A stretch of 64,000 nucleotides of DNA, taken from NCBI GenBank assembly GCA_964023285.1, contig CAXIEN010000093.1:2567739-2631738 (forward strand). Reading direction: 5' to 3'. Under the pieces are notes generated by a model that saw nothing but the letters and a program-made list of their open reading frames with translations, had not been told where the DNA came from and searched no databases. The stretch comes from Larinioides sclopetarius (lineage: Eukaryota). A program made the position numbers and the translations under genes. Positions 1-64,000 of this stretch are shown piece by piece; positions within the stretch are counted from its first letter, which is position 1; each line of letters begins with the position of its first letter.

Positions 1-2178
1 AACCTCTATCAGATCAGGGAGTGAATGAAAAATTGACTGTGTGTATCGATTACAAAACTCCAACTTTACACAAATGAAACAAGTCAATTTAAATAAAAGT
101 GTTTACTAATAAGGAGTTCTAATATTTATCTTGATGGTTTATACTGATAAATATTTCTCAAACTGTAGTTATTAGCTCTCAGTAGTGCTTTACACTTTCT
201 ACGTCAAGTTAACAGTAAGACATGGGTAGGAGAGACTTAAGAAAACAACAGTATTGTTATGCATAATGATATCATTGCTGAAAAAAAGAACTCTTTCTAT
301 TAATGGTCTAGATTTTCAAAACTTCGATGAAGATACGTACTTTGCTACCATTTTTTATGCATTCCTACCTCCTTTTTCCGGAGATCCTGGGACATTAATT
401 CTTTTTTCTTTCCATTTTGATTAAATGTTTGTTTTTATTCTATCTCCTCTAATGCTCTAACCAATAACTAAGCCATTCTGGAGCTATATTATATTTTCAC
501 TAGCTATCTATTGTAGAGTAGTGTTGTATGAGTTAATGTGGGCCAATCTCACCTAGAATAAGCGGACAACCCGGTTAAACGGGATTTACATAATTCGTCA
601 TTAATTAAAGAGACGGAATATAAATTTACAGATAATTTATTTATTTTTATGTTATATTTGCAATCCTTATGATGTACATTGTCAATTCTTACAGTATAAT
701 GAATGAAAATGTTAATTTCAAAAGTGTACAATTTCATTGTTTTTTTGTTGCAATTTATGCTCTTTTGTTAGTGTTATCAGAATTATATGAGCGATGGCTC
801 CTTACACTTACAATGGTGTTCAAAATTTAAGGAATATTAATTTAAGGAAAAGCCAGCAAGAAATTTTCACTTAATATAAAAACTATGGTGTGAAATCGAA
901 TCTAAAAATATGTACATACAATATATATGTTTTGAATTTTATGAAAAGTGAATATTTTGCATACTCATGTACATATGAAGATCAAATATATTATTTTAAT
1001 CGTATTTTCTTGAATAGAATTCGAAAATTCAAGTTAAAGAATATCAGTTTGTGTAAGAACCCTCACCACTGAGCTTCTCTAAAAGGGAAAATGAAATTCA
1101 CCCGACTCAAAGGCCGAAATCTTGCTAAATTTTATATTTATTGAGCTAGGATTTTTATATAAGCTGCTCCATATATCTGATTTTATAAATCTGCACAAAA
1201 ATACTCTATTATTAGCGCATGCTCTATAAAATATTCTTTAGTACCATTATTAATATTTCCTGTAAAATTGAACTAGCTGTTTCTAATTTTAACACAATAC
1301 TTCTTTTACATATTGTCAATTATTCTGAAATTTTTGTAGATTCTGATTGGAAAGTTTGCATATCATTAGAAAAAATCATCCGTATCACTTTGGAATCGCT
1401 TAAATAAATCTCTATATCTTTGCGAATATTGTTGTGTGCATAAAATATTATATACATCAAAACTTACTATTTACGAAAGTTTATCTCGTTATCTACATTC
1501 TATGAAACGGAATGGCTCACGCTCCTTTTCGTATTCATCTCTGTCTGGTATCCTCCCTAATTGCCCTCATGACCAAATTTTTGCTGTCAAAGGAGGTTGA
1601 TAGTCCAATAAATATCATGCTTATTTTTAAATGAGATGTCAAACCATAGTTTTTGAATGAATTGTTAATATCTTGCTGACCTGAAATATTTCATAATTTT
1701 TGCGCACCAGTGTATATTGTTATAAAGATGTAGTTGTGCTTTCCCTGTATGGCTGATCTCATAGTTGGGAACAGAGTTTTACAGGGATTAGCATTGGGAG
1801 ATTTATAGTTGTATTCCTAGATCACTAACTTTGGTGACAAAGTTGCAGCGCCGGACAATCACTTCGTTTGTTCGTGCTCTGGTATGGAGTTGACCCCTTC
1901 TACAATGAAGCTTGGTGCTGTGAACATCAGACCAGCACACAGGAGCTGACGCTGAGGAAGTACGATCGAACGTGAGAGCTACACATGCTCCTGGTGGACG
2001 GGCTCCTAGAGTGAAAACTGTTCTTCATGAACTGGAACTGTGCCTGAATAGTTGTCAGATGGACAGCATATTGTTATAAATCGCATGCCCCCTAAAAAAC
2101 CAACCTTTACATAGCTACTTCATTGTTAAATTCTTCAACTGTAATCTTTTTGTCATTAAATTTAAATTTAACCGTTTG

Positions 2179-2193
2179 GTGTGTGTGTGTGTG
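2179..2193. repeat. (GT)n microsatellite, about 7-8 units
   Basis: Direct read of ggtgtgtgtgtgtgtg. Confidence 0.9.
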
Positions 2194-5100
2194 ATTGCTT
2201 CCCCCACATTTATATATAAATAAGATCAATGTCTGCAGAGACCGCTGCACTACAGCAACGAAATTTGACATGAAGGTGGCCCAGGACAGGAGCCGAGACA
2301 TTTCGAAAAGACTGTTTTAATTAACAAAGTAGATTTTTTGCTACTTAGTGTTTTATCTATTATTTCGCCCTTTCTAATGAAATACCGTACTAAAATTTTT
2401 AAAAGTCTGGAATCTGAACAAATACAGAATTTTTTTCATACCACCTGAAATGTAATTTTACGTCGTCAAATTTTTATTTGTCAGATTGTAAAGGTTAGTA
2501 AACTATGTTTAAACATAGCAAATCATTGGATATAAACATCCACGAACTTTGTGATGAAATATCAGTGGCCTGTTTTCTATTGGAAAAATTTGCCAACTTA
2601 AGAAATTTTGAAATTGATAGCAAAAATGAATTTTATACCAAACTTGAGCATTGTTTTAGGAATTTTTTATTTACTCTTCCGAGGTAATAAATCCGAGGTG
2701 TTGTATACGAGGAACGTAAAATTTCCAAAATAAAAATAATCTTCAACTATTGGCGAAAAACATTTCAACCAAGATCGTTAGGCCTCTCCATGTTAGGATT
2801 TGAATATGAACTGAGGTAAAGTTTAGATGTTTCTGAATTAACCGTAGACTTCTATGAACTAAAAGTTTGCAAAAAAAACAAGAAAAATGCTTGCTAAAAA
2901 TTGTATAAAACAGACTATAAACCTTTTTAAAAAAGAATACATACATTGTAGTTCCATAAGGGCGTAATTTTTTACTTTCGCATGGAACGCTTCGAGTTGG
3001 AGACAAATTTGGAGAGTTTGACGACAAATCGATGATTCCCAAATATGCGTCATTTTCGTGATATCTCAATCAGGAAAGAAGATACCGGAATTTGCTAGGT
3101 ATTTCCATGTGATGTCACGGTCTTTCAGGCAGAGTATATAAGAAGCGTATCTGGACCACGATGAGAGAGTGTTGATCGACTGGAACGAGTTGACTGATCG
3201 AGATCGCCTTAGGCGTTGTATCCGTTGTGCGATCTAGGAAGCTGTTAGGCGCCAAACGGTAGTAAAGCAGCGTGTGGGAACATTGATTGATTTTGGAGTT
3301 TCGCTGCAGAAAGAACTAGAAAGCCAGTGAACGGAGCGCGTTTGAAAGTGCTGTTATTGTCATTATTAGTGATTTGCTGACTAGTTGTGTCGCTAAATCT
3401 ACTGTATTGCAATTATCTGGGAATTGTTGTCTTTTGGGGTTGCTAATCTGTACAAGATATATTTTTCCTGTTACTTGTGCTGAGTATTTTCAGGCATATT
3501 TGTAAATAAACTTTCATTCTCCATTATCCTGCGTATTGGACGGTTTACACCATACAGCCACAGAGCGATTTTTGTAACATTATTAAGTGATATTTGAAAG
3601 ATAAGGGTTGGAATTTGCGTTTCCATAATACTAAATGAAGATTAACATATTTTCGATGGTATAGACAGATATAATCCCTTTATAACAGTGAGTATTATTT
3701 TATATTAAAATGCTGAAAAACTTAAGAAAAAATTATGTGTTCATAAACATAAAGCAATTTATAATTTTTTATAATTAGTTCATATTTAAAAAAAATGGAG
3801 ATAGAAACACAAAGTATTATTTATGCTATTTGAGGCAGCAACAGCGGAATCATAATTGTATAAAATGGAGTAGAATAAAGGACAAGACTAGAAATATACA
3901 AAGAAAATACTCAATAAATAATTATATAATGTAAGGAAGTACAAAAAAGCTTGTAAATGGCAAAAAACTCATTTCTAGAGTTTTTACTATTCGAAAAGTA
4001 ATTAATTCTGGTGGTAGCACAAGCCAGACAGAATCTATTCATACCAAGAATAATATAATCTATTACGGTTTGGGTATTTCCCTCCGTATAAAGAATACAC
4101 TCTCTTAGCTTAGAGGATCAGGAAGTAATAAACGCCTCCCTAGTATGCCCTATACATGTTCAATGACATTCAAGTTAGGTGATCGTGATGGTAATTCGAC
4201 ACGAAGCAGTGTATTAATCATTGACTGACAATAAGAGACCTCTATATTTGAACATTATCATCTATGAAAGCAGATGCCTTCAAGAAATGGGTAAACATAC
4301 TGTAGATTGATGTCATTTTTTGAGCCCGCTGCACTCACAGTAACACGAAGTGATTAGTGCGGTTGGTTAAAACAATATTGGTACATACCATCATCTCTGC
4401 ATATGTTTAATTTCTAATTTGATATCGAGTTACAGAGTTTTTCCAAATCAGTAATTGGTGATAATCTGTCTATAGGTTAAACCAAGAGTTAGCTACAAAG
4501 ATCGCGATTTCCCATTGTTGTTGCATTTATTTGAGAAATGATCCTGAACTAAATATAAGCGGCTTGACGGTTTACTTACTTGCAGCTGATCTGTAAACAG
4601 TTTGCTGTTTTACAGCTCTTCTTGGTGATGTTAAAAAATCTGTAGCAGGCCAATGAGCAATAATTGATCTGTGGTTTCTTGCTTACAGGCACATAAAATC
4701 GCCAACTTGAGAAGTGCTTCTTGAGCTTTTTCTTATTGCTCTTCGTAACAACTTTTCCTTCATTTTGATATCAGTTTTACAAGCTGTAAATAACAGAATG
4801 ACTGGTAATATTATTTATGCGTCCTACGGTTGAAGACCTTATTCAAGAACTCCTATTATCTTTTATCGGCTGGTGTCATACAAATGATATCATCTACTAA
4901 TTTTTCACAATTCAGTACTTACTCTGACATCTGAAACATTGATACAGAATAAATTATACGGAATACGCCAGCAACAAGCCGTTTCTGATATAAGGCACCA
5001 TTCTTTTTAAAAACATGTTAGTCTTCAAAAAGTCTCAGTCTTTTTGTCAAAAGTTTCATTATTTACTTGCGTCCCTATACACGAACGTACCAATGTTTGC

Positions 5101-7699
5101 TTCCCATATATATATATGCATATTTTGTAGTTGCATTTATTTCTTTCTCCAAAATCTCGTTTGTCACTTATCTTTTGGTACAAGGGTATATACAGTGTAT
5201 CCACTAAAATCCTGCCCACTTATAAACTTCGGTTATGACTACAGCTCACAAGTCACGTAATGGGTGTCTAAATGCTATATGTGAATCAGTGTATTCATAG
5301 ACATGCTTCTGTGTTTTATTATTCCTATCACGAAACCTCTACATTATACAAACAAAAAGTCATTATCAGATATGTGGAGCATGTTTTTGACAAAATGTAA
5401 CATTAAGAAATTCTTATAAAAATATTCTTAAGTAAACTGGAATTTCAGTCGCATTTATAAAAAATAATTTTAGTTTTTAATGAATGTTTTAAAAATTTTC
5501 TTTCTTATGATATTTATTGTACTTTAGCCGCTTTGTTTTAGCGCCTCATAATTATGATAAAACTATTTTCTACTTTATAGTAAACTAATGAAAGTTCGTT
5601 TTAGAAAAACTTTTTAGTTTAATTAATTTCTACTTTATAGACTTTAATATATTTATTTTATAAACATGTGTGTATGTGCGTGTGTCTTGTTATTATTCTT
5701 TCTTCAAATTCACGACTAGATGTCATCTCTAATATGGAATCCACATTTAATTAAAATTAATCGATTAACCGATGATTGAATAATGAAAATATTAAAATAT
5801 AATGTTTTTTTCATCGGGAATACACAATTGTAACATATTTAAGAACTCTAGGGCGTCAGGAAGGAATTGCAAAATCGACTATAAAATTCCGTTTTTTGAA
5901 AAAAGTTGTATAATAGCATGTAGAATGTAAATAACACAATTTCTGCTTATGGCTAACTCAGAGCTATATCTTTTAGAAAAAATACTAAAATGTCACGGAT
6001 TTCCTGTTATCTAGAGATAGCAAGCTTTCACAGTCTCTCTTCATATATTGTCATCTCGCTAATATGTGCTTTCAATCATGGATGAAAAGTTGAATGGTGT
6101 TTTCTGTAGGACTTGATAAAAGGTCGCTGACACTTAAACCGACAGCTGTCAATAGACAGGACACATAGCCGACATGACTGGTTTACAAACACAACGTGTA
6201 AATGGCATGCACTTCAGGGTACGTGTCATTTAGGGAACATGTATGCTTATGTAAATTTCTTAATTTTATTAGTTTGTTTTTTAATTTGAATTAAATAATT
6301 TAGCAGTTTTAATGATTAAATGATCTTTTACTGATAATTATAATATCATTTGCGTAATTATAGTATAACTAACTTTAGTATCCAGTTTTGATTAGAATAG
6401 ATTTAAATTCGCACTTAATTAAATATAATTAATTTTATTCTTCCTGCAATTAAATAATCATTTATAAATAAAAAATACCATATTCCTATCCAGTAATTAA
6501 TAAAATATCTTTAAAAGCAACGATTCTTTAAAATAGAAATCAACGCAGTTGACCTAAAAAAGGTCCATAGAATGACATGTGCGAATTTCAAGTCATTACT
6601 GTTCACCACTTCAAAGAAGTTTTTGTGAATCATGTAAAAATGTTTTTTTCATGTTTTATATTATAATTCATAATATGTAATAATAATTGAAACTCATTAT
6701 TGCCTCCATGGAACGCGAAATTAGACACAAATGGAGGAAATCGAGTGCGATCCGACTATGGCCTACAGTAATCTTGCTTGCCTACCTGTTAGTCGCAGTT
6801 ATTTTCATTTTTATATAACTGCAATGTAACATGGGGATATAAAATTTATTCTATGAAGTATTAATCTTTTTTGATAAGTTTTTCTTTATACAGGAATAGC
6901 GCTAGAATTTACCCGAGGAGGATTCCGATTTCCCGGACAAGAGGGTACGCTATTCTCGACGGGGGAATGACCTGTTATATGAAGAGGGACGAGTGCAATG
7001 AAATTGGCCTCAATTTTGCGCTTTATTATTACTCTGTATAGAAATTTTCAGCGACGGTATTCAAATTTTTTCCCCCGATAGAGGGGCATAGCATCCCCGA
7101 CGAGGGGTCTTCTCCCTCCTCTGGAGCCCACTCCTACCTTTATAACTTCCATAATTAATCCTAATGAGAAAGTAAATGAGTATTCATTAAGAAGAATCAA
7201 ATTGCAATGCTTATCGAACAATTGTAATGCTTATAAATAACGCCTTATAGATGTTGATTGTATGAGTATGTATTAGAAATTGCAAAAGACGTGAATAATG
7301 TGAAAACAGTGGAAATTTGCCTAACGAGCACTTCGCATTTTGAGTAATTTGCATAATGAGGAAGAAAAAATGAAAGGAAATTATTTGATGAACGAGTGAC
7401 ATTTTACATAACAAGTAATAAGAAGAGAGAAAGTTCCAAATTTTGGGGCTTTTTCTGTCATATTCAAGGAGCATGTTTTGCTTTAATTCTTATCAAACAT
7501 GATATATAGAGATGTTTTCTAATTTCTTTATATCAAACATGCTATTTAGTGAAGGGCTCTCATCAAATATGGTGTCTAGAGACTAAACATAATCTAAAAG
7601 AATTTTAGAAATACCACTTCCACATCATTTCCTGGTTCATAATGATCGAAAATGCATGGTAAGGAGTTACCAAGAGAACCCTTACTTCTGCTTGGAAGA

Positions 7700-8185
7700 A
7701 AGTTTGGTCGGAGAGTGTAGTCGAGAATGTGACATTGAGAAGTCTGGGACAGTACTGTGTGGATTATGGCGCCTGAAGTTAACGAGATAGCGTCTTTGAT
7801 CAAGATCAGTGGATTGGAGGTGGATATAAATGGTATGGATGAGCTAATGGGAGAGCACAGCCAGGAGCCGACCTTTGAAGTTGAATGTGACATTGAGAAG
7901 TTTGAGACAGTACCGTGTCGACTATGAAGCTTGAAGTCAACGAGATAGCGTCTTTGACCAAGATCAGGGACTGGAGCTGGATACCAATGGTCGATAAGCT
8001 TGTGGGAGAGCACAGCCAGTAGCTGACCCCCGAAGTCGAATGTGACATTGAGAATTCTGAGACAGTACCATGTGGACTATGGAGCCTCAAGTCAACGAGA
8101 TAGCGTCTCTTATCAAGATCAAGTGACTGGAGGTGGATACCAATGATATCGATGAGCTTGTGGGAGAGCACAGCCAGGAGCTGAT
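7700..8185. repeat. Tandem repeat with a unit of about 155-160 bp in 3 copies (satellite-like)
   Basis: The marker 'gaatgtgacattgagaa' recurs at 7724, 7883 and 8038. The track ORFs at 7594-8013 and 7806-8243 encode repeated peptides (LSQTSQCHI..MSHSTS..WLCSP), which is the signature of a tandem array. Confidence 0.85.
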
Positions 8186-8956
8186 AAAAACTTATAAAAA
8201 TTAGTGAAATTTCTAAATGAAAACAGAACTCCCAATCCTGCAAACAACAGTATGCATCATAAATAATTAACTTATTATTTCGATTTTATTTTTTTTTGTT
8301 TTTTGTAAACTGAATTCCATATTGGTTGATTTCGCTATAAAAAAAGATGAAGATTATTCTCGCTCCCCTATAATCTTATATACTCTTCTGTTCTGAAGTA
8401 TCACATGTGATACAAATGTTTATAATTTTAAAAATAATCTGGATAGCAATTACAATTTCGAAACCCGTTATATAAGATGCGATACATAATGGAATGCGTA
8501 GTTTTTTGCCCCCTCCTAATCAACCAATGGCTTTACTTTTCCCCAATTGTGTTTTTGTTGCCGTATTTGAAAAATGAAAATAAAATATGACTGCTAGATT
8601 TCTAAGTTGGTCCTTTTCATCACTTAATTAGAAATATTACCATAACTTTTAAAAATAAATTTTCTTTTGTTAATTATTAATTATACTTATTTGCAGTAAT
8701 TAAAGTTATTTTTTCGGAATTTTTTTTTTAATTCATATTAACTGGTTATATATTTTTGTGTTACATGTGATACAAAATCGGCTTAAGTGAAGTCTGAGAA
8801 TATGTCGCAAGGTGGCTTTAGTTAGTTTTTAATTTTATCTTTCAGATTGATATGAAACTGTTTTTTCATAATTTGTTTTAATTTCACACTGAAATTATCT
8901 TTTGCTTCAAAACTTTGCACATTTTTACTCATTCTTAATTATTATCTGATAACTTT

Positions 8957-9127
8957 GGGCTTTTATTTCAGTGAAATATTTGACTCCAGATGCAATTTTA
9001 AAGTCTCTGAATTTCGATTGTTTTGATTTAAATTCGTTGGCAGATAAAGACGATAATTATCAGACGGATAATAATTTGAGGGGCAATAACGTTAGTGATG
9101 GTTGGGTGAACGAGATCAAACTCGTCT
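8957..9127 (+). CDS. Candidate terminal coding exon: polypyrimidine tract plus 'ttttatttcag' acceptor, then a 52-aa open frame (..KYLTPDAILKSLNFDCFDLNSLADKDDNYQTDNNLRGNNVSDGWVNEIKLV*)
   Basis: The open frame immediately follows a splice-acceptor-like ttatttcag. The frame lacks the poly-K/N/F/I low complexity of the surrounding junk ORFs and ends in TAA. An AATAAA lies about 120 bp downstream (9243). I recognise no homolog. Confidence 0.2.
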
Positions 9128-9440
9128 AAAAATACTTGTTTCAGCTAAGTATCGAATTAATAACTTATAATTAATCTGATGCATTAAATATATGTTAATT
9201 TATGCTTATTTTTCATTTAACAATTTTTATTTATTATATTGTGTGAATAAAGCAAATAAAAAAGCAATGAAAATGTAATAAATACCTCGTAGTGCCTTAA
9301 ATTTTAAGACAAAATTTAAATATTACTTTTCTACTTCAATGTGTTCTAAATTACTAGTCTAGTAACTATTTTAGATATAAGAGTTTTATTTTTGTCTCGA
9401 GTCTGAATAGAATATATGCAATTTTCTTTGAATAAATGCT

Positions 9441-9695
9441 AGGCCGCAGTGGCCTAGTGGTAAGGTCTCGACCTCGTGACAGGAGGCTTGAATTCCACTG
9501 AAGATCCGCCGTGTATGGGGCCTGATGCAAGCTAAATCATACGCAGTGGTCAAACGTATCCGCTCTGGTGTGGCACGGAAGCTTATAGCTGAGGAGCCGG
9601 CATCATCATCTGACCATGGTTCAAACTTACGAAATCCATTCCTAAATAGCCCTCGTTTTGCTTCAAAACGGAACGTTAATATAACCTAACCAAAC
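9441..9695 (+). mobile_element. tRNA-derived SINE, copy A (full length)
   Basis: tRNA-like head (ggcctagtggtaagg: A-box-like). Shared blocks 'ccactgaagatccgccgtgtatgg', 'catctgaccatggttcaaacttacga', 'cctaaatagccctc..gcttcaaaacggaacgttaat'. Tail 'ataacctaaccaaac'. Five further copies in the window. Confidence 0.85.
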
Positions 9696-10140
9696 ATTGA
9701 ATAAATGCTATACTGTTGGATATGTATATTTAGTCGGTCTTTGCAATATAATTGACGTAGCCGGAGTTACGACTACGTGTCTATTTGTTATAGGTTGTTG
9801 TCCTGGATATATAATGCTGTAGTACAGAACGTTATTGTTGATTTGTTTTTTATTTGACTAATAAAATCATATTTGATTTTACTGCCAGATGTGTGAACTC
9901 TGCTCATTGCATTGGCAACTCGCCAACAGTGAAATATTTTTTTGGTTTTTCCGCATGGAAAACATTATTGTATTTTACTTTAATTTATACGGGAAAAGTT
10001 ATTTCGCTTAAAGAGCATTTTGCATTGCTAGTATGCTTCTGGAACGAATTATGCTCTTTTAGCGAGGTTCCAGTTTAAGCTTAGTTTCTCGACGGACACT
10101 GGATTCTCGTTCTGGCCCGGTAAACCCAGGAAGGATTTGA

Positions 10141-10290
10141 GAACAAGAAGGTACATATAGAGAAAAAAAAAGAAAAAGAAAATTAAAAAACCCCGCAGGG
10201 ATTGACAAAAAAAAAACAAAAAACGTCGCCTTCTCGACTGGATTTGATAAAAATAATAAAAAAAAACATTGTACAGAAAACGAAAGAACA
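10141..10290. repeat. A-rich low-complexity tract
   Basis: Runs of a8-a10 interspersed with g/c. The track ORFs here are poly-K/F artifacts. Confidence 0.8.
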
Positions 10291-12442
10291 TGCAAGACAC
10301 AGTATACAATTTCTCAATGGAGGACGATACATTGAACAAATTTTAAGCTGTTACTTGACATATCTGTTTATACTATATAACGCATCACTCCACCCACTGC
10401 AGAGACAGTTTTTCGTGTAGACTGTTCACTCTGCAATGATTTATTCCAGATATCGTCTCCGAAGTTTCTCAATTTGTTGCGATTCTTTCTATGTTCCTCC
10501 GCTGGTTATTTATTGATTTTCAAAATTTTAAATGTCTTCTGAATTTTTATCTATACACGAGGGCTTCAGTAAGTATTAATTCATAATTTATGTTTTCAAA
10601 TGCATTAGCGGATAATTCCAATAGTAAAAATTCAAAAATTTATATCGGTAAAATCTTATTTTTCAATCGCGATTTTCTGCAACAGTCTAAATAAAAGCTA
10701 GTTGTTAACTAAAGTTTTGCTGAAATGAAATGAAATTAATATACTCATAACAAAATAAAATGTAATCAAGGCCGAATAAACGAAGCAAAAATAAAAATAT
10801 AATAAATGAAGCACAAACGAAATAAAAAAATAGATAGACAGGAGATTAAATATCCCATGAATATATTCAAACTTTTTTGTACTTTTAGCGTGGTAAAACT
10901 TTATATATTAATACAGAAGATGTTTTCTAAATAACTTTTAAAAACCAAAATAAAAAGAAAATCATATATCAATACAAAGGTAAGTTGTAAAAGAAAATAT
11001 ATGAATTGCGAAAATATTGCATGGAAAAGTATTGCATTTTTTCTGTGTTAAATCATTTGTCACATGGTTGCTGGAAATGAGTATTATAAACAGCAGTAAG
11101 TGGTAATAAAAAAAATAGTTTTTTGTTGTTGTTATTATCACAAGTTCGAGTCATATAACACATTTACTTATTTTGTTATCTGGATCCATAGTTAGATTTA
11201 TGAACTCTATATAAAAAAGCATTTTTAACAGAAACAGTTTTGAATTTTGCAATTATCCAAATCTTCATTACATCAAAGATTTACCAACTGATATTTGATC
11301 TGTCGAACCGAAATTCATTCCTTTTTTTTCATTTGAACCTTTCTTTATTCGAGACTTCAACATTTCTTTACGAATCATTCCCTCTTCCCTTTTACAAAAT
11401 TTGTAATGGGAATCTCAGAACTCAGAGGCTGTTAGCTTTCGAGTTTTGTAAGAAAGCCTTATGATTTGTGTTGATATGAAATGAAATAAAAAAATGTGAT
11501 TTTAAATCATTTATTTTTGTTAAAATGTACTATTAGTATATTTCAGAGTGTTATTTTTCATTTAAACCATTTTCTTTCCATTATTGTCCTACAGATGGCG
11601 CTACAAACCCTTACACGCAATTTAACAGAATACATATTCAGCGAAAATTCCCTTTCTTTGATTTGTCTTCCTTCGGCTAGCAAAATTATTATTCTTCCTC
11701 GAATATTTTCTAGATCCTGTCAGGATAAATTTCGATATTTTTTACATAATTATTTACATAAACCTGAATAACCGCAACCGAATAATTACGCTTAATGCAT
11801 AATGCTGTCTTGGGAGGAAAAAAAAGCACGCAAGGAGTTTTATAGGTCCAGTATTTAGCTTTTTGTATATCACATGAAAAAGCAATTCGGATTCCTCAAA
11901 TAAATATATTATTTGAGGAATATTTTTTTTTGAAGGAGGCTTCCTCCACTGTTCTGGGACTTCGGAAGAAACAGTGCTTCTCTAGTCTATATAAAGAGAG
12001 TTTATATTCTCTCTTATCTTCTCTATAGATAAATAGGCACGATGTAAAATACCCCTCTATAATTTTCTCCATAACTAAACAACATGATTAGTAGAAAAGT
12101 GAAGGAGTAATAACACCATAACTCATCAATAGCACAGTCAAGGCTGAATTTTTCTTTTATTTGTTTTTCTTTTTTTATACTTCTACTTTTTCTTTTTTTT
12201 CTTTTAATGATAACAAAATACATAACCGCATTACCGTTATTATAAAAATTGTGATTAAAGAAAAAATTCCTAATTCCTATTCGGTAAAAGAAAATTATTG
12301 TGCAAATGATTGTTATGTCACCCAGAATTCAATTTCTGTATAAAAAAGCCGGGTATAAAGAACCTCCAGTCCACAAAATGTTCCCAAAAGAACCTTTTTC
12401 CTTACTTCTGCTCAGTTCGCTCTCTTTCTCTGTTTATATATG

Positions 12443-12684
12443 GGCTGGTTAGAATGACAATAGTGTAACTTATTCGAAGTTATTTCGAGTAATTGAGGTT
12501 TTCGAAAATCGCTGGCATTTAGTTCATTGCAGTAGACAATTCCAGTGCTGCCCCTAGCGGTCAATTATTGTACTATTGATTTATGCCACTATTGCATAAA
12601 ATAAAATAACTAAAAAGAAACCCAAATCCATGCTTTTCAAATTTAAAAATATTTGACTTACACCACTATCATTCTAACCAGCTC
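12443..12684. mobile_element. Possible small MITE: about 22-bp inverted repeats (ggctggttagaatgacaatagtg / cactatcattctaaccagc) bracketing about 200 bp
   Basis: Inverted repeat read directly. No TSD verified. Confidence 0.35.
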
Positions 12685-14689
12685 ATTAGTTAATGGCAAT
12701 GTATGAAACACCTGCATTCTATAGAATACATAGACATTTTATTAAATGCCGGTCGTTTTCAGGCTAGTATGAAAAATTGGGAATTATATTTTCCCAAGGC
12801 ATGTATATAATACAATACTACATAATACAATGTATATAATACATTAGCAATTATGTAGAATGACACACGCTATTTAGGCAAAGTGTGAAAAACGATCATG
12901 ATAAGGCTATTATTTAAAAGATGCACACTCTTTTTTTTCCCGAAATGCAAATGTTATTTTGAAAAATAATGAAACAGAGGCATTAAAAAACTTAAATACG
13001 AAAAGAAAAATGAAACGTGTACGAAATAAAATTTATGTCTTTCTTATTAAAGAAGACAATAAGAAATCTGAACATACTTCTTACATCAAGAAAATAAATA
13101 ATTTTATTTTGAATTGTAGTTAATTTTGTTTCTTTTAAAATCGAGTTGGCGGTGTATTTTATACTTTTCCGGTTTGTGATTTGGCATTCTATAGAATACC
13201 AAGGAAATGTGTAAAATTTTAATCATATTATTCATTACCGGTCAGTTTTTGGCATTCTGTAAAAAATGCCTGGGTATTCTTTAGAATACCGTATTTCATA
13301 TATTTCCGGTAATTTATATATATATATAGTTATAAAATTAGGTGGGAATTTCTTTTATTTATAATATAGATCAAAGCATACATATAGATCTAAATTTAAG
13401 TGGGAGAACATTTAACTATTTTGTTTAGATAAATAATAATTTAAAAGGTAGCTCTACCTCTCTAATGCTTTACTTCGATCAATAGTCGATATATCAAAAC
13501 CAGAGTGTTGATAAATTTCGTTTTCCTTCCCAAAATATTAAGCTAAGAGTGGCAACAGTGTCACCTCACATGGCCATTTTGGGTTGAAAGTTTTGAACTG
13601 TAGTGAAGAAACAATTTTTCGGTTGTAGATGCAAGCTTCTGGAAGAATTAAATTTTCCTCCAGAGATTTCAGGAAAATATTTTTTATCTATTTTTCAAGT
13701 GTTCCCCTTTTAGAAGCATGACTGACACTCACATTAAAAGAATTTTTTTATCAATAAAAGTATAAATAATTACCATAGAGTATATTCAAATTATGAGAGG
13801 AGGTGATGTACCTCGGCTACCTATAAACAGCATAGAGTAGTGTTGCATCAATATCAATAAGTGGGTTTAGATAAATCTTTATCGTAAATAATCACAAAAA
13901 CATTATACGAGCCTATCATATGAAGAAGTCGTAGTAAAAATACTGATACGGAAAAAAATATGTTTGCATACTAAGATTTTGAATATGTTTTCAATATGAA
14001 AATTATAGATATTGTATTGATTTTACCTTCAAAGCTAATTTTTTCGCCGATGCTAATACAACTGGTTTTAGTTAGTTTTAAATAGTTTTTAGTAATAGTA
14101 ATTAGTTTTTTTACTAGCGTGGAGAACATTTTAAGAAAATTATGTTAAGAATCTGTTTTGTTGCTCTATTACCTCTAATAATAATAAAGGGAAATGGTAT
14201 GTCTGTAAATCCTTGCATTCTACAGAACAAACGGTTAGATTTAGAGCTGCAAGATTTGGCACAAATATATCTGGGAGATGTGAATGTGCATTGGAGAGAG
14301 ATCGCTTTGAAAATTTAATTAGAATTTCATTTAATAAAAAAGTTAGCAGATTAATTGTTTTGGAAAGTTTTAAATACTAAGCTCTTAGATATTAAATAAA
14401 TCGAAATGCAAAAAGAAAAAAATATAGAAACCATAATTAAGCTGGAAAAAAAAGAACAGCTTTCTCGGCCAGCTAGGTAGTCGCCAAATGATGGGTAATA
14501 GTTACATTATGATTTTTCTTTTATGACTTTCTTTTTACTTTCTTCTATATTACACAAGGAGAAAGCATTGGATCACGAAAATTTTTGACTTCTGTTTTTT
14601 GATTGATTTATATATTTTTAAAGTCCTGAACTCGATTTGACTCTTCTTTTGAAAATGTGTCTCTGAGTGACAAAATTTATGGCCTCGTT

Positions 14690-17205
14690 TGTACAAAAAC
14701 TAATTAATAGAATTTGATAAAAATTTATATTTATCTCTATTCTAACATAAATTAGTGCTGGTTAGATTTTGGAATACATCACTCTACATGGGACACTGCT
14801 ATTCGTTTCTTTTTCACAATTTTTACGAAATGATTTCGGCCACGTTAGAAAAAAAACTAATTGACGGATAATTATGAAATTTTTCATTTAGTTTTATTTT
14901 AATATGAATTAATGCTGATTAGATTTTAATGCATATATCCTAACTGGTGACTCTACTATTTCCTTTTTTTTCTCACATTCTTATAAAAAAGTTTTGTGAT
15001 AACCAACACATAATAATTCAGTTGTGATACAGTTCATCTATCATATCCATCTAATGATTTTTTTTGTATAGTCAAGTTTATTTACCAAATTCAAGCATAA
15101 AAATGCCAAATTTAATTGCCATGAACAAGGTACATCACAGGATGGCCAAGGCACCTTGTCTAAAAATAAAGGATTTTGTTTTTTAAATTTCAAATTTCTA
15201 CGCCGTAAGTTGGAAAAAAATACTAAAGGAAATCCTAAAAAAACTAATTGACGGATAATTATGAAATTTTTCATTTAGTTTTATTTTAATATGAATTAAT
15301 GCTGATTAGATTTTAATGCATATATATATCCTAACTGGTGATTCTACTATTTCCTTTTTTTTCTCACATTCTTATAAAAAAAGTTTTGTGATAACCAACA
15401 CATAATAATTCAGTTGTGATACAGTTCATCTATCATATCCATCTAATGATTTTTTTTGTATAGTCAAGTTTATTTACCAAATTCAAGCATAAAAATGCCA
15501 AATTTAATTGCCGTGAACAAGGTACATCACAGGATGGCCAAGGCACCTTGTCTAAAAATAAAGGATTTTGTTTTTTAAATTTAAAATTTCTACGCCGTAA
15601 GTTGGAAAAAAATACTAAAGGAAATCCTAAAAAAACTAATTGACGGATAATTATGAAATTTTTCATTTAGTTTTATTTTAATATGAATTAATGCTGATTA
15701 GATTTTAATGCATATATATATCCTAACTGGTGACTCTACTATTTCCTTTTTTTTCTCACATTCTTATAAAAAAAGTTTTGTGATAACCAACACATAATAA
15801 TTCAGTTGTGATACAGTTCATCTATCATATCCATCTAATGATTTTTTTTGTATAGTCAAGTTTATTTACCAAATTCAAGCATAAAAATGCCAAATTTAAT
15901 TGCCGTGAACAAGGTACATCACAGGATGGCCAAGGCACCTTGTCTAAAAATAAAGGATTTTGTTTTTTAAATTTAAAATTTCTACGCCGTAAGTTGGAAA
16001 AAAATACTAAAGGAAATCCTAAAAAAACTAATTGACGGATAATTATGAAATTTTTCATTTAGTTTTATTTTAATATGAATTAATGCTGATTAGATTTTAA
16101 TGCATATATATATCCTAACTGGTGACTCTACTATTTCCTTTTTTTTCTCACATTCTTATAAAAAAAGTTTTGTGATAACCAACACATAATAATTCAGTTG
16201 TGATACAGTTCATCTATCATATCCATCTAATGATTTTTTTTTGTATAGTCAAGTTTATTTACCAGATTCAAGCATAAAAATGCCAAATTTAATTGCCATG
16301 AACAAGGTACATCATAGGATGGCCAAGGCACCTTGTCTAAAAATAAAGGATTTTGTTTTTTAAATTTCAAATTTCTACGCCGTAAGTTGGAAAAAAATAC
16401 TAAAGGAAATCCTAAAAAAACTAATTGACGGATAATTATGAAATTTTTCATTTAGTTTTATTTTAATATGAATTAATGCTGATTAGATTTTAATGCATAT
16501 ATATATCCTAACTGGTGACTCTACTATTTCCTTTTTTTTCTCACATTCTTATAAAAAAAGTTTTGTGATAACCAACACATAATAATTCAGTTGTGATACA
16601 GTTCATCTATCATATCCATCTAATGATTTTTTTTTGTATAGTCAAGTTTATTTACCAAATTCAAGCATAAAAATGCCAAATTTAATTGCCGTGAACAAGG
16701 TACATCATAGGATGGCCAAGGCACCTTGTCTAAAAATAAAGGATTTTGTTTTTTAAATTTCAAATTTCTACGCCGTAAGTTGGAAAAAAATACTAAAGGA
16801 AATCCTAAAAAAACTAATTGACGGATAATTATGAAATTTTTCATTTAGTTTTATTTTAATATGAATTAATGCTGATTAGATTTTAATGCATATATATATC
16901 CTAACTGGTGACTCTACTATTTCCTTTTTTTTCTCACATTCTTATAAAAAAAGTTTTGTGATAACCAACACATAATAATTCAGTTGTGATACAGTTCATC
17001 TATCATATCCATCTAATGATTTTTTTTTGTATAGTCAAGTTTATTTACCAAATTCAAGCATAAAAATGCCAAATTTAATTGCCGTGAACAAGGTACATCA
17101 TAGGATGGCCAAGGCACCTTGTCTAAAAATAAAGGATTTTGTTTTTTAAATTTCAAATTTCTACGCCGTAAGTTGGAAAAAAATACTAAAGGAAATCCAA
17201 AAGTC
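14690..17205. repeat. Satellite-like tandem array: 392-393-bp unit in about 6 copies, plus one degenerate proto-unit at the 5' edge
   Basis: The marker 'ctaattgacggataattatgaaa' recurs at 14857, 15243, 15635, 16028, 16421 and 16814. The track shows six near-identical 74-99-aa minus-strand ORFs (MKNFIIIRQLVFLGFPLVFFSNLRRRN..), one per unit. Copies are more than 97% identical. Confidence 0.95.
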
Positions 17206-17834
17206 GAATTCCCAATGTTTCTAAAGAACCTAAAATCTCTGGTTTCAGACTTGATTTGGTCTCCTTTTTTGAAAAAAGGTGGCTGAGATACAGCACTTTT
17301 ACCTACATTCACGTCACCTCAGCTAATTTTTAAAATACATTATTTAGTAGATTTTGATTTGGTAACAATAGTGCTTAACAAATTGGTAGCTAATGCTTGG
17401 TAACAATATTTAAGATTTTGTTGGCATTGTAATCACCGTATTTTCAATTCATCAAAACAAGAAAATATGAGAAAAATTATTTGTTTAAGTATCTTTTAAG
17501 TTTTGAAAAAGATGTTAGCGTTGTATAAAAATGGTTTATATTTTCTTCATATGCAAAATCTTAACTACCCTTTCCTTACGATTGATACTATAAGTTATCT
17601 AGTATTTTAAATTTATGCTTGGGGATTTACAACGAAGTAGATATCTGCTATTCTTTAGAGTTTTAGGTTAGTTTAGTTTAGTTTTGAAGTCCAATTTTTA
17701 AATTATTTTCGGATGGGCTAATTTGGAACTTTGATAAGATGATGAGTACGACACTTAAGCCGACTATTCCTTCTTTCTAAGGCACTTGACCTTTGGCAGA
17801 TTTAAAAAGCACCCGGCCCAAAGATACAGACTCG

Positions 17835-18445
17835 AAATCGAGATTCCTCCTAGAAAATGTCTTAGACCTTTCTACTTTCTTCTACATGTAGATGAGACGA
17901 AAGTATCGGAATCGTGAAAATTTTCCGACTTCTGTTTTTTGATGGATTTACACGTTTGGGGAGGCCCTAAACAAGATTTAACTATTTTTAGAAAATGTCT
18001 GTCTATGTGTCTGTATGGGACACAAATTTTGTCGTGTACTGACTGCTATTCTACGTTTTTCATAGAAATCGAAATTTTGTAATTTTTGTGATTAGCATAT
18101 CTCGGTTTCTATGTTTCGAAATTGCATAAAATTTTATACATAAAATGCATTCTATATGAAGTTACTTTGATTTAATTTACATGCATGTATCTCAACAGGG
18201 GCTTTGCTATGCATTTTCAAAATTTCCGTTATAAGCATTTCTCTGTTTCTATGATAAAGAATGGCTTCAACGTTGCCTAAAATATACGAAAGAGTTTGAT
18301 GCAGTTTATTAATATTTTTATGTTTTGGATAAAAATAAGCGTTGTATCTATAGACTCTGCTGCATATCAATAATATAAATATATAGAAGAAAGTTTTGTG
18401 ATGGCAACATCTTACTAATTTGCGTGTAGAAACGAAGATATATAC
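17835..18445 (-). mobile_element. Dispersed repeat family 'R' (non-autonomous; no coding capacity seen), minus-orientation copy lacking the internal duplicated segment
   Basis: The reverse complement matches 32100-32470 and 32790-32990 block by block (for example 'gatgttgccatcacaaaactttcttctatat', 'atactaatcacaaaaattacaaaatttc', 'tacatgtagaagaaagtagaaaggtctaaga'). A further partial minus-strand fragment of the same family lies at about 14540-14690, on the other flank of the 392-bp array. Confidence 0.8.
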
Positions 18446-18529
18446 CTTTGTTGTTAAAAAAGATTTTTTTCTTAAAGATAGAGATATTATATAGATTTGA
18501 TATGTCAACGTCCAATTTTGAAGTAACAA

Positions 18530-18745
18530 AAGGGCCCTTTTGGGACTAACTTCGTGATTTTCCACCACGGTCAGATGACGAGGAGGACACCTGAACTAGT
18601 AACCCTCTCTCCAAACTTCGCACAACGGCTCGACCCAAGAAGTCAGATTTAAAGTGTACATACCCACATATACAGAGGTTCTTAAGTGGAATCGGGCTCT
18701 GAACCTGCAACCCTCTGTACCTGGGCCACCACGGTCTCTATACTG
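18530..18745 (-). mobile_element. tRNA-derived SINE, copy B (minus orientation, head partly truncated)
   Basis: The reverse complement contains 'cctcgtcatctgaccgtggtgg' and 'ggttcagagcccgattccacttaagaacctctgtatatgtgggtatgtacactttaaatctgac', matching copy D. Confidence 0.75.
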
Positions 18746-20100
18746 CATATAACTTGATTTAAAAGCTTAGAAATTTTGATGTATATAGTTATATAGCTAA
18801 GATCGTACCAGTGAAACAAGACGTATTAAACCGGCATTTAGAGTTACGTGTCAAGATACACGCCAAAGAAAGTATTTGTTACAGTATCGAAACATGGATG
18901 TACACATTTGTTCTTACAAGAGAGACACACAATTAACAGTGTTAACCATTACGATAAGCTGAAATGGATAGCAGAAAACCGTAACCATTAATGAAATTAC
19001 ATACCAAATGGTAGTATTGCTCTGGGAATATACAGTAATATTGTTTCAAAGGCTTTCTTAGCATTAGATTCACTATAGCTTGATCTCTAGCAGAGGTATA
19101 CAGCCCATAGATAATCTAACCAGCTGGGAAACGTGTTTACTGATGCTATTTCTATAAAAGACAGCTCACACTTGCAGAAAATATAATAACAATCTTTATC
19201 GAAAAGAGAAAAAAACTATATTCATCAATCGAAGGTATGGAAGCTGAATGGTGTTGAAGAGGGTATATTGCAGCATTATTTCTAAGAGGTTCTGAATTAT
19301 AGCTCTAGTAAAGATAATATTGGTGATTGTCCCATGGTATTATTTTATATATATGATGTAGAAAATCTATAAAGAAATATTTAGTCATAAATTTATATAT
19401 AAGCATTACTTTTATTGTATAGTTTGAAATGGAAACACAATAGTATAAATAAACGTTTTTTAAATCGCGTAGCTTCTTGGTATTTTAATATCAAGAATAC
19501 GCATCGGTATTATTTTATATGATAGATTTTCTAAAATTGAGTTTAAAGATTTTATATTCATTCAAGTTTTCTTTTAGTGACGAAAAAAAAAAAATCCTAC
19601 CGGAATCCATCTTCACCCGGATTTAATATTATTCTTCTTATCTTCTTATTGTAAGAACTTATTGTAATATATATGCGCAGTTTTGTTCAGTGTGGGTTGA
19701 AAACTATTAATTCTTGGTACAGACGCTTTGCCAAAAGAATATATCGGTTACTTCGCAACAATAGCGTAGAATTTATTATGACGTTAAATAAAGTACGGGA
19801 AGTTTATGATGTATTTTCTTGGACTGATCGGTAGGGAAATTCCACATGTTTACTACAAAAACATTATAAATGTTTTCACACAAAGAGTGAAGATCTGGCA
19901 ATCCATCGATTCTCATTGTCATTGCGAATCAATCCCCAAATGGCAAAATGGAATGGGGTGGTGTAAAATCGCGAAATTAGAATAAATGTTTTTAAAAGCT
20001 TCTTTTTATTAGTGTAAAAAAAGCGGAGCATAACTTTTTAAATTGAAAATAACGATTTCCAGTTAAACTCATAAAAGCCTGATTCGATAATAACTCAGAT

Positions 20101-20390
20101 GTATTAACACCTCATTTTGAACAATTCCCGTTGGAACGAAGCTCTTGAATTTGAACCACGGTCAGATGAAAAGGACGACAACCGGTCAGGTGCCACCTCT
20201 CCACACTTCTTCATCAAGCCTGTGTGTGTGTGGGGGGGGGGGGAGGGCCCTAGGCTTCCTGCGCATGGTTTATCGGACCCACATGCTAGGCAAGGATTAA
20301 GAAGAATTGGGTTTCGAACTTAGAACCCTCTGGCCCCGACGTCGAGACCCTGCTTCAAAGCTACTTCTCTCCGCAGAGGCAGTCACAGAA
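20101..20390 (-). mobile_element. tRNA-derived SINE, copy C (minus orientation), interrupted by a (GT)n(G)n microsatellite at 20222-20246
   Basis: The reverse complement gives the head '..ggtctcgacgtcggggccagagggttctaagttcgaaaccc' (B-box-like GGTTCGAAACC), then 'catctgaccgtggttcaaatt', then the tail '..gttaatac'. Confidence 0.8.
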
Positions 20391-20450
20391 ATATTATGGT
20401 GACGCTTCCGCTTTCTTGGAATGGAATTCCGAGCAGGCAACACCCAATGT

Positions 20451-20803
20451 AGTCAATTCACGGTCACGTGATTGGTACAAAATGGCTGCGAAAACGAAAT
20501 TTTGTCCCTTCTGCGGATCTATTGAGTGTTCTCTCCGTAACGTTAAGCATGTTAAATTATTTAGAGGAAAGCTGAAAGCGTTTTATCGCTGAGAATCCGG
20601 TTTGGCTTTATGATTGGAAATCCAATTACACAACATAATCTCTTTTTGACACAAATATGGAAAGATACGAGACTGATAAGTTAAGCAACTAGAACGTAGC
20701 ACGGCGGAAGGTGTTAACTGCAGACCAAGTGGTGTGGATAGACTCTTAGATGACATGCCCGTTTTCGGCCATTTTGTCCGGGTCACGTGATCGTGAATTG
20801 ACT
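20451..20803. mobile_element. MITE-like element with about 48-bp terminal inverted repeats containing CACGTG
   Basis: Left end 'agtcaattcacggtcacgtgattggtacaaaatggctgcgaaaacg'. Right end is its reverse complement, 'cgttttcggccattttgtccgggtcacgtgatcgtgaattgact'. About 260 bp lie between the arms. No clear TSD. Confidence 0.55.
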
Positions 20804-21540
20804 CCATTATGAGGAAGAATTATGCTTCAGGTTCAAATTATTAGGACTCTTTGAAAATTTAAAATTAACTTCACGATGGCAATTATACTATCTATAAATA
20901 TTTAACTTTTAACAAAGAATAGATCACATCTTATCCTAATGCGACGTTACTCGCCACGGTGAGTCTCACACTCTCGTACACTAACTGTCAAAGCCCGACT
21001 TGCATTACTCGGGGTCCAAAGCACAGAATGTTTTTGGTGCCCCTAAAGAATTAAGTGTAGAGGTGCCCCGAATAATATTGACAGTAGTTGAATGAAGGAT
21101 TTTTCTTCGAACATATTTGATCTTAAAGAATGTGTTAGAAATGACTCTGCAGAAATTCTAACATAAAGAGCAAATTAATATAAAGTATTTGATACAATCG
21201 TTGTTAATGAAAAGTAATTTGTTAGAATATTTCGTAAAAGCAAGTAAGCATGTGAATCAAAAATGTTTCAGTAGACCATTGACTTAGCATCACACCGGAA
21301 TGATATAGGTAATGCATTTTAATGTAAATAAAGCTATGTAAAAACTTGCCCAATTTAATTCAAAATAAAGATGAAAATATTAAAAAAGCACCAGAGTTCG
21401 TTTTAACTACAATAACTTTGGAAATTTCGAAAGTTTCGAAAGTTTTACCAAAAGTTTTAGAGCCCCAAGGCTACATTTTGTTGGCTTGTTAGAAATCAAG
21501 CCTTGCTGACTGTCATCTAAGTAGTAGAAGGACGTAGCGC

Positions 21541-23040
21541 AAGCTGTTGGTTAAAAAATACATTCGTTACACTATAATAAAACTGAGATTTTGAACACAT
21601 TTGTATCATATTTTTACCCCTTAGCTCATAGTGGGCATATATGGCACATCAGTTTTTAATTTTTTTGAATTCATAACACGTATTCAATTTAAAACGTATT
21701 TGATTCATTACACGCTTTCGTATTTCAAAAATACATGAAAAATCAGATTAGCACATAAAGGAGAATGTCTAAATGTTACAATTAATTAATTAGCTGTTGG
21801 TTAAAAAATACATTCGTTACACTATAATAAAACTGAGATTTTGAACACATTTGTATCATATTTTTACCCCTTAACTCATACTGGGCATATATGGCACATC
21901 AGTTTTTAATTTTTTTGAATTCATTACACGTATTCAATTTAAAACGTATTTGATTCATTACACGCTTTCGTATTTCAAAAATACATGAAAAATCAGATTA
22001 GCACATAAAGGAGAATGTCTAAATGTTACAATTAATTAATTAGCTGTTGGTTAAAAAATACATTCGTTACACTATAATAAAACTGAGATTTTGAACACAT
22101 TTGTATCATATTTTTACCCCTTAGCTCATACTGGGCATATATGGCACATCAGTTTTTAATTTTTTTGAATTCATTACACGTATTCAATTTAAAACGTATT
22201 TGATTCATTACACGATTTCGTATTTCAAAAATACATGAAATATCAGATTAGCACATAAAGGAGAATGTCTAAATGTTACAATTAATTAATTAGCTGTTGG
22301 TTAAAAAATACATTCGTTACACTATAATAAAACTGAGATTTTGAACACATTTGTATCATATTTTTACCCCTTAGCTCATACTGGGCATATATGACACATC
22401 AGTTTTTAATTTTTTTGAATTCATTACACGTATTCAATTTAAAACGTATTTGATTCATTACACGATTTCGTATTTCAAAAATACATGAAAAATCAGATTA
22501 GCACATAAAGGAGAATGTCTAAATGTTACAATTAATTAATTAGCTGTTGGTTAAAAAATACATTCGTTACACTATAATAAAACTGAGATTTTGAACACAT
22601 TTGTATCATATTTTTACCCCTTAGCTCATACTGGGCATATATGACACATCAGTTTTTAATTTTTTTGAATTCATTACACGTATTCAATTTAAAACGTATT
22701 TGATTCATTACACGATTTCGTATTTCAAAAATACATGAAAAATCAGATTAGCACATAAAGGAGAATGTCTAAATGTTACAATTAATTAATTAGCTGTTGG
22801 TTAAAAAATACATTCGTTACACTATAATAAAACTGAGATTTTGAACACATTTGTATCATATTTTTACCCCTTAGCTCATACTGGGCATATATGGCACATC
22901 AGTTTTTAATTTTTTTGAATTCATTACACGTATTCAATTTAAAACGTATTTGATTCATTACACGATTTCGTATTTCAAAAATACATGAAAAATCAGATTA
23001 GCACATGAAGGAGAATGTCTAAATGTTACAATTAATTAAT
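21541..23040. repeat. Tandem array: 250-bp unit in exactly 6 copies, near-identical
   Basis: 'agctgttggttaaaaaatac' recurs at 21541, 21791, 22041, 22291, 22541 and 22791. Units differ only by single substitutions (for example ggcacatc/gacacatc, cgctttcg/cgatttcg). Confidence 0.95.
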
Positions 23041-25070
23041 TAAGGAAATAATTAAGGTTTTAAGTTGTTTTATTATTTTCCCTGAAATTAGCACGTTATG
23101 TAACAATCCGTAATTTTTCGAAGAATAAAAAAATAAAACAGTAAGGAGTTAATTTTTAATTTTTGCAAATTTTCCTTCTTTTAATACTTATTGGGGCGAA
23201 ATTTCTTTATGGTCCCGTTTCCAACGCTTCACGCTTTTCCGATTTTCTTTTGCAGTTTGTATGAAAAATATGCACTTTTTACTTTTTAGTTCACTAATAA
23301 AAGCGAGTTTTTTAAAACTCATCTATTTTTTTTATTTCCTATATTTGTCTGTAATATATTTTATAAATCATTATATTAAATGTTATCGAATTTTGTAATC
23401 ATTTTTTCAAATCCTATACCAGGTGGCACAATTCACAGGGATTTAAAATTTAACTAAATTAAGAGATGAACTGATAATTAAATTCTGAAAATATTACAAT
23501 GCTGTACTATCTCAGATAAAGTACAAACTGTGCAAAATTTCTGAACTGTCGTACATCAAGGAGTAAGCGAAAAGTCGGTTAGGAAATTTGGAGATGAACA
23601 CACAAAGACTGCTAAAACAACAGCGTATAAAAATTTGTAAAGATATTATTTAAAAAACTAAATAGCAGAAAATATATACTAAAATTACATCAACAGAATA
23701 TCATTATTAAAGGTAAATAAATATGTGTTATTAATTATTTTTAATCTTATCACAATGTTTATATTTCTGACCATTCATGTGCTGTGATCAGATTCATTTC
23801 CGTTGAAATATGGACTACCTACGTTATCCAATAAATATTATTTTTTATCAGTCACAAAATAATCAGATATTCTCATTTCGGAATTCGTCTTACCGTACAC
23901 TTTTATGGATATAACCGAACTGGCAAATAGCAGTTTTTGTTCTTTCTAACTTTCATATAAAATACGTAAAAAGTTAGATAAACTATTTCTATATTAGCTA
24001 TTTAAGGTTTCCAACTCAATAAACAGTAGATTGGTTAAAATTCAATCAAACACTGATTAAGGGAAGGGCGATTATAACTACTTTGATTAAACTGAAAGCG
24101 TGAGATCTACAATAGCATATTTTTCTGTAAGTTTGTGAATTAATGCATCTACAAAGTATTCCAAAATGTTGTCTACTAACCTTAAGAGCAGGTCAAATAC
24201 AGAAACAAGTCATTTTTTTTAAAAAAAAGGTTCTGAAAAAAACAAACCGGTAATCGTTACAGACAGAAGGAGTCTTTGCCAATGATTTAAGCAAAAAAAA
24301 AGTTACATCAGATAAAGTGTACAAAATAGGTCTAATGAAATAAAAAAAGTAAGGTACCATAATAAAACAGTTGCATGAACGATAACTTTGAACGTGTTAA
24401 ACTTCGAAAAGCAAAGCCATTGAAAACTTATTTTAAGAACGCCAAAAAAGTATTGCTGATACTTCATACTATTTGCCTCTGTATTTATTATGCTGTTTTT
24501 TTATTCACGCAGTTGTGTTGAACGACTTTCAACTTGTACTTCATTCATTCTGTCTTTTACACTTTAAATGACGTATTCTTTTTCCTCTAAATTTTTAATA
24601 ATAAAGAGAATCCCTATAAAGGCCCCCTTGACTTTTATGATCTTTTTCCTGTTGTAAAAATGACCTTTACTGTTCATTTCACCTACCTTTAAAGCATATA
24701 AATGACCTTTTAAGACATTCTGTATATGTAAAATAAAAGACAACCAAAAATAATTTTATTCTCAAAATATCGTTTCTTCTGTTCAGGGATGGATAAATGA
24801 AGGGAAGGACACAGTCATCATTCCTATTTACTAAGACGAAACGTGATATAGTTTCCATGTCAACGCTCCCCAGAACCCCATAAAATTTTCATAGGTTCAC
24901 GGCAATTTTATACGCTTTTCTTATACTGTTTTATTTAACTTAACTTGTTTCATGTATGTCAAGATTGAATTTTGTGAAAGAAATTCCACTCACTTCTTGT
25001 TGTCGTAGGGTTTTCAATCCAACAGAGTTGTGTGTTTTCGACGGCAATTCACTAATTTAATATTTTTAAT

Positions 25071-25680
25071 AAATCCAAATAAATCCAAAGAAAAATGAAT
25101 AAAAAAGTAAAATTGTAAATAACTGTGGTCGGCGGCTTCTTCAGGGGGTACCACCCACCACAGTCAAATCCAATAAATTTAAGGATTAATTGTTTCCCTT
25201 TTAATTTTTGTAATATTAATTTCGAACTAAAAAAAATTATTAAAACAATTTCCATTAACAGGGTGAATTTTTCAATCTCGGCAAGTGATCCCGCTAGAGC
25301 AGTAAAATTATAAAAAAAATTTTTTGACGGTTGGCAACACCTTTTTCTATTACTTAAATGTATATTTATCTTGGTAGTTCAGTTAGTAAGTAATTCAACT
25401 GGTTTGCTGTTTTCGTTCATAAGTTAGTTTTTTGTTATTTGAATTTTCTTGTCTTTTAATTTTTTACTTGTCTTTTGAATGCATTTGTTTATATCTCGGA
25501 CTTCCATTTCTGTTTGAGAACCTTCGGGGTACAAGGCGATGTTTTTAGTTTATACTTCTTCGCCTGCAGAAAAGGTTCTTGTTTTGACTGTGGTGGGTGG
25601 TACCCCCTGAAGAAGCCGCCGACCACAGTTATTTACAATTTTACTTTTTTATTCATTTTTCTTTGGATTTATTTGGATTT
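25071..25680. mobile_element. Foldback / MITE-like element with perfect 98-bp terminal inverted repeats
   Basis: Arm 25071-25168 is the exact reverse complement of arm 25583-25680 (checked base by base). A 414-bp AT-rich centre separates them. Track ORFs 25052-25255(-) and 25475-25729(+) share the peptide FDCGGWYPLKKPPTTVIYNFTFLFIFLWIYLDL, which is the mirror artifact of the arms. Confidence 0.85.
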
Positions 25681-28600
25681 ATTTCTGTTCTTTCAATTGA
25701 TTAATGCTGCTTTGCGCTTTTTGTTTTGAAAGAAATTTAATGTAAAGTTTTTTTTAAAGTTTTTAGTTTCTTGAGAATCGAATAATTAATATTTTTAAAA
25801 CTTAATTATCTGTTAATCGATTCATTTCATTAAATCTTGTTTCCATTCGAGACGAAACCTGGTAGAAGAATAAATACTAATTGAAATGATAAAATCTCTT
25901 TTTCAAGCACAGTTATAAAAGAATGTTTTTAAAAATATCTTTTATTACGTATGCGAAAGTATAAAAATTGAATGTGTACCATTTTATACATATTTAAGAA
26001 TCTGTATAAACTTATTTAGAAATCTATAAATATGAAGAAAACTTGAGAAATATTTTTCACACGCCCACGAAATTTAATCGGTTACTCTCCTAATTTGTCC
26101 ATCAACTTTCCTCTTCATATTAATTATGACAAAAATAAAAATTTTATGAACGCTAGTTATTTAAATTCCTGAATGTTAATTCATGGCGCCTAAGATTTGA
26201 ATATGATGCATGAAACAAAGATTGCTTAAAGAGATAGTTAAAAATTCCCATAAAGATGTCGTTCAAGTTGAGATGTTTAGAATACTCATCGCACGAGAGT
26301 CGAATGTTTAGTCAAGGTCATAAAATATTCAGATAATTTCTGTTTTACGTACTAATTTGGTGATTCGAAATTCTCTATCGTGGCATTGATGTTAATCTTG
26401 AAAGTCAAAAATGTCTGCATTTTCAATTGGTTATTGATTACTCCACATTTTGTTCCTTATTCATATAGGGGAGGGGAAAGTGAGAAGATGATCACATTTT
26501 AAGGCGTCAAGTGTACGCTGCATATATTCAAGCACCAGCCGAATTCAATGTCAGTGTGCTTATTCTAAAATCATTTTTCCGACAACAAAAGTTCGCAAAT
26601 GTCTGATGTTGTTTAACTTCCCAGAACAGTTCGAATACAAGGAAAAAACCCTTTCATGTTTGAAGAAAAAGATGGCATGATGCACCATGTACCAAATCTA
26701 AATGCTCAATGCTCTATAAGTAATTTAATTAAAACAGAAACTCATAAAACAACAGCTTTATTTTTTGATAATTCAAAATATTTGTTTGTGATAATCTGTA
26801 TTGTATTTTAGAAAATTATTGGCGTATCTTTTTTCGATGAGTAATTTCTAATAAAAAAATACACTTGAATGTGCATATATGAAGCAGATAAATTGCCGTC
26901 AGGGCGACATGAAAGATAAACCATAACCAAATAATCCTGAACAAGAAAAAGTGAAGGAAAACAAACCAAGATAACGAAGGCCACTGTCGGGCGAGAGGGA
27001 GAAAAAAAACAGGAGGATCTCTCTTAGTTGTGGTCATGAGCCAAACCTGGGTTACAGCGAAACCAGCTCGAGCCACCACCAAACTCAATAGTAGGAAGTT
27101 ATGGCTTTCCCCTTCCGATACTTCGTTTAGCTGCTGTGCAGTGTCAAGACTGTTTTCTGAGCAGCCCCAACCTATGTATCTCCTACTTATTGAATCATTT
27201 TTTTTACTTTCTTCATTAATATTATTTTTATTATTTTTGTTGTTCATCAAATTCTTCAATGTGAAAAAACAAACAAGTATCATCAAAAACCTAGAAAACA
27301 AAATTTTAAAATAGTTGCAGGAAGAATAGTAGTGGCGACACTAGCTATAAAGCCAAAACTGTGAACTTACATTTTTTATGAGTTTTTATGGAGAACCAAG
27401 CTGCTTGAAAAAAGAAAATTACTTCTATTTAATTGGGAAACTGTCTGCTCATTTTTGAGCTGACGAAACATCAATAATTATAGTCTTCTCTGCAAAAGAT
27501 CAATATTTTGCGCTAATCAAGAAAATTCTGACGAAATGATAGAACCCTTTAAGTTCATCAGCAATTTCTTAAGCTGGCAAGCTATCTATTATCATTAGCA
27601 ATTACTAAGATACTTTTGGACAATAGCAGAAATTCTCAACGTTAAGAGCACAGATTTCTTGGGGGGGTGATAATACTCAGTGGAAAGTGTGGGTATTGGG
27701 GAGGAGCTGACATATCAAAAAATAAGATGCTCATTTACACTGATATAATACACTTATAAATAGGATTGTATCAGTACTTCAAAATGTATTCAATAATTAC
27801 CGTATAAATACGAAAATTAAAACAAGCTTAATATATCCTATCCATTTCTTTTAGTGATCAACTAAATCATCTTAGGAACTAGAGGAGCGAAAGTCAACAT
27901 CTAATACCAAAAATAATATAAAATTTTGTTAAATTATAAGAAGGATCTTGGTTAAATAAAGATTTTTACAATATGTACAACTTTAAATGCACAAGGTAGA
28001 TAAACGACGAGAGTTCGAATATGGGGTGATAATTGAGACAGCCTCTGCAATTATCGATATCAAAGTCTCTTAAGGATGAAATAAAGTTCATAAGAACGAG
28101 AGCTACTCTCTCAAGAATAATGATTTTAAAAAACGTATAGCTTCTTAATAATGCCATTCAGAATAGGCTCCACCACTGGTCGTCACACGATAAGACTTGG
28201 GTTCTAAATAGGCCCGAAGACCTATCGTTCGCAGCAAATGATCCGACAATCGAAATTGATCAAGACTGACCCACAAAAAACCGAGACTTCTGTCTCTCAC
28301 GCTTTCTAATGGCTAGTATTCTTCTATTTAGCTCTGCGCTGCCTCTTAAATATTTTGACTTCTCCTGCAATCGTTCCACCCCAACTCGTGACAATTGGCC
28401 ACGAGTCTGAAGATGTTATGACATCTCTCCGGCGTGGAGAAGCAATGCTAACCTTCAACTTGATGGATGGCTGATAACTCGGACCCTTACTCCAATCTGA
28501 GAGATCAACCATCTGCCTTCTTTGATCAGGAACGCAAACAAAGATATTGCGTGGACTGTCTCTCTCTCTCTCGGTCCAGGAGGCAGACTAGCAAGTGGAG

Positions 28601-28724
28601 AGTGAAGAAAGCTTTTTGTGGTAAGGGGTCACTCCCTATCTGTTTTTCAAATAGGACACTATACCAATGTTCACCTATTACACCTGCTATAGCGCTGAAT
28701 AGAACATTTCCGATCGATAATAAG

Positions 28725-28972
28725 GGAGAGCAATATATAAGATATAATAAGAGAGAGAGAGAGCAATATATAAGATATAATAAGAGAGAGAGAGCAATAT
28801 ATAAGATATAATAAGAGAGAGAGAGAGCAATATATAAGATATAATAAGAGAGAGAGAGAGAGAGCAATATATAAGATATAATAAGAGAGAGAGAGAGAGA
28901 GAGAGAGCAATATATAAGATATAATAAGAGAGAGAGAACAATATATAAGATATAATAAGAGAGAGCAATTCG
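28725..28972. repeat. Minisatellite: a 31-41-bp unit ('agcaatatataagatataataagag' followed by a variable (GA)n), about 7 copies
   Basis: Direct read. Track ORFs 28526-28983 carry repeated SLSYYILYIAL peptides, which are repeat artifacts. Confidence 0.9.
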
Positions 28973-31900
28973 AATTTTGTCAATGTAGGTGTTGAAAATA
29001 TATTTACTTATTCTTGGTAATTTTTAAGGTTTGTAATTAAGGTCGTAGTGTAGATTTAACGTCAAAATAAACATAATTATTGCATACATTGTTGTTGTAT
29101 GAAGGGTAGGCGATGAAAATTTTGGTTGAAAGTTGGGTCGCAAATACTAAAAGATTGAGAAACACTGATTTATGGCTATTTCTGTTTAATTAACAATATC
29201 CTTTAATTAACTATATCGTTTAATCAACTATAAAATCCACTATTTACGGCTTCAAGTATACGTATCGAAAAATGTTCTTTCAACGAATTAAAAGAGAGAG
29301 TTAACTAACAACTCACATCAGTTTAAAATAATAATGGAAAAAATAGTCATTAAACAGCGCCACCAAGAAATAAATAAAAAAGTCAGTGATTAAATTTCAA
29401 TCATTCAAACTGATAAAATAAACTTATTTGATGACAAGTGCCTCAACTTCAATTTCGAGTACAGCTAAAAAGATTAAAGGAAAAAAGTAGAGCATATCGT
29501 ATGAGCGATGTTATAAATTTTTATTTCCGAAATTATTATAGATAACAAAAAAATGGGTATTCATTATCCCTTGACTTCATTAATTAAGTTCTATTTACTC
29601 TGTTACTTGATTTGCTATTTATCTTTCGAGTAACAAGCAAATCTTTTTTACTCAAGACTTGGAAAGCGTCAACACTGTCTGAATAGCGTTCCTCAATCTG
29701 AAAGAGTTTTTGATGTTTCACTTGGAGAGAGGGGTCACGCGATAATCACATTTCCTTACATTCAGAATGTGCTTTTTCAATTTATTCTGGGTTTCTCTTG
29801 GATGTTTAGTCGCGTAGAAATGGTAATTACTGAAATAAAAACAGCCTTACAAATCTTTCAAGTGTTTAAATAAGAACTGACGTTAATCTCATTGTCGCTG
29901 TATTGTGCCAAAGTCGTAATGGCCTTATCTCATTCAGATAAGGTTTATCTATTATGAAATGGCTCCATAGCAGTTTCAATTTATTTTAGCACTATTCATT
30001 GAAAAGTGCCATAAATGGCTTTATTTAATATTAAGACACGAGTTTAGTCGATAATTTTTAGATGTTTTTATTTAATTTATTGTGTTTGATGTTTGTAAAG
30101 ATGGAAGTTTGTACTCGATTTTTTTTCACTCATTTTTCTTAGTGTGTCTGAGCTTTTATTATTTTGATATTTTCAGATCTTAATTATTAGTTAATCGATT
30201 AATTTAATTAAATTCATTACCAGGCGCCATCTGGTGATGATTTTTTTGTTTGCATAATGTATTTAATGAATTATTAACTAAACACTAAAGAGCTGAAAAT
30301 AATTAAAGTTAAAAATATGTTTTTAGTATAAAATAGTTTGTTTTTAAAAACTGTTTTTATCCAACTGATTTTCCACGCTTCTCATAGTAAAATAGATTAA
30401 ATGATTTTATTTCAGCTATTGTTTAGATTCTGCTCGTAATCTCTAGTATAGAACATATTTTTTATTGTAGAAGGAATTAAAAAACGGTGCATCGGCTTAG
30501 ATTTCTAAAGAATTCCCATTAAGTTCGTTGCTTTTCTAAATAAACTGATAGGAACAAAAAATGTTAAAATGAAAAAAAAAAATAAAGTTGATCATTACCA
30601 TTTTTTATGAGGTAGAGTGAACTTTATAAACAAATTGTTTCACAATGAAGAATACTGGAGTGTGAATACTTGAGTTGGGGGGGAAAATTCTTCATAAATT
30701 CAATTCAACAGGATTATTTTTTAAAAATACCTCTGCCATGAAGAATAAAAAATATGTTTAGATCTATACAGCGTGACCGCAAATGAAAATCTCGTTAGTT
30801 GATACAAGTCATGTGGCTGACTGAATGGACCACCATGAATGACAATGCTGGTATTAAGAACACTACAAAAAGACGACGTTACATTCGTTCATGCGCCAAA
30901 CCCTCAAAAGGAGGTACATCCCGTCATTAAAAATAGGATCGTTATCCAGCATCTGCATCATTAATGTGCTCCTTCCAAACCGTAAACTGGCTTCTTTACA
31001 CGGACAATTCTCAATCTCATATTTAAGCCCTCCCTTATATCATAAAGCCTTTGCCCTTTTTGAGTTTATTATGCAGTAATACCAATGATTTACAATTTCC
31101 GTTGAAATAATAAAATAGGCTGTAATATATAATAATTATTGCCGAACAATAATCTTTAAAATTCTGCTCATCAAGCTTTTTGGCAAGCTGAGGAAATGTA
31201 AACTCTTTTTGCTTTATTGAAGTAAAGCTTTTATTTGGTTTTAAGTTGTACTAACATAAATTACAGAATTCCAATTTAGAAGTTAGTTTGTGCAACCACC
31301 GTTTATCGCTTATAAGAAACACGGATAACAGTTTGTTTTCGTGTTTTGACTAATGAAATGCGGTATGATTATAATGAAAATTAAAAAGAGCGAGCTTCGG
31401 CAATTTAAAAAAAATCGAATGTGATATCATTAGCTTTGACCAACACCAGCAGATGAAACATATTAGACAAAAGAATCGTGCTTTGAGAAATCGCTGCTCC
31501 TAAAATATTTGGAAATAGAGATTTTTTATTGTTAACCTCCAAACAGTTATTAAACTATTTGATGGAGGATATTTTTTAAAGTTTTATTGTAAAACTTCCT
31601 TAGATTCGCCTAGGGATTTTTTTGTTTGTGCTTTTGATTCTTTTTCTTAGAAACATCTAGTTAATTATGCTTAAATGTTAAGTTTTGTGTCAATGAGAAT
31701 TTTGGCAAATGAAATAAGAAAATTCAAATGGAATTTTTTTTGCTACAATTTTTATTGAACACTCCAGAATTATCCCAAAAATATAGGAAAAATTTAATTA
31801 TAAAGGGATTTGGTGGAGGAAACCCATATCTAGAGTAGCTGCAATTTGCAAAGTGATATGAGAAAGTTGTCCAATTAAAGTTTTTCTAAGCAAAAAATAT

Positions 31901-32099
31901 TTTCTCATTCTTGCCCTTTCTGGGGAGAAGTTTTTCTACAAGAAATGTTGTCTTTTTCGCTCCTGAAGTCTAATCAAATGTTCTCAATCCAGGAATCTAA
32001 GGCAGAAATCTATAGCAGCTTTACTTTGAAATTACAGTTGCTTTCATAGAAATTTTTTAGAAATGCCAATAAAAACCTTAAGACATGAGCAAATTCATC

Positions 32100-32990
32100 T
32101 CATTTTACGGTACTTTGTAGAAACTAGTATGATAAGGCCATGACAAATCTTTCTTCTATATAATTATATAAATGAGATGCATCAGAGTCTATAGATATAA
32201 CGCTTATTTTTATCCAAAACATGAAACGTGTTAATAAACTGCATCAAACTTTTTCTTATATTTTTAAGCAATGTTGAAGCTATGCTTTATCACATAGACA
32301 GAGAAATGCTTATAACAAAATTTTTTAAAACGCATAGCATTGCCTCCCGTTAAGGTACATGCATGCAACCTGAATCAAACTAATTTCATATAGAATACAT
32401 ATTATATATTAAGTTATGCAATTTTAAGGCATAGAAGCCAAGATATACTAATCACAAAAATTACGAAATTTCACAAAATTTATAAAAAAGCAGAATAGAA
32501 ATTTTTTGCAAAAATTTGGGAAAAACAAAACAAAATAACAGCGCCATATGTCAAATGATCTACACCAAAATCTAATCAGTTTTATTATATGTTAAGATGC
32601 TTTTAAATATAACATTTTATGAAATTCTGTTAATTAGATTTTATTCTAGAGCGGATACAAAATTTCTCAAAAATCATGTAATAAAAGGAATAACAGCACC
32701 ACCTGCTGAACGACTGCACCAAAAACTAATCAACACCAAATTATATTAAGATGCATTTAAATATAAATTTTTATGAAATTATGTCCAGTACTTTTTGTGC
32801 TAGCGCGGCCACAAAATTTGTGTCACAGACAGACAAACATTTCCCAAAAATAGTCAAATCGTTTTCAGGACCTCCTAAAACTTGTAAAATCATCAACAAA
32901 TGGAAATCGAAAATTTTAACGATTACAATACTTACATGCATATAGAAGAAAGTAAAAAGGGATTTTTTTTCAGGAAGGTCTAAGAAAACA
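32100..32990 (+). mobile_element. Dispersed repeat family 'R', longest copy (about 890 bp), with an internal duplication of about 125 bp
   Basis: Shares 'ggccat(c/g)acaaa(a/t)ctttcttctatataatta' at the left end and '..acatgcatatagaagaaagta' at the right end with the copy at 50263-50812. The internal duplicated blocks begin 'aacagcgccatatgtcaaatgatctacaccaaaatctaatcag..' and 'aacagcaccacctgctgaacgactgcaccaaaaactaatcaac..'. Confidence 0.8.
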
Positions 32991-33571
32991 ATTTTTTATT
33001 GGGATAGTTTTTATTCAGTTTTAATTTTACGCAAAGAAATTATGCAGGCTTATACATTTTTAAGAGTTTGATTTTCATGCAGTTTTTGTTAAGTCTCAAA
33101 AATAACGAAAAGGCGAGACGAAACAAGTAAATCAGATATAACGCAACCAGACGAATACAAACGCTGCTCTCTAATTTCGTTACAAATGAGTCACCTGGAA
33201 GTGGCACATGAATAGAATGCATAATATATGTGCATAGAATTTATAGCAATTCGTTTAGAAAGTATTCACGCACATAGAATTTATAGTAATTCACTTGCAG
33301 AACATTCATAGCAATATCAAACAGTTGCAACATTGTAAGTATTTGTGATATAAACTGTAACGTGGATTTCTGCCTTTTTTTTACCTTCAGAAATTTTATT
33401 TTTATAAATGTCTAATTTTTTTCTTCTGTATTATTGTTGACTCTTGGCTTTATTACAATAAAAAGTTTTTTGGAAGATATATGGATTCATTAAATGTTAT
33501 CATCGACTTGCATATCGCAGGGAATATATAATTGTACAGTCCTCAACAAAATAGATGGGGAAACCTCTGTA

Positions 33572-33967
33572 TCTCGGGTTTTTATTATTAGATCTTCACA
33601 AAACTTGTGTTGATGTTAATAGCTCTAGGGGGCAATTTTTTCAGATAAAAATACTGATTAACCTATTAAATTAACAAATTTAATTAACAGATATCTCGGA
33701 ATTTTCTCATTACCCTTATCATTATTTTTAGCTGAATCGAATTTTCTACAAGAGATTAGCCTTCATAAAAAATTCTATACAGTTTTGATAATAATTTCGA
33801 GAGTTACGGGGTTTTGAAAAATGGCCTTTCCCATACTAAATGAATTTAAAAAAACTTCTGACGATATCTCGAAAAATATTATATAATTCTCAAAACTTTT
33901 TTCACTAACATAAAGAACACTAGTTTTTTAAATTTTTACTTCAAAAAATAAATTCAAAAGTTAAATA
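33572..33967. repeat. Left arm of a large palindrome that flanks the Tc1-like element
   Basis: Segment 33572-33830 is the reverse complement of 35490-35745 (for example 'gaattttctcattacccttatcattatttttagctgaatcgaattttctacaag' against the reverse complement of 35530-35640). The inner portions are more diverged. Confidence 0.75.
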
Positions 33968-35040
33968 TACACTGAAGAGCCAAAAAAACTGGTACACCTG
34001 CCTAATATCGTGTGGGGCCCCCCACGAGCACGCAGAAATGTCGTAACACGACGTGGCATGGATTCGATTAATGGCTGAAGTAGTGCTGGAGGTAATTGAC
34101 AGCATGAATCCTGCAGGGCTGTCCATAAATCAGTAGGAGTAAGAGGGGGTGGAGATCTTTTCTGAACAGCACGTTGCAAGGCATCCCAGATATGTTGAAT
34201 AATGTTCATGTCTGGGGATTTTGTTGGCCAGCGGAAGTGTCTAAATTCAGAAGAGTGCTCCAGGAGCCACTCTGTAGCAATTCTGGACGTGTGGGGTGTC
34301 TCATTGTCCTGCTGAAATTCCCCAAGTCCGTAGGAATGCACAATGGACATGAATGGGTGCAGGTGATCAGACAAGATGCTTACGTACCTGTCACCTGTCA
34401 GAGTCATATCTAGACGAATCAGAGGTCCCATATCACGCCAACTGCACACGCCCCATACCATCACAGAGCCTCCACCAGCTTGAACAGTCCCCTGTTGACA
34501 TGTAGGGTTCATGGATTCATGAGGTTGTCTCCATACCCGTACACATCCATGAGCTTGATTCAGTTGGAACCGAGACTCGTCAGACTAGGCAACGTGTTTC
34601 CAGTCATCAACAGTCCATTGTCGTTGTTGACGGGCCCAGACGAGGCACAAAGCTTTGTGTCGTGCAGTTAACAAGGGTACACGACTGGGCCTTCGGCTCA
34701 GAAAGCCCATATCGATGATGTTTCGTTGAATGGTTTACGTTTACAAGGCGACACTTGTTGATGGCCCAGCATTAAAATCTGCAGCAATTTGCTGAAGGGT
34801 TGCACGCTTAATGAATCTCGTCAGTCGTCGTTGGTCCCGTTCTTGCAGGATCTTTTTCCGGCCGCAGCGATGTCGTAGATTTGATGTTTTACCGGATTCC
34901 CGATATTCACGGCACACTCATGAAATGGTCATACGTGAAAATCCCAATTTCATCGCTACCTCGGAGATGCTATGTCCCATCTCTCGTGCGCCGACTATAA
35001 CACCACGTTCAAACTTGCTTAAATCTTGATAACCTGCCAT
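33961..35040 (-). pseudogene. Tc1-like transposase, near full length but interrupted by a stop after the HTH region, one in-frame TAG and at least one frameshift
   Basis: Minus-strand translation gives the N-terminal HTH 'MAGYQDLSKFERGVIVGAREMGHSISEVAMKLGFSRMTIS*'. The middle reads '..VPLLTARHKALCLVWARQQRQWTVDDWKHVA*SDESRFQL..'. The C-terminal catalytic domain reads 'GGGSVMVWG..FQQDNETPHTS..WPTKSPDMNIIQHIWDAL'. The position of the third catalytic acidic residue reads Q (IIQHIW) rather than the E of PIENLW. Confidence 0.85.
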
Positions 35041-35187
35041 TGTAGCAGCAGTAACCGATCTAACAACTGTACCAGACACTCGTTGTGTTATATAGGCGTT
35101 GCCGACCACAGCGCCCAACTCTGATTGGTTCCATATCACTTTATCTGCATACGCCTGCCTGTTCCAGTTTTTTTTGGCTCTTCAGTG
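33970..35187 (-). mobile_element. Tc1/mariner-superfamily DNA transposon (Tc1-like), about 1.2 kb, with TA target duplications and 25-30-bp TIRs
   Basis: Termini are 'TA|CACTGAAGAGCCAAAAAAACTGG..' at 33968 and '..CCAGTTTTTTTTGGCTCTTCAGTG|TA' at 35187. They resemble the Caenorhabditis Tc1 TIR (CAGTGCTGGCCAAAAAG..). The transposase reading frames lie inside. Confidence 0.9.
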
Positions 35188-35189
35188 TA

Positions 35190-35745
35190 CTTAAAAGTTT
35201 AAAAAGATGACTGTGAAAAAAAAGTGAATTGTAACATAGTAAAATTTTTTACAAAAGAACAAAGATGAGACGTTATAATGGCTATATACAAAAGATCGAA
35301 TGCACATATATATAATAGTTTCCTAATTATTTACAATAAACTGTAAATTTTTCCACCTTTGAATTGCAACACCCACTTTTTGAGAACTGTATATTATATA
35401 TTTATTTAAATTTATTGGTCTATTTTTCGTGTAACACGATTTTTACAAAAAGAAGAACGATAAATATAATATATATTTCCTAAAAAAAAGGATTTTTCAG
35501 TTTTGTTACCTGCCATTTTTCAAAACCCTAAAATTCTCAAAATTATTATCAATCACTATAAAAATTTATGTAGAGGCTAATTTCATAAAGGGCATTTGAT
35601 TCAGCTAAAAATGATTGGTGTAATGAGAAAATTCTTATATAGCTGTTAATTAACTATGTTAGTTAATGCGGTTAATCAGTTTTTTTTATTTGAATAAACC
35701 TGCCCTCTCGAGCCATTAACATGAATACTAGTTTTGTGAAGATCC
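35190..35745. repeat. Right arm of the palindrome that flanks the Tc1-like element
   Basis: Reverse-complement match to 33572-33967 (see the left arm). Confidence 0.75.
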
Positions 35746-36229
35746 GAATACCGGAATTACAGAGTTTTCCAGGTATCTGATCTATTTTATTAAGGACTGT
35801 ACGCTGCTGTGTCCTGAGAAGCCTTGACTTCTTTTTAAAGCCTCTTCGGGGTATATAGGTTTTATAAGCACTAGAACCCGGATAATTTTGAATGCAATTG
35901 GTAGTTTTTTTTACTAGGAAGTCGGGTTATGGGTAGTTGCTGTTGTTGGCAGTTCAAAGTATTGAGCAAAAATCAGCGTGAAATAGGAATGAGGGGTATT
36001 AGGGGGATTTGGTATTTAATTCGAAGTAGGATTTTGTTGCCTAAAAAAGGCGGAACATCAAGTATAAAACATTTGTTGGTGGGAGGATGGGCACAACTCG
36101 CTGTACAGCTAACTCCTTAAGGTCAGTTTAAAATTTCCTAATAACATATCTCACATTTTAAACTAATTTATAACACACAAATCATCTACGGTCAAATATA
36201 GTATTTCAACTTTTTGACAAAATTTGCTA

Positions 36230-36690
36230 GAAATAGAATTTTGCTGAAATTTTTACGCATTTGCCGTAAATGAAATAATTTATTAATAGGCGCTTCAAAA
36301 TTTTTATGTGAACTTAGTGCTATCAATAGCACCTTTTCTGTACTATCCATAATCGAAAATAGAAAGAAAATTACAAATTTTGTTAAAAACTTAAAAAAAA
36401 ACAGATTTGTCCTGAATTTTCTATGCATTTGCAACAAACGAAAGAATTAGCCAACACATTTCAAATTTTTTTATGTGAACTTGGTGCCAACATCACCGTA
36501 AATGGAGAAATTTTTTTTATAAATTTTGTTAAAAACATCAAAAACCAGCATTTGGCCGAAATTTCGACACATTTGAAACAAATGAGAAACTGTGTGTTTT
36601 ACAACCTTCAAATTTCTTATTTACACTTTGTGCCACCAATCCCACCTTTTCCACAACACCCATAATCGAAAATAGAAAAAAAAGTTTTCC
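36230..36690. repeat. Degenerate tandem repeat, about 150-bp unit in about 3 copies
   Basis: '..ttgctgaaatttttacgcatttgccgtaaatgaaa..tttttatgtgaacttagtgc..ccataatcgaaaatagaaa' recurs with variation in three successive blocks. Confidence 0.7.
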
Positions 36691-36991
36691 GGCCCATCCT
36701 ATTCTATAGTCGCCATTTGTACAACTTAAACCTATTAATATGATAAATGTATTAGAAATGAAGTATATGATGTGGTTAAAGAAAAAGAAATAAGATTTTA
36801 GAAAGCGTATCATAATTTAATTTTCTAAGAATTTAAACGCATTTAAAATAAAATATCTTCTTACCTGGACATTAGAACGATTTCTCCTCAAAAAGGAAAT
36901 CACTGCATGTCATGGGAGTTAGGCTAGGTGATCTTTTCAAATTCAGCCACGTGTACTGCACGTATATGATTTACAATTCAGTAGCACCATG

Positions 36992-37294
36992 CTATGGTTA
37001 ACCCTTTACGGACAACAATTTTTTTACCTAAGGAAAAAATTTTTTCCTTCCAAATCTCAATCAAGGGAGACCATAGGAAGCACACCTACCCATTTTTTAA
37101 ACTTTTTTGTCAAAATTGATAAAAATGTACCAATGTACCAAATTCGGTACATTGGGCACACTTGGTGGCAACACTTACTGCTGCCGGCAGATACGAATGT
37201 GCCGAAAACGTCACAATGGGCTACTGTGGAAAAACTCACTTAGCTACTGAAGCAAAATGATTCTGGAGTTATGTGCCGAATTCGGCACACCTGA
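36992..37294. mobile_element. piggyBac-like MITE (303 bp) flanked by TTAA on both sides
   Basis: Left junction TTAA|CCCTTTACGG.., right junction ..CGTTAAAGGG|TTAA. piggyBac-superfamily elements insert at TTAA and have TIRs beginning CCC. Internal palindromes 'gtaccaaattcggtac' and 'gtgccgaattcggcac'. Confidence 0.6.
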
Positions 37295-37392
37295 CGTTAA
37301 AGGGTTAAAAATGAAATTAATTGTACTATAGGGCTTACTTAAAAATTTACTGGCCGCCTTTTACTCATCTTACTTTAAAAATTCCTTGTATG

Positions 37393-37986
37393 TACAGTCG
37401 GCCACAAAATAACTTGAGCACCGGTACCCTTGCAGAAATTTACAAGATTCGAAAAACAAGAATAACGAAGCACTATCGATGCAAGTTCCTCCTCCAATAT
37501 TGGAGTATTCGTTATCTATACAATACAATCGTAATCGTAATTTATCCAAAGATGGTTCAAATTTGAAAGAAACGTCAATTATGGAATATTAAAAATAAAA
37601 CACCAATTATGGGGGGTATTTTTCAAATTAAAACTCCAATTATGGAATATTAAAATTAAAACACCAACTATGGATTATTTCAAATTAAAACTCCAACTAT
37701 GGACTATTTCAAATTAAAACACCAACTATGGAATATTTCAAATTAGTTTTAATTTGAAAAATACCCCCATAATTGGTGTTTTATTTTTAATATTCCATAA
37801 TTGGCGTTTCTTTCAAATTTGAACCATCTTTGGATAAATTACGATTACGATTGTATTGTATAGATAACGAATACTCCAATATTGGAGGAGGAACTTGCAT
37901 CGATAGTGCTTCGTTATTCTTGTTTTTCGAATCTTGTAAATTTCTGCAAGGGTACCGGTGCTCAAGTTATTTTGTGGCCGACTGTA
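37393..37986. mobile_element. Foldback element: near-identical inverted arms of about 250 bp around a roughly 100-bp core of 31-bp tandem units
   Basis: Arm 37393-37640 is the reverse complement of arm 37741-37986, with only 2 differences seen. The core carries repeated 'tatttcaaattaaaac(a/t)ccaactatgga'. Track ORFs 37321-37566(+) and 37813-38025(-) encode the identical 57-aa tail, a mirror artifact. Confidence 0.85.
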
Positions 37987-38899
37987 GATTGAAACAACAT
38001 TAGATAGCATCGAAAATCTTTTCATGCAGAGTAAATCATTATTATTTCAAATACGAGCTTTCTTAATAATCCACTTGTTAGAGATGTCTTAAATTCTTTC
38101 CTGGGGATCTGAGAAAATTAATTGTCCTTAAAAGCAAATGCAAACGAGATTCTTTCTCAAATCAATATATCACAAATTCTACATCTTCGACTCCACAAGC
38201 ATGTTGTGGTGAAAGGAGAAGGTATCCAACAGAAAACAGATTGTGATTAAAGTATTAAATCATTTAGTAAGACTTATTGTTTATAGGTGCTATTGAGAAT
38301 CTCGAAAAACCACATCTCCGGTCTCGAATTCCTTGTGATGATTTTCGATTTAATTTATGGAATAAGTTTGGAATAAATTATATAAGCCGCAATGAAAAGA
38401 GACACGAAATGGTTCCTTAAAGGGGCAGAATAGATTAATTTGTAAGCAAATGGAATAAGAAAGGTTTTGTTGAAAACGAAACTGGTTATCCAGCGACAGT
38501 CTCCATGAGAAAATGTTCGTGTCTTTGGATTAATCCGTTGATAAAGAAACATGGGAATTTAAAGGAATAATTAATATTGATGCGACCTTTAGGTATAAAA
38601 CACATTATAGTCTGTGTTTATAGATAAATGTATTGAAATGATTCAGTGTGAATTAAGTTCATGATTTGTAAAGCTACAGGGAATATTTATTCATTAGAAG
38701 TATTGGATTTTTAGAAAATATGAATTGCTATCCCCATTATATTATTTATACTATAGACCAAACAACGTATATCTTATAGGTTGGTAAGTAGACTTTATTT
38801 GGTTACTATTGACATGACATTAAAAAATTCATAAAATATATTGAGCATAGCGATAAGCCATTCATTTCAAGAACGCAGAGTGCCCAGGAATTTCTAGTG

Positions 38900-39520
38900 C
38901 AAATTAAAATAAGTATAGCTTGTTACCAAAGAGGCACAGAGTTACTGTTAAATATTGCATGGCGTTGAATAATATTTGCAATATTGTATAATACTGTACA
39001 ATACTGCTTAAATACTATACAATTTTTATACACTTTGTGCTGAAAAAAGCAAATAGCATTGAAATAATCAGTTAAAATGAATGAAAGTCTTAGTTATGTA
39101 GTTTATTTTTAGAAAATAAATTTAATAGCTTCTTACTTTTCAGAATAATCGTATCATAGCTATTATCTCTTGTAATCATAACTGTTTTCAAAACATAGTT
39201 GTGTCCTGAAAAAACAGATTAAAATAAATTTATCTTGGTACCCAAGTAGCGCAAAGATATTGCTCAACATTGGTTAACCAATATTTGCAATTTTGTATAA
39301 TATTATATAATACTGCATAAATATTATACAATATCGTACAATATAATACTCTTTGTGCTACCTGAAAAAGCGCATAGTATTGAAATAATCAGTAAAAGTA
39401 AGTAAAAATCTTAGTTAAGCAGTTTATTTTTAGAATTTTAATTTGATAGCTTCTCACTTTTTAGAATCATTGTATTATATCTATTAACTCTTGTAATCAT
39501 AACTGTTTAAAAAATATTGA
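38900..39520. repeat. Tandem duplication, about 300-bp unit in 2 diverged copies
   Basis: '..aatatttgcaat(a/t)ttgtataata(c/t)t..tacaat..ctttgtgct..aaaaagc(a/g)(a/c)atag(c/t)attgaaataatcagt..cttagtta..gtttatttttagaa..' appears in both halves. Confidence 0.7.
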
Positions 39521-40009
39521 GTTATTTAGCTGGATTCTTAGAATTCTGTCACTTAATTGGATTCAAATTCTCTTTGCGGCTCATATTTCTTGCACTGGGT
39601 TCTAAACTTTTTTATGTGGCAGCAGTAGAGTTTAATCCAATTGGCCAACAGCACGATTTACTATCTCATCTAGTGAAAGCTGGAGTCAGCAATGATTCTG
39701 ATAAATAATTAATCAACCATTAATCAATAATTAAAATTTCTAATTGCAACCACAAGCACACACAAAAAAACACGAAGATTTAAAATCAATTTTAAGAATT
39801 TCTATTGCATATACGTACATAGGTCAAAGTTACGATGTTTAAATATGAAGTCCTGCTAATCAAAGTCCAAAATATTGACGATTATTTCCTACTTTTTAAT
39901 ATTTATCTTGATTCAAAATTATAATTTTAGAATATATAATAATCAATTGCTTCCCATATTAACAATCAGATGGCGCTAATCTAATACAATAAAAGTTTAA
40001 TTAGTAATA

Positions 40010-40450
40010 ATCGATTAACTGATAATGAAATTACGGAAATTTAAAAAAAGGCATATTATTATCAAGAACACAAGAGTGTACAAAATTTAAAAACTTTATC
40101 AAAACAGCAAGTGAGTAAAAAATAGATTGCAAAAATCCATTTTTCTAAATGTGAAACAAATAAAGTTAAACAAAATTGCTAAAAATGGAAATATAAAAGT
40201 TTCCATTCCTCATCCTTGTAAAAAATATTGAATATTAATCGGTTAAACTGACAATTAAATTAACAAAATTAAAAAGATCAAACAAACATATTATTATCAA
40301 GCGCACATGAGTGTACAATATTTCAAAACTCTATCAAAATAGCAAGTGAGTGAAATGTTGATAGCAAGATTCTATTTTTACAAACTGCAACCACATCAAG
40401 TTAAATAAAAGCGTAAAAAACTGGAAACACAAAGCTTTCTAATCCTGTTT
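40010..40450. repeat. Tandem duplication, about 220-bp unit in 2 diverged copies
   Basis: 'atattattatcaag(a/c)(a/g)cac(a/t)(a/t)gagtgtacaa(a/t)atttcaaaac..tatcaaaa(c/t)agcaagtgagt..' is repeated. Confidence 0.65.
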
Positions 40451-41619
40451 TACGAATTCTTTCTATAACGCATACTTACAAAGCTGCAACCATTTAAACC
40501 GCGCACGAAAATTATGTACCGCCAATGTTAAAAGAAGTATCACAAATTTTCGTCTCTTTCACTAAAGACTTGAAAAAAAGGAACTTTTCTTAGCAGTATT
40601 GATGTTTCTGTAAGATTATCGAATGAGTAGAAGTGAACGAAAACAAAACGTAAAAATTGCACTTCATGTATGAAGAGTGATTTCAAGTACGCTTGAGGAA
40701 AATTAGGTAGTTCATAATCTCGTTTATTGAATAATTAGGGGAGAAAGAGAAATTCTTATGGATTTTCTGATTAATTTTTATTTTAAAGGTCGCGTGAAGC
40801 TTAATGAAAGAGAAAGCTTGGGAACGAAATACAAGATCTCGAAAATCAGATTCAATAAAAACTAACTCTTCGGATCTAACGAGTCTTTTTCTTTCAGTTT
40901 ATCCAATTTCATTTTGTCGGAGAATTTGCCCACAGCTACCTTCTTTCATTAAAGTTTCTGAAACAAGTTTTAATAAATGAAGCTAGCCGCGCTTATGTGT
41001 TTGATAGAAGGATTAAATTATCTTTGATATCCTGAGAACAATGAAGCAAATATTTTATTTATAATGAAAGTATCATTGACAGTTCAAATGTTTTGTGCTT
41101 ATGAAAAATTTATGATTGTAGAATTTCATCGAAAAAGAATAATTATTTTTGGAAAGGGGTAGTTCATCTTTAAATAGGGTTGCCATACGTCGAGTATACG
41201 GATTTTGTCACTGTATTTGAATTCTCAGTCCCGTATTGTTATTCGTCCCGTTTTTGTTCATTTTCTCCTTAAACGTAGTCAGTGAAGCCAGTTGAAGCAT
41301 AATTTTAAATTTTCATTATCATTTTAAATTAGCTTGCACCCGATTTTATCATTAAGAAAAAGAAGAAAATAAAGGAAATGAAAATTAGGAAAGTAAAATC
41401 AATTTTAAAATTTGATTAGATTAAAAAACGGATTTGCCCTGTATCTTTTTTGAAATTCTACGTGTTCATTTATTAGTTTGATTAAAATTTATAGATTTTT
41501 TTATCAGAGTAAAATAAACATTACTTACACACTTTTTTCATGTCTAATTTATTTAGAAGTTGAGCATCTTGTATCAATGCTTAGCAACCAGGGCAATTCT
41601 AGCTTTAAGCTTTAAGAAT

Positions 41620-41646
41620 TTCTCTCTCTCTCTCTCTCTCTCTCTT
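41620..41646. repeat. (CT)n microsatellite, about 13 units
   Basis: Direct read. Confidence 0.9.
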
Positions 41647-44600
41647 CTTCAAAAAACTAATTTGTCTGTCCTTTAATCATACTGTTTCATCAAAATTTTA
41701 CACTCCTGTCCTATTGTATTGCACCAAATGTGACGATTATACAAAGAGGCCATAAATTATTGAATTCATTTTAAAAAGTATTTAAAACTAATAAAGACAC
41801 AACTAAAAGTTTTTTAATGACAGCGTATTTTAAATATTTTTTGATAAGTAACGCTCCACGATGGTCTAAGTGGTAGTAAATTATTGGATATCTCCCATTA
41901 TTTAGAGCTATTACTTACGAAACTATTAAAGCTAGAAGAAAAGCAAAAGAATAAATTTGTAGAGAATTTTATGCTTTTTAATTCGTTAAATCATTTGTAA
42001 TTCTAAAACCGAATAATTTTTGATTTATTAAAAAAAAAATCTAAAAATGGAAATCGCGGAAAATGTACATCGGCTTCTACTACACGGCAGCCACTGCATA
42101 TAGAAATCTCTATCTGTAGCATATTTAGAGCGTCCTAATGGTATGTCACTTATCCGAAAAAAGCTTTATCATTTGCTCTCTCATTAAAAAAACACTGTTG
42201 TAACATCATTAGTTTCTTTTTATTAACTTTTAAAATAGGTCCAATATTTTATATTTATTTTAATGTATTTATTGTTAACGAAAAAATACAAGAACAGGTA
42301 ACCACATGAAAGTTGGATATGGAATAAAAATTTTATTGCTTAATAAACTTTAATATGGGAGTAAGCCCTTTGATCTGTCTCTGAATTTTAAAAGGTTATT
42401 TTGAGACCTGATCCGCTCTTAATATATATAAAAAATATTAAATGTCCTTTGAGGACAAAATCAATTATGATATTTATTATCGGATCTGGTGCACATGATT
42501 ACGAAATAGTCTAATTAGTATGTTATTTTTCTTTCTTGTTTACTTTTCTTGGATCAAAAGGGCTCTCTGTTCTCTTGTGTTAATTAATTTAAACTATTTA
42601 TCAAGCTCATTAACTCCAGCTATTTAATCTTACTTTATTGCTAAACCATATTCTTCGCACTCTTTGCATTTTCGTGACAATAATTTGGTGTATTCTAAAC
42701 GGATGTCTTTGTCCCTAACTCCCAACAACACACCGTTTTTTTCTATGTTTTTTCTTATTTCCCAAATTTAATCACATTAGCAGAGGTAATAAAGTACCTT
42801 TTCATGTTCTTGTCCTTACCTTTCCCCGGAAAAGACATGCGTTGAATAATCGAATTACCCATTATTACTGAAACTACTATTAAAATAATTATGAAAATCC
42901 CGTTCTTTCGTAGGCCTATACTAGCAAATATATTCCCAAAGCGTTGAGGAATTTACGAATAAAGTAGTTTCTGAAGCATCTTTTCGAAATTTACAAAGAC
43001 GAGTTTCCATCCATTGTACTTTGAACAAGTTTTGTTAAAATCAAAACACTGTAAATTCGAAGAGTAGGTAATTTTGTAAATTCCTTTAGAGGAAAAGTTG
43101 TGACAGTAGCATACAATCACACGAATCGTAGCTCCTTATATATAATTGAGAGTAAGAAATGTTAGTTAATAAATTGAAAGGGAATTTTTCTCTTCTAAAA
43201 GAGTGTTAATTTTAGATTCTGCTTTCACATGGGAGGAAGCATTGTTTTATTTTCTAAGCGAGAAAGTAAAAGTCCTTTTTCTTTATTAGAGAGCTGGCTT
43301 TTCGATTGCTTGTCATGAATTTGCATTCGCAAGGAATTCATTGTTTGTCATAGTGAATAAATACTTAATAATAACATAGTGAATAAATACTTAATTTCTT
43401 AAGAGACCAAGCTGAAACAAAACGTTTTGCTGCAATCAAAATTGTGAAATAGACTTTCATTCTTGAGTTTGAAGATTTGTTTTGCAGTATTTATAATAAG
43501 AAATAATTTGAATCTAATGTATGTTTTTAACAAAATATAAACTTGCATTTGATGGTGAGAGAATTTTGCGCTTAAGAAAGCTTTTGAATAATTTTTAAGC
43601 ATGATTTGCATTTCAAATTTAATCAATGTTCCTAAAAGATAGAAAGAATCATTGACAGAAACGTGTAAAATTTTTTTAAAAGATTGAAAAAAGTTGAAAA
43701 TACTAAAAAGTTTATAAATCTATCTTCGTTATTTTAAATGTTGCATTGAATTTATGAGAAAAAAAGTATGCGAATAAGGTAACTATTTCAGAACAAATGT
43801 TTTCTTTTTTTGTTGTTATATGGATTTATTTAACTTTGTCTTTAACATTTTTATTTACGACTTGTTTCCCTGTTTGTAACACACACAAAAAGGAGTTTTT
43901 TTAATCTTTTCTTTCACTCAATCCCTGATGTTCTAGTTTTGTATGCTTGCATGAGTTCTCAATGGCAATGTACTATTCTTATATTTTCATGACTTCATTA
44001 TCAGTTAATTGCTTAATTTAAATAAGAGGGGAGACACATGGTAGTGAATTTGATATAAATTGATGGCATAGAACATAATATTTACAATATTGAATTAGAA
44101 AAAAAACACTTAAAAGAAATAAATAAAAAATATTTTTAGCATATTATTAAAAATGAAGTTTTAAAAGTACTTTATTAAATTTATTTGAGTGCAACTTATT
44201 CATACATTTAATAAATATCAAAGACTGCTTGAAGAAAGTTTATAATTTGTGGTCTTTGAAAAAGGTAAAATAATATGAGTAAAATATAATAGATTTTTTG
44301 GGTTTTTTTTTGTTGATGTGGAAATATAATCTTTTTTTTCTCCCAAAATCTTTCGTATTGTCAAAAGCCTGTAAAAAAATTTGAAAAGAATAATAAAAAA
44401 CAATTGATCTAGAAATTGATTCAAAGGCTAAAAATAAATAGGTTTTTTTACCGGATTTAAAGCTCTTGCGTAGAATGTATCCTGAGTGGTGAGAACTTCT
44501 AGTATAGAGGAATAAAAATTGACGTATGCCCTCTATTTAAATATCTTTCATTCGCTTTAATTTTCCACACCTATCCTATATAGAACAAAATGACTTTATC

Positions 44601-44818
44601 ATTTTGATTAAAGACACTAATTATCTACATACATAAAAGGCAAATACCATGACTTACACACTCACTTACGCATAACGAAATCTCCCAAGCCTTGAGGCCT
44701 CGAAACTTGAAATTTGGATAGTGGCTGCATTTTGGGTGGTAAGTGCTCTAAGAAAGGAGTTTTTGAAATTTTTATTAGAATATTAATTAATTAAAATACC
44801 CATCATAGCACAAAATGG

Positions 44819-45258
44819 TACAGCTGGGATATACGGCGCCAAAGGCGACTTGGCGATATTTTGTTTGATTGGCGACTTTTCGCGTTTGCGTCTATTGCAC
44901 ATTTTGAAACGCAATCCGCCATTTTGAAGATCGGAAGATTGATCTTTCTATTTCTGGGCAATAAAAAAACTAGTTGCCTTTAATTTAAGTTAGTTAGTTA
45001 GCAAGCCTAGTTGCAATTAATTTAAAAGCGAAGCTACGAGTTAGCTGCTACGCCGAAAGCGAAGCCGCCGATGTTTTTTTTAAGTAAAAAAAATTGCCCG
45101 GAACGCGTAGAACATAATGTATACTTTAAAAACTTTTCTTCATAAGAAACTAAACGTAATCGCCATCTTGAATAACGATTACAACTCGCCAGCCGCCATG
45201 TTTGTTTACATTGAAACTTCGCCAAATCGTCGTGGGCGCCGTATATCCCAGCTGTTCC
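44819..45258. mobile_element. hAT-like MITE, copy 1 (440 bp), with a 24-bp TIR and an 8-bp TSD 'cacaaaat'
   Basis: Left 'cacaaaat|GGTACAGCTGGGATATACGGCGCC..', right '..GGCGCCGTATATCCCAGCTGTTCC|cacaaaat'. An 8-bp TSD is characteristic of hAT. Confidence 0.8.
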
Positions 45259-47229
45259 CACAAAATACCGGATAATATTGTGCGATATCTATACGATGTT
45301 CTTCGGTATTCTGAATACAGCACAATGTCGTGAAGATAACGTAACGACATTGCGCGGCATTTTGTGCTATTAGGGACATCTCACACTTTATCGTTTATCC
45401 GCAATACCATGGGAACATATTGTCACACAGAAGCTATTTTAATATCAACTTAAAGTTTAAAAAATGAGCTTTTCAAGGAACACCAATTTCATTTCACTGC
45501 TATGTCTGTTTGATTTTAATTAACCTTTGAAAATATTTTCGAACACAATTTCCAGTTTACGAAACTGAATAGAGCTACTAAGATAATTGTTCCATTTATA
45601 GTATAGTAGATGGGGAGGGAGGAGGTTTGATGAAGGGAAGGCATTGATGATTTACGGTTACATTCGCATATGGATTCTATTCGATGCTGCCTCTCTTCAT
45701 GTTTAACTTTCGTGGCCATAGTAGGTGTTAATCATTCTATTTATAATTGAAAAGGAATTGAGTTATTTGAAACTCAGTAGTTCAATTTCATTAGCTGTGA
45801 ATCGTCAAATAGAATTACATCGTTGGTATTATAAAATTAAGTCTTTTATTGTACTATCTGGCAAATACCATAAAATATGCAATTTTTATTCATCCTTCTC
45901 AACTGAAGTTGGTGAAATCGCGAAAGGAAGTCTATAATTAATATAAGCCACAAAAATAAAGGCTAATGAAAACGGACGAACCAGCTCGTCACCGAAGGCG
46001 GCTAGTTTCCCAATATTTTTATATACAGTAGTCATCTCTCGTAATGTTCACGGATGTAATGATATAAATCGGTTGATCAAAATAATCCATATCTAAAAAC
46101 ACAAAAAAATTTGCCTGTTCTAGTGATCAACATTTCATTTGTTGAGATCGGTCTTGATGAGATGACTCCTCAGAAGATGAGGACGATGAAAAAGGGCAAG
46201 AAAAGAAGCCATCATAAGCCCAAGAAACTCTACATACTATTCGCATTTAAGAAGATCTGTTCAAAACCATGCTGAGCTTTTGAACAGCATTGTTCAAACG
46301 AATTGAATCCGATATATGCTTGAAAATTGAAGCATGTCGCTTTCGACAACATTTCAGGCCTGATTTCCGCCCAGGTTTGAGGCCCTAAAATTTCCAAAAT
46401 TATTATGATCAAAAGGAGACCCGGTTCATTATTATTCGTATTCGTTTCGAACTCAATTGGACAACCGAAACCAATTTTTATTCACATATTTAATTGCTTT
46501 TAAGAAATATTCTAACAAGTTACTTTCATTATAACAATGATAGTATCAAATGATTTATATTAAATTGTTCTTTTATGTTAGAATTTCAGTAACGTCTTTT
46601 CTTACACGTTCTTTAAGACCATATATGTTCGAAGAAAAATCTCCCACATTCAACCACTGTCAATACATATCATTGCACCTCCCATATTTAATTCTTTATG
46701 GGGTCCCGAAAAAATTCTGTGCTTTAGGCCGCGAGTGATGTCAGGCCTTGATAACATTTTTAAAAAAGCTTAAAGTGAATGATTTTAAAAAAAATTCCCC
46801 ACATCGTAACTATTTTCTTTTTTAAATTAAAACAAATGAATACGTAACGATGTTATGCTGTCTGTTTTTTCTGCTATGATTATGTGTATAATGTAAATGA
46901 TGCACTGAACAAAAATGATTTCTTGCGCTCTAATTGTCACAGTGACTTAGCGAGAGTAAATAGCGCTCATTGCCTTCAATTATGTTTCACCTCTTCATAA
47001 TATTTAGCTTACAAAAGTACTATGCTCTAATGTTTTCTCCCATTGCCCTCCCTGAGTAGCTCATAGATTTCTAAACCCCTGATCTTTGTATTTTATAATT
47101 TTTTTTATAAATTTTAATGTTTTGATGGCATTGTTGGATAAACTTATCATTATGAGTTAGTGATCATCTTGATTTTGTCCCATAGTGATCACTAAAAACG
47201 GAGTCCATTGTTAAATTTTTTTCTATCGT

Positions 47230-47420
47230 TCTCAATATATTCTCTGTGTGTTTTCTGTCTCGTTTCTCTGTACGGTTTTTCTCTCGTTTCTATGTGTTTT
47301 CTCTCTTGTTTCTATGTGTTTTCTCTCGTTCTCCATGTGTTTTTTCTCTCGTTCTCTAAGCGTTTTCTTTCTTGTTTCTATGTGTTTTCTCTCGTTCTCT
47401 ATGTGCTTTTACTCTCGTTA
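47230..47420. repeat. Minisatellite, about 22-bp unit ('tctctcgtttctatgtgttt') in about 9 copies
   Basis: Direct read. The track ORFs at 47208 and 47248 are repeat artifacts (..FLSCFYVFSLVL.. recurring). Confidence 0.9.
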
Positions 47421-47518
47421 TTTATGTTTTTGTAATTATATTGTTTCTTCCATGCATATATTTTTTCACTTCCATAGCTTTATTTAATTATATTTATATG
47501 TTTCTATTAAATAAAGAG

Positions 47519-47786
47519 TTGTGGTGGGTGGCCTAGTGGTAAAGTGGATGGAGGGTTCCAGGTTCTAAACCCTATTTCATCCAAGATCTGCCGTATATGT
47601 GGACCGGGTGTACATTAAATCTAACATTAAGTGTCAAACATCCCGCTGTTGGTCCGACGTGTAATTTTGATGAGGGGTATCAGTACATATGACGTCCTTA
47701 TCATCTGACTATGGTTCAAAATTATGAATATGGTACTAAAATAGCCGTAGTATTATTAAAATAATAGAATGTTAATTTAATTGAAT
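47519..47786 (+). mobile_element. tRNA-derived SINE, copy D
   Basis: Head 'gtggtgggtggcctagtggtaaag..ggttccaggttctaaaccc'. Body 'agatctgccgtatatgtggacc..catctgactatggttcaaaattatga..ctaaaatagcc'. Tail 'gttaatttaattgaa'. Confidence 0.8.
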
Positions 47787-49856
47787 CCACCGCTTAAAAA
47801 ATTACGAAAATTTACATATATCCATTTAAATTAGAAAGAATCTTCTGAAAACGAGGTTAATGTAAGTGTATGACAGGCTTTTTATGGTTCCAGTAGGATG
47901 GGGAAAACCGACTAATTGCGTTACACATTGCTGCTTATTATCATAACGTGTATAAAAAGAATGACTTAGCACAATTAACCTCACTCAATTATATCATTAA
48001 ATGCCGCATGCATTACACAGTGCGGAAAATACCATGTCCAGTATAATCCAATCGCTTAATAAAGAATGGAGAAGGTGAGCTAGACTGGAAAGGGTAAATT
48101 ATCTTGAATATTTTTATTTCTAGATTTTAAGTAAAAATGTTCTCTTTAAATAAAAATGTCTTGTTTTCTATAAGTCAACCTTACTTTCTGCTGAAATCTC
48201 AAATTTATCTTGGTAGTTTTGAGCGTGGTATCAAATTAAAATAAATGACATTTCATTGCTTAACGAAGCAAAACCAACTATCTTAATTGTTAGAAATAAA
48301 AAATAGGAGGTATACATTCAATTTTTTGAAACTAATAGCAAATATTTATGAACTTTTTAGGATCTGATATAAACATATGACTTCATGCTCCGATCTGACC
48401 TGAAAAAATATTTAAAAATATTCCTTTATAGTTGAGAACAATTGAGTATTTTATTCCTCTTTGAAATTTCTAAAAAATGAGATAGGTGGTGTTGCTTGTT
48501 AAGCAACGATTTATCCTTGAAACTGTTTAAGACCAGCTTGAAAATGGCTCAACTCTGCATAACGAGTTTTCTTGTTTGTTTATTTACATTACAAACAATG
48601 TATCTTCTTCTATGTCGGATTTCCACTTTGAAGTGTCTATTGATTTAGCATTTCACGAGAATTGCGTAGTACAGGCACTTAAATGTAAACACATAAAGCA
48701 GAAAACTCGTTCATACAGCAGCATCTATACAATTGAGATTAAAAATTTTTATTTAATGGAAGAACTTTTTTAGGCGATCCAGAACGCGTAGATTCTATAC
48801 CATGATGGCTTAAAATTTATAGCTGTTTTCGTGGAGTTATAGCTCGCCGCTCAAATTTTTGCTGTATTCTGATGTCAGTGACAAACGTGGCATAAAAAAT
48901 GTTGCAAGGAAGAAAAACGGACATTTCTATTGTGATTTATTCTAGGTCAGAAGACTCTAATGTATCACTATCTTGTTTTCTTGAAAAAATCACCATTTTT
49001 CAGTAAATATTAAACCTGGAGTTATGATGCTGATTGTGTGTAAGAACCTTCTTTGTGATCTCTATGGTAAGGTGTCCAAATGTCTTCCTATAGAGCGGTT
49101 GGTCTTCCTTTTGTAAATTCTATCCTTGCTCGAAAAGTGAACAATAAATAATGCTACAAACATTTTTTTCTAATGCATTTATCATATTATGATATATACT
49201 TTAGTGTATGCCAATGCATTAAATGTTTCTTTCGTTTATGATACTTTTAGCTTCAATTTGTTTTTGTTATCTTTTGTTGAAACTATTTTCTGAGCTAAAG
49301 CCTTTTTACATCAAGTATTAGCAGAAATCTCAATTTTGTTGTTCATTTCACCAAATATTGCCTTTTCAGTTCCTATTCGACATAAATTTGTTTTTACAGG
49401 CTTAGAAGTTTTTTTAAAGCAAATGGAGCATTCTGGGAAAGAAAAAGGAAATAAAATAGAAAGAATGATTTTTAATCTAAAGACTATTTCTAAAACAGTC
49501 CATGAAATTTAAATTTAAATGTTGAAAGAAGAAATAGGCGGTATAGTAAAAGCTATTCATACATAGCTTCCATACCGTTTATTTCTTCTTCTCTCGACAT
49601 TTTAATTTAAATTTTATTGGCAGCTTTAAAAATATTCTTTAGATTAAAAATTATTTATTTTATTTATTTCCTAAAATTTAATCTGAGAGCTTTTGCTAGT
49701 ATAAGGTTTTTATAATAATCGTAATCGCTACAAGAAAGTGAAAACAATGCGTCATCTAAAATGGCGAGTCATATTCGACTTACAAGTGAAGTTGTTTCAA
49801 GTTTATACTATCTGTATCTGCGTTACTGCTAAGATTGCATTGTAAAGATAAATATT

Positions 49857-50056
49857 CCAGGCTCAAAGCCCATTTCCACTGAATGTCCGCTGTGCTTGTG
49901 AGCATGAGTCAAATGTTGTCCTGGTGATGTGGCGTCCAAGCTTAGAGTAGGAACCACCATTCTCGTCATCTGACCGCGGTTCACAATTACGATGTCCGTC
50001 CCCAAATAGTCCCCGATTGCTTCAAAATCGGACGTTAATGTAACTAAACTAAACTG
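49857..50056 (+). mobile_element. tRNA-derived SINE, copy E (5'-truncated, lacking the tRNA head)
   Basis: 'ccaggctcaaagcccatttccactgaatgtccgctgtg..catctgaccgcggttcacaattacgatgtccgtccccaaatagtccccgattgcttcaaaatcggacgttaat' followed by the tail 'gtaactaaactaaac'. Confidence 0.8.
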
Positions 50057-50262
50057 TGTTAAGATAGTTACCAGGAAGAGAGAATCGACTCTTTATATCC
50101 TGGAATAAGTCAATTTGACCCAAATCTTTCATCGGATTACAGTGGTGGCTCGTCCAAAAGGGCTGTAGTCTCCTCCTAATATTATTGTAAAAGCTTGTAT
50201 TTTCCTTTTCATCCTTGTTTGATTGTTCTTACGCTTTAAGAGTTTCATAATCAACAAAAATA

Positions 50263-50812
50263 TCAGAAAAATGATGTGGCCATCACAAAACTTTCTTCTA
50301 TATAATTATGTGATTGAAATCGAGATATATACTAAAAACAAATATTGAAAAATTTATGAAAAAATTGAAATAGCAGCGCCACCTGTCAAGCGATATGCAC
50401 AAAAATTTTATGAACATTAATAAAAGTCAAGACAAAACTAAATATAAAATTTTATGAAATTTCTCCTATTAGTTTTTGATGTAGAGTGGATACGAAAAAT
50501 CTCGAAAAAACAGAATAGCAGCGCCACCTGTTGAACGATCTACTCCAAAATCTAATCAGCACCAATTTATGTTAAAATACATTTTAATATGAAATCACAT
50601 AAAATTCTGTCCAGTAGCTTTTGGGCTAGTGCGCCCACAAAATTTCGGTTACACACAGCACACAGACAGACATTTTATAAAAGTAGTGGAATCGTGTTCA
50701 GGACCCTCCAAAACGTGTAAATCCATCGAAAAACGGAGGTCGAAAATTTTCGCGATTCCAATACTTTCTTTTTATATTATCTTCTATATTATTTATTATC
50801 TTCTTATAGAAG
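50263..50812 (+). mobile_element. Dispersed repeat family 'R', shorter copy (about 550 bp)
   Basis: Collinear with 32126-32960: 'gatgtggccatcacaaaactttcttctatataatta' .. 'aatagcagcgccacctg..ctaatcagcaccaa..' .. 'cacacagacagacattttataaaagtagtg..ggaccctccaaaacgtgtaaatccatcg..tatagaagaaagt'. Track ORFs 32751(+) and 50629(+) give related peptides, and both are low-complexity. Confidence 0.8.
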
Positions 50813-50984
50813 AAAGTTTTAATAAGAAGTGTCAAGAGGCACCTGACGCTGTAGAAGCCACAGACCGCGCTTGGCGCGAGACATCCTTTTTGTGTCGTCC
50901 TTATTTGGCGTTTTATCACTTTCGATAAGTAGTCCACTCATTAGGTAGTTTTTTAATTTTTTTGCTTCTTTATGTTTTTGAGTC

Positions 50985-51252
50985 TGCGGTGGCCTACACA
51001 GCCTTGTGATTGAAGGGTCGCAGGCGCGAAACCAGATTCCACTGAAGATCCGCCGTGCATGGGACCTATTACGTGCTAAATCATATGTAATAGCCAAACG
51101 TCCTCCCAGTCGTATGGCTTGGAAGCTTGGAGAGGGGAGTGCCGCGGCTCTGGTGTCATCCTCGCCATCTGACCGCGGTTGAAAGTTACGATGTCCGATC
51201 CTAAATAGCCCTCCTGTCGCTTCAAAACGGGACGTTAATTATTATTATTAAT
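50985..51252 (+). mobile_element. tRNA-derived SINE, copy F. Its tail reads 'acgttaat' followed by (TTA)n, then abuts the LINE fragment
   Basis: 'tgcggtggcctacacagcc..ccactgaagatccgccgtgcatggg..gctaaatcatatg..catctgaccgcggttgaaagttacgatgtccgatcctaaatagccctcctgtcgcttcaaaacgggacgttaat|tattattattaat'. Confidence 0.85.
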
Positions 51253-52035
51253 CCACTGAAAGGGAACCGACCAGACAAGGTTTACGGTTATACAAAACCC
51301 CTCTCAGCGTAAATGTGGAAAACAAAGGAAGAGGAAAAAAAAAAAATAAGGCAAAGAAAATCTGAATTGCAAGTGGAAGCTATAAAAGTCTTTTTTTAGT
51401 CCATGATGATGTCTTGTTGCCGTTCATGAAGGATTTTCATGATACACATAATTCGTACAAGGGATCTTTTGTCATTTACAATTTTTTCACACCATGTTGA
51501 TAGATTTTCAGCACTGGGCTTCGTGAAGTGAAAGTGTTTGGTCATTGGACATTCTGTTGCGTAGTGATTTGGGTCTCCTTTAGCGCCGCAGACACACTGA
51601 TCGTGAGAGCATAAACCGAACCTGTGAAGATAGGCCACGAACGGCCCATGCCCTGTGATGAATTGGTTGATTTTTGAGTTGAAAGAGGCTCGATTTACGT
51701 TGACTTGAGGAACGAAGAGGAAGGTCCGTCGCCCCGTTTCCGAGAGGTTCCACCTATCTTGCCAGATTTCAAGGGAACATTTTTTGAGATTCTTTTTAAG
51801 GTAAGATTTAGGGAGATCAGTATTGATGATGAGAGAACTGTCCACAGTACCCTGCCTGGCTAATTGGTCAGCAATTTCATTCCCTAGTACCCCCGAATGT
51901 CCTTTTACCCAGGAGATGGTAACTTCGGTTGTCAAGGTGTTCGAGATATTCAGGATTTCCCGAGCAATAGGTGAGTTTGGCTGGAGGGCAGCAAGTGCTT
52001 TCAGGGACGATTGACTATCCGTGTGAATAGTGCAT
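51253..52035 (-). mobile_element. 5'-truncated non-LTR retrotransposon (LINE) fragment: RNase H domain, C-terminal Cys/His motif and a roughly 140-bp 3'UTR, ending at or near a (TAA)n tract
   Basis: Minus-strand translation of 51396-52030 gives '..ICTIHTDSQSSLKALAALQPNSPIAREILNISNTLTTEVTISWVKGHSGVLGNEIADQLARQGTV..' (an RNase H signature, TD..S..A / VKGH.G..GNE.AD.LA) followed by 'HDQCVCGAKGDPNHYATECP'. Among arthropod non-LTR elements, RNase H is found in the I, R1 and LOA clades. The frame closes upstream at about 52040, which indicates 5' truncation. The (TAA)4 at 51241-51252, read on the minus strand, may belong to this element or to the SINE F tail. Confidence 0.8.
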
Positions 52036-54129
52036 ATAACCTAACTTAACTTAGTTTTTGTGGTACTGCTAACGAATCTGAGGTTTTCCATCAAAATGTT
52101 TTGTTGGAATTTTAGTTATAGCCAAAAAGCATGAAAAAACTTTTATTCTAATCTTTGCTAATAAATAAAAAGCTATCTTTGGTATATCGTCATTATATAT
52201 CAGATAATCAGGGCAGGATTTCATACAACTTGGGTCTACATAACTTTGTCAACACTGCTTGTTTCTAAGCTGACGAGCTATCACTGTTATGTTAATGCAA
52301 TATACCCCTTCGAGGACGTATCGAGAGTTAAAGGATGAGAGGCCGCCGTCTAAGTATGTGGGTTCTCTCCAACCCGATGGCACAATAATGGTGTTGATGC
52401 TTTTAGGACTCACTCCAAAAAAGGACACACATACCCTGGTAAAACGGGGTGTTGTTGCATCGGACTGTTGTAAACGGGACTATTTTTTAGGAAACACAGC
52501 GCCCAACAATGCCGTCCCTTTTGTTCCGATTCGGACGATAAGGCAAGGTAGGAGTATATTCTTTGTAGTTAAAACAATATAGCTAAGTATTCAAAGGTTT
52601 ACCGTTATTCTTTTTTTAGTTTGCATGGTTCTCTTTTAGCGATAAAAGACCATAAATACCTTTCAATATAGGTATTTTATTCATTAGTGAAAGAAATATT
52701 GCTGGAAACTCTGTGAAATATATTATTTCTGTTTTGATATTTAGTTTTTCCTCCTTAATGCGATTAAGGAAGATGAAAGATTTGAAATGTAAAGATTATA
52801 AAGAAATATAAGGAACTTCCAAAAAAAATTCGAGTCATACTCGATTTCTGGATTAAAAATTCTAAATGGTATCCAGGAATCGAAGGAAGCAAATACCTTC
52901 TCTTCGTTGTATTAAAATTTATAAATATACTTCTCACCTGATGAATAATTTGTTTTAATATAGGTTGCTTTTGAATTTGGATAACTTTAAAGATAAAGAG
53001 AAATATCTAGCAGAAAAGCATATTTTTCATTCAGAATTTTTGCTTTCGTCATTAAAATGGTAGCCTTAAAACATTTTACACAGGCAATTCACACTCTTGT
53101 TATCAATAAAGAAATAAAAATATAATGCTTCATTGCAACACTCCTATCGCAATAAATTCTTGAGCATTTAGTTACGAGATAACTAAATTAGAAAGCAAGT
53201 TGGAAAATATTTTTTCTAAATTGCCCGAGCTATCTTAGACACTGCATTGAGCATTATTAAATCTGGGCTGAATGCCAACAAAATGCATTTTTTAAATGTT
53301 AGAATAAAGTTGTTTTGTGTAGAAAAAAGTCCCATTTCTGAAACTTTCGTGCACTTAGAACTTAAGATATCATTTCTTCTCTTTTTAATTCAGTAATAGG
53401 TTTAAATTTTATAACATTTTTGTAGTCTATAGAAAATTTTAGAATAGTCTTGGGTTTTAGAAGAATATTAGTACAGTTTTAATGATTGTAGATTAGAAGA
53501 AAAGTGTAAATAATTAATGTAGAGAACATATTTTGTGATAAAATTATTTAATTCAGGCTATGTAAATTCAAATTTTACGACGTTTTAAGGAATTATAATT
53601 TTTGAATGGGTTTCAATAATTTCATATGCACCTATTAATTTTATTTTCAAAGCACAGATAAAGTTACTTGTTTGAAAATCTTTCTTAGAAGCACTTTTTC
53701 ATTTTATTAGTTGTAACTCATTGATCTGTGTTTACGACTTGTATTTTTGTGTTTAGTGTTTGTTTTGTTTCGTGTACTATATAATTGCAGATTATTCTGT
53801 AGTGAACATTTTCTAAGCAATTTAATATTTCTGCAATTGCTTTGATTTTCGTAATTCGATTCTGTAATTGTTAAAAAGTTTGTGCTTTCAATCTAAGATT
53901 TCCGGAAGTTAATGTTCTTCATTTCTAGAGCAAAGACACTATAAACAGTAGTGTATATAGTCGGTTGCAGCTCGCAACGGGTATCAGCTCTGAGTGGTGA
54001 CAAAAAATTGCCGTTTTTGTATTAATAGCTTTTCTGATTGATAAAATAACATGTTAAACAATTGAATGGACTTAACAACCATTTGTGAAATTCCGGGGAA
54101 GCGATGTATGGTCCGTGGGGTGAAGGGAC

Positions 54130-54920
54130 TTTTATTCTAATTTCTTTTGAACTTTGCTGGTGCTTTTCTGCAACAAATATCATCATAGCTCCAGGCCAAT
54201 GTTTGGAGTGTATTCAGGAGTTCAATCAAAGACTTGTCAACTTAATACCATAGTACTATTTCTGTCCGGTACAAAGCACTTTCTCAACTATGTGTGGATC
54301 CACTCTTTTGCAACAGTTCCATTGAGTGATTCCAATGAGATTATTTTTTTGGATCTTAGAAAGATTGTAAATATTTCAGATTCTACATACAGATGGACGA
54401 TTCTCTAGTTAACGTTGAAGTTACAATTATGCGAGTTTCAGAAACAATATGAAGTCCTTACTTAGAAGCCGTTAAATTTGTGCTTAAGTGCCTTAAGCAA
54501 ATTACCGATGCCATTCAGGGACTATGTGATTATTCGGAAGAGATTGAAGCAAGAAAAGCAGCTCAAACTCTGCTGCCTGCAATGCGTAATTTCTCTTTTT
54601 TGTGCTATTTGTGTTTATGGAATAATGTTTTGAAAGAAGTCAACCAATTTCAAAAGTATTAGCAGATTCTTGGATTAAGCTTCAAGAAGTCTGTTATCAA
54701 GATGGTAAGTCTAAAAGAAAAAGAAATAACCTTGGTGAGGAAATACAGCAATAAAAAAGCACGTGAAGAGATGGGTATTCTTGCAGAAAAAAGAACTCAC
54801 CAAGAACTACCAGGAAGAAGAAAATTATACGCAGAAAGAAGGCTACAGAGAGACGAGCCGCTTTCTTTGGACCCAGAACTGAAAAGGTCTATGTTAGAAT
54901 GCATTGGCAAGTTTCGATAA
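54130..54920 (+). pseudogene. Remnant of a hAT-superfamily transposase of the 'zinc finger MYM-type protein 1-like' (ZMYM1-like) kind: about 260 aa of a roughly 700-aa protein, with frameshift and stop
   Basis: Frame 1 (54154-54408) reads '..YHHSSRPMFGVYSGVQSKTCQLNTIVLFLSGTKHFLNYV..STYRWTIL*', which aligns to the ZMYM1-like 'GQGYDNGANM.GK.SGVQ..I...NP.A.FV.C..H.LNLV...ST.RW.IL' region. Frame 0 (54480-54917) reads 'ITDAIQGLCDYSEEIEARKAAQTLLPAMRNFSFLCYLCLWNNVLKEVNQFQKY*Q..' and then '..RRKLYAERRLQRDEPLSLDPELKRSMLECIGKFR*', which aligns to 'I..AL..I.ED..Q....R.EA.GLL..M...E..F....W..IL...N..S..LQ' and 'RKR.R...F.YE..DEP...PE..F...FF...D..I.SL..RF'. These alignments are recalled from memory of the family, not searched. 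Confidence 0.5.
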
Positions 54921-55568
54921 AAAATCGATATCCGATGCAAAGCCATGGAATGCGTATCAGGTCGGTTTGAGATCTAAGAGCCAGCAATATGATCGAGACC
55001 ATGAAAATTCAACTTATCAAGTATGTACAAACTATAGTTGAAAATTACAATGAGCTTTCTTCAGATTGTGTCTTTAAATAAATTCCACGTTAAGGAAGAT
55101 TTCTAAAAGCCACCGAAGTTCCAAAAGAAAAATCTCTTGTTTAGATATTTTCAAGGTTTTTAGAGTTTGTGTTTGGACAATGAAATTTTCGTCTTTATTC
55201 CCAATCTTAATATGGCATTAGGAATTTTTTTAATTTTATGTTTTTTTCTTGCATCATGTGATTATTTTAATTTGTTTTTCGAAACTCATATTATTTAAGA
55301 ATTTTTCATGATATGCTATCAATCAAGCACGAGTCTCAAGATTAGATATTTTGTCAATTCAAAATAGTAAAGGTGTAGGTATCGATTTTGATGACTCTAT
55401 TTCAGACTTAGCAGAACAAAGGTTAGAAAAAAAGATTTAAGTAGCATGTTAACGTATAGTTTGGATTAGATGATAGAGAACGAAATTTATAAACAATTAA
55501 ATTTTCATTAAATTATATAATAATAATAATAAAGTCATACACTAGGTATGATCAATATGAAAACAGAT

Positions 55569-55943
55569 GGTACAGCTGGGATATACGGCACCCAAGGCGT
55601 CGCGTTTGCATCTATCGCACGTTTTAAAATGCAATCCGTCATTTTGAAGATCGGAAGCTCGAACTTTCCATTTCTGGGCAATAAAAAACTAGTTGCCTAA
55701 CAGTTAATTTGAAAGCGAAGCTACGAGGGAGCTGCTATGCCGAAAGCGAAGCCGCCGATGTTTTTTTAAGTAAAAAAATTGCCCGGAACGCGTAGAACAT
55801 AATGTATACTTTAAGAACTTTTCTTCATAAGAAACTAAACGTAACCGCCATCTTGAATAACGATTACAACTCGCCAGCCGCCATGTTTGTTTACATTGAA
55901 ACGTCGCCAAATCGTCGTGGGTGCCGTATATCCCAGCTGTTCC
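55569..55943. mobile_element. hAT-like MITE, copy 2 (375 bp), same family as 44819-45258, with the 8-bp TSD 'aaacagat'
   Basis: Left 'aaacagat|GGTACAGCTGGGATATACGGCACCC..', right '..GGGTGCCGTATATCCCAGCTGTTCC|aaacagat'. The internal sequence is collinear with copy 1 ('..gaagatcggaag..tttctgggcaataaaaaa..gcgaagctacgag..gctgc..gccgaaagcgaagccgccgatg..'). Confidence 0.85.
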
Positions 55944-56203
55944 AAACAGATTTCTTACATTTTTAAATTAAACTGGCTTGTTTATAAAAAGTCATTTAAC
56001 CTTTCTGTTCATAAAAAATGTGTATAAAATAATTAACAGTGCGCCCTATTTATTTAACAAAATGAATAAATTTTTAAATTCAAAAACTAATGCATGCGTA
56101 CGCCAATGGGAATGTACTTGCTGGTTCTAAAATAAATATTATAAACTGCTAGCATTTTTTATATTACGTTTTATGAGGAAAATTGAAGTTCTTTTCACTC
56201 TCT

Positions 56204-56725
56204 ACATCAATAATATCTTTTTTCTACTCAGTCTGCAAAAAAAAAAGAGTTGGAGGAACACAATAAGGAATCGATGACTGATTCAGGCCTAAGTAGATGA
56301 TTCAACACCACTCACAAGACTGGTCAGAGGAAATATAGAAATTTTTCTAGAAGGATTTTCCTTCGATACACTTTTTTGAATTTAGGAATTTTAGCGAATA
56401 TTTACCAAAGTATTGTGTTTAGTGACCAAATTGTTAGGAACACCATTCATTCAAACTTCACATCAATAATATCTTCTTTCTACTCAGTCTGCAAAAAAAA
56501 AAGAGAGTTGGAGGAACACAATAAGGAATCGATGACTATGATTCAGGCCTAAGTAGATGATTCAACACCACTCACAAGACTGGTCAGAGGTAATATAGAA
56601 ATTTTTGTAGAGGGATTTTCCTTCGATAAGCTTTTTTGAATTTATGAATTTTAGCGAATATTTACCAAAGTATTGTGTGTTAAGTGACCAAATTGTTAGG
56701 AACACCATTCACTGAAACTTCAGCT
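56204..56725. repeat. Tandem duplication, about 258-bp unit in 2 copies
   Basis: 'catcaataatatctt..tctactcagtctgcaaaaaaaaaagag..ttggaggaacacaataaggaatcgatgact..gattcaggcctaagtagatgattcaacaccactcacaagactggtcagagg..aatatagaaatttt..' occurs twice in succession. Confidence 0.9.
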
Positions 56726-59700
56726 CGTTCCTTCAGAATATGCACTGACATAGTAAACTGGATTCCTTATTAGGCATCTTTCCCTTAGTAAGACCAGACT
56801 TTTGTTGCATGTGAGCCATTTTGGTTCTTGCTCTGGAATTAGCGCGTCGTAATGGAGTGTCACCTATATAAAAGAAACTTGTTGGGCTTCTCTCTCGTTA
56901 AAAAAACGAAGTTACTATATTATGTAGTTTTCTTGTTAATTTTTGAAATGGTTTCAATAATTTATGACTATCTTGCATAATTCGGAGAGAATGAAAACAT
57001 TAATTTATTGAAAAAATGTCTTTAAAATTTCAAGCCTGAACATATTTAATGTTAGGCAAATGTTGGCTTAAGACAAGTTCAGATTTTGTAGGCTATTGAA
57101 ATAAATTTTTAATTTTTGTTCTGTTAAATTATATGGAAAAATTAAAGAAAATAATTCTAAATCTTTAACTCTTGGAATTTTTTTAAGTGAAATTTTCCCA
57201 AGTATTTTTAATAAAAAATTATGCATAATAAGTGATCTGAATAATCCGAAATCATCTTTTTTCTCTCTCTGAAGTAATTAATTTCTTAGCATTTTTTACT
57301 TATTTTTTTACCCATTAAAAATTTATAACTCATAAACATCTGAACATATCCATTAATTTCAGAATAACTTAAATAAACGAACTGAAGAACTGCCTTCCTG
57401 TATAGAAATTGACATTTTATTTCGTACGCCATTTTTATTGAAAAGAATTCAAAACATTCAAGAATAACAAGCAAATTTCTTCAATCAATATTTACCAAAA
57501 TTCTGTAATAAAACACTATACAATAAAGGATTTGACGAATCAACAATCTTCCTTTAATCCTTCGATTACAAACGCAACAAACGATTCGTAAGCTACAATC
57601 ACTCGAACATTTCCATTTATCGTCAGAATATTCTTTCAGCATAAACACAAGCGAATTTAAACAAGTATTTGTCCGCAGCAGAATTAAACTTGTTATTTTT
57701 ATTTCATCATTGTTATATGAATGAATTAAAGAGATTGAAGAATAACTCTTTTGCTTGGCGGAATCCAAAGCAGATTCCTGGCAGCATCTGTTCCCATTGC
57801 CCGGTTCCTTGGTGTTTTAAGAATCGAGTTGGGTTCCAACTTTTCATATCCAGTTCACAGACATTCTTTCGTGAAAAGACCTTAATAGAATTATGACGGA
57901 AGAGTTTTCTGCCTGCGGAACTAATGGCCCGAAAGAAGTTTCTGCAGCGGGTTTATACGCTATGAGTCTTTCGTTGGTTACGCTGAATTGGATTCTGCAA
58001 TAATCGAAAAAAAGGCCCTTTTTGCCCTTTTTCTTCTTTCTTCATGCATCGTTCCGCTTTTCGTTTTAAATCGAAAAATATTTTACCCACTTTCCTTAAC
58101 TTACGTAGTTAGGAATAACTGAAATTTGAGAATCCTGAATCGTGACTGTTTGGGAACGGAAGATAGATCTGGAAAAGGAAAATTAGACAGGCGAATACAA
58201 TTTAATAATGTTTTCATGTGTTTGTTTTCTGATTCTTTCTTATTCTAAGGTTTTAGAACTCTATCCATTCCTTATATTCTTTGATCTTTATTTTTTGTTT
58301 TTGATGAGGAAAGCTGTGCTGCGTTAAGGAGCTTAAATGCTTTTTGAAATTGAAACATTGGTTTTAAGTAAGAAATAAATGGTTTTCAGAGTTAATTTGA
58401 GCTTTGAAGAAAGAATCTAAATTTCCCTTAGTCTTCTAAATAACCGTAGTTTATTTTTTTGGATATTTTTCTAGTGGGAAATAATAATACATTTCTTTAT
58501 TTTTTGTATTCTATATTCCCAGATGAAGCTTTCAATGAAAGAAACACGGTATACTTATTCTTTTTTGGAACAGAATTGACCCTTTCTACTCGAGACTTTT
58601 TCCACGCGAGCGAACCAGCAACTTGAGACGTTTCCTAGTATTCTCGGTGTATAATTTACGTCTCAGTTTAAAGGATTAAAAAAATAAATTAACGCATAAA
58701 ACTGTTATATTTTAACATTTTACCTATACATGTGAAACAAGATAATTTCTTAAATATTAGACCTTTTGTCACGATTGCCAAGTTCGAACTGGGCACACAC
58801 TAGGGCCCAGCCTAGATGGCACCGAAAATGCATTCTGGTTCGCGGTCACTTAATAATTTGAGATAAGAAAATCTTATCTTCATTTGTAGGGTACTTTGCA
58901 CTTCATCAGACTGTACCCTTCTTAGGAACCCACATGAAAGAAACAAACTATAAATAATCATTATTACGGATCAATTTGACGAGTCCAATCAAGTGTTGAG
59001 CGAAAATTACCTCCAGAAATGCAAATAGTTTTTTCACTTTTTTGGGGAGAAGGACCGTTATTATTTACTTTCAGTCGTATGAGTTTAAAACTAAACTTGC
59101 AAATTTTGAATAATCATGAATGCTTTACTGACCAACCGACTAACCCCACTTTATGATTTTTTAATAAGTTTAGTGTCAAAATACTTGATTGGCACTTATA
59201 ATCGTTTTTATTCTAAATAAAAAAAAAACCCACAGCTATACTGCCTACGACGTTTACTTGAAATTATAATTTAAAACATGTTTTTAAAAAGTATTTTATA
59301 TGCACCTTTTTTATCACATTTCTCTACTCTTTGTTGTATGGAGTTAATCGGATAGGCAACAGAATTCAAACAATGCGCGAATCACTTAAAAAATCATATT
59401 CCGTTAACTCATTACTATCTAAAGTCAATTACTAGAGATGCTTCTAAAACACACATCTCAAACTCTTAAGAATTCTTTATTCAGCATAAATTTCAGAAAA
59501 TATATTTTTAAGTATTTATTTCACTTGTATTCAACCAATAAAAGTAGGTATCAAGATTTTTGTTAATAGTGTAACCATTTCTTTCTCAAATCAGGATCGT
59601 AAGTAGATTTTTACAACGTCAAGAAGGGCAAGTAAGGAATAGAAATAGATAAATTTTTTCGAGTATTTATCAATTAATTCACTTGCATCAACAAATATAT

Positions 59701-60410
59701 TAATAAATAATATTGCAAGAATATTTTTTCATATAAGTTTAGATTTTTATAGATTACTTTTTTGGATTTTGTATTTAGAAAACCTTTCATATTTATGAGA
59801 ATATTGAGTATGAAATGGATATTATATTGTGCAAATATGAGAAAGTAGCCGATATTTTGATACTGTAAACAAGTAAAATTTAATTTATTTAAGGCACGTG
59901 TTTTGATTCACCAGATGAATCGCTATATACATTTTGAATATTTAAAGGGAATTCAGCAAACAAGTAATTGGATTTTAAAGAATAAATTATATTCTGTGGC
60001 TTTTCCATATTCTAAGATATACAGATGAATATTTGAATACACTAACAGTTGAAATTTTTTCCATTAAAATTGCAATTCTGAAATTGTTACTTCTCTAATA
60101 CCATAGTGTATCATTTAGGAAGACATCGTCTTATTTAAATGTCTTATTTAACGTCTTATTACATTTAAATACTTTTTAATGTACAGTACCATAGAAATGA
60201 TGTTATTATAAAAAGTAGAAAATTCTTGGTACTATTTATTTATATTTAATGTTAAAAAAACGCAATTAATAATTTAAGAAATGCACTTTAAAGAAGTAAA
60301 AAGATAGCATATCAAAATTGTGTCATCTACCTAATTGAAAAAAAATTGAAACTATGAATTTCTTTTATCACAAATAAAGCAAAAATGTATATTTTGAAAC
60401 TAAAATCCAC

Positions 60411-60525
<115 letters not shown>

Positions 60526-63500
60526 TATAATGTATGTCATAATATAATGTATTTAGCTAGTAATCTAACACAGTGTCGCTTTTAATGATTTCATGAACAT
60601 TAAATCGATTGTTCAAAACCGGATTGTACGTTTGGTCGAGACTACAAACAAGTTTATAGAAAAAATAGACGAAATGCCGAAATAAAACAGAACCTCTTAT
60701 CTCTTGGTTAATTCACTTCGGGGACTGTGAATACATTTGATGTATCATACATTATTTAATTTAGAACTGGAGTGAAGATGTATATTTAATGTATAATTGA
60801 TTCTGAAATTTCATAAAATTTGTTTCAGTACCATGAATAAAATGATATAAAATCACTTTTGAAAACACATACTTCTTAACTATCATTTTTGAAAAAGTAA
60901 AGTTTAATAATTTTTTTTAAATTTTGCCCTTTTCCATAGGTTTTTCTCTTGTATAATTAAAATGTGTGTCTCTTGATTAAAGCGCGCCATTTAAAATTAG
61001 TGCTCGAAGTGATTTGTTTTTCATTTATTTGTGAAGCTAAAACATCTCTTAAAAGTTCAGTAGGTGTCAAATTTATGTGAATATTTCAAAATTTCAAAAA
61101 GTTTTTATTGATATGAAATTTGAATTGTATTTAACTTATAAGTATGCTTGAGTTTACAAGTTATTCAGTTTTCGTAAAATTCAATAAATTTTAATTTATA
61201 AAACTTTATAATTTTTTATTGTTAACGAATAAATGCTTACATGTTTGAAAGAATATATAAGATACATGCTTTTAAAGGATTTACTAATTTCCGCTGCCCT
61301 CGGTGTTTTTCGTAAAACGATATTTTAATGCTGTTTGATATTTTTATTTTTGTTCTAAAGACTAAAAGACCAGATAAAGTTATATATATATATAAAAGCC
61401 AGAGGAAATTTATAAATTGTTATTTTTTATCGTTAAAGCATGCATGTTTAAGGTTTTGAAAGGATTTATTAATTTCTACTGCCCTCGTTATTTGAAGTTT
61501 ATCACTGTAGGTAGGTGTAAAACAATATTTTAATGATGTTTGATCCTTTCATTTATTCTTTTTTAAAGACTAAAACACCATACTAAGTGACGTCAGTTGC
61601 TGAACTGATATTAAGTATGGGTTGATTTCAACAACGCATATTTTTCTTATAGAATTTCTCATAAGCATTTATATCAATAAAAAGATACTCCTGTAGACAA
61701 TAACATTCTATTGAAGAATTTTCATTTAAAAAACGTGCTGATGTTGGATATTCAATTGATAAGAAATTCTTGTCTTATAAAGAAGCGAAGCCTTAATTAA
61801 AATCACCATAAAGGATATGAACATAGAAAAGGAATATTAATTTGATGCTGAAAATAAAAAAAAATTTCATATAAGAAGAATACAATGGAATATTTTCTAA
61901 ATAAAATATTCATGAAACTTCAAACTGACGGCATTTCTTTAGAAATTTCTTGAAACCATAAATGAAATGTGAAAAATAATAAGTTAACACCACAGTAATT
62001 TTTTTCAAACGTTTAATACATTTTAAGTCATATTAATAAGAGATATAACCTTAAACATTTGGCTCAAGTCTATATTTTGAAAACAATACTTTTCTGGGCA
62101 TTTGAATTTTTTCAAAAAATACTTTTTGTCAAATTTTAAGATTTTACACTTCCAAGCTTTCAATTTTTGTATCCTTTTGCATAATTTTGTGTTGTTATGC
62201 CCTTTAAAACAATAAGCTCTCTAATTGTTAGTTAAAAACTTCGTAAAACATATATGACGTTCAAATTCTTTGATTTGTACGGGAAAGAAGAAATTCTATG
62301 CTAATTGCTAAACCGATTGAAACTCTAATGTGAAGAATCTGTCGTTTAAACGATAGGTAATAGCATGGCAGGAACTATGTAAATAGTATCACGAGTTTAA
62401 AAATTGATTGAGAGCTGCGAAAAGGAAGTGTATAAGGTGGGCAGAATAAAATCACATGCTTTTTTTCATGTCGATACACGGCAATTATAAACAATAGTTA
62501 TTTAGCAACAATAGTAAAAGAGACAATAGTAATTTTATGAATGAATGATAAATTACTAGAGAGAAAAAAGTAAAGGAAATGACTGATATCTTCCGCTCTC
62601 GCATCGAATTTAAAAATCTTATAAATTGGCAAAAATCTACTGCTTTTGAAATTTTAAAAATTTCCTTTGTTTTTTTAACATTAGGTGCTAAGTACTGATC
62701 TTCTTAAGAGTATTAAAGTTTATTAGGTCTATAATTTCTGTTGGCACGTTCCCTCCAATGTTGAAAAAAATATGTGAAATAGCTTTAATATGCAACTTTC
62801 AGTTCCTAGCCTTCAACATTATCGCCATGCATAATTTTCTCAATGAATTACCACAGATCTATCTATATTTATCTATCTATATAAGTTATTTAGCTCTAAA
62901 AATATATCACATTTATCTTTCTTTGTTTATTTATAACACAATGCAAATATAATACCTATTTTAAAAGATTATTTATGACTTAAGAGTCAATAGCAAGAAT
63001 GCAAAAAATAACGAAACATTATCAAACGTTTAAGGAAACACTTTAGCTATTAAGGCATACTTATGTTTCTTAAATTTTTTGTACATCATATTATTCTTTC
63101 TTTTCACCAAATGATAATTGTAAGTCTGATTTATAGGAAATTTCAGATATTGTGGGAAACATAGAATTTCATAAACTTTTCATGATGCTTCTGATCATGA
63201 TCATGTTGTTTCTGATGATGATCTGCTGCCTTTTATATTTTGAGGGAATGGATGCAAATATGGAGTGAGGCTGTCGTGAATAAAGTTTTTGATAACTCGA
63301 ATTATATAGTTTAAATCACTATCTCGGGTGTTAATTTTAAAATCTGGTAATATATCTAAAACTCATCTATGTGATTTTCTTGAATAAAAAATGACAGGTG
63401 AAACAATTTTGATGAATTTCCAGAATGCCGTAGAATTAGGAGGATACAACGCTTTTATGTTTTTAAAAATTAACCGTCAATGTGAATGATGTAAATTCAA

Positions 63501-64000
63501 TTTTTTTTACCTACACTACACATAATTAAATCGCTTTTATTACTCATTTCATAAATTCATTTCAGCAAACAAAATAAAGGATTTGTATCAAAAATCGAAG
63601 TTCTTATTTCTCAAGTTGAAAATGCCTTATATATATTATTCACAGCTTCGCTACATACAAAATTATATTTATTATTTACAGCTTTACTACAGACAAAAAA
63701 CTTACTCTTTCTTTCGAAATTCATGGAACGTAAGCAAGAAAATTCTCTACTAAGATAACGATGGGGAAAATGTTTTATGCAGGAACAGCCTGAATGACTG
63801 TGTATAATTTTGGTAAGTAAACAGGTTCGTATAGAGAGGAAAAGACATATTTTAAAGATTCTAATCATATTATGATAATAAAAGCTATAATCAAATGTAT
63901 GTTATTTAAAAAAAGGAAAAAATTACAATACATCATATTATTTCTTAAAATATGAAATTAAGATCAAACCGTTTCTTATAAGAATGTTAGATGACTTATT

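Follow-up and report, generated by a model that had tools for sequence, protein, structure and literature searches.

Two generations of cut-and-paste transposons are very probably recorded at this locus: a Tc1-like copy of the DD36E/Incomer (IC) family, nested in an older, non-coding element with long terminal inverted repeats (TIRs). The locus lies in the 64-kb stretch of DNA that was analysed as a whole, referred to below as the window. The whole structure is an ordinary nested transposon insertion, and its unusual-looking features are either a signature of the family, as for the spacing of the catalytic residues, or private decay, as for a glutamine at the third catalytic position. The palindrome around the transposon most likely represents the terminal repeats of the older element, which chanced to be the landing site, and nothing suggests that palindrome and transposon work together.

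The boundaries of the inner element were obtained by reading the sequence and by a repeat scan, which place it at 33970-35187 (1218 bp), with TA followed by CACTGAAGAGCC at both ends. The TA target-site duplications, read from the sequence and from the alignment of copies, are located at 33968-33969 on the left and 35188-35189 on the right, in agreement with the preliminary description of a Tc1-like element with TA-flanked TIRs. An inverted-repeat scan identified the TIR at the transposase 3′ end, CACTGAAGAGCCAAAAAAACTGGTACA, on the plus strand at 33970-33996, and its reverse complement forms the TIR at the transposase 5′ end, on the minus strand at 35160-35187. The pair is about 27 bp long, and the two ends are distinguished by one indel in an A-run and one mismatch.

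Relatives of this element were found by a protein search, which returned intact proteins of 346 aa on contigs of about 1.2 kb, as well as many annotated fragments in the orb-weavers Trichonephila clavipes and Araneus ventricosus. Nine DNA loci were compared with the window: three from T. clavipes (L001, L006 and L011), three from A. ventricosus (L005, L009 and L010), two Logan sequencing-run contigs (L002 and L003) and one JGI metagenome locus (L004). Nucleotide similarity to the window was 79-91%. Where the end of a copy was preserved, the similarity ended at window positions 33961-33968 and 35189-35192, which correspond to the short TIRs and the TA, and the multiple alignment had TA at the start and end of every copy with preserved ends. 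L002 is a contig of 1226 bp that contains nothing but TA, element and TA. The TIR at 33970-33996 matched the TIRs of L002, L003 and L006 at 96-100%; seven aligned copies from other sources started with TA followed by CACTGAAGAGCC or, in L004, by AACTGAAGTGCC.

The long arms that flank the inner element in the window had no match in any of these nine IC loci. Whether other copies carry the arms was the check named in the preliminary description for deciding between a nested insertion and a Tc1 relative with unusually long inverted repeats, and the outcome (0 of 9) indicates a nested insertion. The same evidence refutes the long-repeat alternative. In its most explicit form, this alternative takes the entire 2.27-kb unit at 33537-35799 as one Tc1-like transposon with long inverted repeats, whose inner repeats are internal transposase-binding sites. 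Some Tc1-like elements, of the Sleeping Beauty, Minos and Paris type, do have inverted repeats of 200-250 bp with inner and outer binding sites, and the outer ends of the present unit start with CAGT next to a TA, both of which speak for a single element. Nevertheless, we consider it highly improbable, not only in view of the copies just described but also because the inner element has a TA duplication of its own, its termini bear no relation in sequence to the outer ones, and the GC content is 26% in the arms versus 49% in the inner element. In addition, published IC elements are about 1.2 kb in length with TIRs of 22-32 bp (PMC6875036). A nested insertion into a pre-existing element with long TIRs, as the preliminary description had also envisaged, agrees with the inner element's own TA duplications and short TIRs and with the nine copies without arms.

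The extent of the arms was determined by gapped local alignment, which placed 33534-33825 opposite 35512-35802 read in reverse complement. This alignment contains 233 matches, 40 mismatches and 37 gap positions, and blastn gave the pair an E value of 1e-50. The match was 85% of aligned bases, or 75% when gaps were counted. The score of this 292-nt inverted repeat was 245, and that of shuffled sequences was 22.8±3.7 with a maximum of 39, which confirms the initial description of the two flanks as mutual reverse complements. However, the repeat extends beyond the limits then recognized, by 38 nt on the left and by 57 nt on the right, and ends sharply at TA and CAGTCC…. The left long TIR thus occupies 33537-33825 on the plus strand, with the terminus CAGTCCTCAACAAAATAGAT, and aligns to the reverse complement of 35512-35799. 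The right long TIR occupies 35512-35799 on the minus strand according to the alignment and the repeat scan, and its reverse-complement terminus is CAGTCCTTAATAAAATAGAT. A putative target-site TA is found at 33535-33536, where the inverted-repeat alignment ends, and the sequence and the alignment place the TA of the outer right end at 35800-35801. The outer TA is present on both sides, although, being palindromic, it is inseparable from a 2-nt extension of the repeat.

Between the arms, the middle part of the outer element amounts to 464 bp, consisting of 142 bp on the left (33826-33967; AT-rich and without a long ORF) and 322 bp on the right (35190-35511; AT-rich and non-coding). The insertion is therefore off centre, being closer to the left arm (142 bp) than to the right one (322 bp), and not exactly at the centre of the palindrome as originally proposed. 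For the inverted-repeat signal within this middle part (142 versus 322 nt), the score was 28 compared with 25±3.8 for shuffles, and 63 of 300 shuffles reached it. A full foldback structure with the repeat running to the centre was rejected on these grounds, since the inner 142 and 322 nt aligned no better than shuffles. When the insertion is removed, the outer unit is 431 + 2 + 610 = 1043 bp long. Its GC content is 26%, that of the inner element is 49%, and that of the flanks is 31%. The outer element has no coding capacity, its longest stop-to-stop frame being 54 aa of AT-rich low-complexity sequence.

The outer structure is most likely a non-autonomous DNA transposon with long TIRs, of the Tc1/mariner-pogo type, of which one copy was seen. 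We base this on the terminal repeats of about 290 bp, the unique middle part, the CAGT termini and the TA on both sides. The alternative is that the palindrome is no transposon, being instead a local inverted duplication or a hairpin-prone AT-rich region that received the IC insertion by chance or by site preference, given that Tc1-like integration favours bendable, palindromic and AT-rich TA sites. The single copy of the arms found in the searches and the AT-rich composition that the arms share with the surroundings (26% versus 31% GC) are in its favour. We regard it as unlikely, because both sides of the repeat end abruptly at the same nucleotide with the canonical terminus of TA and CAGT, as (G)TA followed by CAGTCCTCAAC… on the left and …GGACTG followed by TA(C) on the right, and the flanks beyond these points are unrelated to each other. 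Furthermore, non-autonomous DNA transposons typically show this layout, a unit of about 1 kb in which terminal repeats enclose a unique middle, and the lack of further copies is uninformative with regard to this alternative, the host genome being absent from the collections searched.

These searches were as follows. In the 64-kb window, blastn with a word size of 9 and a scan with the terminal 22-mer allowing 3 mismatches gave chance-level matches only for a second copy of the arms, and sensitive local alignment around a 24-nt match at 46383-46406 likewise gave chance-level similarity and no arm copy. In the JGI metagenome contigs, two 22-nt matches without extension were obtained, one of them within a GTPase coding sequence (…VTVLNKIDLP…). 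No copies of the arms were found in the prokaryotic genome contigs (searched with two patterns), in the viral contigs, or in some 100 kb of DNA surrounding IC copies in T. clavipes and A. ventricosus. As the metagenome, prokaryotic and viral collections exclude the host genome, absence from them says little. The possibility that the outer element is a deletion derivative of an IC of the spider cluster was also considered and rejected: CAGTCC is shared, and beyond it a blastn comparison with the Parasteatoda, Latrodectus and Nephila references yielded chance similarity. As for the rest of the window, it is AT-rich (about 26-41% GC in 2-kb bins), and a tRNA scan and an Rfam scan of it gave zero matches. 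A repeat of about 200-280 bp and other short non-IC repeats of the window recur in the A. ventricosus and T. clavipes loci, which points to an araneoid spider of the orb-weaver type as the most likely host.

We now turn to the family of the inner element. According to Sang et al. (2019, Mob DNA 10:45; PMC6875036), IC elements measure about 1.2 kb, encode a 346-aa transposase and have TIRs of 22-32 bp with a duplicated TA, and their reported hosts are fish, frogs, bats, four insect species and nine arachnid species. Their Table S1 lists TMIC01Rxebr, an IC of 1223 bp from the grasshopper Xenocatantops brachycerus whose TIR starts with TACACTGAAGAGCCAAAGAAACTGG. Compared with the first approximately 400 nt of this reference, the window element was 89.7% identical over 387 nt, a stretch that takes in the TIR and the 5′ untranslated region, and the TIR at 33970-33996 matched the published one. 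The lineage to which the window copy corresponds was represented in the 2019 survey by only one copy, the one from the grasshopper (PMC6875036). The window element has a length of 1218 bp, 346 corrected codons, a TIR of about 27 bp and TA on both sides, in line with the family description. Direct sequence comparison with a published member therefore assigns the inner element to the DD36E/Incomer family, as a dead member. Its near-identity to that member predicts that a tree would place it within the IC clade, apart from DD34E/Tc1.

The transposase pseudogene was delineated at 34002-35040 on the minus strand by three-frame translation, Pfam and alignment to relatives. Its ATG is located at 35040-35038 and the ancestral stop codon, TAG, at 34004-34002, and it comprises 346 codons once the indels are corrected. 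The Pfam domain DDE_3 was detected above the cutoff (29.5 versus 28.6 bits), HTH_Tnp_Tc3_2 and HTH_Tnp_Tc3_1 fell slightly under their cutoffs in this decayed copy, and PF01498 and PF13358 are present in the intact relatives. The window copy thus has the paired HTH DNA-binding domain and the DDE_3 catalytic domain expected of the Tc1/mariner superfamily. Its amino-acid identity to the intact 346-aa relatives is 74-78%.

Comparison with the intact relatives revealed more damage to the reading frame than the two stops and a frameshift counted in the preliminary description. There are four in-frame stops and a +1 frameshift, the latter in a G/C run at about 34015-34024, just upstream of the C-terminal GGPTRY*. 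A 9-bp stretch has been lost, and a 6-bp tandem duplication, GTTTACGTTTAC, is present at about 34735-34746. In addition, 6.5% of aligned positions separate the window copy from a consensus of the seven other copies in the alignment. With seven disabling or length-changing lesions and this divergence from a cross-species consensus, the earlier view of a lightly decayed and therefore young element is overstated.

The spacing of the catalytic residues was counted in the translation. The second catalytic D lies in FQQDN and is followed by 36 intervening residues and then by the Q of SPDMNIIQHIW, and all aligned relatives share this D-36-(E) spacing with the window. In the usual notation, Tc1 has 34 intervening residues. 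The 36 residues counted here therefore correspond to DD36E and not to DD37, and the 37 residues first suggested should be revised by one. Since the published DD36E/Incomer family is characterized by precisely this arrangement (PMC6875036), the odd spacing is explained by membership of that family.

The motif PDMNIIQHIW was correctly recognized at the outset, and the codon for its Q is CAA. The copy consequently lacks an intact D, D, E triad, the third residue being Q; this is a property of the decayed copy and no argument against IC descent. To place this residue in context, E occupies the catalytic column in 17 of 17 aligned relatives, and the closest of these have the entire motif SPDMNIIEHIWDALQRAV. 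The motif was visible in 52 of 120 retrieved proteins, with E in 48 of the 52, Q in two and K in two. At the codon level, GAG is found in all three intact DNA copies, and the spider copies have GAA in two cases and AAA and GCA in one decayed copy each. The window codon CAA is a single G-to-C step from GAA, and differing replacements among decayed copies at this codon are expected under neutral decay. These comparisons firmly indicate E as the ancestral residue at the catalytic position, and give no support to Q as a feature of the whole family. Because other copies have E, a result that the preliminary description itself had named as one that would make Q private, the Q is best read as a private decay mutation of the dead window copy.

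It might be supposed instead that the E-to-Q change marks a functional but catalytically dead variant of the transposase, for example a domesticated DNA-binding protein or a regulator with a dominant-negative effect, seeing that Q falls precisely on the catalytic position and that a T. clavipes protein fragment (P0006) likewise has Q. This seems to us barely conceivable for an ORF interrupted by four in-frame stops and a frameshift and further altered by two indels, in an element that has kept its TIRs and TA duplications as a plain insertion does. Moreover, P0006 has Q in a different background (IIQYIW versus IIQHIW) and the sibling copies have E, K or A, which fits independent neutral hits. 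Private decay of this copy is therefore the reading that we retain for the Q.

From these results, the following history may be proposed, in which the order of the insertions is inferred from the nesting. The first arrival would have been the AT-rich (26% GC) non-coding element of about 1043 bp, with TIRs of about 290 bp and CAGT termini, integrating at a TA. Later, an autonomous DD36E/Incomer element of 1.2 kb would have integrated at a TA within the unique middle of the outer element, duplicating that TA. The IC copy would then have decayed neutrally, acquiring four stops, a frameshift and two in-frame indels, and a single G-to-C change would have turned the catalytic glutamate codon GAA into the glutamine codon CAA. 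Between the two arms of the outer element, 14.7% of the aligned bases differ, or about 7% per arm if they were initially identical, which is consistent with the order given by the nesting. On the same assumption of initial identity, this value of about 7% per arm is similar to, or older than, the divergence of the inner copy.

Decayed copies of the IC lineage catalogued from the grasshopper are present in T. clavipes, in A. ventricosus and in the window, with 80-90% nucleotide identity to the insect copy. The lineage thus also occurs in orb-weaver spiders. Such identity between spider and insect copies has horizontal transfer as its simplest explanation. We tentatively raise the possibility that the IC lineage was transferred horizontally between spiders and insects, possibly between predator and prey, and that the outer element may in addition belong to an undescribed family of spider elements with long TIRs; this combined proposal is somewhat more doubtful than likely. 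The chief use of the present analysis is for repeat annotation, where it provides exact boundaries for the nested pair.

Among known systems, the inner element is most readily compared with the IC reference TMIC01Rxebr, with which it shares the length of about 1.2 kb, the single ORF of about 346 aa, the 36-residue spacing, the TA duplication and TIRs of about 25-28 bp that start with CACTGAAGAGCCAAA. The window copy differs in being dead, as shown by its stops, frameshift, indels and E-to-Q change. The spider ICs listed in PMC6875036 (Latrodectus, Parasteatoda, Stegodyphus and Nephila clavipes) have a different TIR, CACAGTCCAGTCACATTAATG…, indicating that the window copy belongs to the lineage recorded from the grasshopper, outside the spider cluster of that paper. 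With Tc1 of Caenorhabditis elegans and other DD34E elements, the inner element has in common the superfamily, the paired HTH, the DDE_3 domain, the TA target and a terminus of the CAGT/CACT type. In contrast, Tc1 has a spacing of 34 rather than 36 residues and a length of 1.6 kb rather than 1.2 kb, and its motif is SPDLNPIENLW, whereas the relatives of the inner element have SPDMNIIEHIW. The outer element resembles the non-autonomous or MITE-like Tc1/mariner-pogo elements with long TIRs, and foldback-like elements, in being about 1 kb long, non-coding and AT-rich, and in its TIRs of about 290 bp, CAGT termini and TA flanks. It differs from foldback elements in its unique middle part of 464 bp, and so is not a full foldback.

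A repeat of about 200-280 bp was observed at six sites in the window (9443-9691, 18501-18717, 20133-20367, 47550-47727, 49962-50049 and 51014-51241), some of them partial with matches of 64-90 nt. In Araneus ventricosus, two sites of locus L009, at 11765-12012 and 17587-17862, matched it as well, with 67-87% identity, and no tRNA-like head was found in the window repeat by ARAGORN. This repeat probably represents a family of the SINE or MITE type that orb-weaver spiders have in common. Another repeat of about 290 bp, at window 3289-3582, matched a second A. ventricosus locus (L005) at 4452-4737 and 5890-6147. Because these two copies are in opposite orientation and approximately 1.1 kb apart, they suggest that a second long-TIR element family is present in these spider genomes.

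Two colinear blocks of the window, 27708-27833 and 29039-29174, matched a Trichonephila clavipes locus (L011, 9010-9672) with 72-76% identity. In that locus the matching blocks adjoin or overlap a predicted gene of 116 aa. Conservation of an exon or UTR could account for them, as could one more repeat shared by the two genomes. On the minus strand of the window, an ORF of 179 aa at 51396-51935 contains a motif resembling RNase H (VKGHSGVLGNEIADQLARQG) as well as a tail rich in Cys and His. This ORF probably represents the 3′ portion of the pol gene of a non-LTR retrotransposon, and the local rise of GC at 50-52 kb is consistent with this reading.

The A. ventricosus locus L005 also contains, at 983-3652, an IC (DD36E/Incomer) copy in two halves with about 890 bp of unrelated DNA between them, and for this reason it seems common in these spider genomes for IC copies to have nested insertions within or around them. 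Among the relatives of the window transposase, P0045 is an IC-type transposase of 308 aa, encoded on a 1.5-kb contig, with 48% identity to the query. Its NCBI annotation reads 'transposase [Salmonella enterica serovar Corvallis]', but it is almost certainly eukaryotic contamination within a bacterial assembly.

The sequence comparison of IC copies gives a hint that insects and spiders exchanged this transposon horizontally, or else that the catalogue is incomplete, since the spider ICs in the 2019 survey belong to another IC lineage than the window copy (PMC6875036 Table S1), and the window copy (33970-35187) showed 89.7% identity to the single grasshopper reference (TMIC01Rxebr, Xenocatantops brachycerus) versus 82-85% to the fetched spider copies. 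Over the same first 400 nt, the grasshopper IC is nearer to the window copy than any of the fetched spider ICs.

Follow-up and report, generated by a model that had tools for sequence, protein, structure and literature searches.

In the 64-kb stretch of Larinioides sclopetarius DNA analyzed here (the window), a piece of a LINE encoding part of an RNase H lies directly against a SINE, and the question raised by this locus is whether the LINE piece entered the tail of an older SINE or whether the two elements merely came to lie side by side. The original prediction held that a 5'-truncated LINE had been inserted, in antisense orientation, into a pre-existing SINE tail and had split it. An intact member of the SINE family, copy A (9441-9695, plus strand), whose 13-14-bp target duplication, TTGAATAAATGCT(A), lies at 9428-9441 and 9697-9710, served as the reference and as the query in nhmmer searches. 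Besides the split copy (copy F), five copies or fragments were retrieved from the window and eight from the fetched spider loci. Copy F, on the plus strand, consists of two parts, 50981-51239 and 52036-52053. The match of copy F to copy A covered hmm positions 9-241 of 255 (E = 2.2e-29), and its 5' end, AGTCTGCGGTGGCC (family start, AGGCCGCGGTGGCC), was placed at 50981 rather than at the predicted 50985. Copy F is degraded, with 83% identity to the SINE family consensus and a 10-nt deletion that takes out part of box A. The head and body of this copy (50981-51239) end in ...CAAAACGGGACGTTAAT, and alignment with copy A extends as far as ...ACGGGACGTTAAT, at position 51239. Thereafter, copy F continues TATTATTATTAATCCACTG..., and the equivalent bases in copy A are ATAACCTAACCAAAC.

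The SINE tail was found on the far side of the LINE fragment. Starting at the first base past the LINE homology, positions 52036-52053 (plus strand) read ATAACCTAACTTAACTTA, i.e., ATAAC CTAAC TTAAC TTA, which matches the pentamer pattern of the SINE family tails and agrees with the copy A tail at 13 of 15 bases, with the first 10 bases exact. When both strands of the 64-kb window were searched, the 10-mer ATAACCTAAC was present at just two sites, one in the copy A tail (9681) and the other at 52036, and these same two sites were the only ones among about 128,000 positions to match the copy A tail at 13 or more of 15 bases. The tail match at 52036 is therefore far beyond chance, as the prediction for 52030-52055 had it. 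Moreover, when copy F was rebuilt from 50981-51239 and 52036-52053, it was colinear and gap-free with five other SINE copies through the breakpoint, and no bases had been lost; the left part halts at the conserved GTTAAT of the family, exactly where the right part picks up.

The flanks of the composite provided further evidence. A 7-mer, GTTTTTG, abuts the 5' end of the SINE (50974-50980, plus strand), and an identical 7-mer directly follows the displaced tail (52054-52060, plus strand). This duplication, which was absent from the original prediction, brackets the whole SINE and LINE composite; in an empirical control, the chance of GTTTTTG recurring within a 30-nt window was 0.7%. Because the duplication flanks the entire composite, the head of the SINE and the tail beyond the LINE represent one insertion, with the SINE arriving first and the LINE second. 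We also considered that two independent insertions might have landed next to each other, leaving a tail-less SINE beside a LINE fragment (or the reverse), with the far-side ATAACCTAAC being coincidental. The region is indeed rich in transposons and holds three SINE copies within 3.7 kb. However, the only occurrences of the 10-mer in this window are in SINE tails, one of them exactly at the LINE boundary (fixed-position probability, about 1e-5), the 7-bp duplication encloses both elements, and the right SINE part continues exactly from the GTTAAT at which the left part breaks off. Coincidental adjacency is thus effectively refuted by the tail match, the colinear alignment, and the bracketing duplication, and we give it practically no credence. 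These findings demonstrate that the LINE fragment is nested within an older SINE, as had been predicted.

Read on the SINE strand, the insert includes nine T runs of at least four residues. Pol III terminates at T runs and should do so here in any transcript that starts in the SINE head; the composite, therefore, has probably not been mobilized as one unit.

The extent of the LINE fragment was determined by comparing the window, by blastn and in LINE-sense orientation, with six loci of Araneus ventricosus (L001-L006). Homology to these loci ran from window position 52035 down to about 51238, delimiting a 796-bp, 5'-truncated fragment on the minus strand (51240-52035), antisense to the SINE, with 82-85% nucleotide identity to A. 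ventricosus family members. At the 5' side, the LINE family reads ...GGCAAA|ATGCACTATTCA, and the window minus strand reads ...AAGTTAGGTTAT|ATGCACTATTCAC; this divergence sets the truncation point at 52035, exactly where the family homology stops. Both the antisense orientation and the 5' truncation of the prediction were thereby borne out.

At the other end, the fragment terminates in a (TAA)4 repeat (51240-51251, minus strand), the fourth unit of which has base 51239 in common with the SINE; the minus strand across this junction reads ...CAGTGGAT TAA TAA TAA TAA|TTAACG. Six A. ventricosus copies with an intact 3' end were available, of which five end in ...GTGGAT(TAA)2-6 and one in a degenerate TAAGAAGAAGAAAA. 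More fully, the A. ventricosus copies end in ...GGTTCCCnnnnGTGGAT(TAA)2-6, and the DNA beyond is unrelated from one locus to the next. Because the family members share this ending and diverge beyond it, the LINE genuinely terminates in (TAA)n, in agreement with the prediction. Two distant full-length relatives, L007 and L008, showed no recognizable terminus within their contigs and are uninformative on the tail. The 3'UTR proper occupies 51252-51395 (minus strand) and, with (TAA)4 included, is 156 nt long, not 140 nt as predicted. An alignment of seven copies revealed a conserved block, ACGCTGAGAGGGTTTTGTATAACCGTAAACC...GGTTCCC..GTGGAT. Just before (TAA)n, window 51252-51320 (minus strand) and the equivalent positions of L001-L006 also have ACGCTGAGAGGG...CCCTnnCGGTG in common. 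Among these seven copies, 0 of 15 pairs of the stem predicted by RNAalifold for the 3'UTR showed a compensatory change.

The coding part of the fragment is a remnant of the ORF2 C-terminus (51396-52035, minus strand), comprising about 212 LINE-derived codons with no stop or frameshift. By translation, the minus-strand open frame spans 213 codons (52037-51399) and ends at a stop codon at 51398-51396; upstream, the frame is blocked by a stop at 52043-52041, which lies within the SINE tail. The C-terminal half of an RNase H domain was recognized at 51849-52025 (minus strand), with HTDSQS (52008-52025) and KGHSGVLGNEIADQLA (51858-51905), and profile positions 100-139 of 141 of Pfam RNase_H (PF00075) were matched (E = 1.2e-7). 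In tblastn, the fragment corresponded to residues 971-1183 of the full-length relative P0071 (E = 1.6e-45), in which the RNase H domain spans residues 911-1037. Since the fragment starts at residue 971, the N-terminal part of the domain is missing and lay 5' of the truncation; the predicted RNase H is thus present as its C-terminal half only. Downstream in the frame is a C-terminal Cys/His motif, CVCGAKGDPNHYATEC (CX1CX7HX4C; 51549-51596, minus strand), and the UniRef name of one homologue is that of a reverse transcriptase zinc-binding domain protein.

A search of the ORF against a collection of 5.8 billion proteins returned 69 homologues with 57-89% identity, almost all of them short A. ventricosus "hypothetical proteins." An exhaustive HMMER search yielded 6,626 relatives of the ORF fragment, including full-length proteins of 1,183-1,243 aa, and the fragment aligned at the extreme C-terminus of the full-length relatives (e.g., residues 974-1182 of P0071). 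By homology, the window is spider DNA and the LINE fragment belongs to a multi-copy family. Four of these relatives (P0071, P0074, P0084, and P0089) carry PF14529 (Exo_endo_phos_2), PF00078 (RVT_1), and PF00075 (RNase_H). Endonuclease and reverse transcriptase are thus found together in one protein in the relatives, and the window fragment itself lacks both. A CCHC motif is likewise encoded by the full-length relatives. The LINE copy at A. ventricosus locus L004, a member of the same nucleotide family as the window LINE, contains a reverse transcriptase contiguous with RNase H (6227-8620), and the full-length relative L008 contains two ORFs, with an upstream ORF1 of 492 aa. With respect to names for the LINE relatives, a cluster look-up and a protein search with P0071 gave only unnamed metagenome or Logan proteins. 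In the A. ventricosus assembly (GCA_013235015.1), dozens of 5'-truncated copies of the C-terminus of this LINE are annotated as separate genes (P0001-P0069), under the labels "hypothetical protein" or "RNase H type-1 domain-containing." These gene calls represent annotation inflation from an unmasked repeat.

The uninterrupted frame also raised the possibility that the 213 codons are a domesticated or still-expressed protein fragment. There is neither a stop nor a frameshift over about 640 nt, and similar A. ventricosus fragments have been annotated as proteins. Against this, there is no upstream ATG in context, the frame begins inside the RNase H domain, and the A. ventricosus annotations are automatic "hypothetical protein" calls. 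Furthermore, many sister copies with differing truncation points have an open C-terminus at unrelated loci, as would be expected of young copies. Exaptation of the frame was rejected on the lack of an ATG, the half domain, and the same open C-terminus in sister copies, and we regard it as highly improbable.

The I element encodes endonuclease, reverse transcriptase, and RNase H in its ORF2 and has a 3' end of several TAA repeats (PMC4122939, PMC3747384). Like the I factor of Drosophila melanogaster, the spider LINE has relatives that carry an apurinic-type endonuclease, reverse transcriptase, and RNase H; it has an RNase H followed by a Cys/His motif, a relative (L008) with two ORFs, and a 3' terminus of TAA repeats. 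Unlike for the I factor, the host is a spider, and only the last 796 bp are held in the window. RNase H is also borne by other LINE clades, e.g., LOA, Tad, R1, Nimb, and Ingi, and the spider LINE may belong to one of these instead. The window LINE fits an I-factor-like element by its architecture and (TAA)n terminus, and its membership in the I clade is putative.

We next turn to how the LINE piece came to lie in the SINE tail. The starts of the sister copies vary (L004, about 6227; L006, 7408; L001, 6780; L005, 7891; L003, 7911), such that the six loci have the 3' end in common and differ in their 5' starts, the pattern of LINE 5' truncation. Target duplications of 10-14 bp (L003), 9-12 bp (L006), and 6-7 bp (L005) were found at three of the sister copies. 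At the window copy, by comparison, the duplication or microhomology at the junctions amounts to 0-2 bp (AT), and no target bases were lost. At the 5' junction, the sequences are ...GGCAAA|ATGCAC in the LINE consensus, GGTTAT|ATGCAC in the window, and GGTTAT|AT|TAACG in the SINE, with AT common to both elements; at the 3' junction, LINE and SINE have the final A of the TAA run in common. In LINE sense, the original target was GGTTAT-AT-TAACG, and the observed sequence is GGTTAT-AT-GCAC...GGAT(TAA)4-TTAACG.

These features, taken together, make it highly likely that the LINE piece entered the tail of the older SINE by target-primed reverse transcription. According to this model, a tRNA-like SINE of about 275 bp would have inserted first, generating the 7-bp duplication GTTTTTG, and the LINE would later have integrated in its tail between ...CGTTAAT and ATAACC.... 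The plus strand would have been nicked after ...TTAAT (51239), and the 3'-OH at 51239, with 1-2 nt potentially base-paired to the LINE RNA, would have served as the primer for copying this RNA from its (UAA)n end. The polymerase would have halted, or been interrupted, at 796 nt, within the region coding for RNase H, and the cDNA end would have been joined across the break at the 2-nt AT microhomology with a target duplication of 0-2 bp, the product being a dead antisense LINE 3' fragment that splits a dead SINE. Our inference of where the nick fell, of the priming, and of 5' joining through microhomology draws on the junction sequence of this single locus.

One feature speaks against a standard insertion, namely, the target duplication of at most 2 bp here versus 6-14 bp in three sister copies; this difference suggests that second-strand cleavage was atypical or that a pre-existing break was used. 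It was also considered, accordingly, that the SINE tail already had a double-strand break and that LINE cDNA patched it, independently of the LINE endonuclease, a scenario for which the near absence of a target duplication (0-2 bp, against 6-14 bp in the sister copies) and the 2-nt microhomologies at the junctions would argue. However, L1 break-repair insertions are often without the 3' terminus, and the window fragment has kept its authentic 3' end in full, down to the four TAA units; nor were target bases lost, and the SINE realigns gap-free at the junction. Blunt or near-blunt second-strand cleavage, moreover, is a minority outcome of ordinary target-primed insertion. We therefore consider break repair unlikely and favor target-primed insertion. 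As in 5'-truncated insertions of mammalian L1, the spider LINE shows a complete 3' end, variable 5' ends, and a 2-nt 5' microhomology; unlike mammalian L1, it terminates in (TAA)n rather than poly(A), and this insertion is almost without a target duplication.

Two of the A. ventricosus loci showed additional rearrangements. At L003, copies at 7911-8536 and 11379-12028, about 3.47 kb apart, have the same truncation point, flanks, and target duplication; judging from this identity, the pair is a local segmental or tandem duplication and not two insertions. At L002, the LINE copy (2814-3071 and 6035-6524) is interrupted by about 3 kb of inserted sequence and is cut off at 6524 by another element, beyond which lies a (CACG)n/(CA)n microsatellite.

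With regard to the SINE, the family is about 255-290 bp in length and resembles tRNA-derived SINEs in its target duplications of 7-14 bp and its variable 3' tail of 5-nt units. The SINE consensus contains a box A (TGGCCTAGTGG) and a box B (GGTTCGAAACC) 44 nt apart, both of which are also present in copy L004c. When run in pseudogene mode, ARAGORN detected a tRNA-Gln-like cloverleaf in one of six SINE heads. No tRNA was detected by standard ARAGORN, nor by Rfam at the gathering score over the whole window or at E up to 10 in two SINE copies. An origin of the SINE from a tRNA is thus plausible but weakly shown. A search of the literature on spider SINEs found nothing specific. Within the window, three SINE copies in the same orientation lie within 3.7 kb (47528-47786, a 5'-truncated copy at 49872-50053, and 50981-51239), and the minus strand has further copies at 18496-18694 and 20098-20366.

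It had also been asked whether the LINE clade of the fragment might be the mobilizing partner of the SINE. Ahead of the pentamer tail, the SINE 3' end reads ...GCTTCAAAACGGGACGTTAAT, and in 11 copies a conserved GGGACGTTAAT precedes a tail of variable 5-nt units (e.g., ATAAC-CTAAC-CAAAC, GTAAC-TAAAC-TAAAC, and ATAAC-TAAAC-AAA). When the 3' 100-120 nt of the SINE were compared with the LINE 3'UTR by local alignment, no similarity beyond that of shuffled sequences was found, with 161 and 216 of 500 shuffles reaching the observed score. Because the 3' similarity is no better than that of shuffles and because the tail units differ (5-nt units versus (TAA)n), these comparisons do not support the window LINE as the partner of the SINE. 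Moreover, tblastn with 55 long ORF2 proteins detected no other LINE family, and hence no candidate partner, in the window or the fetched loci. The original prediction had also likened a SINE tail to the arthropod telomeric repeat, but the telomere-like CCTAA, the complement of the arthropod TTAGG unit, was present in only 2 of the 11 tails, those of copies A and F, and is not a family trait. It is conceivable, but improbable, that the variable pentamer tail (ATAAC/CTAAC/CTAAA...) marks mobilization by an unseen LINE with a telomere-like tail or that the I-like LINE has a preference for AT-rich SINE tails as targets. Either reading, if true, would mean a specific relationship between SINE and LINE, or between LINE and target, in spiders.

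A 5'-truncated LINE nested in an older SINE is textbook biology, and the present case is clean but ordinary. Its significance beyond annotation is small; it provides base-precise boundaries, termini, and a relative age for two orb-weaver repeat families, both of which may be undescribed, and delimits them as an I-like LINE that terminates in (TAA)n and a tRNA-like SINE with a pentamer tail. These definitions can be used in repeat libraries and would keep the RNase H remnant out of gene calls, a frequent error in A. ventricosus. Separately, a tandem array was noted at window positions 14850-17202, where it first became visible as ATAACC recurring every 392-393 bp. The array consists of 6.0 copies of a 393-bp unit that are 99% identical, and it is a young satellite or tandem duplication.
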